Shown here piece after piece: positions 1-64,000 of a stretch of 64,000 nucleotides of DNA. The DNA is from Vicinamibacterales bacterium. GTDB taxonomy: Bacteria; Acidobacteriota; Vicinamibacteria; Vicinamibacterales; CAVVIG01. The first letter of the stretch is position 1. The number at the start of each line of letters is the position of its first letter. The notes under the pieces were generated by a model. The model did no database searches. It was not told the origin of the DNA and saw only the letters and a list, made by a program, of their open reading frames with translations. The stretch is from contig JBEBGG010000002.1 of assembly GCA_040081555.1 (NCBI GenBank), positions 1,692 through 65,691 of the forward strand. Direction: 5' to 3'. The translations under genes were made by a program, and so were the position numbers.

Positions 1-947
1 ACGATCTTCCGCACGAGGAGGACGCCTACCACCTGCAGGCCAGACGCCACCATCAGCATGCGCTGACCAAGCGGGTTGGTCGCCAGCAGCTGCATCTGTT
101 CGGGATTGAGCAACATCAGTAGGAGGGCCAGCACGGGCGGCATGGCCGCCAACACGTAGGCCGTCATGCGTCCGTGTGCGGACTTGACACGAACTTCGCG
201 CTTGATCTTGAAACGCTCGCGCATGACCGAGGCCAGCCGGTCGAGCACTTCTGAGAGATTGCCTCCGGTCTCGCGCTGCGTGAGCACCGCGGTCACGAAG
301 AAGCGCGCGTCGAGCAACGGGATGCGCTCAGCAAAGCTCTTGAGCGCGTCGTTGAGCTGGCCGCCGTAATTCTGCCGTTCGAAGAGCAGCTTGAATTCTG
401 GGCCGACGGGCGACGGCATCTCTTCCGCGGCGATCTTGAGCCCAGTCGCAAACGCGTGGCCGGCCCGCAACGCGCGCGAGATCAAGTCGACGGCCTCGGG
501 GAACTGCTCCTCAAACTTGTGCAGGCGGCGAGCGCGTATCATTCGCACAACGACGAGAGGCAGGAAGCCGCCGCTGAGGGCGGTGAGCAGCGTGATCCAC
601 CAGACGCCAAGGTACTGCTGCGCAGCGAATGCGCCGGCCATGAAGCCAGTCCCCGACAGCAGCAGAAACTTTCCCAGCGAGAGTTTCAATCCCGATGCGT
701 CGAGCAGGGTCGTGAGCGACGCGAAGTGGCTCTCGAAATTGACCAGCAGCCGATTCAGCGCGGTGATCTCGCTCAGCGCCGCTTCTTCCTTGGTCAGCAG
801 CACCTTGATCTCGATGTTGCTCTTCTCGGCACGCAGACGCTTTTGCAGGGCCGCATGCTCGCGGTCCTCAGGAGCGGCGACGAACCACCAGTAGGCGCCG
901 ACAACCAAGGCGACGGTGGTAGCGAATGTGAGGAGTGGAATCAGCAT
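1..947 (-). CDS. tadB: Tad pilus inner-membrane platform protein TadB (T2SS-F family); 3' end runs off the window
   Basis: Absent from the ORF track because no stop lies inside the window. Manual minus-strand translation from ATG at 947 gives MLIPLLTFATTVALVVGAYWWFVAAPEDREHAALQKRLRAEKSNIEIKV... and stays open to position 1. N-terminal TM helix; sits directly downstream of cpaF (stop at 962). Confidence 0.8.
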   Translation of the reverse strand, partial: MLIPLLTFATTVALVVGAYWWFVAAPEDREHAALQKRLRAEKSNIEIKVLLTKEEAALSEITALNRLLVNFESHFASLTTLLDASGLKLSLGKFLLLSGTGFMAGAFAAQQYLGVWWITLLTALSGGFLPLVVVRMIRARRLHKFEEQFPEAVDLISRALRAGHAFATGLKIAAEEMPSPVGPEFKLLFERQNYGGQLNDALKSFAERIPLLDARFFVTAVLTQRETGGNLSEVLDRLASVMRERFKIKREVRVKSAHGRMTAYVLAAMPPVLALLLMLLNPEQMQLLATNPLGQRMLMVASGLQVVGVLLVRKI

Positions 948-961
948 GCGTAGCCTCTCGC

Positions 962-2296
962 CTAGGCGGCCGAACGGACCTGATCAAACATCTCCGCCGC
1001 CAGCTGACGGCCAGCCGTGAGAATCTTCTCGGCGCACTTGGGCCGAATACCAGTGGCGCGGAAGCGCCCGCGGACGCGGCCGTCTTCGCCAATGCCCTGC
1101 TTCTCGAACAGAAAGATTTCCTGTGTCGTCAAGACCTCACCTTCCATGCCGGTCACTTCCGTGATTCCGGTAACCAGCCGACGACCATCAGAGAGGCGCG
1201 CGACCTGCACGATCAGATGCACCGCGGAGGCGACCTGCTGCCGAATCGCTTTCTCTGGAAGATTCAGGCTGGCCATGGCGACCATCGTGTCCAGGCGGTG
1301 CAGGGCATCGCGGGCGGTATTGGCATGGATGGTGGTCAGCCCGCCATCGTGACCGGTGTTCATCGACTGCAGCATGTCGATGGCTTCTTCGCCGCGGATT
1401 TCGCCCAGGACGATCCGATCCGGTCGCATACGCAGGGCGTTGACCAGCAGGTCACGCTGCTTGATAGCGCCCTTCCCTTCGATGTTGGCCGGCCGCGTTT
1501 CGAGCCGGACCACGTGACGCTGACGCAGTGACAGCTCCGCCGCGTCCTCGATCGTCACGATACGTTCGCCGTCCGAGATGAAGCTGGACAACACGTTCAG
1601 CATCGTCGTCTTTCCAGAGCCGGTGCCTCCGGACACGATGATGTTGAGACGCGTAGCCACCGCGGCTTCGAGAAAATCGAGCATCGCCTGGGTCATCGAC
1701 TCGCGAGCCACGAGGTCCTGAGCGGCCAGCCGATCGGTGCGAAATCGGCGGATGGACACACATGGGCCGTCGAGCGCCACCGGCGGAATGACCGCGTTGA
1801 CACGAGACCCATCAGCCAGGCGAGCATCGACCATCGGACTCGATTCGTCGATGCGCCGGCCGACGGCGCTGACAATGCGCTCGATGATCCGCATGAGATG
1901 ACGGTCGTCCTTGAAGACGATATTCGTCAGTTCGATCAGGCCATTGCGTTCCACATAGATCTGGTCGTGCCGGTTGATCAGAATGTCGGAGATTGCCGGG
2001 TCTTTGAGCAACGCCTCGATCGGGCCGAGACCGAACAGCTCGTTGAGAACGTCCGTGGTCAGGGCCTCACGTTCCGCAAAGCTGAGCGGGGTCGTCTCGG
2101 CTTCGCGTGTGAGCATCGCGCCGATGAGGTTGCGAATCTCTGGTTCCGCTTCTTCGCGTTTCACATAGGCGAGGCGGTCGAGGTCGAGGCGGTCGAGCAG
2201 CGCCTGATGAATGCGGCTCTTGAGCTGCTGATAGTCCTCGCGCCGAGTGTCCACTTCCAGCGCGGGACGGGAGGTTGGGGCAAACAGTGTGTTCAT
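962..2296 (-). CDS. cpaF: Tad pilus secretion ATPase CpaF/TadA (VirB11-type)
   Basis: 444-aa ORF with Walker A '[13 protein letters not shown]' and the CpaF-type C-terminal ATPase core. Flanked by cpaE and tadB. Confidence 0.93.
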
Positions 2297-2322
2297 GAAC
2301 GAATTCCTTCGGCCTGGCCGGG

Positions 2323-3465
2323 TTACTTCCGCGCTGACAGCCAGCCGAACAGCCGGCCAGTATCCTCGGCGGTCTCGGTACCGGTGGTGGCCGTTGCCTT
2401 GCCCTCGAGAGACTTCGCCATCGCGTAGAACGCTTCGGCAAGCCGACCCTGAGATGTGGATGCCACGGGCACGCCCTTGTTGGCGGCCGACATGGCTTGA
2501 CGGTAGTCATTCGGCAGCACGTGCTCAATCGGCACGCTGACCGCCTTGGCGATGTCTTCGAGCGAGATCTCCGAGCTGCGGTCCGAGCGGTTGACGATCA
2601 CCTTGACGCGATCGCCGTAGCGCTGTTGCAGGCGCTTGACCAGCGGCTGCGCGTTCTTGACCGTCGGTAGTTCCTGATTGACGACGACGAAAATCGCGGT
2701 GGTCGAATCGAGTGATTCGAGCAACGCCAGGTCCCGGCGCGGCACATCCAGAATCACGAAGGGCTTGAATGAATGGACGAACTCGAGCAGTGTGCGAACA
2801 TGCTGGGGATCGATGCTGCCGGGCACCCGCGTTGAGGCCGCGAGCAGATCGAGTCCCGACTTGGTCTTGGTGAGCAGTCCGCTCAAGAATGCCGCGTCGA
2901 GACGATGCGTGTTCTCAAGCGCCTCAATGACGGTGAAACGAGGGGCCACCCCGAGGAACACGGCCGTGTCACCGGTGCCAACGTGCAGGTCGATCAGCAA
3001 TGTTTCACGCCGGCTGCGCGCCAGCGCTTCGGCCAGGTTGACCGCCACCGTCGTGGCGCCGACTCCGCCTTTGGCGCCAATTACCGCCACGAGATGGGTG
3101 TCAACGGTGGGCGTGACCTTTGGAACAATCAAGCGATCCAGCGAACTGCGGAGGGTGTCCGCGGTCAGCGGTTCGACCGCCACCTCGGTCACTCCGGCGC
3201 GCATCGCTTCAAGCATCAACTCCGGCTCAAAGGCTTTGGCGATGAGCGCGATGGCGGTCGACGGAAACCGCCGCTTGATCAGCGAGACCAGTGCCAGGTT
3301 GTTCCGGTCCGTGCGTACGTCGAGGAGCACGGCGTCCGGCATCCCCATGGGCCGGGTCGTGGTCAGCACATCTGGCTGGATCGACGCCGGCTTCATGCCC
3401 AAATCCTTGACGAGCAGTTCGAGCTCTCGCCCGTCTCCCCCGATGATTGCGACAGTGCTGCTCAA
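2323..3465 (-). CDS. cpaE: Pilus assembly protein CpaE/TadZ (receiver-like N-domain plus MinD/ParA-type ATPase)
   Basis: Deviant Walker A 'IGAKGGVGATTVAVNLAEALA'. The longest ORF (to 3585) would overlap cpaC by 83 nt. I prefer TTG at 3465, which is preceded by GAGG. Start is uncertain. Confidence 0.85.
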   Translation of the reverse strand: MSSTVAIIGGDGRELELLVKDLGMKPASIQPDVLTTTRPMGMPDAVLLDVRTDRNNLALVSLIKRRFPSTAIALIAKAFEPELMLEAMRAGVTEVAVEPLTADTLRSSLDRLIVPKVTPTVDTHLVAVIGAKGGVGATTVAVNLAEALARSRRETLLIDLHVGTGDTAVFLGVAPRFTVIEALENTHRLDAAFLSGLLTKTKSGLDLLAASTRVPGSIDPQHVRTLLEFVHSFKPFVILDVPRRDLALLESLDSTTAIFVVVNQELPTVKNAQPLVKRLQQRYGDRVKVIVNRSDRSSEISLEDIAKAVSVPIEHVLPNDYRQAMSAANKGVPVASTSQGRLAEAFYAMAKSLEGKATATTGTETAEDTGRLFGWLSARK

Positions 3466-3502
3466 GACCTGACCTCGTGCTCTGACCCTGACATGTGAGT
3501 GA

Positions 3503-4885
3503 TCAATTCGATTTCTTTCCGGCTGCCGCGGTGCCACCCCGCACACGGTTAAGCAGCGCGGACGCATCGTCTTGGAGAAACTCATCCGCGCTGGTCGGCA
3601 GCGTCGGCACTTCGTCCGGATTGAGCGGACGAACCAGGTGCGGTGTGACGAGTACCATCAGCTCGGTCTTCTGCTGACGGAGTGCACGGCTCTTGAACAG
3701 CGCGCCAATGATCGGCAAGTTGCCCAGGATGGGAATCGCCGAACGATCTGTCTGCGCGATGTTGTTCATGAGCCCGGCGATCGCAAATGACTGCCCGTCT
3801 CGAAGCTCGACTTCGGTGTCGGCCTTTCGCGTCGACAGGGCCGGGATTCTGAATCCGGAGAGCGTGACGCCATTTGCGAAGTCGAGGGTGCTGACCTCCG
3901 GTTTGATGTTCAGGCGAATCATGTCGCCCGCGATCGTCGGCGTGAAGGCGAGGCGGACTCCGAATTCCTTGTAGACCACCGAGACGGCACCGGCTCCGCC
4001 TGAGCCACCTTGCACCACCGGGACAGGGACCTCACCGCCGGCGAGAAAGCTGGCCTCCTTGCCGTTGTAGGCGATCAGGTTCGGTTCAGCGAGCGTCTGA
4101 AGCAGTCCTTTGGATTCGAGCGCCTTCAGCACACCACCAATGTTCTCCTTCGTGTTGAACAAGAAGATGTTTAGAAAGTCACTGAATGTCAGCTTGTCGT
4201 CTTCGAACGACGGCGCCGAGAATTGTTGGGTGCTGGTGCGGCCGACCCAGTCCCTGGAGCCCAAGGCTCCGGTGAAGAACGACACGCCCGATTCCCGCAG
4301 CGCCTGACGATTCACTTCAGCGAAGCGCACCTGTAGCATCACTTGCTGGCTGCCAAGGCCTGAGGGTGTCTGGAGCAGGTTGATCAGGGCCAGCTTCGGC
4401 GCGGCCTTGGAGGCAATCTGGCCCGCCTTCAGCATGACGTCGTTGCTCGACACGCCGCCAGACAGGGTCAGTGACTCCTCTGTCGTCGTCACGGTGATGT
4501 TCTCTCCGGGAAACTGGGAGCGCAGCAACTGCTGCAGGGGGCTGCTTGGCGGCTCGACGACAACGTCAAACTGCAGACGATTGGCGCCGGCTCCTCCCCA
4601 GACGATCAAGCTCACGGTACCGGCGGACTTACCGTCGACCAGCACCTCTCTGGGCGCCACAACGACGGCGTCAGCGATGGCGGGGTTGGTGATGGCGATC
4701 CGATTCACGTCGAACTCGGTCGTGACCACCGTCGACCGTCCGGCCATGACATTAATGCGGGCCACCGCGGGGGTCTGGGCCGAGGCGAGGCCGGCAAAGG
4801 CCAGCGTCAGGAGCGTGGCCGCGAGCGCAGCCAGTCGTGTGCGCATGGCCGCGCCTGTCGTGAATGTCGCGTGTCCGATACTCAT
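3503..4885 (-). CDS. cpaC: Outer-membrane secretin CpaC/RcpA
   Basis: 460 aa. Signal peptide (MRTRLAALAATLLTLAFAGLASAQ) and a secretin C-domain ('LGNLPIIGALFKS...TELMVLVTPHLV'). ATG at 4885 overlaps the cpaB stop (ATGA). Confidence 0.92.
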   Translation of the reverse strand: MSIGHATFTTGAAMRTRLAALAATLLTLAFAGLASAQTPAVARINVMAGRSTVVTTEFDVNRIAITNPAIADAVVVAPREVLVDGKSAGTVSLIVWGGAGANRLQFDVVVEPPSSPLQQLLRSQFPGENITVTTTEESLTLSGGVSSNDVMLKAGQIASKAAPKLALINLLQTPSGLGSQQVMLQVRFAEVNRQALRESGVSFFTGALGSRDWVGRTSTQQFSAPSFEDDKLTFSDFLNIFLFNTKENIGGVLKALESKGLLQTLAEPNLIAYNGKEASFLAGGEVPVPVVQGGSGGAGAVSVVYKEFGVRLAFTPTIAGDMIRLNIKPEVSTLDFANGVTLSGFRIPALSTRKADTEVELRDGQSFAIAGLMNNIAQTDRSAIPILGNLPIIGALFKSRALRQQKTELMVLVTPHLVRPLNPDEVPTLPTSADEFLQDDASALLNRVRGGTAAAGKKSN

Positions 4886-5766
4886 TGCAATGTCTCTTCG
4901 CTGCGCTTGGCTCCGCGAATCGCTTCGACGCTATAGCGGACCGGCGCTGGGGGAACAACAACTGGAGGGGGGGCGACGACGCGCACCGGCCGTGGGGCGA
5001 CGCGGACGCTCTTGTCGATCGCGGGCGTGGGCGCCGGCGGAGGAACGAGGAAGGGCTCGCCAAACAGTGTGGCCGTCTTGCTGCCCGGAGTTGTCGTCGG
5101 TTCGACGTCCATGGGGTTTCGGAGCGACAGCATGATCTGGCCGTCGTTCGAGGCCAGCACCACGCGCTCGGCGTCACTTGGTGCGAGGAGCAGCGTCACG
5201 ACGGAGGACGGCATCGCTTCAGCGGGTTTGGATTTGTCTTGTGCGTAACTGGTGCCCGCGGTCAGCACGGTCACGTTGCCGACCACCACACGAGTGACGC
5301 TGGTCTGGTCCTGCTGTTTCAGTGTCACCAGCACGTCGACTCGAGTGCCAGGCGTCACGAATCCGGCAACGCCGACGACCTCGTTGACGCGTACCGAGAT
5401 GGCGCGCATGCCGGTGGGAATGGTCGGTGGCAGGCCCGCACCGGCTTCAAGGGGCGCCAGTTTCGTTTCAGAAAGCGGCTCGTTCTCAAGCAGGGCGGAC
5501 ACGACGCCGCGATTGACAACCTGCTCGAGTTTCTCAAATGCCCCGGGCAGCTTAGCGCTTGACGGCCAGGCGACGAGCTTGACGTCGGCGTCGGTGACCC
5601 GGGCGCCAGCCGGAAGTGCATGGGTCGCCGCCACCACGAAGGTGTGCGCGACTTCAACCTCGCGGACCGGCATGCTCTTGACGGCGCGATAGACGCCGAA
5701 GCTGGCGAGCCCCGCGGTCGCAACGGCGATGACCACAACGATGAGCGTGCGTGAATTGCGATTCAT
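4882..5766 (-). CDS. cpaB: Flp pilus assembly protein CpaB (SAF domain)
   Basis: Internal ATG at 5766 gives 'MNRNSRTLIVVVIAVATAGLASFGVYRAV', the typical CpaB N-terminal anchor. Pro-rich C-terminus. The longer ORF (to 5853) overlaps cpaA. Confidence 0.88.
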   Translation of the reverse strand: MNRNSRTLIVVVIAVATAGLASFGVYRAVKSMPVREVEVAHTFVVAATHALPAGARVTDADVKLVAWPSSAKLPGAFEKLEQVVNRGVVSALLENEPLSETKLAPLEAGAGLPPTIPTGMRAISVRVNEVVGVAGFVTPGTRVDVLVTLKQQDQTSVTRVVVGNVTVLTAGTSYAQDKSKPAEAMPSSVVTLLLAPSDAERVVLASNDGQIMLSLRNPMDVEPTTTPGSKTATLFGEPFLVPPPAPTPAIDKSVRVAPRPVRVVAPPPVVVPPAPVRYSVEAIRGAKRSEETLQ

Positions 5767-5803
5767 AATCGAGAACCCTTCAGAGTCGTGTGCAACCTGA
5801 GCG

Positions 5804-6328
5804 TCAGTGCCACAGCAGGGCGCCGGCCGTACCCACCGCAATTGGCAGGGCATACGGCAGGCGAGTGCCGCGGGCTTGCGACAGCGTCAATTCCGACAGC
5901 GGACTGATGCCGGCGATGCGCCAATGGGTTAGTAGCAGCGACACGTTGGCGATAGCGTGCTTGAGATACCCAGTGGCCAGCGAGACGAGGATTGCCAGCA
6001 CGCCGCCGGCCACCATCGTGTACATCGACATCCAGAAGGCGTCGCGAGGCGCGATCCACGCGCCCACCGCAGCCGCCAGCTTCACGTCACCGGCGCCCAG
6101 GCCGCCAAGTGCAAAAAATGGAAGGAACAGCGCGCAGCCGGTGAACCAGCCTCCAGCGCTTGTCAGTAATCCCGAGACACCGTGTGTCGCCATCGCATAT
6201 CCGAGAGCAGCCGCGGCGGCGCCAAACGTCAGCGCATTTGGAATGCGCCGGGTTCGCAGGTCGAAACCCGAAGCCGCGAGCGCAACGGCGAGCGCGGCTA
6301 GATGTTGAGGTTGCAGACTTGCGTTCAT
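5804..6328 (-). CDS. cpaA: Prepilin peptidase CpaA (A24 aspartic peptidase)
   Basis: 'FDLRTRRIPN' and 'GLGAGDVKL' carry the two catalytic Asp motifs. Polytopic. I prefer the ATG at 6328 (MNASLQPQHL...). Confidence 0.88.
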   Translation of the reverse strand: MNASLQPQHLAALAVALAASGFDLRTRRIPNALTFGAAAAALGYAMATHGVSGLLTSAGGWFTGCALFLPFFALGGLGAGDVKLAAAVGAWIAPRDAFWMSMYTMVAGGVLAILVSLATGYLKHAIANVSLLLTHWRIAGISPLSELTLSQARGTRLPYALPIAVGTAGALLWH

Positions 6329-6375
6329 GTGCCTGTCTCTTGGTCTATGTTCGTGCTGTGACGCTGAGAAGTGCG

Positions 6376-6408
6376 GTCGGGCGGCCACTTATACGTGGCC
6401 GGCCCGAC
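6376..6408 (-). terminator. GC-rich hairpin just after the flp stop (partial terminator or mRNA stabiliser candidate)
   Basis: gtcgggcggccac / ttatac / gtggccggcccgac gives a 13-bp stem with a 1-nt bulge and a 6-nt loop. It lies 15 nt downstream of the flp stop on the transcribed strand. No U-tract follows, so it is not a canonical intrinsic terminator. Confidence 0.4.
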
Positions 6409-6422
6409 TCTTGGTGTTGCTG

Positions 6423-6596
6423 CTACGAGCCGGTCGCGACGCTGGTGCTGATGGCGGTGAACTGGCCGCTCAGTGCGGTCTTGACACCAGACATCGCCGT
6501 GGTCACACCGAGGGCGATGATCGCTGCCAACAGGGCGTATTCGATCAGGTCCTGGCCTTCCGTCTCCTGAATGAATCGAGCAAAGAACTTCTTCAT
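6423..6596 (-). CDS. flp: Flp-family type IVb pilin (57 aa), missed by the ORF track
   Basis: Manual translation: MKKFFARFIQETEGQDLIEYALLAAIIALGVTTAMSGVKTALSGQFTAISTSVATGS*. It has the Flp motif G/xxxxEY followed by a hydrophobic helix. AGGAG lies 8 nt upstream of the ATG. Position is first in the tad operon. Confidence 0.9.
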   Translation of the reverse strand: MKKFFARFIQETEGQDLIEYALLAAIIALGVTTAMSGVKTALSGQFTAISTSVATGS

Positions 6597-6694
6597 CTAG
6601 CTATCTCCTTGAACTGGGCTGTTGCCGATCGCGTCCGTCCACCGCGGGCTGCGGAGCGACGCTGAGTGTTCTATCGGCGATGGACGCGGTGAGG

Positions 6695-7984
6695 TTAGAG
6701 AGGAAATTCCGACGATTGCGGTAGCGCGCGGCGACGCGCTGATGTGAGAAACGCTGGCGCTTCAAAGGACAGCGCTGTGGCCACGATCGTCACAACCGCT
6801 AGGACGATCACCGATGGCTGGAGGTGCAACTGCGGAGCCCAGAAGCCCAGAGAGGGCGCCGCGAAACCCAGGATCAGAAGTGCCCCAAATCCTCGAGTCA
6901 CCGCCAGTGACATGTGGGATTCAGACAGGAAATCCCAGAGCAGAAGGCCCGCGGGCGTGAGGATGACGAGGTCGTACACGTAGATGTGTGGATTGATGAG
7001 TACGGTCGTTGTCATCAGCACCGTGAACCGAAGTCGCAGGTCGCCTTGACGCCGCCAACACGTGATCGCGATCGCGAGCGTGCACAGGGACGCCGCAATC
7101 GTTGCAGCCAGCAGCGGCGTCCCCTCGAGGCCCGTCATCTGGAAGAAGGCGCGCCAGCCGTGCAGATGACGCTTCTCCGGCTCAATCAGCATCACCGTCG
7201 ACGGAATTCGCCGAACCGCCTCGAGATACGCCGGCAGAACGGCGACTCCCCAATAGGCGGCGGCGGCGAGAAGCTGCGCGGCAGCACCAACGATTGCGCC
7301 CACCACGACCCGCCAATGGCCCGCGGCTACAAAGAGCAGCGCAGAGGCGAGACCGAGCTGTGGCTTGTAGAACAGACCACCAATCGCCAGTCCCGCAAGG
7401 AAGGGGCGATGATGGCGAAGGCCAAGGTAGGCCCCTCCGAAACACAGCAACGCCAGCGCGGAGGTCTGCCCATACATCAACACAAAATGAAGCGCGGGAG
7501 AGACGGTCAATAGCGCGAACACCTGCCACGCGCGAGACCGCAGATTCTGGCACTTCCGCCACACTGCCCACGCCGTGACGAGATAGAGCGTAGCCGTGAC
7601 CGCCATCCACACGATCAGTGCCGGCACATACGGCAAAGCCGCCAGGGGGCGGAAGAGCATCGCCACTTGCGGACCATAGGACGGCGGGAACGCCACGTCC
7701 ACGTAGGCCGGCACGTGCTGCATCAGCAGCAGTTTCTGGGCAGGCTCGTCAAAGAGGAGAGTGGCGTCGTGGATTCGCGCCACGGCGCCGAGGATGTAGA
7801 AATGCGCAAAGTCGCGAAAGACCAGCGCCGTCGGACCGAACCAGGTGAAGGGCAGCTGCTGAATGAACACCTGCCAGATGTAGATGGCCCAGAGATACAG
7901 GGGCAGCATGACGAGCTGGCTGCGAATTAGGCGATGCTGCGCCGGGGTCAATTCGCGGGCCTTCGTCTGCGGGCGTGGGTTCAT
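6695..7984 (-). CDS. Polytopic membrane protein, DUF2029/GT87-like (GT-C fold candidate)
   Basis: 429 aa with many hydrophobic helices by eye. An early loop 'FRDFAHFYILGAVAR' recalls PimE-type GT87 proteins. The ATG overlaps the stop of the upstream DUF362 gene (ATGA). Coding is confident; the family is recalled, not searched. Confidence 0.6.
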   Translation of the reverse strand: MNPRPQTKARELTPAQHRLIRSQLVMLPLYLWAIYIWQVFIQQLPFTWFGPTALVFRDFAHFYILGAVARIHDATLLFDEPAQKLLLMQHVPAYVDVAFPPSYGPQVAMLFRPLAALPYVPALIVWMAVTATLYLVTAWAVWRKCQNLRSRAWQVFALLTVSPALHFVLMYGQTSALALLCFGGAYLGLRHHRPFLAGLAIGGLFYKPQLGLASALLFVAAGHWRVVVGAIVGAAAQLLAAAAYWGVAVLPAYLEAVRRIPSTVMLIEPEKRHLHGWRAFFQMTGLEGTPLLAATIAASLCTLAIAITCWRRQGDLRLRFTVLMTTTVLINPHIYVYDLVILTPAGLLLWDFLSESHMSLAVTRGFGALLILGFAAPSLGFWAPQLHLQPSVIVLAVVTIVATALSFEAPAFLTSARRRALPQSSEFPL

Positions 7985-8976
7985 GGAGGATTCGGTAGTC
8001 GCAACCTCCGTATCGGCTCAATCACGTCGAAACTGGTGCTGAACCTGGCAAGCCGTTCGCCCCGCTGCTCGATGCGCCGTTCATCAATGTTACCGATGAA
8101 CTCGCTCGCCACCTTGAGATACGGCATCTTGTCCGGGTCGAGACCGATCAGCCGCGCGCACGTCGCGTCCACCGCTGGGAGATCGGTACCCATGGCGATG
8201 ACGCCGACGGGGCGCGGGCGGCCCATGATCGGCCCGTCGCCTTCCATGCCGACGATGCCATCGACGATCGACAGGGCCGGCCGGATGGTGGCAGTCAGAT
8301 CGACAATCGACTGCTCGATGCCATGGACGTGGAGCAGATTCTTCGGCCAACCATACACGGCGCCCGGCACGGTGCCGAACAGATTCTTCATGCTCGCGGT
8401 CATGCCAGCCCAGTGGTGCGTCTTCAACTTCGGCATAGTGACCACGACGTCAGCGTCGAGCAATGTCACTGGAAGCCATAGACTCTGCATGCCGGTGTAG
8501 CGGCTCTTCAGCGCGGTCTCACGCACGTCGTCGTGATTCAGATCAACAAACTGCAATCGGAGATCGCGAAGCACCTCCAACATGCCGGTGCCCGCGAGGA
8601 GGTATTCGACATCGCGGCGGTGGCCCGGGCCCTCACCAACGACCACCTGCTTCGCGCCTCGAGAGAGAAATGCAGTGGCGGCACCAGCCACGACCAGTGG
8701 ATTGGTGTTGATGGCCTTGTCGGCCTCGTACTCGACCATGTTGGGCTTGAGGAAGACGCGCTTGCCCCGGACGACGACGCCGAGCATGTCGAGACCGCGG
8801 CCGATCACATCAGCGAGGTCTGTATCGTAGGAGGCGGGCAAAAGCGCCACCGGCGAGAGGATCGACCGGGCGAAGTCTGACGCGAGATACGGCGCCTGGC
8901 GACAGGCGGCTGCCGCCGCCGCCCCAAGCGGCAGCGTCTTCAAAAAGGCGCGCCGCGAGAACTCAAGCCGGGACAC
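7981..8976 (-). CDS. Tat-exported DUF362 domain protein
   Basis: N-terminus 'MSRLEFSRRAFLKTLPLGAAAAAA' is a canonical twin-arginine motif (SRRxFLK). 'VFLKPNMVE', 'MPKLKTHHWAGMTASMKNLFG' and 'IVDGIVGMEGDGP' are DUF362-like. Confidence 0.75.
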   Translation of the reverse strand: MSRLEFSRRAFLKTLPLGAAAAAACRQAPYLASDFARSILSPVALLPASYDTDLADVIGRGLDMLGVVVRGKRVFLKPNMVEYEADKAINTNPLVVAGAATAFLSRGAKQVVVGEGPGHRRDVEYLLAGTGMLEVLRDLRLQFVDLNHDDVRETALKSRYTGMQSLWLPVTLLDADVVVTMPKLKTHHWAGMTASMKNLFGTVPGAVYGWPKNLLHVHGIEQSIVDLTATIRPALSIVDGIVGMEGDGPIMGRPRPVGVIAMGTDLPAVDATCARLIGLDPDKMPYLKVASEFIGNIDERRIEQRGERLARFSTSFDVIEPIRRLRLPNPP

Positions 8977-9898
8977 GAAGAGTCCTCGCCTGATGCTGCG
9001 CGGCGGTCAATGCATGAAGCGCAATCGCCATCGGGTACACGTTTCCCAGCGCCTGGGTGTTCTCTGCCGCCAGGGCTAGTCGGGCCTCAACCTCGGTCGT
9101 GTCACGGTCGTAGATGCGCAAGCAGAGCGCCGTCAGTCCCAGCGCCATGCCGGAGATCTCCTTGACGCGCGCCTGATCGAGAAAGGCAAGCCCTCGCATC
9201 ACGACGGGCTGAGCGCGTCGATCGTGAAGCGCCAGTAGTGCCGTGGCAGTGGGTGGTACGTGTGGACGAAGATCCTGGCCAAGGGCGCTCGCGTTGCCAA
9301 AATTCCAGCCTCCGGTCTGGCAGCTTCTGTTCTCCATCATCCGCTCGGCCTCGGCGAGACGATCGGCGGCGCCTGGCGTGTCGAGCGCGCGAAACTTCTT
9401 GAGCGCCAGAACGCACCAGGCCGTGGGTTCCAGCCAACTGAACGTGTCCGGGTACCAGGGCCACGCTTGAAGCGTGTTGTCTTGACGCGTATCCGTTTCG
9501 TTGACCTTGATGCCCTTGACTGCAACGATGCCGCGAAGCAGCCGCGGCAAGAATGTGGCCCGCAATTCAGGGAAGAGATCGGCCAGGATGCACGCGGCGA
9601 GCCCTTCGGCCATCAGATTCGGTGACGATTGCGCCGTGTCGGTGAGCAGGCCGTCGCTTCGCTGACAGCCCTGAAGAAAAGTCACATGCGGGACCGCAAA
9701 CGCCGACCAATCCGCGTCGGTGCCAGACCAGGCACCGCGCAGAGCCAGCAAGGCCCAGCAGGTCGGTTCGATGCGACTGCCCTTGCCCGCGTAGTACGGC
9801 CAGCCGCCAGAGGTATTGGCCGCACGTGTCACGCAGTCCGTCAGTTCGGCTGCTCGCTGCTCTTCGAGCGCTCCCGCCACTGCCGCTATTGTATCCAT
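8963..9898 (-). CDS. Alpha/alpha-toroid repeat protein (prenyltransferase / squalene-cyclase-like repeats)
   Basis: Three repeats of the pattern 'GGW(P/N)..., EPT(C/A)W(A/C)(L/V)LAL' (also 'PPTATALLAL'). ATG at 9898 is preferred, because the longer ORF to 10069 overlaps the upstream gene. The 3' end overlaps the DUF362 start by 14 nt. No obvious signal peptide. Confidence 0.6.
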   Translation of the reverse strand: MDTIAAVAGALEEQRAAELTDCVTRAANTSGGWPYYAGKGSRIEPTCWALLALRGAWSGTDADWSAFAVPHVTFLQGCQRSDGLLTDTAQSSPNLMAEGLAACILADLFPELRATFLPRLLRGIVAVKGIKVNETDTRQDNTLQAWPWYPDTFSWLEPTAWCVLALKKFRALDTPGAADRLAEAERMMENRSCQTGGWNFGNASALGQDLRPHVPPTATALLALHDRRAQPVVMRGLAFLDQARVKEISGMALGLTALCLRIYDRDTTEVEARLALAAENTQALGNVYPMAIALHALTAAQHQARTLRVPA

Positions 9899-9915
9899 CG
9901 GGCCCGTGCCAACCC

Positions 9916-11391
9916 CTAGGGTGCACAGCTCGAGGCCGGAAGACCGGCGCGCAAAGGCGCGCGGTCCTGCCGGCGGAGCACGACGCTTGCGCCGGTGTCG
10001 ATGTCGACGGTGTAGCCATGATGCGCAAACCACATGGCCGCCGCGTCGCCACTCCGTCCACGGAGCCACGCATAGTCGGGATTGGTGCGGCTGACGAACG
10101 CCTCGAGCACATCCGGACGGCCAAGCGCCACAAGCTGTTGCTCCTCGAGCGTGGCGGCGCTGTAGACCGTTTCTCGGCGGCCGTCAGTCGACACCTGCAA
10201 TCGTGGTCCCCAGTGCCAGATCGCATATTCGCCCCAGTCAAACGGCACGACAATGCGTCCGCGCACTTCTGGTGCCGAGAGCGCACTGGCGGCAATCGGG
10301 TCTGGGCGCCAGGCCGCCGGGATCTCGAGGCAGCGCGCCTGAGGAAGGAACAGCGGCACGGTCACCGCGAGCACCGTGACTGCGTCGATCAATTGCGTCG
10401 AGGCGAGCCTTGGCTGCACACCGGCCGCGGACGCGGTCGGCTCAGCGCCGTCCCGGCGCCACGCCTCCAGTACGCAGACGCAGGCCATGAACGAAAACAG
10501 TGGTGCGAGGCGGGCCACGAAGAGCGCGTTCAGGCCAAGCCAACAGGCCGGCAGTAGACGCGCCCACGACACGTGCCGCCAGCGCGCAGTGATGGTCGTT
10601 GCAAGAATACCGATGGTCAGCGGCAGCAGCACGATCTGCGCAGGCTCGAACGCCTCCCAATAGGGTCGCCACTCAGTGATGTCTGGACGACTCATTCCCA
10701 CGGTGTCTGCCAGAAATTGCCAAAGCCTCCACCCGTATGGGTTGGCGATAGTGGCCACGACACTGAATGCGACGACTGCCGCGGGCATGACGACAGGACG
10801 CCACGTCCGTGTGTCGATGACGCGTCCAGCCAGCCAGAGTCCACAGACACCAACGCCGACGATCCATCCGCCGTGCAGGTTGGCCCAAGCCACAAAGATG
10901 AGCGGCAACCAGGCGATTCGCGCCCGCCCGGCAAGAATGGTGGACACGATCGCCAGGCCCAGGACTGTCCACAGATGCGGGCGAAACGTGGAGGCGAGCG
11001 GCGCGCAGCCAACGAATGCCACCGCAAGGAGCCAGCCTCGGTACTCCTGGCGGGTCGACTCGCCGAGGCGCGCCAGCAACCAGAAGGCTAGACCCACGAT
11101 GGCCATCTTCAGCGTCATCAGGCCGGCCACGCCTCCCGCTCGATACGCCTGGGCGAACAGCCACTCGCTCAGCCACTCGTGGTTGACCCACGGGACATCC
11201 TGCGTAAACGAATAGGGATCGACGCTTGGCAGGCGACCGGACGTTGCCAGGTCGAGCCCGAAACGGAGATGACCCCAGAAGTCTGGGTCCGGCGCGCTTC
11301 GAACACAGACAATTGCGGCAGCAATCAGTGCGGCGAGTCGGCCTGCGGGCGCAGCGGCGGTTTTAGCGGTGGTGGTCGATTCCTTCGACAC
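9916..11391 (-). CDS. Large polytopic membrane protein with a C-terminal soluble domain, family not recognised (GT-C-like architecture)
   Basis: 491 aa. The N-terminal ~350 aa is strongly hydrophobic. The early loop reads 'DPDFWGHLRFGLDLATSGRLPSVDPYSFTQDVPWVNHEWLSEW'. First gene of the minus-strand operon that continues into flp-tad. Confidence 0.5.
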   Translation of the reverse strand: MSKESTTTAKTAAAPAGRLAALIAAAIVCVRSAPDPDFWGHLRFGLDLATSGRLPSVDPYSFTQDVPWVNHEWLSEWLFAQAYRAGGVAGLMTLKMAIVGLAFWLLARLGESTRQEYRGWLLAVAFVGCAPLASTFRPHLWTVLGLAIVSTILAGRARIAWLPLIFVAWANLHGGWIVGVGVCGLWLAGRVIDTRTWRPVVMPAAVVAFSVVATIANPYGWRLWQFLADTVGMSRPDITEWRPYWEAFEPAQIVLLPLTIGILATTITARWRHVSWARLLPACWLGLNALFVARLAPLFSFMACVCVLEAWRRDGAEPTASAAGVQPRLASTQLIDAVTVLAVTVPLFLPQARCLEIPAAWRPDPIAASALSAPEVRGRIVVPFDWGEYAIWHWGPRLQVSTDGRRETVYSAATLEEQQLVALGRPDVLEAFVSRTNPDYAWLRGRSGDAAAMWFAHHGYTVDIDTGASVVLRRQDRAPLRAGLPASSCAP

Positions 11392-11454
11392 GGAGGCAAT
11401 CGTAGTCGAGACGGTGCGGATCCTGGCCAGGTTCGGCCGATACTATCCACGCCA

Positions 11455-12900
11455 ATGCCGCAGGGCCGTCAACGTCAGGGATGGCTGAGTGCGGGAGTCG
11501 TGGTCGCAATGGCGACCCTCCTCCGCCTTCCTGGTTTAGCCAACGATCTCTGGCTCGACGAAGTGTGGTCTGTCACCAATGTCGCCGGGCTTCATTCGTG
11601 GCGGGATGTATTCACCTCGGTGCGTGTCGACAACAACCACCACTTGAACAGCCTGTGGCTCTACTGGGTGGGCGATCGGATGTCGGCCACGCTCGATCGC
11701 GCGCCGGCACTGCTGTGCGGCATCGGTACAGTCATTGTCGCGTTTGCGCTGGGGGCCCGGGATCATCTCCGAACCGCGGTGGTCACCTCAGCGCTGTTCG
11801 CTCTGTCATTTCTGATGATCTACTACTCCTCCGAGGCACGCGGCTACGCCCCGGTGGTGTTCTTCGCAATGGCTGGCTGGTTCAGCTTGAGGGAATACGC
11901 GAAACGAGGGACCTGGCTTCCACTCGTTTCTTTCTGGACCTGCTGCGGCGCCGGTGTGCTGGCCCACCAGACCTTCATCGCCTTCTTCGCTGCTGGACTG
12001 TTCTGGTGTGACGCGCACGTCCAGCGCCACACGAGATCGATTCGAGTAGCGAGCGGCCGCACCCTGGTTGCATTCGCGCCGCCAGGACTCTTCTTCTTGG
12101 GCTTCTATCTGGTCTCGATTCGCGGCGCCGCAATCATGGGTGGACCGACGGCCGGCACGGCAGTCGTGTTCGCGGAGACGCTTTCCCTGCTCGGAAGCGG
12201 ACCTTCGCATGGCCCGGGGATCTGGGCATGCGCCCTGTTGGTTGGTGGCGCCTTCATTGCCTCCGTGGCGCTGATGGCACGGCGCGGCGACGATCGGTGG
12301 CTGTTATACGCCATCGGCGGCCTCGCCATGCCGGCGCTTTTTGCGGCGGTCCAGCAGGCAGCCATATACCCACGCTACTTCATCGTACCTGGCGCGTTCA
12401 TTCTGCTCGCCATCGGCGATCTATTGTCGCGGGCGCTTGAGGCTGGGACCCTCGCGCGCAGTGCAGCCCTGGCCGGCCTCGCCGCCATGTCACTGGGTAC
12501 CATCTTGAACGTCGCTGAACTCTTCCGTCTCGGCCGAGGGCGTTTCGACGAGGCGGTGAGGCACATGGCGGACACTCGCGCTGGGGCGGTCACCGTGGCG
12601 ACGGAGGCGGAGTTCTCGATGTTCGATGTCCGCTCCGACATGCTCATTGGCTACTTCGGGCGTGCCCTGCACGTAACCGATCACCTGCATTACGTGCCGG
12701 CTGGTTCCTATCCGATGTCTGGCACCGACTGGATGATTCGCGAAAGCCTTGGCGCGACGCCGCCTGCACCGACAATCGTCGACGCCAACGCCAACGAGTA
12801 CGTCTTTGATCGGGCCTACCGGTCCATGCCGCTTGCCGGCGTCGACTGGCTCCTCTACAAACGCAACAACACGCCACTTCGCACGGCCCCCGGTCGTTGA
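11455..12900 (+). CDS. PMT_2/ArnT-like glycosyltransferase (GT39/GT83-type GT-C candidate)
   Basis: ATG at 11455 was chosen because the longest ORF (from 11179) would overlap the divergent gene. 'LRLPGLANDLWLDEVWSV' is the first-loop DE motif typical of PMT/ArnT-family enzymes. The rest is polytopic. Confidence 0.6.
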   Translation: MPQGRQRQGWLSAGVVVAMATLLRLPGLANDLWLDEVWSVTNVAGLHSWRDVFTSVRVDNNHHLNSLWLYWVGDRMSATLDRAPALLCGIGTVIVAFALGARDHLRTAVVTSALFALSFLMIYYSSEARGYAPVVFFAMAGWFSLREYAKRGTWLPLVSFWTCCGAGVLAHQTFIAFFAAGLFWCDAHVQRHTRSIRVASGRTLVAFAPPGLFFLGFYLVSIRGAAIMGGPTAGTAVVFAETLSLLGSGPSHGPGIWACALLVGGAFIASVALMARRGDDRWLLYAIGGLAMPALFAAVQQAAIYPRYFIVPGAFILLAIGDLLSRALEAGTLARSAALAGLAAMSLGTILNVAELFRLGRGRFDEAVRHMADTRAGAVTVATEAEFSMFDVRSDMLIGYFGRALHVTDHLHYVPAGSYPMSGTDWMIRESLGATPPAPTIVDANANEYVFDRAYRSMPLAGVDWLLYKRNNTPLRTAPGR

Positions 12901-15005
12901 ACGAGATGCGCCCTCTTCGTCTCGCCGTCGGTTGTAGCATCGGGCTCCTGCTCGTGGCGCTGATGTGGCCGCTGGCGACGGGACAGATCTTCGTTCGGGA
13001 CGATGTGGCCGGATTCCATCTGCCGGTCCGCTACCTGTATCAGCAGGCACTACTTGCCGGTGATTCGGTATTGTGGACACCGTCGCTCTACTCGGGCTTC
13101 TACCTGTTTGGCGAAGGGCAGGCGGGGATGGCGCACCCGCTGCATTGGTTCCTCTACAGGTGCTTTCCCCTGACGACCGCCCTCAACCTGGAGATTGTGG
13201 CCAGCTACCTGGCGCTTCTTGCCGGCGGCGCGTTGTTGCTCCGGCGCATGAGTTTCGCAGCACCCATAGCGTGGTTCGGCGGAATGGTGTTCGCATTCAG
13301 CGGTTCGACCCTCCTGCATCTAATGCACGTCAACGCCGTGGCCGTCATCGCCCACACACCATGGTTGCTGTTGGCGGCCGATATCCTCATGGCTTCAGAG
13401 CAGCGTGCCGCCAGGGCGATGGCCTTCGCCGGGATCTCAGTGCTGCTCGCCTCACAGCTCTTGCTCGGTCATCCGCAGTACGTGTCCATCTCCTGGATGG
13501 CGGTGGGCTACCTGGTGCTCTGCTCCAGCGGGGGGCCCCATCGAGGGCGGAGTCTGGTCCTGCTGTCTGGCGCCATTGTCTTGGGATGCGCAATGGCGGC
13601 CATCCAAGTGTTGCCGACGCTCGACGTGCTGCGTGATTCGCTCCATGCCAATCTGCCTGCGGATGTACAGCTCCAGGTCTCGCTTGACGTGCGCCGTGAC
13701 GTGTTCGTGTTCCTGTCGCCGGGGGCGGTGAGATTCGGTCTTCTTCACGAGTTCGCCACCTACAACGGGGCCTTCTGCACCGTCGCCCTTTGTTGGGTGG
13801 GTCTGCGATGGCGCACGATGACACGCCGCCGTGTTGCGCTCGCGTTGGTCGGACTCCTCGTGATTGGTTTCGTTCTTTCGCTCGGAAGCGCTGGCGGACT
13901 GTATCCGCTATTGGCGAAACTACCTGGAATGAACGCGTTCCGTGCGCCGGCGAGACATATCGTGCTCGCACACCTTGCGCTCAGCGGCCTGGCGGCGATC
14001 GTGCTCGAAGATCTGTGGTTGCTGCGTGAGCGCGATGAGATCGTCCCCCTTCGAACGTTCTATCCGCTAGCCATCGTCGCGTGGCTTGCCATCTTGATCA
14101 CCTTCAATGCGCCATCACCGACGACGGGCCCCTGGTTAATGAATCCATGGCTGTGGGTGGGGCTCCTGGTAGCCGTGACGGCACTCGTGATCCTGTCTAT
14201 GCAGGGGCGCAAGTGGGCCCTGCCGGCGTTGGTCGCACTCGTCGCCCTGGATCAGGGTCTGTGGGGCTTTGGCTACATCTACGATCGTGAGGGGCAAGGA
14301 CTCGCGACGATTGAATCGGTCATGACGGCCGAGCCGTCACCGCCTGCTCGCGCTGGCGAGTCGGTCTTTCAGGCTCTGGTGGAGGGCGATCGCGGGAATC
14401 TGGTGGTGCTTCATGGCCTGAAGCGCTCGAACGGCTACGCCGGACTCATGCCAGCAACGGAACTCAATCCGGCAGACCCTACGACTCAACGGCTCGGCGG
14501 CGTAGCATGGGCGCGGTCCGATGGCTCATGGTCCCGGGTTGAGGACCCGATGCCGCGAGCCAGACTGCTCGCTTCGTGGGTACAAAGCAGCGATGCGGGA
14601 CGCGATGTCCACACCGTCAACATCCATCGAACAGCCATCGTCAGGGGCCCGATCGGCTCGTTGGAGGGAGACCCCGGAGTCGTGCGCGTGGTCGTGGATC
14701 GACCAGGCCGACTGGTTCTGGACTCGGCGGCCGAAGGGCGGCAGTTGCTTGTGACGACCGAACGCTTTCACGTCGGCTGGAAAGTAACTGTCGACGACGA
14801 CGCGGCCACGACCATTCCGGTCTTCGGCGATTACCTCGGCGTTGTCGTACCAGCGGGCGCACATCGGGTACAGCTTCGCTTCGCACCTGAAAGCGTGGCG
14901 TGGGGCGCCCGGATCAGTATCCTCGGCGTCGCCGCCGCCGCGGGTCTGACGATGTTGCTGGCGTGGACGCCTCGCCAACATGTCGCTCGGCGGGCCAATG
15001 GCTGA
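12897..15005 (+). CDS. YfhO-like large polytopic membrane protein (GT-C candidate) with a C-terminal soluble domain
   Basis: 702 aa. N-terminus 'FVRDDVAGFHLPVRYLYQQALLAGDSVLWTPSLYSGFYLFGEGQAG' resembles the YfhO family. The start (TTG 12897 or ATG 12906) abuts or overlaps the stop of the upstream gene. Confidence 0.55.
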   Translation: MNEMRPLRLAVGCSIGLLLVALMWPLATGQIFVRDDVAGFHLPVRYLYQQALLAGDSVLWTPSLYSGFYLFGEGQAGMAHPLHWFLYRCFPLTTALNLEIVASYLALLAGGALLLRRMSFAAPIAWFGGMVFAFSGSTLLHLMHVNAVAVIAHTPWLLLAADILMASEQRAARAMAFAGISVLLASQLLLGHPQYVSISWMAVGYLVLCSSGGPHRGRSLVLLSGAIVLGCAMAAIQVLPTLDVLRDSLHANLPADVQLQVSLDVRRDVFVFLSPGAVRFGLLHEFATYNGAFCTVALCWVGLRWRTMTRRRVALALVGLLVIGFVLSLGSAGGLYPLLAKLPGMNAFRAPARHIVLAHLALSGLAAIVLEDLWLLRERDEIVPLRTFYPLAIVAWLAILITFNAPSPTTGPWLMNPWLWVGLLVAVTALVILSMQGRKWALPALVALVALDQGLWGFGYIYDREGQGLATIESVMTAEPSPPARAGESVFQALVEGDRGNLVVLHGLKRSNGYAGLMPATELNPADPTTQRLGGVAWARSDGSWSRVEDPMPRARLLASWVQSSDAGRDVHTVNIHRTAIVRGPIGSLEGDPGVVRVVVDRPGRLVLDSAAEGRQLLVTTERFHVGWKVTVDDDAATTIPVFGDYLGVVVPAGAHRVQLRFAPESVAWGARISILGVAAAAGLTMLLAWTPRQHVARRANG

Positions 15006-16170
15006 GGAGCCTTTCGCAGCCGGTTGGCTCGACCGATGGATTGAGGCCGCCGCCCCGCTCTTGTGGTGCGCGCTGCTCCTCGGCATCTGTTACTCGGTCG
15101 CCATTGCCTGGAACGTCGAGTCGCCGGATTTCGACGTCTTTGTCGCCAGCGCTCGGGCCTGGTGGCGGGGCGCTGATCCTTATCAGGGATTCTTTGGTGA
15201 GGGACGCGGAATCAATCTCAATCCACCGCTAGCTGTCGTGGCGTTTGCGCCCATGGCCTGGCTTCCTGGAAAGACGGGACTCGCCGTGTGGCTACTGTTG
15301 AACGCAGCGGCGATCTGCTGGACTGCGTCGATCATCCTCCGGCAGACTAACGTGCCGCTGCTTGCGACTGCCCTCATCGGCTATTCGTCGTTGACCGGCC
15401 TGCTGGCGCTTCAACTCGGACAACTGAGTGCGGTGCTGTGCCCACTGGTTACTCTTGCATGGCTTGCCGATCGGAGCGACCGCGCGACCAAGGCCGCGGT
15501 TCTCGTTGGGTTGCTCGTCTATCTGAAGCCATTTTTCGCACTGTTCATCCTCTACTGGCTGTGGCGGAGAAAGTGGCGTTCCTCGCTGGTCGCAGGCGGG
15601 GTCGTCGTAGTGATGATGGCTGCGACCTTCGTGGTCTGGCCCTCGTTGACCCTGCGGTGGATTGAGGCGTTGCGTGTGGTTCGGTGGCAGGGACTGGCCT
15701 TGAACGGGTCCGTCGAGGGCCTGACGCACCGTATGTTCGGGCCCCCGATATCTGGGGCAAGACCTGCGCTGGCACCGTTTGTCGTGTCCTCGATCGTTGA
15801 GCAGGTCGCCACGTTGGCCGGGTGGGCGATTGTCGTCGCCTTGTCGTGGCGGGCGCTTCGGCGGGTATCGAATGTCGACCGAGAGTGGTCGATCGTCGGC
15901 ATGGGCGCGTTGTTGCTGTCGCCTCTCGGATGGAGCTACTACCTGGGGATGTTCGCCGTGCCTCTCGCCGCAACGCTTCCTCTGTCCGCCGTAGTCGTTC
16001 CGCTACTGTTCCTCAACGTTCCATCAGCGACACTGGCGAGCGCTCAATTCACTGCGCTCGGAAGCGCAACGGCGGGTTCGGTCGTGTTCTGGAGCTTCTT
16101 GCTCCTCTGGATTCAGGCGATGAGGGCCGCACAAGGCCCTCTCGTCATCGCCCCACCCGCACGACGCTGA
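14980..16170 (+). CDS. Polytopic membrane protein, DUF2029/GT87-like (second copy of this type)
   Basis: 396 aa. 'PDFDVFVASARAWWRGADPYQ...GINLNPPLAV' resembles the DUF2029 N-terminal loop. Overlaps the upstream gene; an alternative ATG at 14998 overlaps its TGA. Confidence 0.6.
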   Translation: MSLGGPMAEEPFAAGWLDRWIEAAAPLLWCALLLGICYSVAIAWNVESPDFDVFVASARAWWRGADPYQGFFGEGRGINLNPPLAVVAFAPMAWLPGKTGLAVWLLLNAAAICWTASIILRQTNVPLLATALIGYSSLTGLLALQLGQLSAVLCPLVTLAWLADRSDRATKAAVLVGLLVYLKPFFALFILYWLWRRKWRSSLVAGGVVVVMMAATFVVWPSLTLRWIEALRVVRWQGLALNGSVEGLTHRMFGPPISGARPALAPFVVSSIVEQVATLAGWAIVVALSWRALRRVSNVDREWSIVGMGALLLSPLGWSYYLGMFAVPLAATLPLSAVVVPLLFLNVPSATLASAQFTALGSATAGSVVFWSFLLLWIQAMRAAQGPLVIAPPARR

Positions 16171-16537
16171 ACACGTCACCGCGTCTCACGTCAGCGGGCA
16201 CCTGCCCGGCCGCAAACTCAATAGTGGCGAATGCGCCAAATGAGCCGCTCAGGCGCCAGGCCGCCATAGAACGACGCACTTTCAGTACTCGGCCATCCTT
16301 CGCGACAAACACGACGTCGATCGGGAACTTCATGAAGAACGTGTGGACCGCGCTGCACGGCGCGATGATCATGGCCGTGCCCAGGGACAACGAGGTGTGG
16401 TTCAGGAGACCCGTACGCCGACTCGCCGAGTCGAAGGCGGTCAGCAGCGTCGACGCGACCACGGCGTCGGTGTTCGCGTTGATCAGTTGAAATTGCGACG
16501 AATCGTCGTTGAGAAGATGAGAGAGAAAATGCGCCAC
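16145..16537 (-). CDS. DUF192 domain protein
   Basis: 130 aa. 'RRTGLLNHTSL...GTAMIIAPCSAVHTFFMKFPIDVVFVAKDGRVLKV' fits the DUF192 pattern (GLM...MxFPIDvvF). Confidence 0.7.
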   Translation of the reverse strand: MAHFLSHLLNDDSSQFQLINANTDAVVASTLLTAFDSASRRTGLLNHTSLSLGTAMIIAPCSAVHTFFMKFPIDVVFVAKDGRVLKVRRSMAAWRLSGSFGAFATIEFAAGQVPADVRRGDVFSVVRVGR

Positions 16538-16595
16538 GGGCGTGCAGCTCGCAGCGACATCCTACCGGAAGGAGGCGCGAAGAAGAACCCGTACG

Positions 16596-16793
16596 CTACG
16601 CGGCGTCTGCGAACGATTCAGCGACGACTGGGGTTCTCAGTGTCGAGTCGCTCAATACGATTGCTTCCTTGACCACAGCCGGTTCAAATCCAGACGCTGC
16701 CAACAGTTGGGCAAACTTCAACTTCCACGCTATGTCTGGCGTTGTCCCAGGTTCAAGCATCAAGTCTGCTCGGGAGTCCCACATCATGGCCAT
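16596..16793 (-). CDS. Hypothetical 65-aa protein
   Basis: ORF only, immediately downstream of dusB with no in-frame extension. No recognisable motif. It may not be real. Confidence 0.25.
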   Translation of the reverse strand: MAMMWDSRADLMLEPGTTPDIAWKLKFAQLLAASGFEPAVVKEAIVLSDSTLRTPVVAESFADAA

Positions 16794-16874
16794 GCGATGG
16801 ATGAGGCAACAGGCGTGCCGCTGCCTTCGATCGGAGACGATACGCAGCGCCGTGCAACGGGCATCCGCTATGAC

Positions 16875-18029
16875 TTACGAAGCTGATCGTTGGGTACCAA
16901 TTTCGCAATTGGGGCCTTCGTCGCGGTTGAAAGAGGTCGTGATCAAGTCGCGCAGTGCGGCGACCGACGGCGTGCTGTTCAGCGCGTGACGCAGTTCCGG
17001 TCCGCCATCGAGGCCCTTGGTGTAGTAACCGCCGAGCGCCCGAATCTTGTTGATGACCCAGCGGTCGTGAGAGGTCCTGAGTTCTGAATTCGGAATGCTT
17101 GGTGCGTTCTCGGTACCAAGTTCAGGGTTCCGTGCCAGCTTCGGCACAGCACGCTCGTTCTCGCGCACTCGCTCATGCTCGAGCAGGGCAATGTAGTCCA
17201 GCAGAAACTGGCCGCGCTCGGCCCGACTGGCGACGCGGGCAGGGCGACCGCTCAGTAGATCCGCAGCTTGCGCGAGGATCCATGGATTGCGAAGTACGCC
17301 CCGGCCGACAAGCACCCCCGCGACGCCGCTCTGCAGTTTCTCGACGATCTGTTCTGGTGTCACCACGTCGCCGCTACCGAAGACCGGAATCGTCAGCCGT
17401 GACGCAACTCGGGCCACGATGTCCCAATCCGCGGCGCCGGTGTAGCTTTGCGCTGCGGTCCGGCCGTGGATAGTAACCGCGCTTGCGCCCGCATCTTGCA
17501 CCATCTCCGCCACCGTTTCGCAGTTGCGCTCGGCGTCGTTCCACCCACTGCGCATCTTGACCGTGACAGGGATCTTCACCGCCTTTGTCATTGCCGCAAT
17601 CACCTCCGCGGCGTGCGTTGGCTCGCGCATCAGGCTGCAGCCCGCGTGGTGCTTGGCGATCTTCGGCACCGGGCAACCCATATTGACGTCGACAATATCG
17701 GCGCCCATCTGTTCGACGATCTGTGCGGCCACCGACATCTTCGCCGGATCGCCCCCGAAGATCTGAATTGAGACTGGCCGTTCCTCGGCGGTGTACTCGG
17801 CAAATTCGAGAGTGCGGTCGATTCCTCGGACAAGCCCTTCTGAGCTGACCATCTCGGTAACAACCAGACCGCAGCCGCCGAGGCGCTTCACAAGTCTTCG
17901 AAAGGCGGAGTCCGTCATGCCAGCCATGGGGGCAATTCCCAAGGGGGCCGGAAGCAGGGCGCCGCCGATTCTCAACGGCTGAAACAAGTTCATCGAATTG
18001 CTGACAATAGTCGAACCGTTCATGTCCAA
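16875..18029 (-). CDS. dusB: tRNA-dihydrouridine synthase (DusB-like)
   Basis: 'LGIAPMAGMTDSAFRRLVKRLG', 'VDVNMGCP' and 'VTVKMRSGW' are Dus TIM-barrel motifs. The likely true start is the ATG at 17993 (MNLFQPLRIGG...). Confidence 0.9.
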   Translation of the reverse strand: MDMNGSTIVSNSMNLFQPLRIGGALLPAPLGIAPMAGMTDSAFRRLVKRLGGCGLVVTEMVSSEGLVRGIDRTLEFAEYTAEERPVSIQIFGGDPAKMSVAAQIVEQMGADIVDVNMGCPVPKIAKHHAGCSLMREPTHAAEVIAAMTKAVKIPVTVKMRSGWNDAERNCETVAEMVQDAGASAVTIHGRTAAQSYTGAADWDIVARVASRLTIPVFGSGDVVTPEQIVEKLQSGVAGVLVGRGVLRNPWILAQAADLLSGRPARVASRAERGQFLLDYIALLEHERVRENERAVPKLARNPELGTENAPSIPNSELRTSHDRWVINKIRALGGYYTKGLDGGPELRHALNSTPSVAALRDLITTSFNRDEGPNCEIGTQRSAS

Positions 18030-18290
18030 ATAGCCGCTGAATTCTCGGACGGTGGTCTACAGGGCCCAGGAAAGTCTATCCACTAAGTCGATGTTGAACA
18101 ATAAGTTATAGTCTCAAATGTCCCGTCACTGCACAGGTCGGCGCGGCTCTGCTGCGGGCGGAGATCTGGAAATGATGTGTTAGGCCTTCCCCGATCTTGG
18201 AGGGAGTCTCTTCGTGGCTCGATGATTGCTCTTGAGCTAGTTACTAATCCGCGTGTAGCGCGCACCTTGCAGACTGATACCCCCTTTCAG

Positions 18291-19706
18291 ATGCCGGCTC
18301 GGCCGTACATCCTCATCGCCATCTCAAACGTCAGCCGCGCGACTCGCTATCGCCAGTTTGCCGGGGCGACGTTGCGTCTCGACACGACCGTCGTGCGCGA
18401 TGGCGAAGAAGCGTTGCAGGAAATGGCGCGGCGCGGAGCCCCGTCCCTGCTCATTGTCGACCTCTCTCTGCCACGCGTCGATGGGTTTGCCGTTGTACGA
18501 AAGGTGCGCCGTCAGGCCACCGACGCCGACACCCGCGTCGTCGTTGTGGCGGCGCATGAGTCGCTGCTTGCTGCGGCTCGTGAGCTCTCGACGTCGCTGT
18601 CAATTTCGAGCATTCTGCCGCTCGACGTCGACGACGATACGCTGCGCGAGGCACTCACCGCTGAAGCAGAGGCAATCCAAGGCCCGGCCACTGCACCCGC
18701 CACCTCCGTCACACCGTCAAACCTCCGCGGCCGCGCGGTGGATGCTAGTGATGTGATGGACCGCGCGGCAATCGACGTGCGCCGACGCTTCAAGCTCCCG
18801 ATTAGCATTGCCTACCTCCGTATTGGGCAGGAAGAAGGCATGACGTTTCAGGTTGCGGCCTTGCATCCTGACGCCGCGGCTGCATTGCACGATATTTCGG
18901 AATTCAAGTTCCTGAAGCAGGTGGCCGACGCTGTCGATCCGCTGGTGGTTCCTTCTGTAGAAACACATCCCCTGTTCGCGCAGTACCTCGCCAAGGGACC
19001 GCGGCCCATTCGCGGCGTCGCCGCGGTGCCAGTGCCGATATCGCGGGGCGACGCCTGTGCCGCGATCTGCATCCTGGACACGAAACCGCTGACGCTCGAC
19101 GCCGCCGATATCGATGCCCTCGCTAACTTTGGCAAAAGCGTAGGGATGGAACTCGACCGGATGCTTTCGCCGCAGCCAAACGACTCCGGACCGCTTGACA
19201 TCAACGTCGAGGAAGTCAAGACGCTGCAGTATCTGGCGTCGACAGACCCGCTCACGGGCATCGCCAACAGGCGCGGCGGTGAGAAACATATCGCCAACGA
19301 GATCTCTCGCGCTAAACGGGAGCGTCGTCCCCTGAGTTGCGTCCTGCTCGATATCGATCGCTTCAAGCAGGTGAACGATACCTACGGACATCAGGCCGGC
19401 GACCAGCTGCTGCGCGATATAGGCACGCTGCTGCGTCGCACAGTACGCGCCTATGACATCCTGGTGCGATGGGGCGGCGAAGAATTCCTAATGGTGCTGC
19501 CGGGAGTTGATCTCGAGACGGCGCGTCTCCTTGCCGAGCGCGTCCGGGTCGCGGTAGAAACCATCGACACCCACGGCATCGGACCGGTGACCATCTCAGG
19601 CGGCGTAGCCAAATTCGAAATGGACTACGACTTCGCGACGACGCTCAAGACGGCCGACCAGCGGCTCTATCAGGCCAAAGCCAGCGGACGCAATCGGATC
19701 CTCTAG
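18291..19706 (+). CDS. Diguanylate cyclase with degenerate receiver, GAF-like and GGDEF domains
   Basis: 'RAYDILVRWGGEEF' contains the active-site GGEEF and an RxxD I-site at the PleD spacing. The N-terminal REC-like domain keeps 'LLIVDLSLP' but has 'ISN' where the acidic pair should be. Start is uncertain (longest ORF begins at 18177). Confidence 0.85.
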   Translation: MPARPYILIAISNVSRATRYRQFAGATLRLDTTVVRDGEEALQEMARRGAPSLLIVDLSLPRVDGFAVVRKVRRQATDADTRVVVVAAHESLLAAARELSTSLSISSILPLDVDDDTLREALTAEAEAIQGPATAPATSVTPSNLRGRAVDASDVMDRAAIDVRRRFKLPISIAYLRIGQEEGMTFQVAALHPDAAAALHDISEFKFLKQVADAVDPLVVPSVETHPLFAQYLAKGPRPIRGVAAVPVPISRGDACAAICILDTKPLTLDAADIDALANFGKSVGMELDRMLSPQPNDSGPLDINVEEVKTLQYLASTDPLTGIANRRGGEKHIANEISRAKRERRPLSCVLLDIDRFKQVNDTYGHQAGDQLLRDIGTLLRRTVRAYDILVRWGGEEFLMVLPGVDLETARLLAERVRVAVETIDTHGIGPVTISGGVAKFEMDYDFATTLKTADQRLYQAKASGRNRIL

Positions 19707-20213
19707 TCAGTATTCCTTCACGTCCGCCGCGTCAACGTCGACAGATACGGCCTGGCCGATCAGTTCGACTGACAATACCAGCCGCGCGCGCGGCGAGTCC
19801 TTGCGCATCAGTCTTCCGACCACACCTTTCAGCGGGCCGTGGACAACCTCTACCATCATCCCCTCCCGCAACAGTGGGGATGGGTCGAACTGCAACTCGC
19901 TGTCGACCAGAAGACGGATGCTGTCGAGTTCGATGTCTGGGATCGGGATCGGCTTGCCGTCAACAGAAACAATGCTGACGACTCCGGAGCATTTAAGGAT
20001 GGCGAGCGAATCGCCGGGAGCAAAGCGGGCGAAGCAATAGCCTGGGAACAGCGGCCAGCTGAGCTTCTTCTTGCGGTCTTTCCACCAGCTCCAACGCGTC
20101 ATCGTTGGAAGAAACGACTCGATCTGTTTTTGAGCCAACTGTGCTCGAACCGTCTGCTCGTGACGCGAGCGAGTCCAGACGGCGTACCATTGAGCCGCAG
20201 GTGCCTTCGTCAT
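19707..20213 (-). CDS. NusG paralog (RfaH/UpxY/LoaP-like specialised antiterminator)
   Basis: 168 aa. NGN domain 'WYAVWTRSRHEQTVRAQLAQKQIESFLP...LFPGYCFARF' plus a KOW-like segment 'GMMVEVVHGPLKGVVGRLMR'. Confidence 0.8.
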   Translation of the reverse strand: MTKAPAAQWYAVWTRSRHEQTVRAQLAQKQIESFLPTMTRWSWWKDRKKKLSWPLFPGYCFARFAPGDSLAILKCSGVVSIVSVDGKPIPIPDIELDSIRLLVDSELQFDPSPLLREGMMVEVVHGPLKGVVGRLMRKDSPRARLVLSVELIGQAVSVDVDAADVKEY

Positions 20214-20280
20214 CGAGGCACTTTAGTGGACCACTTCCCGTGACAGCTCACCGGCGCGCCTCACACAGTGATGCGTCGCG

Positions 20281-21345
20281 CTACTGGAGCGGTGACGCCG
20301 CGCCCGAGGCCTTCGACTGCTTGACGCCGTCGTCGTACGAGCGCTTCACTTCGGCGTTCTTCCATTCGATGATCGCTTCAGCGCGCAGCTTCTCGAGATA
20401 CTTCTGGAATTCGCTCTGCCGCTTGGCCGTGAACACGCGATTGCTGATGTCTTCGTGAGCCTCGGCAAATGAGCGAGTGACCGCTTCGCTCTTCGATTCG
20501 AGCTTGAGTACCTGGTAGCCACGTTGACCGCGTAGGACGTCGCTCGTGTCGCCCACCTTCATCGCAGCAAGCACCGTCTTCAAGTCACTCGACACATCAT
20601 TCAAGCTAAGCGGACCGACGAGGCCCGCGTTGGCGCGGGAGGGTGAGTCAGAGAGGTCGGCGGCGAGCTTTTCAAAGCTCTCACCGGCGAGCGCGCGCGC
20701 TCGGATCGCAGTAGCCTTCGTACGAGCCGTAGTGTCATCCGCCACTGACGTCGTGGGTCCGGCCGGCACATTTACGGAGATCTCTCGCAAGGTAATCGTC
20801 TGCGGTGAGGTGAACTCGCTGAGGTGCGCATCGTAGTAACGTCGCGCCTCATCGTCCGACACGGCGATCCGGCCGAGGACCTCGTTCTGCTGGACACGAG
20901 AGATGATCATCTGACGCTCGAGATTCTTGCGGAGCTCAACAAGCGTCATGCTCTCCTGCTTGAGCGCGGCCTGGAACTGCTCGTCGCTCTCGATCTTGTT
21001 TTCTTTCTTGATGTTGTCGACTACGGTGTTGAACTGGTCATCGCCCATCCGGTAGCCGAGTTCGTGCCCACGCTGAACGATGAGCATTTCGTCGACGATG
21101 GTGACAAGCAGTTGGGGAGTGGCCTGCTGAAGCATCTGGCGAAGCTGCGCGTCTGGGAGATCCGACTTATCGGCCCCCGAACCCATTTGCCGAAGGGCTT
21201 GAATTTGACGTTGTTCAAGGTCGGTCTTGGTAAAGATTTCTCCGTTCACCTTGACGATGATTTGCTGGACGATGTCGGCGGTCAGCGCCGGCGCTGTGAG
21301 GGCGGTAGCAAGCACGACGACTGCCGTGAGTTGAGTGATCTTCAT
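20281..21345 (-). CDS. Periplasmic chaperone / peptidyl-prolyl isomerase (SurA-like, one parvulin domain)
   Basis: Signal peptide MKITQLTAVVVLATALTAPALTA, a SurA_N-like helical region and a PpiC-type segment 'GLVGPLSLNDVSSDLKTVLAAMKVGDTSDVLRGQRGYQVLKL'. Confidence 0.8.
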   Translation of the reverse strand: MKITQLTAVVVLATALTAPALTADIVQQIIVKVNGEIFTKTDLEQRQIQALRQMGSGADKSDLPDAQLRQMLQQATPQLLVTIVDEMLIVQRGHELGYRMGDDQFNTVVDNIKKENKIESDEQFQAALKQESMTLVELRKNLERQMIISRVQQNEVLGRIAVSDDEARRYYDAHLSEFTSPQTITLREISVNVPAGPTTSVADDTTARTKATAIRARALAGESFEKLAADLSDSPSRANAGLVGPLSLNDVSSDLKTVLAAMKVGDTSDVLRGQRGYQVLKLESKSEAVTRSFAEAHEDISNRVFTAKRQSEFQKYLEKLRAEAIIEWKNAEVKRSYDDGVKQSKASGAASPLQ

Positions 21346-21462
21346 GGAGTTTTTCTGCTAAAACGCTACCAAACAGTATCTTAACTTCGATCGACGATCT
21401 GGCTGACGTTGGATTCACCCAGGTCTGACCGCCGAACGATTCGACCAGGTAACCTGGCCACA

Positions 21463-24400
21463 TTACAGCGCGTCGACCAGGTCACTCAACAGGCCCCCAA
21501 CTTTCTCGAACAACCCACCTTCGGCACGCGGGTCGTCCTTTGTGGGTTGCAGGATCGCGTTCTTCGTGAACCCCGCCGTAACTTCGCCCGTGCGCGCTCG
21601 CGCCGTCCACCAGCTGGGTGCCACGGCCGGCTTCTTCGGCAGCTTTCCAGGTGCTCGAGCCTCAGCGCTCGGGCCTCGGACCACGGGACGAGGGGCTGAC
21701 GACTCGGCCATGGCCGAAGGCTGGCCCCCGGAGTCCGCAAGGTTCAGCCTCAACCCAGAGGGTGGCATCAGCGCCAGTTCGCTACGCCCCTTTACCAGCG
21801 ACACCAAGCGGATTGGGTCCAGCTTCGTCTGCGGCCTGAACCTTATGACGACGGTACGGCCTTCACGGTCGATCGATTCGACGCCAAGCCGGTCAGACAT
21901 GACCCGGATGCGTCCGTAGTCAGCCAGGTTGAGCAGCGTCGTCGGTAGGGGGCCATATCGATCGATCGCCTCCTCGAGGACTTGGTCGATCTCTTCTTCG
22001 CGCCTGGCGGATGCCACCTTGCGGTACAGCATCAACCGCTGGTTCATGTCGGCGACATAGGATTCGTCGATTCTGAAGTCGACCTTGAGGTTGACGGTCG
22101 CCCTGACGTCATCGTCGATCTCCTGACCGCTGAGCTCGCGGATCGTTTCTTCGAGAAGTTTCATGTACATCTCGAAGCCGACGCTTTCGATGTGGCCACT
22201 TTGTTCGCCACCGAGAAGATTCCCGGCGCCACGGATTTCGAGATCGAGCGCAGCGACGCGGAAGCCGGACCCCAGATCGCTGAATTCCTTGATCGCAGCC
22301 AAGCGCTTCTTTGCCACCGGTGAAAGGTTATCTTCTGGTGGAATCAACAGGTGCGCATAGGCCGGCCGATCGGAGCGGCCAACACGGCCGCGCAACTGAT
22401 AGAGCTGGGACAGGCCGTAACGGTCGGCGCGGTTGATGATGATGGTATTGGCGTTGGGAATATCGAGGCCGTTCTCGATGATGGTGGTCGCCACCAGGAT
22501 GTCGAACTTCCGCGCCACGAAGTCGAGCATGGCTCTTTCGAGGGTGTCTTCGGCCATTTGGCCATGGCCGACGACGATGCGGGCCTCAGGCACAAGTCGG
22601 CGCAGCAGGTCGGCTATCGAGAAGATTGAGTCCACGCGATTGTGAACGAAGAAGATCTGACCACCGCGCTCGAGCTCATTGCCAATCGCTCGACCGATCA
22701 CCTGTTGGTCGAACTTCACGACGTTGGTTTGGATTGACAGCCTGTCTCGTGGCGGTGTCTCGATAATCGACATGTCCCTGATGCCAACGAGCGACATATT
22801 CAGGGTACGCGGGATCGGCGTCGCGCTCATCGTAAGGACGTCGACCTTCCGCTTCATCTGCTTGATCTTCTCCTTGTGGCCGACGCCAAAGCGCTGCTCT
22901 TCATCCACAACCAGCAGTCCAAGATCTCGAAACTCGACGTCCTTCGACAACAATCGGTGCGTTCCGACGATGATGTCGAGTTTGCCAACGGCAAGGTCTG
23001 CGAGTGCCTCCTTCTGCTCAGCCTGACCGCGGAATCGGCTGACCATGGCGATGCGAACGGGGAAGCCGGCGAAGCGCTCGCGCAGTGTCTTCTCGTGCTG
23101 GAACGCCAGCACCGTGGTCGGCACGAGGATCGCTACTTGTTTCCCCTCCATCACGGCCTTGAAGGCGGCACGCATCGCCACTTCAGTCTTGCCATAGCCG
23201 ACGTCGCCGCACAGCAGGCGGTCCATCGGCGTCGGCGACTGCATGTCGTTCTTGATATCAGTGACCGCCGATTTCTGGTCAGGAGTGAGTTCGTACGGAA
23301 ACGCGTCCTCGAACTCTCGCTGCCAGTGTGAGTCGGCGCCAAAGGCATAGCCGGCCACCGCCTTTCGGGTGGCGTAGAGCTTCAGAAGCTCTCCGGCCAT
23401 GTCGCGCATGGCCTTCTTGACCTTGGTCTTGGCCTTCTCCCACGACGTGCCGCCCAGGCGGTCAATCGGAGGACGCGTAGCGCCCGTGTACTTCTGGACC
23501 AGGTCGAGGCGCTCGACCGGCACAAACAACTTGTCGTCGCCAGCGTAGCGCAGCTCGAGAAACTCCTGCCGGTCGTCGCTGCCCTGGCCTGGGCCGGTCG
23601 AAGGGCCGAGGCCAATCTGTTTGAGGCCCACAAACACGCCGATGCCATGCTCGACGTGCACAATGAGGTCACCGGCTTTGAGATCGCGCAGGTCTGAAAG
23701 AAACGCTTTGTTGTTTCGCGCCTTCGAGCGGGCGGCCGACGCCTGGCGGTCTTCGTCGAAGACGTCGCATTCGGCAAAGAGATGGAGGCCTGCATCTGGC
23801 AATCTGAAGCCACGCGACAGGAGTCCCGTCGTCACCAGCACCGAGGCGTAGCGCGCGTCTTCTGCACGGTCGATCGAGGCGGCGAACACGTCGTATTCCT
23901 TGAGGAGCTCAATCGTACGTTCGGCACGACCTGGCGTGACCGCTACGAAGAGCGCTTGCTCACCGGCGTCCTTGATGCGCTTGAGCTCAGTGACCCACTC
24001 CGGCAGACGGCCGTGCATTTCGACCACGGGCTGACTCCGCAACACCCGTGCGACCGGCTGCCCGCCGAGGGCGGATGCGCCGCCACTCGACTCGATCCCG
24101 AGTTCGGACAGCGACACCGCGGACGCCAAACGAGCGGTCAGGTTTCCGTGCTCGAGGAACAAGACGTCAGGTGCGAGCAGCGCGGTCCGGTTCCGCGTGT
24201 CCGCCGTCGCCCGTCTCCGGCGAGCGGGCGGGCTCTGAACGACGGCCCGATCCTCGGGATCGTCTTCCGCTGATAGCCGGCTCCACTCATCGTAGACAGC
24301 CTCGTCCCGCTCCTCTTCCTCGTCAGTTGCTTCGTTGGTGGCCGACCCGGAAGCGGCCTCATAACTTCGAACCACCTGGGCCAGTAACTTGGCGATCCCG

Positions 24401-25323
24401 GTCTCAACTTCGTCCGCTTCGGACACGAAGATGCGCGATTCTCGAGCCTGCGCCAGGTAGTCAAAGATCGTGGCACTGCGGTCGTCGCCGAGACGATCGA
24501 GGAGTGGCACCACTGTCAGTCGATCGACGGCCGCCTGCGATCGCTGCGAGGCGGCATCGTATCTCCGCATCGTCTCTATGGTGTCGCCCAAAAACTCGAG
24601 GCGAATCGGTTGGGTCTCATTTGCCGGAAAGAGGTCGAGAATACCGCCCCGCAGCGCGAACTCACCATGTTCGTCGGCTGGATCCTCGCGGGTGAATCCG
24701 GCATCGGTCAGCAGCGCTGCAAGGTCCGACGGCGCGATGTCATGGCCGGACTGCAGGTCGATGCCAGCGCCTTTCATCCGGGCTGGCGCGCTGACCCGCG
24801 GCGCCAGTGCTGGACCAGACGCGACCACGACCCTTACGGCCTGCGTCGTCAACGCGTAGAGGGCGCGTGCGCGTGAGGACACCACGCCGAAATGTGGGGT
24901 CATGCCCCGGTACGGATCAACCTCGTGCGAGGGGAAGGGGAGCACCGCGTCCTCTGCGGCACCGGGCGCGAGACCTTCGAGTGCAGACAGGAAGAAGCGA
25001 ACGTCTGTCACGACTTCGTCGATGTCGCGATCAGCCGGCACCACCACTAGCACTGTGCCTCTGGGCATGGTGTGCGCCTGCGTGGCGATGAACATCGCCT
25101 TGGCCGGCGCGGTGAGCCCTGAAATGGCACGGGCCTGGGCTTCCATCCCGCTTTTCGAAGCGGCGGACTTCAGAACAGCGAGGAGATTGAGCGAGGTGGT
25201 AGCAGTCACTGAACGTTCCAATCTAGTCTGCGCAGCGATGCATGATTCGACGGACCTCGTGGCGCCTCTGCGAGGTGGGACTAATGGTGATCTCTGGGGG
25301 GCCGATAGACAGCATATGCTCAC
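21463..25323 (-). CDS. mfd: Transcription-repair coupling factor Mfd
   Basis: 1286-aa ORF. Contains the RNAP-interaction (CarD-like) region 'GDLIVHVEHGIGVF', SF2 helicase motifs 'LLCGDVGYGKTEVA', 'LLVVDEEQRFG', 'TMSATPIPRT' and 'QLRGRVGRS', and the TRG region. The true start is probably the GTG at 25209. Confidence 0.93.
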   Translation of the reverse strand: MSICCLSAPQRSPLVPPRRGATRSVESCIAAQTRLERSVTATTSLNLLAVLKSAASKSGMEAQARAISGLTAPAKAMFIATQAHTMPRGTVLVVVPADRDIDEVVTDVRFFLSALEGLAPGAAEDAVLPFPSHEVDPYRGMTPHFGVVSSRARALYALTTQAVRVVVASGPALAPRVSAPARMKGAGIDLQSGHDIAPSDLAALLTDAGFTREDPADEHGEFALRGGILDLFPANETQPIRLEFLGDTIETMRRYDAASQRSQAAVDRLTVVPLLDRLGDDRSATIFDYLAQARESRIFVSEADEVETGIAKLLAQVVRSYEAASGSATNEATDEEEERDEAVYDEWSRLSAEDDPEDRAVVQSPPARRRRATADTRNRTALLAPDVLFLEHGNLTARLASAVSLSELGIESSGGASALGGQPVARVLRSQPVVEMHGRLPEWVTELKRIKDAGEQALFVAVTPGRAERTIELLKEYDVFAASIDRAEDARYASVLVTTGLLSRGFRLPDAGLHLFAECDVFDEDRQASAARSKARNNKAFLSDLRDLKAGDLIVHVEHGIGVFVGLKQIGLGPSTGPGQGSDDRQEFLELRYAGDDKLFVPVERLDLVQKYTGATRPPIDRLGGTSWEKAKTKVKKAMRDMAGELLKLYATRKAVAGYAFGADSHWQREFEDAFPYELTPDQKSAVTDIKNDMQSPTPMDRLLCGDVGYGKTEVAMRAAFKAVMEGKQVAILVPTTVLAFQHEKTLRERFAGFPVRIAMVSRFRGQAEQKEALADLAVGKLDIIVGTHRLLSKDVEFRDLGLLVVDEEQRFGVGHKEKIKQMKRKVDVLTMSATPIPRTLNMSLVGIRDMSIIETPPRDRLSIQTNVVKFDQQVIGRAIGNELERGGQIFFVHNRVDSIFSIADLLRRLVPEARIVVGHGQMAEDTLERAMLDFVARKFDILVATTIIENGLDIPNANTIIINRADRYGLSQLYQLRGRVGRSDRPAYAHLLIPPEDNLSPVAKKRLAAIKEFSDLGSGFRVAALDLEIRGAGNLLGGEQSGHIESVGFEMYMKLLEETIRELSGQEIDDDVRATVNLKVDFRIDESYVADMNQRLMLYRKVASARREEEIDQVLEEAIDRYGPLPTTLLNLADYGRIRVMSDRLGVESIDREGRTVVIRFRPQTKLDPIRLVSLVKGRSELALMPPSGLRLNLADSGGQPSAMAESSAPRPVVRGPSAEARAPGKLPKKPAVAPSWWTARARTGEVTAGFTKNAILQPTKDDPRAEGGLFEKVGGLLSDLVDAL

Positions 25324-25471
25324 CCCCCAGACGTCAGCGCTCTTGTTCGCGGTCTTGATCGCCTCGGTCCTCTACGTCATGCGCCGTCGCGTGCGGCTGG
25401 GCCGTCGTGTCCCGAAGTTCTAAAGGGAGATGACCCCATAGCGAGGGGCCGGATTACGCCGCGACCGGACG

Positions 25472-25939
25472 CTATTGTGGCAATGCCTTAATTCTGTCGA
25501 TGATCGACGAGGTCGAATAGCCGGCCTCTGTGGCCATTCTGACAACCCGTCCGCCCTTCGCTTCGACGACATCACGACCAACGATCGCATCCTCCGCCCA
25601 GTCCGCGCCTTTAACCAGTACGTCTGGTTGAATGGCACTAATGATTTCGTGGGGCGTCGGTTCGTCGAAGATCGCGACTCCGTCAACGCACGCCAAGGCG
25701 CTCAACAATTCGGCGCGTTCCTGCTCAGAGTTGATAGGGCGCGAAGGCCCCTTGTTGCCTCGGACCGAGCGATCTGAATTGACGGCCACCACTAATGTGT
25801 CGCCAAGCGTTCGCGCCGCCGAGAGGTAACGCACGTGGCCTGGGTGGAGAATGTCAAACACCCCGTTGGTGAAGACGATGGTGCGGCCGTCGCGGCGCCA
25901 GCCGTGGACCTGTATCAAGAGCTCAGGCAGCGCGAACAT
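25472..25939 (-). CDS. hldC: D-beta-D-heptose 1-phosphate adenylyltransferase (RfaE domain II only)
   Basis: 155 aa. 'VFTNGVFDILHPGHVRYL' is the cytidylyltransferase-fold HxGH motif in the RfaE-II context. No kinase domain is fused. Confidence 0.75.
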   Translation of the reverse strand: MFALPELLIQVHGWRRDGRTIVFTNGVFDILHPGHVRYLSAARTLGDTLVVAVNSDRSVRGNKGPSRPINSEQERAELLSALACVDGVAIFDEPTPHEIISAIQPDVLVKGADWAEDAIVGRDVVEAKGGRVVRMATEAGYSTSSIIDRIKALPQ

Positions 25940-25943
25940 CTGA

Positions 25944-27293
25944 TTATGGCTGCGTGTGTTCTTTGAACGCGATCGCGCCGGCGAACGTCCAGTGGTGTCT
26001 CGGGCGATAGATTCCAGTATCCGGCACGCGCGACTTCATGCGGAATGTGTAAAGCAGCCGATGGTAGTCGTACGGATAGCCATCGCAGGTGTGCACCGCC
26101 ACATCGATCTTGTAAGTACCCTCGACGAGGTCGAGACTCTCGACATCGAACGTCACAGTCGCCTCGCCTTCGAAGCTGAGCGGATCCATCTGTTCAATGA
26201 ATGTATTGGTGCCGTAGCAACAGGCGCCGTCGACATTAAACAGGCTGATGCCGAATACGAAGTCGATCGCCGGCACGTGCGCTACCACCTTTAGGCGAAT
26301 CGACATCGGATCACCCGAGTGAAAGACGAACGAGGGTTCGCCCTTGTGATCGAAGAGGCCCACGTCGACGATCTCGATTTCGCGTGAGCCCCAGCGTCCT
26401 TCCGCGGCCTGAAACATGTCACGCAGTTCGCCTTCGGGCGTTGCCATTTTCGGCACCGCCGGCTCGAGTGGCGGATCAGGCGGTGCCGCGTTCACGGCAG
26501 CGACGGCTCGTGCCGTGGTCGTGGCCAGTAGCGCACCCTCGCTCTTCTCGACGTTGATGAGGTAAGCGTCCACGATCCGTTTGGGATCGCCATGCCCCCG
26601 CGCCTGGCCTTCGTGAAGCCACAAGGCCTCGTCGCAGAAACGTTCGACCAGGCCGAGGGAATGAGTCACCAGCAGAATCGTCTTGTTGCGGCGGCGGAAT
26701 TCGGCGAACTTGTCGAGGCACTTGTGGGTGAAACCTTCGTCGCCAACGGCAAGGACTTCGTCTACGAGAAGCACGTCCGGGTTGACGTGAATCGCCACGG
26801 CGAATCCTAGGCGCATGTACATGCCTGAAGAGTAGGTCTTCACGGGCGCATCAATGAACTCCTGCAGCTCGGCGAATTCGACGATTTCATCGAAGCGCGC
26901 TTCGATCTCCTTCTTTGTCAGACCGAGCATGATGCCGTTGATGAAAACGTTCTCACGGCCGGAAATCTCCGGGTGAAATCCAGCACCGAGCTCAATGAGG
27001 GCGGAGATACGGCCGTTGACTTGAACTGTGCCCTCGGTAGGTTTGGTGATGCCGGCCACGAGCTTCAGTGCCGTGCTTTTTCCGGATCCGTTTCTCCCGA
27101 TGATGCCGTAGGTACACCCCTTCGGCACGCTGAAGGAGACGTCAGTCAGTGCTGGAAATGTTTCGTTGGGTCGCAGACCCTTGAGGATACTGCGCTGAAG
27201 CAGGGCACTCTTTAGGGTCGCGAACTGTCGACCGCTGTAACGGCGGTAGATCTTCGAAACGTGGCTGAGCTCTATGGCCGGCGTGGAGCTCAT
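25944..27293 (-). CDS. wzt: Polysaccharide ABC exporter ATP-binding protein Wzt with a C-terminal glycan-binding-type domain
   Basis: Walker A 'GRNGSGKST', signature 'YSSGMYMRLGFA' and Walker B 'LLVDEVLAVGD'. An extra ~190-aa beta-rich C-terminal domain resembles Wzt_C. Confidence 0.85.
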   Translation of the reverse strand: MSSTPAIELSHVSKIYRRYSGRQFATLKSALLQRSILKGLRPNETFPALTDVSFSVPKGCTYGIIGRNGSGKSTALKLVAGITKPTEGTVQVNGRISALIELGAGFHPEISGRENVFINGIMLGLTKKEIEARFDEIVEFAELQEFIDAPVKTYSSGMYMRLGFAVAIHVNPDVLLVDEVLAVGDEGFTHKCLDKFAEFRRRNKTILLVTHSLGLVERFCDEALWLHEGQARGHGDPKRIVDAYLINVEKSEGALLATTTARAVAAVNAAPPDPPLEPAVPKMATPEGELRDMFQAAEGRWGSREIEIVDVGLFDHKGEPSFVFHSGDPMSIRLKVVAHVPAIDFVFGISLFNVDGACCYGTNTFIEQMDPLSFEGEATVTFDVESLDLVEGTYKIDVAVHTCDGYPYDYHRLLYTFRMKSRVPDTGIYRPRHHWTFAGAIAFKEHTQP

Positions 27294-27408
27294 GACCGAA
27301 CACCTTGAGCACCCGTCATGGCCGCTTGAGCACCACGACGTCGAAGGTCATCTTCAGCCAATACTTCGATGCAGCTGTGGGCTCCGGTTGCTGACCTGGT
27401 CTGAGGCA

Positions 27409-28203
27409 CTAGACAGCCTCTGCGAACGAATCGCGCAGGCGGTCGAAGAACCAGTAGCAGGCAAGGAACAGCACGATGGACGCCCCCCCGAGCGCCAGCA
27501 GCCACCATTTCTGACCGACGGGACCGTGGAAGAACAGGATTTCCTGGTAGGACACCGCAAGATGTGTGAACGGATTCAACTGGAAGACCCAACGGTAGAT
27601 CTTGACGTTCTCGTCCTGCCACGGGTAGATGATTGGCGTCGCGAAAAACCAAAACATCAGGACATTCGAGAGCAAGTCCCGGATGTCGCGATAGTGCACG
27701 GTGAGCGCCGACAAGAACAGGGCCAGAGCTGAGGTGAGGACTAGCTGAATCAGCACCGCGACCGGAAACCAGATGAGCCCGGGCAGATCCGGCCAATGAC
27801 GGTAGTAGATCAAGAAGGCGAGGAGGATCGTAAGGCCCAGAAAGAAGTGGACCATGTTCGCCAGAACACTGACGAGAGGCAAAATCTCGGCGGGGAACAG
27901 GACCTTCTTGATCAAGTTGCCACCCGAGACCAACGAGGCCGACGCCTCCATCAGCGACGAGGCAAACCAATTCCACGGCAAGATACCGCAGAACATGAAG
28001 ACCGCGTACGGTTGCGCCAAATCGTTCCTGTTGGGAATCACCTTCGTGAACACGAAGGTGTAGATCGACAGGAGCAGAAGTGGGTTGATGAAGGACCAGA
28101 GGAACCCGAGGACGGAGCCCCGGTACCGCGCTTTAAGTTCACGGGCGACAAGGCTCTGGATGAGGCCTCGGTAGCGGACGAGCTGCGCGAGATTCGACAG
28201 CAA
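27409..28203 (-). CDS. wzm: ABC-2 type polysaccharide exporter permease Wzm
   Basis: 264 aa. 'YRGLIQSLVARELKARYRGSVLGFLWSFINP' is the ABC-2 N-terminal signature, followed by six hydrophobic segments. TTG start at 28203 directly follows the atpC stop. Confidence 0.85.
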   Translation of the reverse strand: MLSNLAQLVRYRGLIQSLVARELKARYRGSVLGFLWSFINPLLLLSIYTFVFTKVIPNRNDLAQPYAVFMFCGILPWNWFASSLMEASASLVSGGNLIKKVLFPAEILPLVSVLANMVHFFLGLTILLAFLIYYRHWPDLPGLIWFPVAVLIQLVLTSALALFLSALTVHYRDIRDLLSNVLMFWFFATPIIYPWQDENVKIYRWVFQLNPFTHLAVSYQEILFFHGPVGQKWWLLALGGASIVLFLACYWFFDRLRDSFAEAV

Positions 28204-28626
28204 TTACGAGCGTATCTTAGCGCGGGTCGCCACCTGCAGGCGGATCAACGACTTGAGGAGAGCGATGCGTGCACGCTCGGCGTCCATGTCCATTTGTGGC
28301 GTGGCAGTCCGCTCCTGAGCACGCTTCTTGGCCGCTTCGGCCCTGGCGACATCGATCTGGTCGGCTCGTTCAGCAAACTCCGCAAGAACGGTGACACGCT
28401 CGGGACGCACTTCGGCGAACCCGAACGCCATCGCCAAGTAGTGCTTTTCGGCGCCCTGCCGGTACCACAACTCGCCGGCACCGAGCAGCGCCAGTAGTGG
28501 TGTGTGTCCAGGCAGAATGCCAAAGAAGCCCTCGGAGCCAGGGATCTCCACCTCGTCGACGCTCTCGTTCACGAGGAGCCGATCGGTGGAAACGATTTGA
28601 AGTTGGATCTTGGTCGGAAGTGACAC
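28204..28626 (-). CDS. atpC: F1 ATP synthase epsilon subunit
   Basis: 140 aa. 'VEIPGSEGFFGILPGHTPLLALL' is typical of epsilon. Confidence 0.92.
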   Translation of the reverse strand: MSLPTKIQLQIVSTDRLLVNESVDEVEIPGSEGFFGILPGHTPLLALLGAGELWYRQGAEKHYLAMAFGFAEVRPERVTVLAEFAERADQIDVARAEAAKKRAQERTATPQMDMDAERARIALLKSLIRLQVATRAKIRS

Positions 28627-28637
28627 GGTCTTTCCCG

Positions 28638-30146
<1,509 letters not shown>

Positions 30147-31031
30147 CTACAGCGCCCCTGCGCCCGAAACCACTTCGATGATTTCTCTCGTGATCGCTGC
30201 CTGACGCACCTTGTTCATGTACAGCGTGAGGCTCGAGATCATTTCCGACGAGTTCTTCGTGGCGGTATCCATCGCCGTCATTTGTGCCGCAAAGAACGCG
30301 GCGTTCGATTCGAGCAGCGCGCGGTATACCTGCACTTCGACATACCGCGGCAACAACTGCTCAAAAATCTTTGCCGGGTCGGGCTCATACAGGTAGTCGA
30401 CTTGCCCGTCGGCGATCTTAGCCGCGGGAACTTGCTGCAGCTCAACTTCGGCTGGTTCGATCGGCAACAGCTGGTCGATGACGACGCGCTGAGAGATCAC
30501 CGACTTGAACTCGTTAAATACGAGCACGACCTTGTCGACATCACCAGACGTAAAGGCCTCAACCGCCAGCCGGGAAATCACTTTCGCATCGTCGAACTTC
30601 AGTTTCTGGAAGATGCCGATCTGTTCGAACAGAACTTTGAAGCCGCGACGGCCGAAATACTCTCGCCCCTTGCGGCCGACGAGCCCAAGCGTGCAGGGTT
30701 CGGTCGTTCCGGTGACATACAGAGCGGCACCTTTGATGACATTGGTGTTAAAACTGCCACACAGCCCCTTGTCGGCGGTCACGACAATCACCAGGGTGCG
30801 GGAGTGAGCGCCTTTCTCACGAAGGGCCAGAAACGGGTGGACGCTCTTGTCGACGCGCATGGCGACACTCGCCAGCACCCGTTGCATTTGCACGGCGTAC
30901 GGCCGCGCGCCCATGATGCGTTCCTGCGCGCGACGCAACTTCGACGCAGCGACCATCTTCATCGCCTTCGTGATCTGCTGCGTGTTCTTGACAGCGCGAA
31001 CCCGGCGTCTCAGGTCAATCAGTGATGGCAT
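30147..31031 (-). CDS. atpG: F1 ATP synthase gamma subunit
   Basis: 294 aa. 'MPSLIDLRRRVRAVKNTQQITKAMKMVAASKLRRAQ' is a canonical gamma N-terminus. Confidence 0.95.
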   Translation of the reverse strand: MPSLIDLRRRVRAVKNTQQITKAMKMVAASKLRRAQERIMGARPYAVQMQRVLASVAMRVDKSVHPFLALREKGAHSRTLVIVVTADKGLCGSFNTNVIKGAALYVTGTTEPCTLGLVGRKGREYFGRRGFKVLFEQIGIFQKLKFDDAKVISRLAVEAFTSGDVDKVVLVFNEFKSVISQRVVIDQLLPIEPAEVELQQVPAAKIADGQVDYLYEPDPAKIFEQLLPRYVEVQVYRALLESNAAFFAAQMTAMDTATKNSSEMISSLTLYMNKVRQAAITREIIEVVSGAGAL

Positions 31032-31131
31032 GTCTCACACTTCACTACCCACGTGTTGTCGCCACAGAGGCACAGCGGCATCGAAAGGATCTCATCTCTG
31101 CGAAGCTGCTGTGTCGTAGTCGCAAAATGCG

Positions 31132-32658
31132 TTACGCTGCGGCGCTCTTGCGCGCCGCGAAGTCACCGCCGTACGTCTTAAGCGCCGCGTTCAACGCCGC
31201 CTTGAGCTCATCGTCCAGCTGCTTCTTTTCGACGATGCCCGTGAAAATTTGCGGGTGACGTGATTCGATGAACTGATAGAGCCCGGTTTCAAATTCGCGC
31301 AGGTTGCCCAACGCCACGTTGTCGAGATGGCCATTGGTACCGGCGAAGATGATGGCCACCTGGCGCTCCACAGCGAGCGGTTCGTACTGCGGCTGCTTCA
31401 AAATCTCGACAAGACGCGCGCCTCGCGTGAGTTGCGCCTGCGTCGACTTGTCCAGATCGCTACCAAACTGCGCAAAGGCCGCCAATTCGCGGTACTGAGC
31501 AAGGTCCAACCGGAGGGTGCCGGCGACCTGCCGCATCGCCTTTATCTGGGCCGAACCGCCGACGCGCGATACCGAATTGCCGACGTTGATGGCCGGACGG
31601 ACGCCCTGATGGAAGAGGTCCGATTCCAGAAAGATCTGGCCATCTGTGATCGAGATGACGTTGGTTGGGATATAGGCTGACAGGTCGCCTGCCTGCGTCT
31701 CAATGATCGGCAACGCCGTCAACGATCCTCCGCCGAGCTCCTTGTTTAACTTCGCCGCTCTCTCCAACAGGCGCGAGTGGAGGTAGAAGACGTCGCCAGG
31801 ATACGCCTCGCGACCCGGCGGGCGACGAAGCAGCAGGGAGATTTCTCGATATGACTGCGCGTGCTTCGACAAATCGTCGTAGACCACGAGGGCATGCCGG
31901 CCGTTATCGCGAAAATACTCACCGAAGGTGCAGGCAGAGTATGGGCTGATGTAGAGCAGCGGCGCCGGGTCCGACGCCGTCGCAGCGACAACGATCGTGT
32001 ACTTCATCGCGTCCGCTTCTTCAAGCGTACGGACGACCTGGGCGACAGTCGACTGCTTTTGACCGATCGCATTGTAGATACAGATAACGCCGGTGTCCTT
32101 CTGGTTCAGGATCGCGTCGATGGCGACGGCCGTCTTGCCGGTCTGGCGGTCGCCAATAATCAGTTCGCGCTGGCCACGGCCAATCGGCACCATGGCATCG
32201 ATCGCCTTGAGCCCCGTCTGCAGCGGTTCTTTGACCGATTGACGATCAACGACACCAGGCGCGAGACGCTCGATCGGAGAAAACCGTTTGGTGGTGATGG
32301 GCCCCTTGCCGTCGATGGGCTGGCCGAGCGCATTGACGACGCGGCCAAGCATTTCGTCGCCGACCGGCACGGAAATGATACGGCCGGTACGCTTGACGGT
32401 ATCGCCTTCGCGGATGTGCTTGTACTCGCCGAGCAGCACCGCTCCGACGCTGTCCTCCTCAAGGTTCAGCGCGATCCCGAAAATACCGCCGGGGAACTCG
32501 AGCATCTCGCCCGCCATGGCGTTCTCGACGCCGTGGATCCGTGCGATGCCGTCACCAATGGAGGTGATGCTGCCCACTTCGGCGACGTCGATGTCGACAG
32601 CGAAACTGCCGATCTGATCGCGAATGATCTTGGAAATCTCTTCGGCTTTGATATCCAT
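31132..32658 (-). CDS. atpA: F1 ATP synthase alpha subunit
   Basis: 508 aa. 'GDRQTGKTA' P-loop and a canonical alpha sequence. Confidence 0.97.
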
Positions 32659-32663
32659 ATCTC

Positions 32664-33212
32664 TTAAATACTCTCTTGCAACCGCTGCTTCAATCGCTGC
32701 AGTTGATTCGTGATACTGCCGTCGAACACCGTGCTGCCGACTCGGGCCACCAGTCCCCCGATGATCGAAGGATCGACGGTCGCTGACAGGACGACCGCCC
32801 GCCCCGTAGCCAGGGCCAGACTTTTCTCAATCGACGTGACCTGTTCCGCCGGCATCAGTGAGGCAGACGTAACGTGGGCCCGCACCACATTTCTATGCTC
32901 CATGAGCCTGTTGCTGAAAATATCGAGAATGTCCTTGAGCAAGACAAATCGATCGCGATCCGCGAGCAGCACGAGCAGCTTGCTAACGACTTGGGTCATG
33001 GAGACGCGCGCAACTATCGCCTCAATCGTCGCGCGCTTCCGCCCAGCTGGAACCACGGGATTGAGGAGGGCCTTGCTGAGCACCGGCTCAGCGTCAAGTA
33101 GGGCGGAGAAGCCAGCAAGATCGAGCTCGACTTGTGACAAGTCCGCACGCTCCCTGATGGCAACGTCGAGGAGAGCGCGGGCGTAACGGGTGGCAGCGGT
33201 TCGTTGGGTCAC
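32664..33212 (-). CDS. atpH: F1 ATP synthase delta (OSCP) subunit
   Basis: '[14 protein letters not shown]' is a typical delta N-terminus. I prefer the GTG at 33212. The longest ORF (to 33356) adds about 48 atypical residues. Confidence 0.85.
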
Positions 33213-33373
33213 GTCGTTCAGTCCAGCGGCCCGTCGGGGCGGCGCAATTGGACGCCTCTTCGCGGCGCCTGATCGCTTGAGATAACTTTCACAAGCGCGG
33301 AACACTGATTTATACCACGGTTTACGGCGCTCCGTGGCAACTCGAAATGTCGTCAACCTCGCCGATGCGGTGG

Positions 33374-34252
33374 TTACTTCTCTCCGGTCAATTGATCAAA
33401 CAACCGAATCAGCTCGTCTTCTGAGCCAAAGTCGATTTCGATGCGTCCTTTGTTACCTGTGCGCGCGATGCGAACCCGAGTACCGAAGATAAAGCGAAGT
33501 CGTTCTTCGGCGGCCCTAGTGTGGACGTCGGTCTTTGGCTCGGCGGCTGTAATGGCATCCTTGGCGGTTCTGACGGCGGTCGACTCCTTTCGAACGAAGT
33601 TCTCGGTCTCCCGAACAGACCACCCCCGGGCTATAACATCCCGCGCAATACGGCGCTGATCTGCTTCGACTGGCAGCCCGAGCAAGGCCCGCGCATGGCC
33701 CATTGTTAACCGGCCCGCCGCCACGTCGCTCTGCACATCCTCCGTGAGTTTCAGCAAACGAACGACGTTTGCCACAGTCGCGCGATCCTTGCCGACAGCA
33801 GCTGAGATCTCGTCCTGTGTCAGCATGAACTCATCAGATAGCCGGCGATAGGCGAGTGCCTCGTCTATCGGATTGAGGTTCTCGCGTTGGATGTTTTCGA
33901 TGAGCGCCAATTCGAGGAGCGATTGGTCGTTACCGGCGGCAACATCGCGGATGACTATGGGCACCCGCATCAGTCCTGCGCGTTGGGCAGCGCGCCAGCG
34001 CCGCTCGCCAGCGATGATGTGAAAACGGTCGCCGACGCGGCGGACGACGATCGGCTGGATGATGCCGTTCGACTTGATCGATCGGGCCAAGTCATCAAGC
34101 CGCCCATCGTCCATCTGACCGCGTGGTTGGAATGTATTGGGCGTCAGCAGGTGGATGTCCACGTCGAGCGCGTTAGCATTCGCGGCGGGCGCATCGGGAA
34201 TGAGCGCGCTCAGTCCTTTGCCGAGTGCTGGTCGTTTTTCCATAGGGTTCAT
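33374..34252 (-). CDS. parB: Chromosome partitioning protein ParB (Spo0J)
   Basis: 'LGKGLSALI', 'GIIQPIVVR' and 'IIAGERRWRAA' are ParB boxes; an HTH follows. Confidence 0.95.
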   Translation of the reverse strand: MNPMEKRPALGKGLSALIPDAPAANANALDVDIHLLTPNTFQPRGQMDDGRLDDLARSIKSNGIIQPIVVRRVGDRFHIIAGERRWRAAQRAGLMRVPIVIRDVAAGNDQSLLELALIENIQRENLNPIDEALAYRRLSDEFMLTQDEISAAVGKDRATVANVVRLLKLTEDVQSDVAAGRLTMGHARALLGLPVEADQRRIARDVIARGWSVRETENFVRKESTAVRTAKDAITAAEPKTDVHTRAAEERLRFIFGTRVRIARTGNKGRIEIDFGSEDELIRLFDQLTGEK

Positions 34253-34313
34253 CGCTCGTCGTTCGGGCTCGGGTTCTTGGGCTCGTTGCTCGGGAGCAGG
34301 GACGGCTTAGCCC

Positions 34314-35123
34314 CTAAAGGGGACTACCGCCTTGCGGCGCAGAATGGTGACCGCGTCGTTCGATCAGTTCACGACCAAGCGCCAGATACGCTTCGGCGCC
34401 GCGCGACTTCGGATCGTAGGCGATCACGGGCATGCCGTGGCTCGGCGCCTCGGCGAGGCGGACATTGCGCGGAATCATCGTACGGAACACCTTCTCCTTG
34501 AAGAACCCGCGAACGTCATTCGCAACCAACTGGCCGAGATTCGTCCGTTCCTCGTACATAGTAAACAACACGCCTTCGATATCGAGTAAGGGATTGAGAA
34601 CCCCTCGGACCCTTCGAATCGTGCCGAGTAGTTCTGCGAGTCCTTCGAGCGCAAAGAACTCGCAATGCAACGGGATGAGCACGGCATCTGCGGCCACAAG
34701 GCCGTTCAATGTCAGTAGGCCGAGAGACGGCGGGCAATCAATTAGGATGAAGTCGTAAAGCTCCCGCGCGGCATTCAGGAGCAGGCGGAGACGTTCTTCA
34801 CGACGCAGCAAGGGCACGAGCTCAATTTCAGCGCCTGTCAGCTGACGGTCAGCAGGAATCAGTGAGAGGCCAGGAGTATCGGTAGCGACCGTGAACGCCT
34901 CTGGATCAACAGCCGGCTCATGAGCGGTCAGTGCTTCGTGGACCGTGCCGCTCGTTCCGCTCCTGCCTTTCTGTCCTACGCCACTCGTCAGGTTGCCCTG
35001 CGGATCGATATCCACCACGAGCACTCTCAACCCAGTTGTTGCCAGCGAGGCTCCAAGGTTAATAGTGGTGGTGGTCTTCCCGACGCCGCCCTTCTGGTTG
35101 ACTACGGCGATGATGCGAGACAT
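34314..35123 (-). CDS. parA: Chromosome partitioning ATPase ParA (Soj)
   Basis: 'IIAVVNQKGGVGKTTTTINLGASLA' is a deviant Walker A. Confidence 0.95.
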   Translation of the reverse strand: MSRIIAVVNQKGGVGKTTTTINLGASLATTGLRVLVVDIDPQGNLTSGVGQKGRSGTSGTVHEALTAHEPAVDPEAFTVATDTPGLSLIPADRQLTGAEIELVPLLRREERLRLLLNAARELYDFILIDCPPSLGLLTLNGLVAADAVLIPLHCEFFALEGLAELLGTIRRVRGVLNPLLDIEGVLFTMYEERTNLGQLVANDVRGFFKEKVFRTMIPRNVRLAEAPSHGMPVIAYDPKSRGAEAYLALGRELIERRGHHSAPQGGSPL

Positions 35124-35224
35124 TTGATTTACTTAAGACTAACGGATCTGCTCTGGCCGCCGTGCCTGGGCAGAATAGGAGAACCCCCGCAAACCGGTCA
35201 ACTTCAGCTCCGAGAAGTGCACAA

Positions 35225-35240
35225 ATGTTCCACGTGGAAC
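35225..35240. other. parS centromere-like site (perfect 16-bp palindrome TGTTCCACGTGGAACA)
   Basis: Read directly from the sequence. It is self-complementary and matches the widely conserved parS consensus tGTTNCACGTGAAACa at 15 of the 16 positions (the N counted as a match). Lies between rsmG and parA. Confidence 0.85.
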
Positions 35241-35264
35241 ATCTTGGCCATGACGTAAAACGGG

Positions 35265-35885
35265 TTAGGTCTCCCGCCGTCGACCGAGCACCGACATCGC
35301 GTTTCCGCACGGAAGTGCATATTTATCAAGTATTTCCAAGCCGCCAATCGACTTGACAGGTTGAGAGCCGAAGAAGAGCATGCGCCCGTCCTCTCCCAGA
35401 AGGTGATTGGCAACCTCGATTGTCTGTTCAATTCGAACGGCGCGGCATGTGATGAGAGCAACAGAGCGGCGGTTCCACCTAAGCAAGTCCTCAAACCTGC
35501 TCTGAACTTGGGCGCCCTGCACCGGCACAACCCTGAGAGCTTCTCGAAGGAACGCGGCTTTCCTACCTCGCGACTCGGTGAGCGTCAGGGCGAGCCCGGA
35601 CGAAACCACAGCTAGGGGAATAGCAGGAGTGCCACCACCTGAACCAAGATCCACCCACAAGCCAGATAACCCCCGAACGGCCGGCTCTGCCACCAACGCC
35701 TCGAAGATCAACCGATCCAGCGTCGCGTCCGGCCACCCGTCAAGGGGGAGTGCCGTCAGATTGATGCGCCGGTTCCAGACTTGGAGCAACTCGGCGTAGG
35801 TCTTGAGCGCCGCCAAGTGAGAGGGGGAGACGGCTATCTTGAGGACTTTGGCGCGCTCGAGCACGCGAATCTGAAACGAACTCAT
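35265..35885 (-). CDS. rsmG: 16S rRNA (guanine527-N7)-methyltransferase RsmG (GidB)
   Basis: '[14 protein letters not shown]' and '[15 protein letters not shown]' SAM motif. ATG at 35885 overlaps the mnmG stop (ATGA); the longest ORF starts at 35900. Confidence 0.9.
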
Positions 35886-37735
35886 GACGTCGCTTGCCAC
35901 CGGCGCACAAAAGCGCCAAGCACAGCGACAGCGGCAGGAGTAACACCCGGGATTCTGAGCGCGTGACCGAGCGTGTCAGGACGTATCTGAGAGAGCCTAA
36001 AGACCACCTCTCGTGACAGACCAGGCACCTGGTCGAAGGGGAACTCCCGTGGTATCCGCCGGCGTTCATCCCGGCGCAGGCGCTCGATTTCGCTTTCCTG
36101 ACGGCGAAGGTAACCTGCGTACTTGATGGTGACTTCAATACTCGCGACATCCACCGAGGGCCGGTCCGGATCCACCGCGATCGTCACTCGCGCATCCTCC
36201 ATCAGATTCTGGAGGCGAATCTCTGGTTGTGTGAGCAATTGCGCCGCGGACACTCGATCTCCGGAGGAGGTCCGCAGCCGTGTGCGCTCCAAATCGGCGA
36301 GGTTACGGCTCAACCTCGATTTCCTGGCGCTAAACAATTCCCAACGTTCGTCATCAACCAGCCCCGCCTCTCGCCCCTTAGGTGTGAGCCTCAGATCGGC
36401 GTTATCGATCCGGAGTAGTAGACGATGCTCGGCGCGTGAGGTGAACATTCGGTAGGGCTCCAAGCATCCTTTGGTGATGAGATCATCCACGAGGATACCG
36501 ATGTAAGCCTCCTCCCGGCCGATCACAAGCGGCGGCTCTCGACGTGCCCGCTTGGCAGCGTTCACGCCGGCTACAAGGCCTTGCGCGGCAGCCTCCTCAT
36601 AGCCAGAAGTACCGTTGATCTGCCCGGCAAGAAACAGTCCGGACACACGCTTGCTCTCGAGAGTCCGGGTCAACTCGGTCGGCTGGATGAAGTCGTACTC
36701 GACCGCATAACCAGGGCGGAGCATCACAGCGCCTTCAAGCCCGGGCAGCGACCGCACCAGGTCAAGCTGAACCGCTTCGGGAAGGCTCGTAGAGAAGCCA
36801 TTGACATAGACTTCAGGCGCGTCGGCGCCTTCGGGTTCGAGAAAGATCTGGTGCCGCTCTCGGTGGGGAAAGCGCATGATCTTGTCCTCAAGCGACGGGC
36901 AGTAACGAGGACCGATGCCTTTGATTTGGCCGTTGTAGAGCGGCGACTGGCCAATGTTGTCAGTCACCAGTTGCCGTACACGATCATTCGTGTGGACCAG
37001 ATAGCAGGGAACCTGCGGACGCGATGACCGCTCTTCGCTGAGGAACGAAAAGGGAACACGCGGGTCGTCGCCCTCCTCGCGTTGAAATCGTCCACTGCGG
37101 ACTCCGCCATCGAAATCGATGCTGGCTCGACTGAGCCGTGGAGGAGTGCCAGTCTTCAATCGTCCCCACTCGAAGCCGAACGACTTGAGTGATGCCGCCA
37201 GATCCTGGGACGGCGGTTCACCAAAGCGTCCTGCTGGTCGCTGCGTGCGCCCGATGTGAATCAAACCGTTCAGAAACGTGCCGGTCGTCACGACGAGTGC
37301 GGCACACCTGTGCGACTCACCATCTTCGAATGCGAGCCCAGCGATACGGCCGTGCTCCACGAGAATCGTGCCGGCGCGGCCGATCAACCATTCAATGCAA
37401 GGCTGGGCGTTGAGCGTGTCTCTCATCCATTGGCCGTAGACCTTCTTGTCGGCCTGCGCGCGCGGCGACCACACCGCCGGCCCACGGCTGCGGTTGAGCA
37501 ACTTGAACTGAATACCGGTGTCGTCGATGGCTCGGCCCATGAGGCCACCAAGCGCATCGACTTCACGAACCAGGTGGCCCTTCGCCGTCCCGCCTATGGC
37601 CGGGTTGCATGGCATGTGCCCGACGGTATCCTTCGTCAGCGTGCACAGCCCGACCCTTGCACCAAGGCGGGCGGACGCGAATGCGGCTTCGCAGCCTGCA
37701 TGACCTGCACCGATCACAATGACGTCAAAGTTCAT
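35882..37735 (-). CDS. mnmG: tRNA uridine 5-carboxymethylaminomethyl modification enzyme MnmG (GidA)
   Basis: '[16 protein letters not shown]' FAD motif and GidA sequence throughout. ATG at 37735 overlaps the mnmE stop. Confidence 0.96.
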
Positions 37736-39078
37736 TTGCCGATACAAAAATTGGCGAAGATATGTGCGAGCAGATCCTCGCTGGTCCTCCGGCCAGTCAC
37801 TTCTTCCAGCGCTATCTTGGCGATCTGGAGATCGGCGAGGAGGAACTCCTCAGAGAGCGGAGTTTCGTTATCAGCGGCGGCGTGGCGGCACCGACGGACC
37901 GCCTCGCGTGCTCGCCCAACCTCAGCCATGTGCCGAACGTTGGTCATCGCCGGCAGCTCCTTCAACGACCCCTGTTCGAGCGCGGAACCAATCAAAAGGC
38001 GCAACTCCGACAAACCAGCGCCCGTCACCACGGAAACATGAGCGGCTCGATCATCCTCCCAAAGGTGCGGCAAATCGCACTTCGTGGCAACGTCGATGAC
38101 CTTGTGGCTGTGACCATCCAATCGTTCGGGAAGACGCACGTCATCACGAGAGCGAGAAATGTCGGATACCTTCAGTACCAAATCTGCAACATTGAGCGCC
38201 CCCAGGCAGCGCCCAACGCCCTCGGCCTCAACAGGGTCGGTCGTCTGGCGCAGTCCCGCGGTATCCACAAGGGTGATTCGCATGCCCTCAATTTCCGTTG
38301 CTTCCGTCACGAGATCGCGCGTTGTTCCAGGCAACTCGGTCACAATCGCGCGATCGGTGCCAATTAATGCGTTGAATAGACTACTTTTGCCAGCGTTCGG
38401 GGCTCCAACGATTGCCACTTGGAGCCCCTCACGCAACAAGCGCCCGCGGCGGGCACCTTCGAGCAGCGAGTCCAGTTGGCCCTCTATCGCATCGAGCTCG
38501 AGCAGTAGCTCATCAGCTCTCACGAAGTGATACCCCTCGTCGGGGAAATCGACCGACGCCTCGAGTCGCGCGACCAGACCGAATACCGCTCGATCAACCT
38601 CGCCAATGCGTGAGGTCAGGGTCCCGGCCAACTGATCGAACGCGGACCGCGCCTGGAGGGGAGTGGAAGCATTGATCAGATCGCCGACGGCCTCTGCCTG
38701 TGCAAGGTCCAGACGGCCATTGAGAAATGCGCGAAGCGTGAACTCCCCGGGCATGGCTAGGCGCGCACCCGCAGCGAGCGCAGCCGTCACGATCGCCCTC
38801 AGTAAGACCGGGTTCCCATGCCCGCTGATCTCAACGACTGACTCTCCCGTGTACGACGCAGGCTCAGGGAAGAACGTCACGATCACCTGGTCGATCGTGC
38901 AGCCATCCGGCCCTCTGATCGTCGATAGGGTCGCGTGGCGGGGAACGAATGGCTGTTGTCGGCAGGCGAGCGTTAGTGCTACTGATTCCGCGGCGGGTCC
39001 AGCAAGCCTGACAATGCCAAGTGCGCCGCGTCCAGGAGGTGTCGCGATTGCGACGATGGTGTCGTTCGCTGAGAACAT
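37732..39078 (-). CDS. mnmE: tRNA modification GTPase MnmE (TrmE)
   Basis: '[16 protein letters not shown]' G1 motif, 'DTAGLR' G3 motif and the C-terminal 'FCIGK'. Confidence 0.96.
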
Positions 39079-39155
39079 GCTAGGTGTAGATCTTCGGGTT
39101 CTCAGTTAACGAATCGACCGTCGCGCCGGCCAGCCTGATTGCGATCGCCTCCAGA

Positions 39156-39608
39156 CTACCGCCGTGCGGAAATCTGTACAGTCTTGGAAAACGCGTCCCC
39201 GATGCTCTCGGTGGTGGTGCCAGGGACTTCAGAGACTGCCATATGCACCAGACGTCGCTCATAAGGATTGAGCGGACCCATTTGCTGATCGGCGCCAGTG
39301 TCTTTCGCCTTCTCGGCTAGGAACTTCGCCATCTGCCTGAGCTCAACATCTTTGCCCCTGCGGTAGGCAAGCGCATCGACGAACACGCGTTGGTCGCCAC
39401 CGAGGCCACGGCCGAATGCCATGTCAACGACATGTTGAAGTGCCTTGATGGGCTCACCGCGGTGACGGACTAACAGCTCAGACTCCCCACCTGTGTAGTT
39501 GAGACGGGTGCCGTCTGGCGTCTCCTCGACGGCGATCTCGCTCTGAATACCAAGCGAGACTGCGAACCGGTTCATGAAATCGATAATTGAGGTATAGGCG
39601 TTGCTCAT
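39156..39608 (-). CDS. jag: Jag/KhpB-type RNA-binding protein (KH plus R3H)
   Basis: 150 aa. The C-terminal 'LNPYERRLVHMAVSEVPGTTTESIG' is an R3H motif. Conserved position after yidC. Confidence 0.85.
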   Translation of the reverse strand: MSNAYTSIIDFMNRFAVSLGIQSEIAVEETPDGTRLNYTGGESELLVRHRGEPIKALQHVVDMAFGRGLGGDQRVFVDALAYRRGKDVELRQMAKFLAEKAKDTGADQQMGPLNPYERRLVHMAVSEVPGTTTESIGDAFSKTVQISARR

Positions 39609-39610
39609 GG

Positions 39611-41329
39611 CTACTCCCCGCGCGCTGCGGCGTCCGTCTTGCTGCGACCAACCTTCTTTGCGCGCCGTTCACCAGCGGATTGAGCCACCGGAATCCTCGG
39701 CGGGCCGATCATGTAGTTGGTGAGTTGCATCTGACCGATACGCCAGACGCCACTCACAAGCCAATAGATGAGCGCACCGGCCGGCGATGTGGCGAACATG
39801 AAGCCCATTACCAGCGGCATGACCAGCATCATCTTCTGTTGCGCCGGGTCCATGCCGGCTGCCGGTGTCATCCATTGTGTGACGAACTGCGAAGCGGCGA
39901 CGAGCACAGGCAGCACATAAACCGGATCTGGGGCAGACAAGTCGTGGATCCAACCTACGAACGGCGCGCCGCGCAACTCGATGGCCGTTTGCAGCATCGC
40001 GTAGAAGGCGAGAAACACAGGAAGCGTCAGCAAGATCGGCACACAGCCACTCGCTGGGTTGACCCCGCGCAGCTTATAGAGCGCCATCAGCTCTTGGTTC
40101 ATCTTCTGGCGCGCGGGGTCAGTAGACTTCAGTTGTGCGTAGCGTTCCTGAATCGCCTTTGCCTCCGGCTGCACTTCCTGCATCCGTCGCATCGAGACCA
40201 CACTCTTGTGGTTCAACGGGAAGAGGACAACGTTGATCAAGACGGTGAGAATGGTGATCGCCCAGCCGAAGTTTCCGACGTATCCGTGAATCCATTGCAG
40301 GGAGCGTAGCAAGGGCACGACGATTACGGCGAACATCCCAAAGTCAATGGCCTTGGTGAGATTTCGATCGATCTCGGCCAACGTGTCGAAATCCTTCGGC
40401 CCAACGTAGTAGATGAGTGCTGCATCAGCCGTAGAGGGAGTGACACTGTAGCTGACAAGCTCTCGTGCGCTGCTCCCTGAACCGTCCGCGGCTGGAATCG
40501 ACAGGTTCGAATACTGCACCGTCGCTAAACCCGGGTTCAGCACGAAAGAAGTGAAGTAGTGGTCGTCAATTCCGGCGTACTCAAAAACTTGCTGGTGGTA
40601 TGGCTGCTTGCTTATGCCACTCGACGAAACCCGTGACACTTTTCCGGCGACAGAATAGAGAGCGCCAGGCTTCACAGTATCGTGTCCGTTCTGGGCGTAA
40701 GAATCTCCAAGGCCTGGACCCCACAAGACCGCTACACTCTGGCCGACTCCCGCGCGCAGCACCTGCGACTTGAATCCTACGGTGTAAGAGTCAGGGTCAA
40801 ACGTAAACGCCTTCGTCGCTGCCAGATCACCACTGCTAAAATCAAAACTTAGCGTGACTTTGGTTGTGATCGGTCCAATCGACACTGCGCCTGGCGATGT
40901 TCGCGCGGTGTAAGAGGCACCGTTCAAGAGAGCAGTGGTCACCTCGTCTGCCGCGCGTAAGGTGAAAGGCAGAGGCTGAGAACCGGCGAGATCTGCTGCA
41001 ATGAGTTCTAGTGGTTCGCCCTTGCCGTCCCTATAGTGCTTCAGCCTCCAACTCTTGAGTCGACCTCCCCGATTAGTGAACGTGGCGATCACGTTCTTTG
41101 TCTCGATACGAGTCTCTGTTTCAATCACCGATCCAGCCGAGCCTGGTTCGGCGATAGCCGTGGGAGGAGGCACCACATCAGCGGCCACGACCGGCACCGG
41201 TCCGCCTCCTACGGTAGGAGATGGCTGTCCAGTAGTGTCCGGCACCAGCTTCGGTCGCGGCGAGAGCGCCTGGTAGGCGAACAGCACGGCAAGCGAAAGG
41301 ACAATGGCGATAAAGGCGCGGCGTTCCAT
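39611..41329 (-). CDS. yidC: Membrane protein insertase YidC (long, diderm type)
   Basis: 572 aa. Large periplasmic P1 domain followed by the conserved core 'GWAITILTVLINVVLFPL...MRRMQEVQPE'. Confidence 0.95.
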   Translation of the reverse strand: MERRAFIAIVLSLAVLFAYQALSPRPKLVPDTTGQPSPTVGGGPVPVVAADVVPPPTAIAEPGSAGSVIETETRIETKNVIATFTNRGGRLKSWRLKHYRDGKGEPLELIAADLAGSQPLPFTLRAADEVTTALLNGASYTARTSPGAVSIGPITTKVTLSFDFSSGDLAATKAFTFDPDSYTVGFKSQVLRAGVGQSVAVLWGPGLGDSYAQNGHDTVKPGALYSVAGKVSRVSSSGISKQPYHQQVFEYAGIDDHYFTSFVLNPGLATVQYSNLSIPAADGSGSSARELVSYSVTPSTADAALIYYVGPKDFDTLAEIDRNLTKAIDFGMFAVIVVPLLRSLQWIHGYVGNFGWAITILTVLINVVLFPLNHKSVVSMRRMQEVQPEAKAIQERYAQLKSTDPARQKMNQELMALYKLRGVNPASGCVPILLTLPVFLAFYAMLQTAIELRGAPFVGWIHDLSAPDPVYVLPVLVAASQFVTQWMTPAAGMDPAQQKMMLVMPLVMGFMFATSPAGALIYWLVSGVWRIGQMQLTNYMIGPPRIPVAQSAGERRAKKVGRSKTDAAARGE

Positions 41330-41659
41330 TTAATGTCGTGGAGGAACCTGATCGTGTCCACCGTCGCATAACGGATGGCAACGTGCCAACCGTCTTGCTG
41401 CCAACCACGCGCCTTTGCCCACCCCGTGAGTACGGATGGCCTGAGTGGCGTAATCCGAACACGACGGAACAAAACGACACGATCCAACAAACAACGGTGA
41501 CAAGGTGAGCTTGTACGCTCGCAGGATTGCAAGCGCCACAATCACAGCCGTCGAAGACGGCCGAGATAGAGAATCAAGTCCGGCGCGGCCCCTTGGGCCG
41601 GCGGAGGCTGCGGTCGAGGACGTTGCGGTATTCCGCTTCAATAGATGTAAGGCTGGCAT
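41330..41659 (-). CDS. yidD: Membrane protein insertion efficiency factor YidD
   Basis: The C-terminal part of ORF 41330..41920 reads 'ALAILRAYKLTLSPLFVGSCRFVPSCSDYATQAIRTHG...RLARCHPL', the YidD signature. Start is uncertain: ATG 41659 overlaps rnpA by 86 nt, and GTG 41545 is an alternative. Confidence 0.75.
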   Translation of the reverse strand: MPALHLLKRNTATSSTAASAGPRGRAGLDSLSRPSSTAVIVALAILRAYKLTLSPLFVGSCRFVPSCSDYATQAIRTHGVGKGAWLAARRLARCHPLCDGGHDQVPPRH

Positions 41660-41930
41660 CGACCAGTTCCCGTCTCGGAATGACGACGACGTCAAAACCT
41701 GAGGCGAGTTTGTTGTGGCGAAAGACCTCTCGAATGAGTCGCTTCGCCCTATTCCTGGCGACCGCGCCACCCATCTTCCTTGTAGCCGCAATGCCAAGGC
41801 GGCCGATCTGGAGTTCGTTCGCGAGGATGAACAGCGTGAGGAACTTACCGTGAACCTTGACGCCTCGGTCGTATATCCGCAGGTAGTCGGCCCGCCGCCG
41901 CACATGTTCGGCGCCGCCAAAGCCGGCCAA
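41574..41930 (-). CDS. rnpA: RNase P protein component
   Basis: 118 aa, basic. 'GIAATRKMGGAVARNRAKRLIREVFR' is the RNR motif region. Located between rpmH and yidD. Confidence 0.9.
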   Translation of the reverse strand: MAGFGGAEHVRRRADYLRIYDRGVKVHGKFLTLFILANELQIGRLGIAATRKMGGAVARNRAKRLIREVFRHNKLASGFDVVVIPRRELVDASLTSIEAEYRNVLDRSLRRPKGPRRT

Positions 41931-41938
41931 GCCTGATC

Positions 41939-42091
41939 CTACTCGCTGCTGACAGTGAGGCGCTTGCGCCCTTTCGCGCGGCGGCGCTTCAATACAAGCC
42001 GACCGTTCTTGGTACTCATGCGGACTAGAAAGCCGTGAGCGCGCGCGCGGCGACGCTTGTTCGGCTGATAGGTGCGGACGCCCTTGGCCAT
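41939..42091 (-). CDS. rpmH: 50S ribosomal protein L34 (50 aa, below the ORF-track cutoff)
   Basis: Manual translation: [50 protein letters not shown]. Confidence 0.95.
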
Positions 42092-42277
42092 AGTTGATAA
42101 TCTCTCGTTAGAAACGAACCGCTTATGTTAGCCAACCGGTTGAAAGCGTGTCAATCCACTGTGTCTTGTGGATGGCTCCAGCCGTGGCCTTTGTGTTAGA
42201 GTTCCGGACTTCGCGCCCGTCCAATAGAGTTCGTTTCACGGCATCCCATAACATGCGCGTTTGGTCTCTCCCCAAAG

Positions 42278-42309
42278 TTTTCCACACCTGTGGAAAAAAC
42301 TGTGGAAAT
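42278..42309. other. Cluster of three DnaA boxes upstream of dnaA
   Basis: TTTTCCACA (42278-42286, + orientation), TGTGGAAAA (42289-42297) and TGTGGAAAT (42301-42309). The first two fit TTWTNCACA exactly; the third has one mismatch. Confidence 0.8.
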
Positions 42310-42487
42310 CTGCAAATTCTGTGACCATTTGCGGGTTTTGCAGGCATTCTAGGCGTTTTTCAAGAGAGGCGAAAGTCTCTAGCGCATGCAAATATTGGCG
42401 TGATCCGCTGTCAAGATCGACTCTCCTCATAGACACCAGCCACAACCAAAGGCGAAAGTCAGCTGGACCTCGCTTTTCCTGGAACAA

Positions 42488-43828
42488 ATGAACATCTGGG
42501 AACAGGTCCTCGCTCGGGTCGAGGCCAAGGTCAACCGTCACAGCTTCTACTCGTGGTTCAAACCCACCAGTTTCGCCGGGGTCGATGCCACGACAATATC
42601 GGTCCGGGTGCCGAACCCCCTCTTCAGGGAATGGCTCAACAAGCACTATTCGGGGGTCATCAGCGAGACGATGTCCGAGTTGAAGCAGGGCCACCTGTCG
42701 GTGACCTTCATAGCCGAGGCGTCTCTGGACGGCAGCTCGATCATGTTGACCCCGGACGAGACCGCACATGTCGAGGCTGCACCAACAACCCCACCGCCGG
42801 TCATCCTCGGTTCTGGCGGCCTGAACTCTCGATACACCTTTGAAAGCTTCATCGTCGGGTCGTCAAACCAGTTTGCGCATGCCGCGGCACGCGCCGTGGC
42901 CGAGTCACCTTCTCGTTCTTACAACCCCTTGTTCATCTACGGTGGCGTTGGCCTCGGAAAGACCCACCTGATGCACGCCATCGGCCACTACGTGTTGAAG
43001 CACGAGAGGAACCTCAAGCTCACGTATATCTCGACCGAGCGGTTCATGAACGAGATGATCAACGCGGTACGCTACGACCGAGTTATCGATTTTCGAGAGC
43101 GCTACCGCAATGTCGACGTATTGCTGATGGACGACATTCAATTCTTGGCTGGCAAGGAAGGTACACAGACGGAGTTCTTCCACACCTTCAATGCGCTCTA
43201 CGATTCCCAGAAGCAGATTGTTCTCAGCAGCGATTGTCCGCCGCGAGAGATTCCAACACTTGAAGACCGGCTGCGTTCGCGCTTCGAGTGGGGATTGATT
43301 GCTGACATCCAGCTCCCAGACGTTGAAACACGTGTTGCAATTCTAAAGAAGAAAGCTGAAGCCGAAGCTGTTCCACTGCTTGATGACGTGGCCTACTTCA
43401 TCGCTCAGCGCATCAAATCAAACATTCGCGAACTTGAAGGGTCGCTGATTCGCCTGATTGCCTTCGCGTCACTCACTGGTCAGGAAATCTCGCTGACACT
43501 CGCCCAAGACGTTCTAAAGAACATCGTCGATCCCACTGAGCGAGCCGTCAACATCGATACCATCCAAAAAAAGGTGGCCGACTACTACCACCTGAAACTG
43601 ACGGAGTTGAAATCACGCAACAACTCCAAATCGGTGGCGATGCCCAGACAGATCGCCATGTACCTTTGCAAGTCCCTGACTCATGCGTCACTACCGGAAA
43701 TAGGCAGAAGTTTTGGTGGCAAGCACCACTCCACCGTAATTCATTCGATTCGCAAGGTGGAGGCCTTACGCTCAAAAGACCCGGGTTTCAACAGCCTGAT
43801 CACCTCGATCATTGAAGGATTCAAGTAA
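42488..43828 (+). CDS. dnaA: Chromosomal replication initiator DnaA
   Basis: 446 aa. 'NPLFIYGGVGLGKTHL' AAA+ P-loop, 'SNIRELEG' sensor and a C-terminal DNA-binding domain 'IAMYLCKSLTHASLPEIGRSFGGKHHSTVIHS'. Confidence 0.98.
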   Translation: MNIWEQVLARVEAKVNRHSFYSWFKPTSFAGVDATTISVRVPNPLFREWLNKHYSGVISETMSELKQGHLSVTFIAEASLDGSSIMLTPDETAHVEAAPTTPPPVILGSGGLNSRYTFESFIVGSSNQFAHAAARAVAESPSRSYNPLFIYGGVGLGKTHLMHAIGHYVLKHERNLKLTYISTERFMNEMINAVRYDRVIDFRERYRNVDVLLMDDIQFLAGKEGTQTEFFHTFNALYDSQKQIVLSSDCPPREIPTLEDRLRSRFEWGLIADIQLPDVETRVAILKKKAEAEAVPLLDDVAYFIAQRIKSNIRELEGSLIRLIAFASLTGQEISLTLAQDVLKNIVDPTERAVNIDTIQKKVADYYHLKLTELKSRNNSKSVAMPRQIAMYLCKSLTHASLPEIGRSFGGKHHSTVIHSIRKVEALRSKDPGFNSLITSIIEGFK

Positions 43829-44089
43829 CTCCAGCTCTTTTCCACAGGCTCCATACACAGGGCTATCAAGAACCTGTGGACGGATCTTGATGGCCTAAGG
43901 CGAATCTTGATTCACCAGAATCCATTCACGTTTTTTCAACAACGTAAATGATTCATTTTAAATAAGTTATAGGGAGAACTCACTTTTCAACACTATTCTT
44001 CTTCCTATATAATTTCCATAATTTAGATCTTCTCTTTGCCTATGGGATTGCGGCCCGTCGTCACGGGCTGTTCGAGGTCAGCTACAGCC
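43829..44089. other. Candidate oriC core: DnaA box plus AT-rich unwinding element in the dnaA-dnaN spacer
   Basis: TTTTCCACA at 43838-43846. Positions 43921-44040 are about 29% GC by my hand count, in an otherwise GC-rich window. Two TTTTCAACA 9-mers lie at 43933 and 43984. Confidence 0.7.
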
Positions 44090-47724
<3,635 letters not shown>

Positions 47725-47779
47725 GACCGCCGTTCCGCAACAACTTTGGCAAGACGAGCCCCCCTAAGTATTTGACACG

Positions 47780-50302
47780 ATGAGTGAACTCACTTCGCAG
47801 CTGCTTCCCGTCAATATCGAAGACGAGATGAAGCGTTCGTACATGGATTACGCGATGAGCGTGATCATTGGCCGAGCGCTGCCGGACGCCCGCGATGGGC
47901 TCAAGCCCGCCCATCGCCGTGTGCTCTATGGCATGAAGACGATGGGCCTAGCGTCCAACCGTGGCTATCGAAAGTGCGCGAAGATCGTTGGTGAGGTGAT
48001 GGGCAACTTTCACCCCCATGGAGACGCTTCGATCTACGACACGCTTGTCCGTCTGGCGCAAGACTTCAATATGCGCTATCAGCTCGTAGACGGGCAAGGC
48101 AATTTCGGTTCGATCGACGGCGATTCGCCGGCGGCGATGCGCTATACCGAGGCCCGGCTACGGTCGCTCGGCGACGAGATGATGGCAGATCTCGATAAAG
48201 AGACCGTCGACTTCACGCCGAACTACGACGAAACAACCGAAGAGCCAACCGTCTTGCCAACGCCGTTCCCGAATCTGCTCGTGAACGGATCTTCCGGCAT
48301 CGCCGTTGGCATGGCGACGAATGTTCCTCCCCACAACCTGACGGAAGTGATCGATGGTTGCCTCTGGATCATCGAACATACCCATCTACGCGCCGATGTC
48401 TCTCTGACCCCTCCGACGCGTCAGGAAAAGCTTCGAAATCTGATTCGTCTGATTCCTGCGCCTGATTTTCCCACCGGTGGCTACATCGTCGGTCGAGGCG
48501 GGGCAGTGCAAGCGTACACCACCGGCCGCGGCTCGGTTCTGATGCGGGCCGCGCACGAGCTCGAGACGAATAAAAAGGGCGATCGCACATCTATCGTCTT
48601 TACCGCGATCCCTTACCAGGTGAACAAGGCGAGACTGATCGAACGCATCGCCGACCTAGTGCGCGACAAGCTCCTCGAGGGTATTTCCGACCTTCGCGAC
48701 GAGTCCGATCGAGACGGCATGCGGATCGTCGTCGAATTGAAGCGCGGCGAACTACCCGAGGTCGTTCTCAACAATCTCTACAAGCACACGCCGCTGCAAT
48801 CCAGCTTCGGCATCATCATGCTGGCGATTGTCGGAGGGCGACCCAAGGTCCTCACGCTGCTCGAACTCGTCGAAAGTTTTGTGGAATTCCGACGCGAGAT
48901 CGTTCGTCGGCGGACTGAGTTCGATCTGCGCAAGGCCGAGGCTCGCTATCACATCCTCGAAGGTCTAAAGATCGCGCTCGATCATCTCGATCAAGTGATC
49001 GCGCTCATTCGCAGTTCGAAAACAGTCCAGGAAGCGCGCGAAGGATTGATGACAAACTTCGGTTTGTCACAGATCCAGGCGCAGGCGATCCTCGACATGC
49101 AGTTGCAGCGCCTCACCGGCCTTGAGCGCCAGAAAATCATCGACGAAATTGCCGAACTGCTGCGCGCCATCGAGCAACTGCGCGCGATTCTCGCCAACGA
49201 GCAACTGCTGATGCAAATTGTCTCGGATGAACTGCGCGAGGTGAAGACCAAGTATGGCGACGGACGCCGTACTGAAATTATTGAAGGCGAAGCCGGCGAC
49301 CTGAACATCGAAGATCTGATCGCGGAAGAAGACATGGCGATCACGGTCAGCAACACCGGCTACATCAAGCGTACGGCGATCTCGACCTACCGCAATCAGA
49401 AACGGGGCGGCAAGGGCCGCATTGGCATGAGGACGAAAGAAGAAGACTTCGTCAGCCATCTGTTTGTGGCCTCAACGCACGCCTACATCATGATCTTCTC
49501 AGATCGGGGCCGCGCGTACTGGTTGAAAGTTCACGAGATCCCCGATGTCGGTCCAGGCGGCAAGGGCAAGTCCATCGCGAACCTCGTGTCGATGGAAGAA
49601 GGTGAGCGCATCGCAGCCACGATCGCCGTCAAGTCGTTCGACGACGACAAGTTCGTGGTAATGGGCACACGCAAGGGTGTCGTTAAGAAGACGCCGCTCT
49701 CCGCCTTTGCCAATCCTCGCGCCGGGGGCATCATCGCGATGGGCATCGAGGACGGCGATCAGGTCATTGCCACGCAGGTGACGGATGGCAGCGGTGAAAT
49801 TCTCATTGGTACCAGGGACGGCATGGCAATCCGCTTTGACGAAGGCGACATCCGTTCGATGGGCCGCACGGCCTACGGGGTCCGTGGCATCCAACTCAGA
49901 GCCGACGACTACGTTGTCGGCATGGAAGTGGTCAAGCCCGGCGGCACTGTGTTGGCGGTCACTGAGCGTGGCTACGGCAAGCGCACCGAGATCGATGAGT
50001 ATCGCGTCCAGGCCAGAGGTGGCGTGGGCATCATCAATATCGCCACCTCCGAACGCAACGGCATCGTCGTTGGGGTGGCCTACGTGCAGGACGGCGAGGA
50101 ACTGCTGCTGATTACACAGCAGGGGATGATTCTGCGCATGCAGACCAACGATGTTCGAGCCATCGGTCGCGCCACACAAGGAGTGACGATGATCGACATC
50201 GAAGTCGATGACAAAGTGGTCTCCATCGCCAAGCTCGGGAAAGAGGAAGCCGTGGTTGGTGATACCGCCGACGCGCCAGAGCTTCCAGATGGGCCTGCCT
50301 AG
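47780..50302 (+). CDS. gyrA: DNA gyrase subunit A
   Basis: 840 aa. '[24 protein letters not shown]' and 'AAMRYTE' (catalytic Tyr region), plus C-terminal beta-pinwheel repeats. Confidence 0.98.
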
Positions 50303-50363
50303 ACGGCCTACCTCTCGATCCTTCCAGCGTCGTACCCGATGGCCAGGCTCGAGTGATCAGAAA

Positions 50364-52658
50364 CTAAGCTGGCTCAAGTCTCGCGTATTTCGCCCGAAGC
50401 GTCTTCACGCCGGCACCACTGAAGCGCACCACAAGCTTCAGGTCATCGTCCACGGGTTCCACTGAGATCACGTTTCCGATGCCAAAGGTTGCGTGCTTGA
50501 CTCGCATGCCCGCGTGCATCGAGACGGCGCCACGCTGATCTTCATCCTCGTAGCTGTAGACGCTGGTCGAGTACGCCGCCGGTTCTTCTCTGGTGCCGCC
50601 ACGTCCTGCGCCTCGCCCGTACGGATTGGTGCGAAACGTTGATGGGTGCGACAAGCTGTTCTGGTAGCCGGAGCCTGTGAACGACGGAAGGATCTTTTCG
50701 ATCAGTTCTGACGGCACCTCGTCGATGAATCTCGAGGGCTCGCTGGACTTGTATTCGCCAAAGACTCGACGGCGTGCCGCTCCCGTGAGAACCAGCTTTC
50801 GCCGCGCGCGAGTCATCCCGACGTAACAGAGCCGTCGTTCCTCCTCGAGTTCCTCTTCGTCCTCGGCCGAACGTGAATGCGGGAAAAGACCCTCTTCGAG
50901 CCCTGCGAGAATGACTGTAGGAAACTCAAGTCCCTTGGCACTATGCAGCGTCATCATCCAGATCCGCGCCTCTTTGGTGCCCTGTTCTTCGTCTACGTCT
51001 GACAGCAGCGACAGGCGATCGACAAATCCACCAAGCGATGGCTCCTGGTCCCGCCCCTCGTACTCGCGTGCCGCCGACACCAGTTCCGCAAGGTTCTCGA
51101 TGCGAGCCTCGCTATCCTCGCTATGATCTTCTCGAAGAGCATTCAGATAGCCGCTGCGATCCAGGATCTTCGCAACCACCACCGACACCGGTTCCGCTCG
51201 CGCGACGTCGGTAAGGCCGACAATCAGATCCCGAAACGCAGCCAGTGATGACTGTGGTCGACCACCGAACACACGACCTTCGAGTCCACGCACCAGTCTC
51301 GCCCACAGCGAGTTTGGCGACGCGGCTGGGCGCAAACCCGCAAAGAGCGGTGGTAGGTCGGCGAAACCCGCGTCGACTTCAACCTTCTCGATGGCGTCCA
51401 TTACGCCCTTGCCGATACCACGCGCCGGGACATTGATCACTCGGCGCAGACTGACGTCGTCGTGAGGATTGATCACGAGACGCATAAAGGCGAGCGAGTC
51501 TTTGATCTCCTTACGCTCATAGAAACGGACGCCGCCAACGATCTTGTACGCCAGTCCCCCCCGCATTAATGCGTCTTCGATCGCTCGAGACTGGGCGTTG
51601 GTTCGATAGAGGATCGCTACCATCGCATCGACATCTGACAGACCCGCGCGGGCAGTGCGGGTGATGAAGTCCGCCTCTTCGAGCTCGTCACCGCCGCGGT
51701 AGTAGGTGATCTGCTCGCCCCCTTTCGTGTCAGTCCACAGGTGCTTGTCCTTGCGATTGCGGTTCTGGCCGATCACCGCTGACGCCGCGTCAAGAATGAT
51801 CTGTGTTGACCGATAGTTTTGCTCGAGCTTGACGACGACCGCTTCTGAGTAGTCGCGCTCGAAGTCGAGGATGTTCTTGAGGTCAGCGCCGCGCCATTTG
51901 TAGATGGACTGATCAGGGTCACCGACGACACAGAGGTTTCGGTAGTGGCCGGCCAGGCGCTGAATCAGCACGTACTGCGGCCGGTTGGTGTCCTGATACT
52001 CGTCCACCATGACAAACTTGAACTGCGTTGCGTATTTCTCTCTGACCGTGGAGCTCTGCTCGACAAGATCGACCGTCTTGAGCAGCAGGTCGTCGAAATC
52101 GAGCGCACCTGCTTCCTTCAGAGCGTTGACGTAGTAGCCGTAGACCTTGGCAATCTGCTCGTCGCGGCGGTTCCACCCCGCAGACGCAGCCATCACCTCT
52201 GGCCCCTCCATCTTGTTCTTCGACGAGCTGATACGCGACAACGCTGCCCTCGGCTGGACAAAGGAATCGTCGATCTGGAGCGCCTTCAGTGCCTGCTTGA
52301 TGACGGACATTTGGTCCGACGAGTCGTAGATCACGAAATCGCGTGACAAGCCGATGGCTGGAGCTTCGCGCCTCAGCAGCCTGGCGCACAGTGAGTGAAA
52401 CGTCGACACCCACATCCGCCCGCAGTCCTCACCGAGCAGTGACTCAACGCGCGCGCGCATTTCCTCGGCGGCCTTGTTGGTAAAGGTGACAGCGAGAATC
52501 TCGTGTGGCTTGGCGTGTCCATCGCCGACCAGGTACGCAATGCGGCTGGTGATGACGCGGGTCTTTCCCGAGCCAGCGCCTGCGAGGATCAGCAGTGGCC
52601 CGCTTGTATGGAGCACCGCCGCGCGCTGCTCAGGGTTGAGCGAATCGAGGAAGGACAT
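50364..52658 (-). CDS. uvrD: ATP-dependent DNA helicase UvrD/PcrA family
   Basis: 'LNPEQRAAVLHTSGPLLILAGAGSGKT', 'VDEYQDTN' and 'TLHSAKGLEF'. The likely start is the ATG at 52658 (MSFLDSLNPEQ); the longest ORF reaches 52697. Confidence 0.93.
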   Translation of the reverse strand: MSFLDSLNPEQRAAVLHTSGPLLILAGAGSGKTRVITSRIAYLVGDGHAKPHEILAVTFTNKAAEEMRARVESLLGEDCGRMWVSTFHSLCARLLRREAPAIGLSRDFVIYDSSDQMSVIKQALKALQIDDSFVQPRAALSRISSSKNKMEGPEVMAASAGWNRRDEQIAKVYGYYVNALKEAGALDFDDLLLKTVDLVEQSSTVREKYATQFKFVMVDEYQDTNRPQYVLIQRLAGHYRNLCVVGDPDQSIYKWRGADLKNILDFERDYSEAVVVKLEQNYRSTQIILDAASAVIGQNRNRKDKHLWTDTKGGEQITYYRGGDELEEADFITRTARAGLSDVDAMVAILYRTNAQSRAIEDALMRGGLAYKIVGGVRFYERKEIKDSLAFMRLVINPHDDVSLRRVINVPARGIGKGVMDAIEKVEVDAGFADLPPLFAGLRPAASPNSLWARLVRGLEGRVFGGRPQSSLAAFRDLIVGLTDVARAEPVSVVVAKILDRSGYLNALREDHSEDSEARIENLAELVSAAREYEGRDQEPSLGGFVDRLSLLSDVDEEQGTKEARIWMMTLHSAKGLEFPTVILAGLEEGLFPHSRSAEDEEELEEERRLCYVGMTRARRKLVLTGAARRRVFGEYKSSEPSRFIDEVPSELIEKILPSFTGSGYQNSLSHPSTFRTNPYGRGAGRGGTREEPAAYSTSVYSYEDEDQRGAVSMHAGMRVKHATFGIGNVISVEPVDDDLKLVVRFSGAGVKTLRAKYARLEPA

Positions 52659-52736
52659 TGCAATGCCAAATGCTGGATGCGAGAGGGGTGGCGACAAAGA
52701 AGGCCACCGACCACCATCAGCTTAGCATCGTCGGTC

Positions 52737-54581
52737 CTATTCGACCGTGACGCTCTTCGCCAGATTCCTCGGCTGATCGACGTCACAACCGCGGCGCACG
52801 GCGATGTGGTACGCGAGAAGCTGCAGCGGTAGGACCATTGCGATGGGCGAGAGCAGCGCCGGCATGGCGGGAATCTCGAGAATGAAGTCGCTCTTTGGAT
52901 CGAGAATGCCGCTCAGCATCGTGTCGCCCTTGGTTGTGAGGGCGATGACGGATCCACCTCGTGCCTTGGCCTCTTGCATGTTGCCGATCATCTTCTCGAA
53001 CACATGATCATGAGGAGCCAATGCCACGACTGGCATCTGCTCGTCGATCAGCGCGATCGGTCCATGCTTCATCTCACCGGCAGGGTAGCCCTCGGCGTGG
53101 ATGTACGAAATCTCCTTCAGCTTCAGCGCTCCTTCGAGCGCAATCGGGTAGTGAATGCCCCGCCCGAGATAAAGGAAATCCGACCGCGCATGAAAATGGG
53201 CCGCAATCTGCTCGATCTGGGCCCCGAGCGTGAGCGTTTCCTCGAGTAGCTGTGGCAATTGTAGAAGACCATCCACGTGCGAGCGGGAGGCTTCGAGAGA
53301 GACCGCCAGCCTTGCCTGACCGATGCGCAGAGCCAGCAGATACAGCGCTACAAGCTGGGTTGTGAAAGCCTTCGTCGACGCGACGCCGATCTCTGGACCC
53401 GCGTGAGTATAGATAGTTCCGTCAGTCTCTCGTGTGGCCATGCTGCCCACCACGTTGCAGACCGAGATGCTCCTGGCCCCCTCGCGTCTGGCCTCTCGAA
53501 GCGCGGCCAGCGTGTCGGCTGTTTCGCCAGACTGCGTGATGATGACCGCGAGCGAGCGCTTGGACGCAATTGGGTTCCGATAGCGGTACTCAGAGCCGTA
53601 GTCCACTTCCACCGGGATCCGCGCAAGTTGCTCGATTAAGAATTTGCCAACGAGCGCCGCATGCCAGGACGTGCCGCACGCCAGAATCGTGACGCGGTCG
53701 ATCTTCTGAAGTTCCGCGTCGGTGACGTTCATCTCTTCAAGGAACACCTTGCCGGAGTCTTGAGAGACACGACCAAGGATGGTTTCGCGCGCCGCATTCG
53801 GCTGCTCGAAAATTTCCTTAAGCATGAAGTGCTTGTAACCGGATTTTTCCGCCATGATCGGATCCCACAACACGCGCTGCGGCTTCGCCGACACGGCCGT
53901 GCCACCAAAATCGGTGAAGGTGACACCGGTCTTCGTGATGATCGCCATTTCCTCATCACCGAGGAAGACGACGTCGCGGGTATGGCTCAAGATTGCCGGG
54001 ATGTCCGAGGCCACAAAGAACTCGCCGTCCCCGAGCCCGATGACAATCGGCGGTCCTTTGCGGACCGTCACGATCTTGTGTGGATCGTCGGCCGAGATCA
54101 ACACCAGCGCGAACAGGCCACGCATCAACGTCAGCGCCCGGCGGACGGCGTTCTCGAGACCGTCGCTCTTCATCTCGCGCTCAACGAGGTGCGCGACGAT
54201 TTCCGTGTCGGTCTCAGTGACGAAGCGATGGCCTTGTGCGACGAGCTCCCGCTTCAGCTCGAGGTAGTTCTCGATGATGCCGTTGTGGACAACGACGATT
54301 CTTCCCGTGCAATCACGGTGCGGGTGCGCGTTTTCCTCGGTTGGGCGACCATGAGTCGCCCAACGCGTGTGGCCGACGCCGTACTCACCGCTTAGCGGGT
54401 CCGCAGCAATCGCGAGCTCGAGATTCGCAAGCTTTCCCGCGCTCCGGCGCAGGTACATGACGCCGCCCCTCACGACGGCGACGCCAGCGCTGTCGTAGCC
54501 TCGATACTCGAGCTTACGCAACCCGTCCACGAGAACGGGAACGACGTCCTTTGGTCCGATGTAACCGATGATTCCGCACAT
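52737..54581 (-). CDS. glmS: Glutamine--fructose-6-phosphate aminotransferase
   Basis: 'MCGIIGYIG' (Cys2 nucleophile), two SIS domains and the C-terminal 'NLAKSVTVE'. Confidence 0.97.
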
Positions 54582-54630
54582 AAAGGCTGATACGTGAAAC
54601 TGAGAAGTCTAAGAGTACAAAGCCAACAGA

Positions 54631-56019
54631 TCAGGCACCGGCCTTCTTGAGCGCCTTATCCCTGACCCAGCCCTCAATATTCCGCTGCTTGCCCGCGCTC
54701 ACCGCGAGCGCGCCCGCAGGAACATCTTCGCGAATCGTTGTCCCCGTACCGACGTAGGCGTTTGCACCGATGGTAACCGGCGCGATCAGCTGCGTGTCGC
54801 TGCCGATGAAGGCGCCATCCCCAATAGTGGTTACGTGCTTGTCCCGCCCGTCGTAGTTGCAGGTGATTGCACCGGCGCCGATATTGACGTAGTCGCCAAT
54901 CTTCGCGTCGCCGAGGTAGGCGAGATGCCCTGCCTTGGTGCCTGTACCCAGCACGGTCTTCTTCAGCTCGACGAAGTTGCCGACGCGCGCGTTCACCCCG
55001 ACGTCCACCTGGCCTCGCAGATGCGCGAAGGGACCGACTGACGCGCCATGTCGAATCGTTGACCCGATGATCAGGCTGTGATCAAACACGGTGACGCCGT
55101 CGCCAATTGTCGACGCAACAATGCGGGCGCCACTGTGAACAATGCACCCTGTACCGATGGTGGTACCACGCCCAAGGATCACACCGGGATGCAGCGTGGT
55201 GTCGACGCCGATCTCCACATCGGCGTCGACATACGTTGTCGAGGGATCGACAAAGGTGACGCCGTCGGCCATCAATTGCTCGTTTATGCTCATCCTGAAC
55301 AATCTGCCGAGGCTCGCAAGTTCTGCACGCGTATTGATACCAAGAATTTCGCGCGCGTCATCAACTGCGAACGCTTCCACGAGCTGTCCTGCCCGACGAT
55401 AGATCCCGACGAGATCCGGTAAGTAGTATTCGCGCTGCGCGTTCTCGGCCGCGATCCGACGCACCGCGTCAAAGAGGCCGTCGAGCGCGAACGCATAAAT
55501 ACCGGCATTGATTTCGTGAATGGCTCGCTCAACAGGCGTGGCGTCCTTTTCCTCGACGATCCGGGCAATCCGACCGCCGTGTCGCACGATTCGGCCGTAC
55601 CCGCGTGGCGTATCGACGACCGCTGTGGCCACTGTCGCTGCTGCCTCGCCGGCCTGGTGCGCGTTTAGGAGAGCTTGCAGCGTTTGTGCGCGCAATAGCG
55701 GAACGTCGCCCGAAAGCAAGATGAGGTTCCCGCGTGCACCAGCCAGGGCTGGTTCGGCCATTAGCAGTGCATGTGCGGTGCCCAGCTGTGGCTCCTGGAC
55801 CACAAACGTGACATCCGGCTGACTAGTAAGGGCAGCCCTCACCTCGTCTGCCTGGTGACCGACGACGACGGTGAGCGTACGCGGTTTCATAGCCCGGGCC
55901 GCCACCAATACGTGCTCGATGAGGGCTCGACCGGCGATCGGGTGCAGTACTTTGGGTACTGCTGATTTCATGCGCGTCCCCTTGCCCGCAGCGAGAACGA
56001 CGACGTGGATGTCAGACAT
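54631..56019 (-). CDS. glmU: Bifunctional UDP-GlcNAc pyrophosphorylase / GlcN-1-P acetyltransferase
   Basis: 'VVLAAGKGTRMKS' plus C-terminal left-handed beta-helix hexapeptide repeats. Confidence 0.95.
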   Translation of the reverse strand: MSDIHVVVLAAGKGTRMKSAVPKVLHPIAGRALIEHVLVAARAMKPRTLTVVVGHQADEVRAALTSQPDVTFVVQEPQLGTAHALLMAEPALAGARGNLILLSGDVPLLRAQTLQALLNAHQAGEAAATVATAVVDTPRGYGRIVRHGGRIARIVEEKDATPVERAIHEINAGIYAFALDGLFDAVRRIAAENAQREYYLPDLVGIYRRAGQLVEAFAVDDAREILGINTRAELASLGRLFRMSINEQLMADGVTFVDPSTTYVDADVEIGVDTTLHPGVILGRGTTIGTGCIVHSGARIVASTIGDGVTVFDHSLIIGSTIRHGASVGPFAHLRGQVDVGVNARVGNFVELKKTVLGTGTKAGHLAYLGDAKIGDYVNIGAGAITCNYDGRDKHVTTIGDGAFIGSDTQLIAPVTIGANAYVGTGTTIREDVPAGALAVSAGKQRNIEGWVRDKALKKAGA

Positions 56020-56060
56020 CTGTCGGATTATCGGCCGAATCGGGACCGAGGATGTGGCAA

Positions 56061-56675
56061 CTAGCGCGTCGTCCTTGGCTCCGAGGTTCTCGGCACGCCG
56101 AACCCTCCGCGGGGGCTTTGCTTTTCGGTCGTCGAGCGAAAACCGTCGTTGTCGCGCAGTGGATCAAGGTCCGCGTCCTGTCGAGCCTTGGCGCGATTCG
56201 CGGGATTAAGCGTGATGGCGCGCTCGAGATGCGCGAGTGCTTCCGCGTGTTCGCCCCGTTGGGCGTGGGCGACCGCAAGCAGATAGAGGGCGTGGTCGTT
56301 ATCTGGGTCTTCGTCCCGCACTAACCGGAGCTGCGAGATGGCCTCGTCGTAGTTGGCGCCGTTGAGAGCCAGCGTTGACGCGTACAGGCGCTCCTGCACG
56401 CCGAGAGGGGCGGAGGCTGGCGGCGTCGCAAGACGCTCACAAATGTTGAGGTACAGACGTACCCTCTCGTGAAGTTCTTTTTCTTCAGGAAAGCGCGTGA
56501 GCACGGACCGCAGAAGGTCGAGTGCGCCGTTGTAGTCGTGTCGCTGAAGGGCCTCAAGACCCCGTTCGTACGCGCTGACTGCATCGACGTAGGTCGGGCG
56601 GTGGCCTGACACTGACGGCTCAGGAGGAACCTGAGTGCGTTCATTCACGTTCGGCTTGGATCGCTGCTTCGCCAT
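56061..56675 (-). CDS. TPR repeat protein
   Basis: 204 aa. Repeated 'Y..A...L..VL...P......H..L' style TPR helices (for example 'YDEAISQLRLVRDEDPDNDHALYLLAVAHAQRGEHAEALAHLERAITLNP'). Confidence 0.7.
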   Translation of the reverse strand: MAKQRSKPNVNERTQVPPEPSVSGHRPTYVDAVSAYERGLEALQRHDYNGALDLLRSVLTRFPEEKELHERVRLYLNICERLATPPASAPLGVQERLYASTLALNGANYDEAISQLRLVRDEDPDNDHALYLLAVAHAQRGEHAEALAHLERAITLNPANRAKARQDADLDPLRDNDGFRSTTEKQSPRGGFGVPRTSEPRTTR

Positions 56676-56749
56676 CGTGTATTGAACCCTGACGTGAGCA
56701 TTCGAGCACCGAATTCCACCAGAAATCTAACAGAACACATCGAAATAGG

Positions 56750-57598
56750 TCAACGAGCCAAAGACTTCCCGTCTTCGAGCAAAGCAAACACCGATCTGGC
56801 GCTGAGACCGTAGTCTCTGCTGATCTTGGCAATTGCCTGTCTCCGTGTAAGCCCAGGCTTTTCTGTTAATTCACCAAATATTTCCGTTGCCATCTTGGCC
56901 GACAGTTCCTGGGCCGCTGAAGCTTCAGTCGCCGCGCCAAGTCTAACAGCAACCGTAAATTCTCCAAGGGCTTCCACGATCCGTGGAAGGACGGCAGAGA
57001 TTGTGCCTCGGAAGAACTCCTCATGAATCTTCGTCAACTCTCGACCAACGACGACCTCGACGTCGCCGACTCGACGCTGAAGCGCCTCCAGCGTGTAACG
57101 AATCCGGTGGGGTGCCTCATAAAACACCGCGCACGGGGCACTCGACGCAAGCCGATCAAACCAAATCCGACGATCTGCTTGCCCATTTGGTGGAAAGCCC
57201 AAAAACGTAAAACCATCGAGCTCGAAGCCAGACGCCGACAGGATGGTCATTACGGCGCTCGGTCCAGGGATGGGTTCCACTCGCAGCCCAGCCGCTGCCG
57301 CAGCGGCAATCAAGGGGGCCCCGGGGTCGGAGATTGTCGGGGTACCCGCGTCAGACACCAGGGCGACGCCATCGCCCCGCTGCAACCTCGCAACTATGTC
57401 GCCGACCTTCCGCCGTTCATTGTGAGCGTGGAGGCTGATCGTGTGGGTGGTGATACCGTGGCGCGCCAGCAATTTCGCCGTCCGCCGGGTGTCCTCTGCG
57501 GCAATCAGCGCGACCTCTCGGAGGACTCGCAGCGCGCGCGCAGAGATGTCCTCGAGGTTGCCAATAGGCGTGGCGACTACGAACAGCGTGCCAGCCAT
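56750..57598 (-). CDS. rsmI: 16S rRNA (cytidine1402-2'-O)-methyltransferase RsmI
   Basis: 'GTLFVVATPIGNLEDISARALRVLREVALIAAEDTR' is the canonical RsmI N-terminus. Confidence 0.92.
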   Translation of the reverse strand: MAGTLFVVATPIGNLEDISARALRVLREVALIAAEDTRRTAKLLARHGITTHTISLHAHNERRKVGDIVARLQRGDGVALVSDAGTPTISDPGAPLIAAAAAAGLRVEPIPGPSAVMTILSASGFELDGFTFLGFPPNGQADRRIWFDRLASSAPCAVFYEAPHRIRYTLEALQRRVGDVEVVVGRELTKIHEEFFRGTISAVLPRIVEALGEFTVAVRLGAATEASAAQELSAKMATEIFGELTEKPGLTRRQAIAKISRDYGLSARSVFALLEDGKSLAR

Positions 57599-57706
57599 CA
57601 GATCGAGTTTTTCATTGTACCATTAGCGGATCGTCAGGCGGGTCAGCCTGGTCGGTCCGGATAGTCTAGCGAATGCTGGACACTCACGAATTTCGCCGCA
57701 GGAGCT

Positions 57707-59365
57707 ATGCCCGCTTCAGAACCGCTTCCGCATTTCGTTGACGACCTTCTCGCGTATCTTCACGAAACGTACCCGACCCACGCGACGCTCGACGGTGTAC
57801 ACGCGCATGACGACCTCCTGGAGGATCTCAGCCGCCAGGGCGTCGAGCAGAACACGCGTGCGCTTTCGGGCTACCTGCGTCGCCTCGAAGAGATCGATCG
57901 CAGCGGACTGACCGTGACCGAGGCGCTCGAACAACGGATGCTCGTGGCACACCTCCGGGGGCGGTTGTTCGAGCTCGAAGAGGTGCGAACCTGGGAGCGC
58001 AGCCCGCAAATGTACGCCGACGTGCTGGCCACGAATCTTGCCGCACAGGCGCTCTTCACGCACGCCTCGCCGCCAGATCGCGCCAGACGGGTCCTTTCGA
58101 AGCTGCGACAGGTGCCCCGCCTCATCGAGTCAGCGAGAAACAATATCAAGGACCCTCCCGGCATTTTCGTGAAGGTCGGCATCGAGGCAATGCGCGGCAC
58201 TCAGAGGTTCATCGACGATGACCTACCGAGAGCATTCTCGAGCGTCGATGACCTGCACTTGCTGAGCGACTTGGCCGACGCGCAGGAAGAAGCGTCGAAA
58301 GCCGTCGGTGGCTACGCCACGCATCTCGAGACCGAGATCGCGCCAAAGGCTCGCGCGTCGTTTCGCCTGGGACTCAGCAAGTTCGAACAAAAGGTGCGAT
58401 TCGAAGAAGGCCTGACCACCCCAGTCGACAAATTGCTCGCGATCGCAACCCGCGAGCTACAGAAGACCCAAGAGGAGTTCCGCCGCCTCGCTGGTAAGTC
58501 CGGCCGCCCCGACCCGCTCGAACTCTGGACCAAGACCAAGGCTGAACATCCTCAGCCAGGGCAGCTGGTCGGCATGGGTCGTGAGCAGGTGCGGGAATTG
58601 CGCACGTTCCTCGAGCGAGAAGGCATCGTCACGGTGCCAGAGGGGGAACCAGTGATCGTGGCGCCAACGCCGGAGTTCTATCGCTGGTCGTTTGCCAGTA
58701 TGTGGACGCCGGGTCCATTCGAAAGTAAGCCGGGCCGGGCCTTCTACTACCTAACTGACGCCGACGCGTCCTGGTCGATCGAGCGGCAACAGGAATACCT
58801 CCGCGACTACAACTATCCAACGCTGTGGTCGATCTCAATGCACGAAGTGTTTCCTGGACACTTTTTGCACTACCAGCATCTTCGCAAGGTTACGTCAAAG
58901 GTCCGCCGCTCGATCCTGTTTGCACCTGGCTCCTTTGTGGAAGGCTGGGCGCACTACTGCGAGCAGATGATGATCGAGGCTGGCTTCGGCAAGAAGGATC
59001 CTGGCGTCAAACTCGGACAGCTCGCCGAAGCGCTCATCCGCCTGGTTCGCTTCATCGTCTGCATCCGGTTACACACTGAGGATCTCTCAGTCGAGCAAGG
59101 TGTCCGCCTCTTTCGCGAGGAAGCATTTATGGAGGAAGCCAGTGCCCGTCGCGAGGCGGAGCGCGGCACTTTCGATCCGACGTATCTGGTCTACAGCGTC
59201 GGCAAACTAATGCTGCTCAAGCTCAGGCAAGACTGCAAGCAGGAGCAGGGAAAGGGATTTTCCCTGCGCACTTTCCACGACACTCTGCTCGGCAACGGCA
59301 CTGCGCCGCTGTGGCTGCATCGCCAACTGATGCTCGCCAACGATAGTGGCGACGCACTGGAGTAG
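57707..59365 (+). CDS. DUF885 family protein (putative metallopeptidase-like)
   Basis: 552 aa. 'SISMHEVFPGHFLHYQH' (HExxPGH) and the overall DUF885-like layout. Confidence 0.75.
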   Translation: MPASEPLPHFVDDLLAYLHETYPTHATLDGVHAHDDLLEDLSRQGVEQNTRALSGYLRRLEEIDRSGLTVTEALEQRMLVAHLRGRLFELEEVRTWERSPQMYADVLATNLAAQALFTHASPPDRARRVLSKLRQVPRLIESARNNIKDPPGIFVKVGIEAMRGTQRFIDDDLPRAFSSVDDLHLLSDLADAQEEASKAVGGYATHLETEIAPKARASFRLGLSKFEQKVRFEEGLTTPVDKLLAIATRELQKTQEEFRRLAGKSGRPDPLELWTKTKAEHPQPGQLVGMGREQVRELRTFLEREGIVTVPEGEPVIVAPTPEFYRWSFASMWTPGPFESKPGRAFYYLTDADASWSIERQQEYLRDYNYPTLWSISMHEVFPGHFLHYQHLRKVTSKVRRSILFAPGSFVEGWAHYCEQMMIEAGFGKKDPGVKLGQLAEALIRLVRFIVCIRLHTEDLSVEQGVRLFREEAFMEEASARREAERGTFDPTYLVYSVGKLMLLKLRQDCKQEQGKGFSLRTFHDTLLGNGTAPLWLHRQLMLANDSGDALE

Positions 59366-59383
59366 TTCGAGGATCAGCACATC

Positions 59384-59740
59384 ATGCCTTTGTACGAATA
59401 CGCGTGCGACGCCCACCAACATCGCTTCGAAGTGATTCAGAAGTTCTCCGACGGGCCAGTGACCGTTTGTCCGACCTGTGGCAGCAGTGTCCGCAAGCTG
59501 ATTTCAGCTCCTTCGTTCCAGCTCAAGGGCACCGGCTGGTACATCACCGACTACGCGAAGAAGGACAGCGGTGGCGAAAGCGCCAAGTCCGAAGGGAAGA
59601 ACAAGGAAACGGCGACTGTTGTACCCGACAAAAACGAAAAGGCTGAGAAGCCAGAGTCGGCCGAGAAGACGCGTACCGTTGACAGTGTATCCAAGCCCCC
59701 CGCTACACCAGCCGCGAACCCGGACAAGGGCAGTGCCTAG
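59384..59740 (+). CDS. FmdB-family zinc-ribbon protein
   Basis: '[23 protein letters not shown]...[13 protein letters not shown]' has the CxxC...CxxC ribbon. A lysine/glutamate-rich tail follows. Confidence 0.8.
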
Positions 59741-59775
59741 TGTCCAGCCCCGCCCGGTCGCGTTTCCGACTCGAC

Positions 59776-60660
59776 CTACCGGCTTATCCCCAGTGAGCGC
59801 AGATACGTGGAGAACTTGTCTGCCAAGTCCGGCCTCCGTAGCGCGAAGTAGACCACCGCTTTCAAGAACCCGAGCTTGTTGCCGGTGTCGTGGCGAACGC
59901 CTTTGACTTCGCAGGCATAGATCGGCCGCTGCTTCAAGAGCTCACGCAGGCCATTGGTCAACTGAATCTCGCCAGTGCGGTCGCTCTTGGTCGCGGCCAG
60001 AGCCGTGAAAACATCTGGCGTGAGGACGTATCGCCCAATAATAGCTAGGTCAGACGGGGCTTCGTGCTTTGGCGGCTTCTCGACGAGGTCGACAACCTGA
60101 TAGACGCCAGGCCCGAGATCGACCGTGGAATCGATAGCGATGACGCCGTAGTTCGAGATCTCGTCTTTCGGTACACGCTCGACAAGCAACACTGGACCCT
60201 GCACGCGGTTGTAAACGTCGATCATTTGCTTAAGCGCCGGCGGGTCGGCATCGATCACATCGTCGGCCAAGATGACGGCAAACGGTTCATCGCCAACCAG
60301 AGCTTCGGCGACCAGAACGGCGTGGCCAAGGCCGAGCGGCTCGCCCTGCCGCACATACGCAAAGTGAATCAAACTTGAGATCTTCCGAATCTCCTCGAGC
60401 TGTTCTGTCTTGCCGCGTGCTTCAAGGAACGTCTCGAGTTCTACCGAGACGTCGAAGTGATCTTCGATCGCGTTCTTGCCGCGCCCGGTGACCAAAATGA
60501 TGTTGTTGACGCCTGAAGCCACCGCCTCTTCCACGCCGTACTGGATGATCGGCTTGTCGACCAGCGGCAGCATTTCTTTGGGCTGCGCTTTGGTGGCTGG
60601 AAGAAACCTGGTGCCGAGGCCGGCGGCGGGGAAGACAGCCTTGCGAATACTCTGACTCAC
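59776..60660 (-). CDS. galU: UTP--glucose-1-phosphate uridylyltransferase
   Basis: GTG at 60660 gives 'VSQSIRKAVFPAAGLGTRFLPATKAQPKEMLPLVDKPIIQY'. The 428-aa track ORF extends into serS and is not credible upstream of this point. Confidence 0.9.
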   Translation of the reverse strand: MSQSIRKAVFPAAGLGTRFLPATKAQPKEMLPLVDKPIIQYGVEEAVASGVNNIILVTGRGKNAIEDHFDVSVELETFLEARGKTEQLEEIRKISSLIHFAYVRQGEPLGLGHAVLVAEALVGDEPFAVILADDVIDADPPALKQMIDVYNRVQGPVLLVERVPKDEISNYGVIAIDSTVDLGPGVYQVVDLVEKPPKHEAPSDLAIIGRYVLTPDVFTALAATKSDRTGEIQLTNGLRELLKQRPIYACEVKGVRHDTGNKLGFLKAVVYFALRRPDLADKFSTYLRSLGISR

Positions 60661-60717
60661 GCGGCGATCGTAGCAGAACTCTTCTGAAGCGGAATATACA
60701 ATGGAACCCGAGGTTGC

Positions 60718-62007
60718 ATGCTCGATCCCGCTTTCGTGAGAGACCAAATTGAAGTGGTGCGCAACGGCCTGCGCAGCCGCGGTATGGACCCCGACAAGGC
60801 GCTCGAAGAGATTGCCACGCTCGAGACGATACGGCGCCGACTCATTCCTGAAATGGAGGGACTCAAGCGGCTGCAGAACACCTCGGGTGACGAGGTGGCG
60901 CGCGCCAAGCGCCAAGGGCTCGATACGGCGCCGATCCAGGATGCTGGCCGCCAGCGGAACCAGCAGATCAAACAGCTGACCATTCAGCTCGACGGGATCG
61001 AACATCAGCGTGAACAGGCGCTGCTGCAACTGCCGAACCTGCCTCACAGCTCGGTACCGCACGGAGTCTCAGCCGACGACAACCTTGAAGTCCGTCGCCA
61101 CGGAGTACCGAGGCCGTTCGACTTTGAGCCGCAGGCGCACTGGGATCTCGGACCCGCGCTCGGCATCCTCGACTTCGAGCGAGGAACCAAGGTGGCGGGC
61201 GCCCGATTCACGGTGCTGAGTGGCGCGGGCGCCCGGTTGGAGCGAGCGCTCATCAACTTCATGCTGGACCTTCACACCACTGAGCACGGCTATCGCGAGA
61301 TGGAGCCGCCGTTCATGGTGAACCGCGCATCGCTCACCGGCACCGGCAATTTGCCGAAGTTCGAGGCCGATCTCTTCAAGATTGCCGGCGACTGGGACTT
61401 ATTCCTTGTACCGACCGCTGAGGTGCCGCTGACAAACCTGCACCGCGGAGAAATTCTTGACGGGCGATCGTTACCGATTCTGTACACCGCGTACACCCCT
61501 TGCTTTCGGAGCGAGGCCGGCTCGTATGGCCAGGATGTTCGCGGCCTCATCCGCCAGCATCAGTTCGACAAGGTCGAACTCGTCAAGTTCACAACGGCCG
61601 AGCACTCGTACGACGAACACGAGAAGCTGACTCTGAATGCGGAAGAAGTACTGAAGCGACTTGAGCTGCCGTATCGCACAATGCTCCTGTGCACAGGCGA
61701 CATGGGCTTCGCATCAGCCAAGACGTATGACATAGAAGTGTGGCTGCCGAGCCAGAAGACCTATCGCGAGATCTCATCGTGCAGCAACTGCGAAGCGTTC
61801 CAGGCACGTCGGGCGAACATCAAGTATCGCCCCGGCGGTAGCGGCAAGGCGGAGTACGCGCACACGCTCAACGGCTCCGGCTTGGCGGTTGGCCGGACAC
61901 TCATCGCAATCCTCGAGAACTATCAGCAGAAGGACGGCAGCGTGACCATTCCCAGCGTCCTGCGCCCCTACATGGGTGGGCTCTCGGAGATCAAGAACCT
62001 CACATAG
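60718..62007 (+). CDS. serS: Seryl-tRNA synthetase
   Basis: 429 aa. N-terminal coiled-coil arm ([18 protein letters not shown]...) and class II motifs 'FRSEAGS' and '[21 protein letters not shown]'. Confidence 0.96.
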
Positions 62008-62289
62008 GACTGCGGGTACGTCCTGACATTGCTCTCCAGCGCTGTCGGTGATGTTCGCGCGCGAGGCGACGCCGCCAATCCTCGGCTCAACGAGGCGGGG
62101 CGTCGCATAGGCCAGACTGACTTCAGACCGAGCTCCTGCGCGCGGCCCTCCTGGCGGTGGTGCCGGCGCGTCTTGGTAGCCGCAGCCGGGCGTCGGCCGC
62201 TCGAGCGTGGTGCGTCGGTTGGGTGGCCTACTCGCGACGACCTTTGGGATGTCTCGCCAGAGGACCGGACGCTGACGAAGGCGGGAATC

Positions 62290-62379
<90 letters not shown>

Positions 62380-62497
62380 GCGCGCCCTCATTCTACCGGT
62401 GCCACGAAGGAAAGCAGAAGCCCCACTGTGAGCCCGTCTACCCCGTAGCGGTCGCATAGGGTGCGCACACGCACCGCTGGCGGTAGTCTTAACATCC

Positions 62498-63733
62498 ATG
62501 TCGTCCGTTCTTGACCGCTTCCTGCGCTACGTGCGCATCGACACACAGTCTCGCGAAGACAGCGACACCTACCCGAGCACTCCTGGCCAGCTCGATCTGC
62601 TGCGGCGGCTGGTTCGCGAGTTGACCGAGATCGGTGCGGACGATGTGACGATGGATGCGAATGGCTATGTGTTTGCGACCATTCCCGCGACATCGCCGAA
62701 GGTGGCCGTGCCGACGATCGGGTTTGTGGCACATGTGGACACCTCGCCTGAGATGACCGGACGGGACGTAGCGCCCATCGTCCATCGAAACTACCAGGGA
62801 CAGGATCTGGTGTTGCCTGACGATCCGACGGCGGTTATACGCCTCGCCGACAATCCAGCCCTTGCGGAACAATTTGGCAACGACATTGTGACTGCGTCTG
62901 GTAGAACGCTGCTCGGGGCTGACAACAAGGCGGGGGTCGCCGAGATTGTCTCCGCAGCGGCGTACCTCGTGGCGCACCCCGAAATCTTGCATGGGCCAAT
63001 CCGCATCGGTTTTACTCCGGACGAAGAAGTGGGCGCGGGCACCAGGCATTTCGACGTCGCGGCATTCGGCGCGCGCTATGCCTACACGATGGACGGTGAA
63101 ACGCGCGGCGAACTCGAAACCGAAAGCTTCTCCGCAGACGCGATGACCATCGCATTCCAAGGGTTCAACACCCATCCTGGCTACGCCAAAGGCAAGATGG
63201 TCAACGCAATAAAGGTGGCTGCAGACTTCATCAACCGGCTGCCACACAGTGAGCTATCGCCGGAGAATACCGCGGGTTACGACGGCTACGTGCATCCCTA
63301 TGTACTGAATGCGGCGGTCGACCGCACGACCGTGAAGTTGCTGATTCGCGACTTCACGACGAGCGGGCTCACGGGCAAGGCCGAGATGCTGCGTCGTATC
63401 GCGGCGGACACGGTGGGAGCTTGGCCCGGCGCCTCATACGAGGCCACCATCGAGGAGTCCTATCGCAACATGAAAGAGGTCATCGACAAGCACCCGGTCG
63501 TGGCTGATTACGCGCGGGAGGCGATTCGCCGCTGCGGACTGCCGCTTCGCGAGCGACCGATTCGGGGCGGCACGGATGGCTGCCGACTGTCGTTTATGGG
63601 GCTGCCGACGCCGAATATCTTTGCCGGCGAACACAACTTTCACTCCCGGCTTGAGTGGGTGTCTGTCCAGGACATGGAGAAGGCCGTCGAAGTCATCGTC
63701 CAGCTGGCGCGGGTCTGGGAAGAACGGAGCTGA
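62498..63733 (+). CDS. pepT: Peptidase T (tripeptide aminopeptidase, M20B)
   Basis: 'LDRFLRYVRIDTQS', 'GFVAHVDTSPE', 'GADNKAGVAEI' and 'FTPDEEVG' are PepT/M20 metal-ligand motifs. Confidence 0.92.
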   Translation: MSSVLDRFLRYVRIDTQSREDSDTYPSTPGQLDLLRRLVRELTEIGADDVTMDANGYVFATIPATSPKVAVPTIGFVAHVDTSPEMTGRDVAPIVHRNYQGQDLVLPDDPTAVIRLADNPALAEQFGNDIVTASGRTLLGADNKAGVAEIVSAAAYLVAHPEILHGPIRIGFTPDEEVGAGTRHFDVAAFGARYAYTMDGETRGELETESFSADAMTIAFQGFNTHPGYAKGKMVNAIKVAADFINRLPHSELSPENTAGYDGYVHPYVLNAAVDRTTVKLLIRDFTTSGLTGKAEMLRRIAADTVGAWPGASYEATIEESYRNMKEVIDKHPVVADYAREAIRRCGLPLRERPIRGGTDGCRLSFMGLPTPNIFAGEHNFHSRLEWVSVQDMEKAVEVIVQLARVWEERS

Positions 63734-63898
63734 GCGCGCCGCCGCCTTGGAGTAGATAGCGTGAGGGTGCCGCTGTTCAACGGTGGCAGGTCCAACGGTT
63801 CACCGAACGGTGGACGATTGGTATCCGGGAGTCCGGTGTCATTCCCGCGCAGCGCCGTGCACGGCGCCCCGGGGCTCCTGTGTTACCGTGAAATCGAC

Positions 63899-64000
63899 GT
63901 GTCAATCATTCGGCGCTGTCTTCGCGCGATCGCTCCTGCCATCGCTTTCCTGTTGAGTGCCGCCGTCGCCGCGCGCGGCCAGCCCATGACGGGCAGCATC
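63899..64000 (+). CDS. 5' fragment of a secreted or membrane protein (runs off the window)
   Basis: GTG at 63899 gives VSIIRRCLRAIAPAIAFLLSAAVAARGQPMTGS, which looks like a signal peptide. Only 34 codons are visible. Confidence 0.3.
   Translation, partial: MSIIRRCLRAIAPAIAFLLSAAVAARGQPMTGSI

What the first reader, a model, noticed from the sequence alone, without database searches (positions are those of the whole stretch)
6423..11391. The GT-C / DUF362 / toroid operon runs straight into flp and the tad machinery; the Flp pilin has a Ser/Thr-rich tail
Seen in sequence:
- Genes 9916-11391, 8963-9898, 7981-8976 and 6695-7984 are all on the minus strand. They sit directly upstream of flp (98-nt gap), cpaA, cpaB, cpaC, cpaE, cpaF and tadB. 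This forms one unbroken same-strand run of at least 11.4 kb.
- After the G/QDLIEY processing site, the mature Flp ends in 'TAISTSVATGS', where 6 of the last 11 residues are Ser or Thr.

Established knowledge: type IV pilins are O-glycosylated on C-terminal Ser/Thr in several bacteria by polytopic oligosaccharyltransferases (PilO/TfpO, PglL). TfpW-type GT-C arabinosyltransferases also modify pilins.

Inference: one or more of the adjacent GT-C-like proteins may glycosylate the Flp pilin, or build a pilus-associated glycan. To my knowledge, Flp (type IVc) pilin glycosylation by a dedicated multi-GT-C locus has not been described.
Basis: partly seen in the sequence, partly recalled or inferred. 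Interest (0 to 1): 0.6.

Follow-up and report, generated by a model that had tools for sequence, protein, structure and literature searches.

The report
Glycosyltransferase gene conserved beside Flp pilin
In a soil Acidobacteria (Vicinamibacterales) genome, a membrane sugar-transferase gene sits directly upstream of the gene for the tiny Flp pilus subunit, and this pairing recurs in relatives, so these adhesive pili may be sugar-coated by a dedicated enzyme, which remains unproven.

Summary
Positions 1-11391 form one minus-strand run: a 491-aa membrane protein, a toroid-like protein, DUF362, a GT87 protein, Flp, CpaA/B/C/E/F and TadB. Flp ends in TAISTSVATGS.

- **Enzyme identity.** The gene next to flp (6695-7984) is a GT87 glycosyltransferase; its model best matches mycobacterial PimE. 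The first gene (9916-11391, no Pfam family) models as a GT-C resembling STT3, AglB, DPY19 and ArnT.
- **Conservation.** GT87 lies within 1.6 kb upstream of flp in about 15 distinct tad loci. This survives rearrangement: pseudopilin genes inserted upstream, GT87 inverted, or DUF362/toroid absent. A separate Terriglobia clade pairs GT87 with an orphan flp.
- **Contrast group.** About 12 related tad loci lack the whole cassette, and their Flp tails are Ser/Thr-poor and charged.
- **Caveats.** The correlation follows clades and rests on few independent events. Ser/Thr-rich tails are common in Flp (22% of relatives have ≥6 of 11) and form the pilus surface. Caulobacter's pilus shows no glycan. Two Ser/Thr-rich loci lack an adjacent GT87. 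The divergent GT-C genes keep their synteny without tad.

Verdict: a plausible, unproven pilin-associated glycosyltransferase, and a new variant of the TfpW/TfpO arrangement in a Tad pilus.

The parts
6423..6596 (-). flp: a 57-aa Flp/Fap prepilin. It has a G/QDLIEY processing motif, and the mature pilin ends in FTAISTSVATGS.
   Evidence: Translation. Pfam PF04964, 34.3 bits, above cut-off. A 100% identical protein is named 'Flp family type IVb pilin [Vicinamibacterales bacterium]'.
6597..6694 (-). The 98-nt gap between GT87 and flp, with an AAGGAG ribosome-binding site. A CGATAGAAC-like motif is shared with L001, L003 and L098 and could be flp's own promoter.
   Evidence: Sequence. The scan found no sigma-70 promoter or terminator match. 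Alignment. The fold is not unusually stable (z = -0.63).
6695..7984 (-). GT87a: a 429-aa polytopic GT-C glycosyltransferase of family GT87 (PimE-like). This is the gene whose adjacency to flp is conserved.
   Evidence: Pfam PF09594, E = 3e-27. AF2 model pLDDT 88.5. The Foldseek top hits are PimE 9dm5 and 9dm7, followed by GPI-MT-I, ALG3 and ALG6. D58 is nearly invariant, lying in the DF..FY motif after TM1. Adjacency to flp is shown.
7981..8976 (-). A 331-aa DUF362 protein with a twin-arginine (SRRAFLK) N-terminus. Its stop overlaps the GT87a start (ATGA).
   Evidence: Pfam PF04015, E = 6e-49. Weak match to a TAT-signal model. Junction. DUF362 belongs to the LarA clan CL0471 (PMC11770544).
8963..9898 (-). 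A 'toroid-like' protein of about 311 aa with no signal peptide. It overlaps the DUF362 start by 14 nt.
   Evidence: Only sub-threshold Prenyltrans and SQHop_cyclase hits (E 0.06-0.1). Homologues of 303-309 aa always sit directly upstream of DUF362. The ATG at 9898 is shown.
9916..11391 (-). M491: a 491-aa polytopic protein with no Pfam family. It is predicted to be a GT-C class A enzyme: a helical transmembrane domain plus a C-terminal periplasmic alpha/beta domain. It has an invariant D35-x-D37 after TM1.
   Evidence: No Pfam, NCBIfam or PDB sequence hit. AF2 model pLDDT 90.7. Foldseek top hits are STT3/OST, AglB, DPY19, ArnT, PglB and AftA. Invariant residues. A 100% identical protein comes from a Vicinamibacterales MAG.
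6376..6408 (-). A 13-bp GC-rich hairpin between flp and cpaA with no U-tract. It may act as an attenuator or RNA-stability element that raises pilin expression relative to the machinery.
   Evidence: Fold. Sequence.
5804..6328 (-). cpaA (tadV) prepilin peptidase. The probable ATG is at 6328. The longest ORF starts at 6388, inside the hairpin.
   Evidence: Pfam PF01478. The 174-aa length matches homologues. The ATG is shown.
1..5853 (-). The tad machinery: cpaB 4882-5853, cpaC 3503-4885, cpaE 2323-3585, cpaF 962-2296, and tadB, which is cut off by the start of the window.
   Evidence: ORFs. They are 66-89% identical to Pfam-annotated RcpC, secretin, CbiA and T2SSE genes of L001. The TadB frame is shown.
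11179..16170 (+). Divergent GT-C genes. A PMT_2-like gene at 11179-12900 (probable start about 11455), a YfhO-like gene at 12897-15005, and a second GT87 (GT87b) at 14980-16170. These are probably not specific to Flp.
   Evidence: Pfam results: PMT_2 E = 0.018, below cut-off; YfhO 30.6 bits; GT87 E = 6e-24. The same PMT_2, YfhO, DUF192, GT87 and Dus synteny occurs without tad machinery in L172.
16145..16537 (-). A DUF192 gene that marks the far edge of the cassette. In related tad loci without the cassette, DUF192 lies 240-1330 bp upstream of flp.
   Evidence: Pfam PF02643. Gaps between DUF192 and flp are tabulated.

Best explanation
GT87a (6695-7984) is a pilin-associated periplasmic glycosyltransferase.

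**Proposed mechanism.**
1. Prepilin Flp inserts in the inner membrane with its Ser/Thr-rich C-terminal tail in the periplasm. This topology is established for type IV pilins.
2. GT87a is a PimE-like GT-C whose active site faces the periplasm. It uses a polyprenyl-phosphate hexose, most likely mannose, to add or extend O-linked sugar on that tail. This happens before CpaF-driven assembly.
3. The filament surface, which is made of the pilin C-termini, then carries glycan.

**Role of the upstream genes.** The translationally coupled genes upstream are M491 (a new STT3/PMT/ArnT-like GT-C), the toroid-like protein and the Tat-exported DUF362. They probably belong to the same pathway. M491 is the best candidate for the enzyme that puts the first sugar on Ser/Thr, by analogy with PMT followed by PimE in actinobacteria.

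**Shown here:** gene identities, predicted folds, conserved adjacency, and the correlation with tail type.

**Inferred:** the substrate, the sugar, the order of steps, and that any glycosylation occurs at all.
For: **Enzyme identity.**
- GT87 Pfam hit.
- High-confidence model whose best solved match is PimE.
- Conserved Asp after TM1.

**Conserved adjacency across five architectures.**
- DUF362-GT87-flp: window, L001, L003, L012, L018.
- DUF362-TadG-TadE-TadE-GT87-flp: L005, L013, L091, L173.
- GT87 x2, an epimerase, then flp x2, with no DUF362 or toroid: L014.
- GT87 inverted and divergent from flp: L127, L130, L132.
- Orphan flp divergent from GT87 with no tad genes, in Terriglobia: L033, L047, L053, L058, L076.

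**Phylogeny.** The tad-linked GT87s form one clade, and the orphan-flp set is a separate subclade.

**Contrast group.**
- About 12 related tad loci have DUF192 directly upstream of flp and no cassette.
- Their Flp tails are Ser/Thr-poor and charged.

**Precedent.**
- The GT87 enzyme PimE elongates O-mannose on secreted proteins (PMC12757957).
- The Flp C-terminus forms the filament surface (PMC10710030).
- Aggregatibacter Flp1 is reported to be glycosylated.

**M491.** Its model matches protein-modifying GT-C enzymes.
Against: - There is no experimental evidence of any kind. The organism is known only as a MAG.
- The tail-type correlation follows clades. The Mann-Whitney p of 5e-5 is not corrected for phylogeny and probably reflects only two or three independent events.
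- Ser/Thr-rich tails are common in Flp. They have a simple structural explanation as the polar filament surface. The Caulobacter pilus showed no glycan density.
- L174 and L170 have Ser/Thr-rich Flp tails and the toroid/DUF362 genes, but no GT87 next to flp.
- About 70 Terriglobia homologues at similar identity are not near flp.
- The solved structures closest to GT87a are PimE, ALG3, and GPI mannosyltransferase I. They act on lipid-linked glycans.
- No polyprenyl-phosphate-sugar synthase (GT2) lies in the window's cassette.
- flp may have its own promoter.
Confidence: 0.45

Rival explanations
1. The cassette builds a periplasmically assembled envelope lipoglycan or adhesive polysaccharide, in the way mycobacterial GT-C enzymes build LM/LAM. 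It sits beside tad because both serve adhesion and are co-regulated. On this reading the pilin itself is not modified.
For: - Several GT-C genes are clustered: M491, GT87a, a PMT_2-like gene, YfhO and GT87b.
- GT87a's closest solved relatives act on lipid-linked acceptors.
- GT2, epimerase, PAP2 and phosphodiesterase genes join the cassette in relatives.
- The PMT_2, YfhO and GT87 synteny exists without tad.
- The M491 family is large and has tandem paralogues.
- Most Terriglobia homologues are unlinked to flp.
Against: - This does not explain why one specific GT87 stays immediately next to flp when pseudopilin genes are inserted upstream of it.
- It does not explain the adjacency when GT87 is inverted.
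- It does not explain the adjacency when the rest of the cassette is absent (L014).
- It does not explain why an orphan flp pairs with GT87 in Terriglobia.
- It does not explain the link with Flp tail type.
Confidence: 0.28
2. The adjacency is neutral inherited synteny within one Vicinamibacteria-like lineage. GT87a has an unrelated housekeeping role, and the Ser/Thr-rich tail is simply that lineage's Flp subtype.
For: - All tad-linked GT87s fall in one clade.
- The two tad-locus types differ in many other respects, including an extra long pilin, spacing and CpaF identity.
- L170 and L174 lack the adjacent GT87 yet keep Ser/Thr-rich tails.
Against: - The adjacency persists down to about 40% GT87 identity while neighbouring gene order, gene content and orientation all change.
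- There is an independent orphan flp-GT87 pairing in another class.
- DUF362 and GT87a are translationally coupled, and the operon runs directly into flp.
Confidence: 0.15
3. GT87a, alone or with M491, modifies another Tad component rather than the major pilin. Candidates are the TadE/TadF/TadG pseudopilins or a periplasmic part of the machinery.
For: In L005, L013, L091 and L173, GT87 lies between the TadE-like pseudopilin genes and flp. Pseudopilins share the pilin's membrane topology and processing.
Against: - The window, L001 and L003 have no pseudopilin genes next to GT87.
- The Terriglobia pairs contain only flp.
- The correlation found is with the Flp tail.
Confidence: 0.07

Closest known systems
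TfpW and TfpO (PilO) pilin glycosylation in Pseudomonas aeruginosa type IVa pili (from my own knowledge, not tested here)
   Same: A polytopic periplasm-facing glycosyltransferase gene lies directly beside the major pilin gene. It uses a lipid-linked sugar donor, and Ser/Thr residues of the pilin are the target.
   Different: - Different pilus class: Tad/Flp (type IVc) with a pilin of about 43 aa and no globular domain.
- Different enzyme family: GT87, PimE-like.
- The gene lies upstream of the pilin gene rather than downstream.
- Homology to TfpW or TfpO was not tested.
- Glycosylation here is only predicted.
Actinobacterial protein O-mannosylation: PMT (GT39) initiates and the GT87 enzyme PimE elongates, using polyprenol-phosphate-mannose (PMC12757957)
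   Same: GT87a is a GT87 protein whose best structural match is PimE. It is encoded alongside a second GT-C of the protein-modifying structural class (M491) and a weak PMT_2-like protein.
   Different: - Identity to PimE is only about 21%.
- There is no bona fide GT39 PMT; the PMT_2 hit is below cut-off.
- No Ppm1-like synthase lies in the window's cassette.
- The phylum is different, and the presumed substrate is a single dedicated pilin rather than many secreted proteins.
Caulobacter crescentus Cpa/Tad pilus (PilA) and the Aggregatibacter Flp1/tad locus
   Same: The same machinery set is present: Flp, A24 peptidase, CpaB/RcpC, secretin, CpaE, CpaF, TadB. The polar C-terminal pilin tail forms the filament surface.
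   Different: - To my knowledge those loci carry no GT-C, DUF362 or toroid genes; this rests on memory and was not checked here.
- Caulobacter PilA showed no glycan density.
Archaeal type IV pilin and archaellin N-glycosylation by AglB (a GT-C)
   Same: M491's model resembles AglB and STT3. Tad pili are considered to be of archaeal origin.
   Different: There is no sequence-level similarity to AglB. No N-x-S/T sequon occurs in the window's Flp (sequence). M491 does not track flp as closely as GT87a does.

Membership tests
GT87 / DUF2029 (Pfam PF09594; PimE-like GT-C) - for GT87a, 6695-7984 | The profile match exceeds the curated cut-off. | tested here: met
   96.3 bits against a cut-off of 25, E = 3e-27, covering profile positions 3-237 of 237.
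GT87 / DUF2029 (Pfam PF09594; PimE-like GT-C) - for GT87a, 6695-7984 | A polytopic all-helical GT-C fold resembling PimE. | tested here: met
   AF2 pLDDT 88.5, pTM 0.88. Foldseek rank 1-2 are PimE 9dm5 and 9dm7 (E = 3e-6 and 1e-4, TM 0.54-0.63). Next come GPI-MT-I, ALG3, ALG6 and ALG9.
GT87 / DUF2029 (Pfam PF09594; PimE-like GT-C) - for GT87a, 6695-7984 | A catalytic Asp in the first periplasmic loop (D58 in PimE, from memory). | tested here: inconclusive
   D58 is at least 90% conserved, within the motif [RTA]DFx[HQ]FY, and lies just after TM1 (helix 14-42). Its equivalence to the PimE residue was not checked residue by residue.
GT87 / DUF2029 (Pfam PF09594; PimE-like GT-C) - for GT87a, 6695-7984 | Uses polyprenyl-phosphate-mannose as donor. 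| not testable with these tools
   This needs biochemistry. No Ppm1-like GT2 is in the window's cassette. GT2 genes do occur in the cassettes of L013 and L014.
Pilin-adjacent pilin glycosylation system (TfpW/TfpO type) | The glycosyltransferase gene is directly adjacent to the major pilin gene, and this is conserved. | tested here: met
   The gap is 98 nt in the window. Adjacency holds in about 15 distinct tad loci plus one Terriglobia clade. L170 and L174 are exceptions.
Pilin-adjacent pilin glycosylation system (TfpW/TfpO type) | The pilin carries enzyme-dependent glycan. | not testable with these tools
   This requires mass spectrometry of the pilin with and without the enzyme.
Pilin-adjacent pilin glycosylation system (TfpW/TfpO type) | Sequence homology to TfpW or TfpO/PglL. 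| not tested
Pfam places GT87a in GT87, not in Wzy_C or O-antigen ligase families.
Tad / Flp (type IVc) pilus locus | A Flp prepilin with the G/XXXXEY motif, plus an A24 peptidase, RcpC/CpaB, a secretin, CpaE, the CpaF ATPase and TadB. | tested here: met
   Flp PF04964 and Peptidase_A24. The remaining genes are 66-89% identical to Pfam-annotated genes in L001. The TadB frame is shown.
GT-C class A (STT3/AglB/PglB, PMT, ArnT, DPY19-like) - for M491, 9916-11391 | A multi-helix transmembrane core with a C-terminal periplasmic domain, and acidic residues in the first external loop. | tested here: met
   AF2 pLDDT 90.7. Twenty-one PDB matches at E <= 1e-3, all STT3, AglB, DPY19, ArnT or PglB. D35 and D37 are invariant, as are H41, D47 and E72.
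GT-C class A (STT3/AglB/PglB, PMT, ArnT, DPY19-like) - for M491, 9916-11391 | Membership of a named sequence family (PMT, STT3, PMT_2, ArnT and so on). | tested here: not met
   No Pfam, NCBIfam or PDB sequence hit. It works like a GT-C but is not filed under any described family.
Prenyltransferase / terpene-cyclase alpha-alpha toroid - for 8963-9898 | A profile match or fold evidence. | tested here: inconclusive
   Only sub-threshold hits: Prenyltrans E = 0.058, SQHop_cyclase_C E = 0.064, SQHop_cyclase_N E = 0.096.
Actinobacterial PMT + GT87 protein O-mannosylation pathway | A GT39 PMT initiator and a Ppm1 donor synthase are present together with the GT87. | tested here: not met
   The 573-aa protein matches PMT_2 at only 15.7 bits against a cut-off of 26.1. 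No Ppm1-like gene was found in the window ORFs scanned. The analogy is therefore functional and does not establish membership.

The most novel reading that the evidence does not exclude
In a clade of Acidobacteriota, the Flp pilin is O-glycosylated by a dedicated periplasmic pathway encoded as a cassette inserted between DUF192 and flp. A previously undescribed GT-C family (M491, STT3/PMT-like) would start the glycan on the Ser/Thr-rich tail. A pilin-adjacent GT87 would extend it. A Tat-exported DUF362 (LarA-clan) and toroid pair would tailor the sugar or the lipid carrier. This would give the domain-less Tad filament a glycan coat in place of charged surface residues.
Probability: 0.25. Interest if true: 0.7.

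Novelty: new variant of a known kind. Interest (0 to 1): 0.55.

Why it matters
Tad/Flp pili are widespread adhesion and surface-sensing organelles. Their 40-60-residue pilins have no globular domain, so the filament surface is just the pilin C-terminus.

Flp glycosylation has been reported for Aggregatibacter Flp1. No responsible enzyme came up in the papers read here, and searches of the paper library found nothing linking GT87/DUF2029 or any glycosyltransferase to tad loci.

If the prediction holds, it would give:
- the first candidate enzyme for Flp glycosylation;
- a natural comparison between glycan-coated and charged-surface Tad pili in soil Acidobacteria;
- a protein substrate for a GT87 enzyme outside the Actinobacteria;
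- a first functional context for a large unannotated GT-C family (M491) and for the DUF362/toroid gene pair.

The hypothesis can be tested directly by heterologous co-expression and intact-mass MS.

Tried and rejected
- **Sequence searches of the PDB.** The GT87 profile, M491 and DUF362 gave nothing useful. Only predicted structures were informative.
- **Promoter and terminator scan of 5500-12000.** No sigma-70-like site was found, and terminator-like sites were at chance level. This can neither support nor refute co-transcription. Folding of the flp region was not unusually stable overall (z = -0.63).
- **L090.** It seemed to show M491, toroid and DUF362 without tad, but its DUF362 is split and inverted. 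It is probably an assembly artefact, so I set it aside.
- **L175.** flp lies 77 nt from the contig end, so the locus is uninformative.
- **Ser/Thr tail as evidence on its own.** Rejected, because 22% of related Flp sequences are at least as Ser/Thr-rich and the Caulobacter pilus shows no glycan.
- **All GT-C genes forming one Flp-dedicated system.** Rejected for the divergent PMT_2-like, YfhO and GT87b genes because of L172.
- **N-glycosylation by an OST-like M491.** Considered and judged unlikely, because the window's Flp has no N-x-S/T sequon.
- **AFDB fold search.** The library was unavailable.
- **Literature searches.** Searches for GT87 or DUF2029 with pilin or tad, and for 'Tad pili' with glycosyltransferase, found nothing relevant.

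Full report
**1. What is in the sequence**

The minus strand of window 1-11391 carries an unbroken series of genes:
- a TadB-like frame, cut off by the window start;
- cpaF 962-2296, cpaE 2323-3585, cpaC 3503-4885, cpaB 4882-5853;
- cpaA 5804-6328 (the longest ORF runs to 6388);
- flp 6423-6596;
- a GT87 gene 6695-7984;
- a DUF362 gene 7981-8976;
- a toroid-like gene 8963-9898;
- a 491-aa membrane-protein gene 9916-11391, called M491 here.

The junctions are tight. There are 17 nt between M491 and the toroid gene, a 14-nt overlap between toroid and DUF362, and an ATGA overlap between DUF362 and GT87. A further 98 nt separate GT87 from flp.

Flp is MKKFFARFIQETEGQDLIEYALLAAIIALGVTTAMSGVKTALSGQFTAISTSVATGS (PF04964). 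Between flp and the probable cpaA start lies a 13-bp GC-rich hairpin at 6376-6408. No sigma-70-like promoter or terminator was detected in the GT87-flp gap. A short CGATAGAAC-like motif is shared with close relatives and could be flp's own promoter.

An identical M491 protein and an identical Flp are on record from a Vicinamibacterales MAG.

**2. What the proteins are**

- **GT87a (6695-7984).** It matches Pfam GT87 at 96 bits. A 31-sequence alignment gave a confident model (pLDDT 88.5). The best solved matches are the mycobacterial mannosyltransferase PimE, followed by GPI mannosyltransferase I, ALG3, ALG6 and ALG9. An Asp at position 58, just after the first transmembrane helix, is nearly invariant.
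- **M491.** It has no Pfam, NCBIfam or PDB sequence match. Its model (pLDDT 90.7) has a multi-helix membrane domain and a C-terminal alpha/beta domain. It matches STT3, AglB, DPY19, ArnT, PglB and AftA. D35 and D37 are invariant after TM1. It works like a GT-C of the protein- or lipid-A-modifying structural class but belongs to no described family. More than 1380 relatives were found.
- **DUF362 protein.** It has a twin-arginine N-terminus. DUF362 shares a Pfam clan with the LarA racemases and epimerases.
- **Toroid-like protein.** This label rests only on sub-threshold hits.
- **Plus strand.** Divergent from M491 are a weak PMT_2-like gene, a YfhO-like gene and a second GT87. DUF192 (16145-16537) and Dus follow on the minus strand.

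**3. Is the neighbourhood conserved?**

*Starting from GT87a.* Homologues at 63%, 55% and 41% identity all sit directly upstream of flp and cpaA through tadC. A scan of one genome per species returned 80 loci, all Acidobacteriota. tblastn and an Flp HMM over these loci showed the GT87-flp-tad arrangement in L010-L014 and L018. The other loci, from Terriglobia, had GT87 without tad genes. In five of them (L033, L047, L053, L058, L076) an orphan flp lies 185-395 bp away in divergent orientation. Only unrelated genes surround it.

A neighbour-joining tree places all tad-linked GT87s in one clade. The orphan-flp set forms a separate small subclade.

*Starting from the tad side.* A CpaB-based metagenome scan gave 80 more loci. 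Four Flp-based look-ups added L172-L175.

Overall, GT87 lies within 1.6 kb upstream of the first flp in about 15 distinct tad loci, with five architectures:
- DUF362-GT87-flp;
- DUF362-TadG-TadE-TadE-GT87-flp (L005, L013, L091, L173);
- tandem GT87 genes, then an epimerase, then flp, with no DUF362 or toroid (L014);
- GT87 inverted (L127, L130, L132);
- the Terriglobia orphan pairs.

**4. The contrast group**

About 12 distinct related tad loci have at least 2.5 kb of sequence upstream of flp and no GT87. These are L099, L102, L107, L110, L120, L124, L140, L144, L148, L152, L157 and L161. Their CpaF identity to the window is 71-74%. In most of those where DUF192 was detected, it lies 240-1330 bp upstream of flp (3.1 kb and on the opposite strand in L161). 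In the cassette-type loci, 6.5-10.7 kb of GT-C, toroid and DUF362 genes separate DUF192 from flp. The cassette therefore behaves as a discrete insertion or deletion at this one position.

The Flp tails differ between the two groups:
- GT87-adjacent Flp sequences end in tails such as FSSVSSSLQSAS, FTNISSSLGS and FSNIGNSITAGS. The last 11 residues hold a mean of 4.75 Ser/Thr and 0.46 charged residues.
- The others end in tails such as YFDDLNAKL, YFGDLVTALG and VYARIEGEVVKI. The means are 2.25 Ser/Thr and 1.45 charged residues.

The Mann-Whitney p-values are 5e-5 and 0.006.

**5. Limits of that evidence**

- The p-values ignore phylogeny. The two locus types are separate lineages that also differ in other ways. 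For example, the contrast type has an extra long pilin ending in QNAWQPCPPQPAACP. The number of independent events is probably two or three.
- Ser/Thr-rich tails are ordinary in this family. Among 132 nearest Flp representatives, 22% have at least 6 of 11.
[quoted passage not shown] Polarity alone can therefore explain the tail.
- L174 (toroid-DUF362-TadE-TadE-flp-flp) and L170 (toroid-DUF362-DUF192-flp) have Ser/Thr-rich tails but no adjacent GT87.
- In L172 an orphan flp lies 2.8 kb from a GT87b-like gene. The surrounding PMT_2, YfhO, DUF192, GT87, Dus and GGDEF synteny contains no tad machinery. This shows that the divergent GT-C genes of the window are not tied to tad.
- No polyprenyl-phosphate-sugar synthase is in the window's cassette. 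GT2 genes do occur in the cassettes of L013 and L014.

**6. Most likely mechanism**

Type IV prepilins sit in the inner membrane with the C-terminal part in the periplasm, which is established knowledge. GT-C enzymes act on that face and use polyprenyl-phosphate sugars. The GT87 enzyme PimE is reported to extend O-mannose chains on mycobacterial secreted proteins after PMT has initiated them (PMC12757957).

The best-supported reading is that GT87a adds or extends hexose on the Ser/Thr-rich Flp tail before assembly. M491 is the best candidate initiator, with the toroid protein and DUF362 as accessory factors. I put this at about 0.45.

The rivals are:
- an envelope glycan or adhesin pathway that is co-located with tad but does not modify the pilin (0.28);
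- neutral inherited synteny (0.15);
- modification of pseudopilins rather than Flp (0.07).

**7. Comparison with what is known, and novelty**

The arrangement resembles TfpW and TfpO of Pseudomonas type IVa pili, where a glycosyltransferase gene lies beside the pilin gene. It also resembles the actinobacterial PMT plus GT87 pathway. It is not a demonstrated member of either:
- the enzyme family and the pilus class differ from TfpW and TfpO;
- a true PMT and a Ppm1 are missing from the locus.

Aggregatibacter Flp1 has been reported as glycosylated, so Flp glycosylation itself is not new. Searches of the paper library found nothing linking GT87/DUF2029 or any glycosyltransferase to tad loci.

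I rate this a new variant of a known kind. It is well supported as a conserved gene association but unproven as biochemistry. Interest 0.55.

Noticed in passing
L033, L047, L053, L058, L076 (about 9400-11250 in each locus): In one Terriglobia (Acidobacteriaceae) subclade, an orphan flp gene lies 185-395 bp from a GT87 homologue in divergent orientation. Its product ends in ...GQDVAEYAVML...NVFSQVGSSLGTQ. No tad machinery lies within 10 kb. The neighbours are TonB, an M48 peptidase and two-component regulators.
   Followed up: partly
window 16145-16537 (-); L099, L102, L119, L120, L124, L129, L140, L145, L148: DUF192 (COG1430) is a constant neighbour of flp. It lies 240-1330 bp upstream in tad loci without the cassette, and at the far edge of the cassette in loci that have it. 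DUF192 may itself be a tad-associated gene.
   Followed up: partly
L099, L102, L104, L107, L110, L124, L140, L152 (the last flp-like gene before cpaA): The cassette-free tad loci encode an extra, longer Flp-like pilin. Its conserved Cys- and Pro-rich C-terminus reads ...AYxGWNTAxQNAWQPCPPQPAxCP. This suggests a disulfide-bonded or tip-type minor pilin.
   Followed up: no
window 9916-11391 (-); P0082-P0201; L090 10001-12907: M491 belongs to a large family (more than 1380 hits) that has no Pfam model but has a confident GT-C class A fold and an invariant DxD. Tandem paralogues occur, for example P0094 and P0106 on one contig.
   Followed up: partly
window 7981-9898 (-): DUF362 has a twin-arginine signal, while the overlapping upstream toroid-like gene has no signal peptide. 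The pair is always adjacent, which suggests Tat 'hitch-hiker' co-export of a complex. DUF362 is in the LarA clan, so it might act as a periplasmic epimerase.
   Followed up: no
window 6376-6408 (-): A strong 13-bp GC-rich hairpin with no U-tract lies immediately after flp. It overlaps the GTG start of the longest cpaA ORF, so cpaA more likely starts at the ATG at 6328.
   Followed up: partly
window 18177-19706 (+); L172 8464-10174: A response-regulator/GAF/GGDEF diguanylate cyclase lies next to Dus and DUF192. In L172 an orphan flp follows this gene directly, hinting at a c-di-GMP link with Flp expression.
   Followed up: no
window 42488-50302 (+) and 28638-41329 (-): The window spans the chromosomal origin region: dnaA, dnaN, gyrB and gyrA, with yidC, mnmE, mnmG, parB and ATP synthase genes nearby. 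The tad and GT-C locus lies about 26-36 kb from dnaA.
   Followed up: no
window 25944-28203 (-): A Wzt (with its C-terminal glycan-binding domain) and Wzm ABC-2 transporter pair is present. This is typical of O-antigen-type polysaccharide export. The same pair appears near the orphan flp locus L172.
   Followed up: no
L090 13842-15037: DUF362 is split, with its two halves on opposite strands. This is probably a chimeric or misassembled contig, so its apparent 'cassette without tad' is not reliable.
   Followed up: partly
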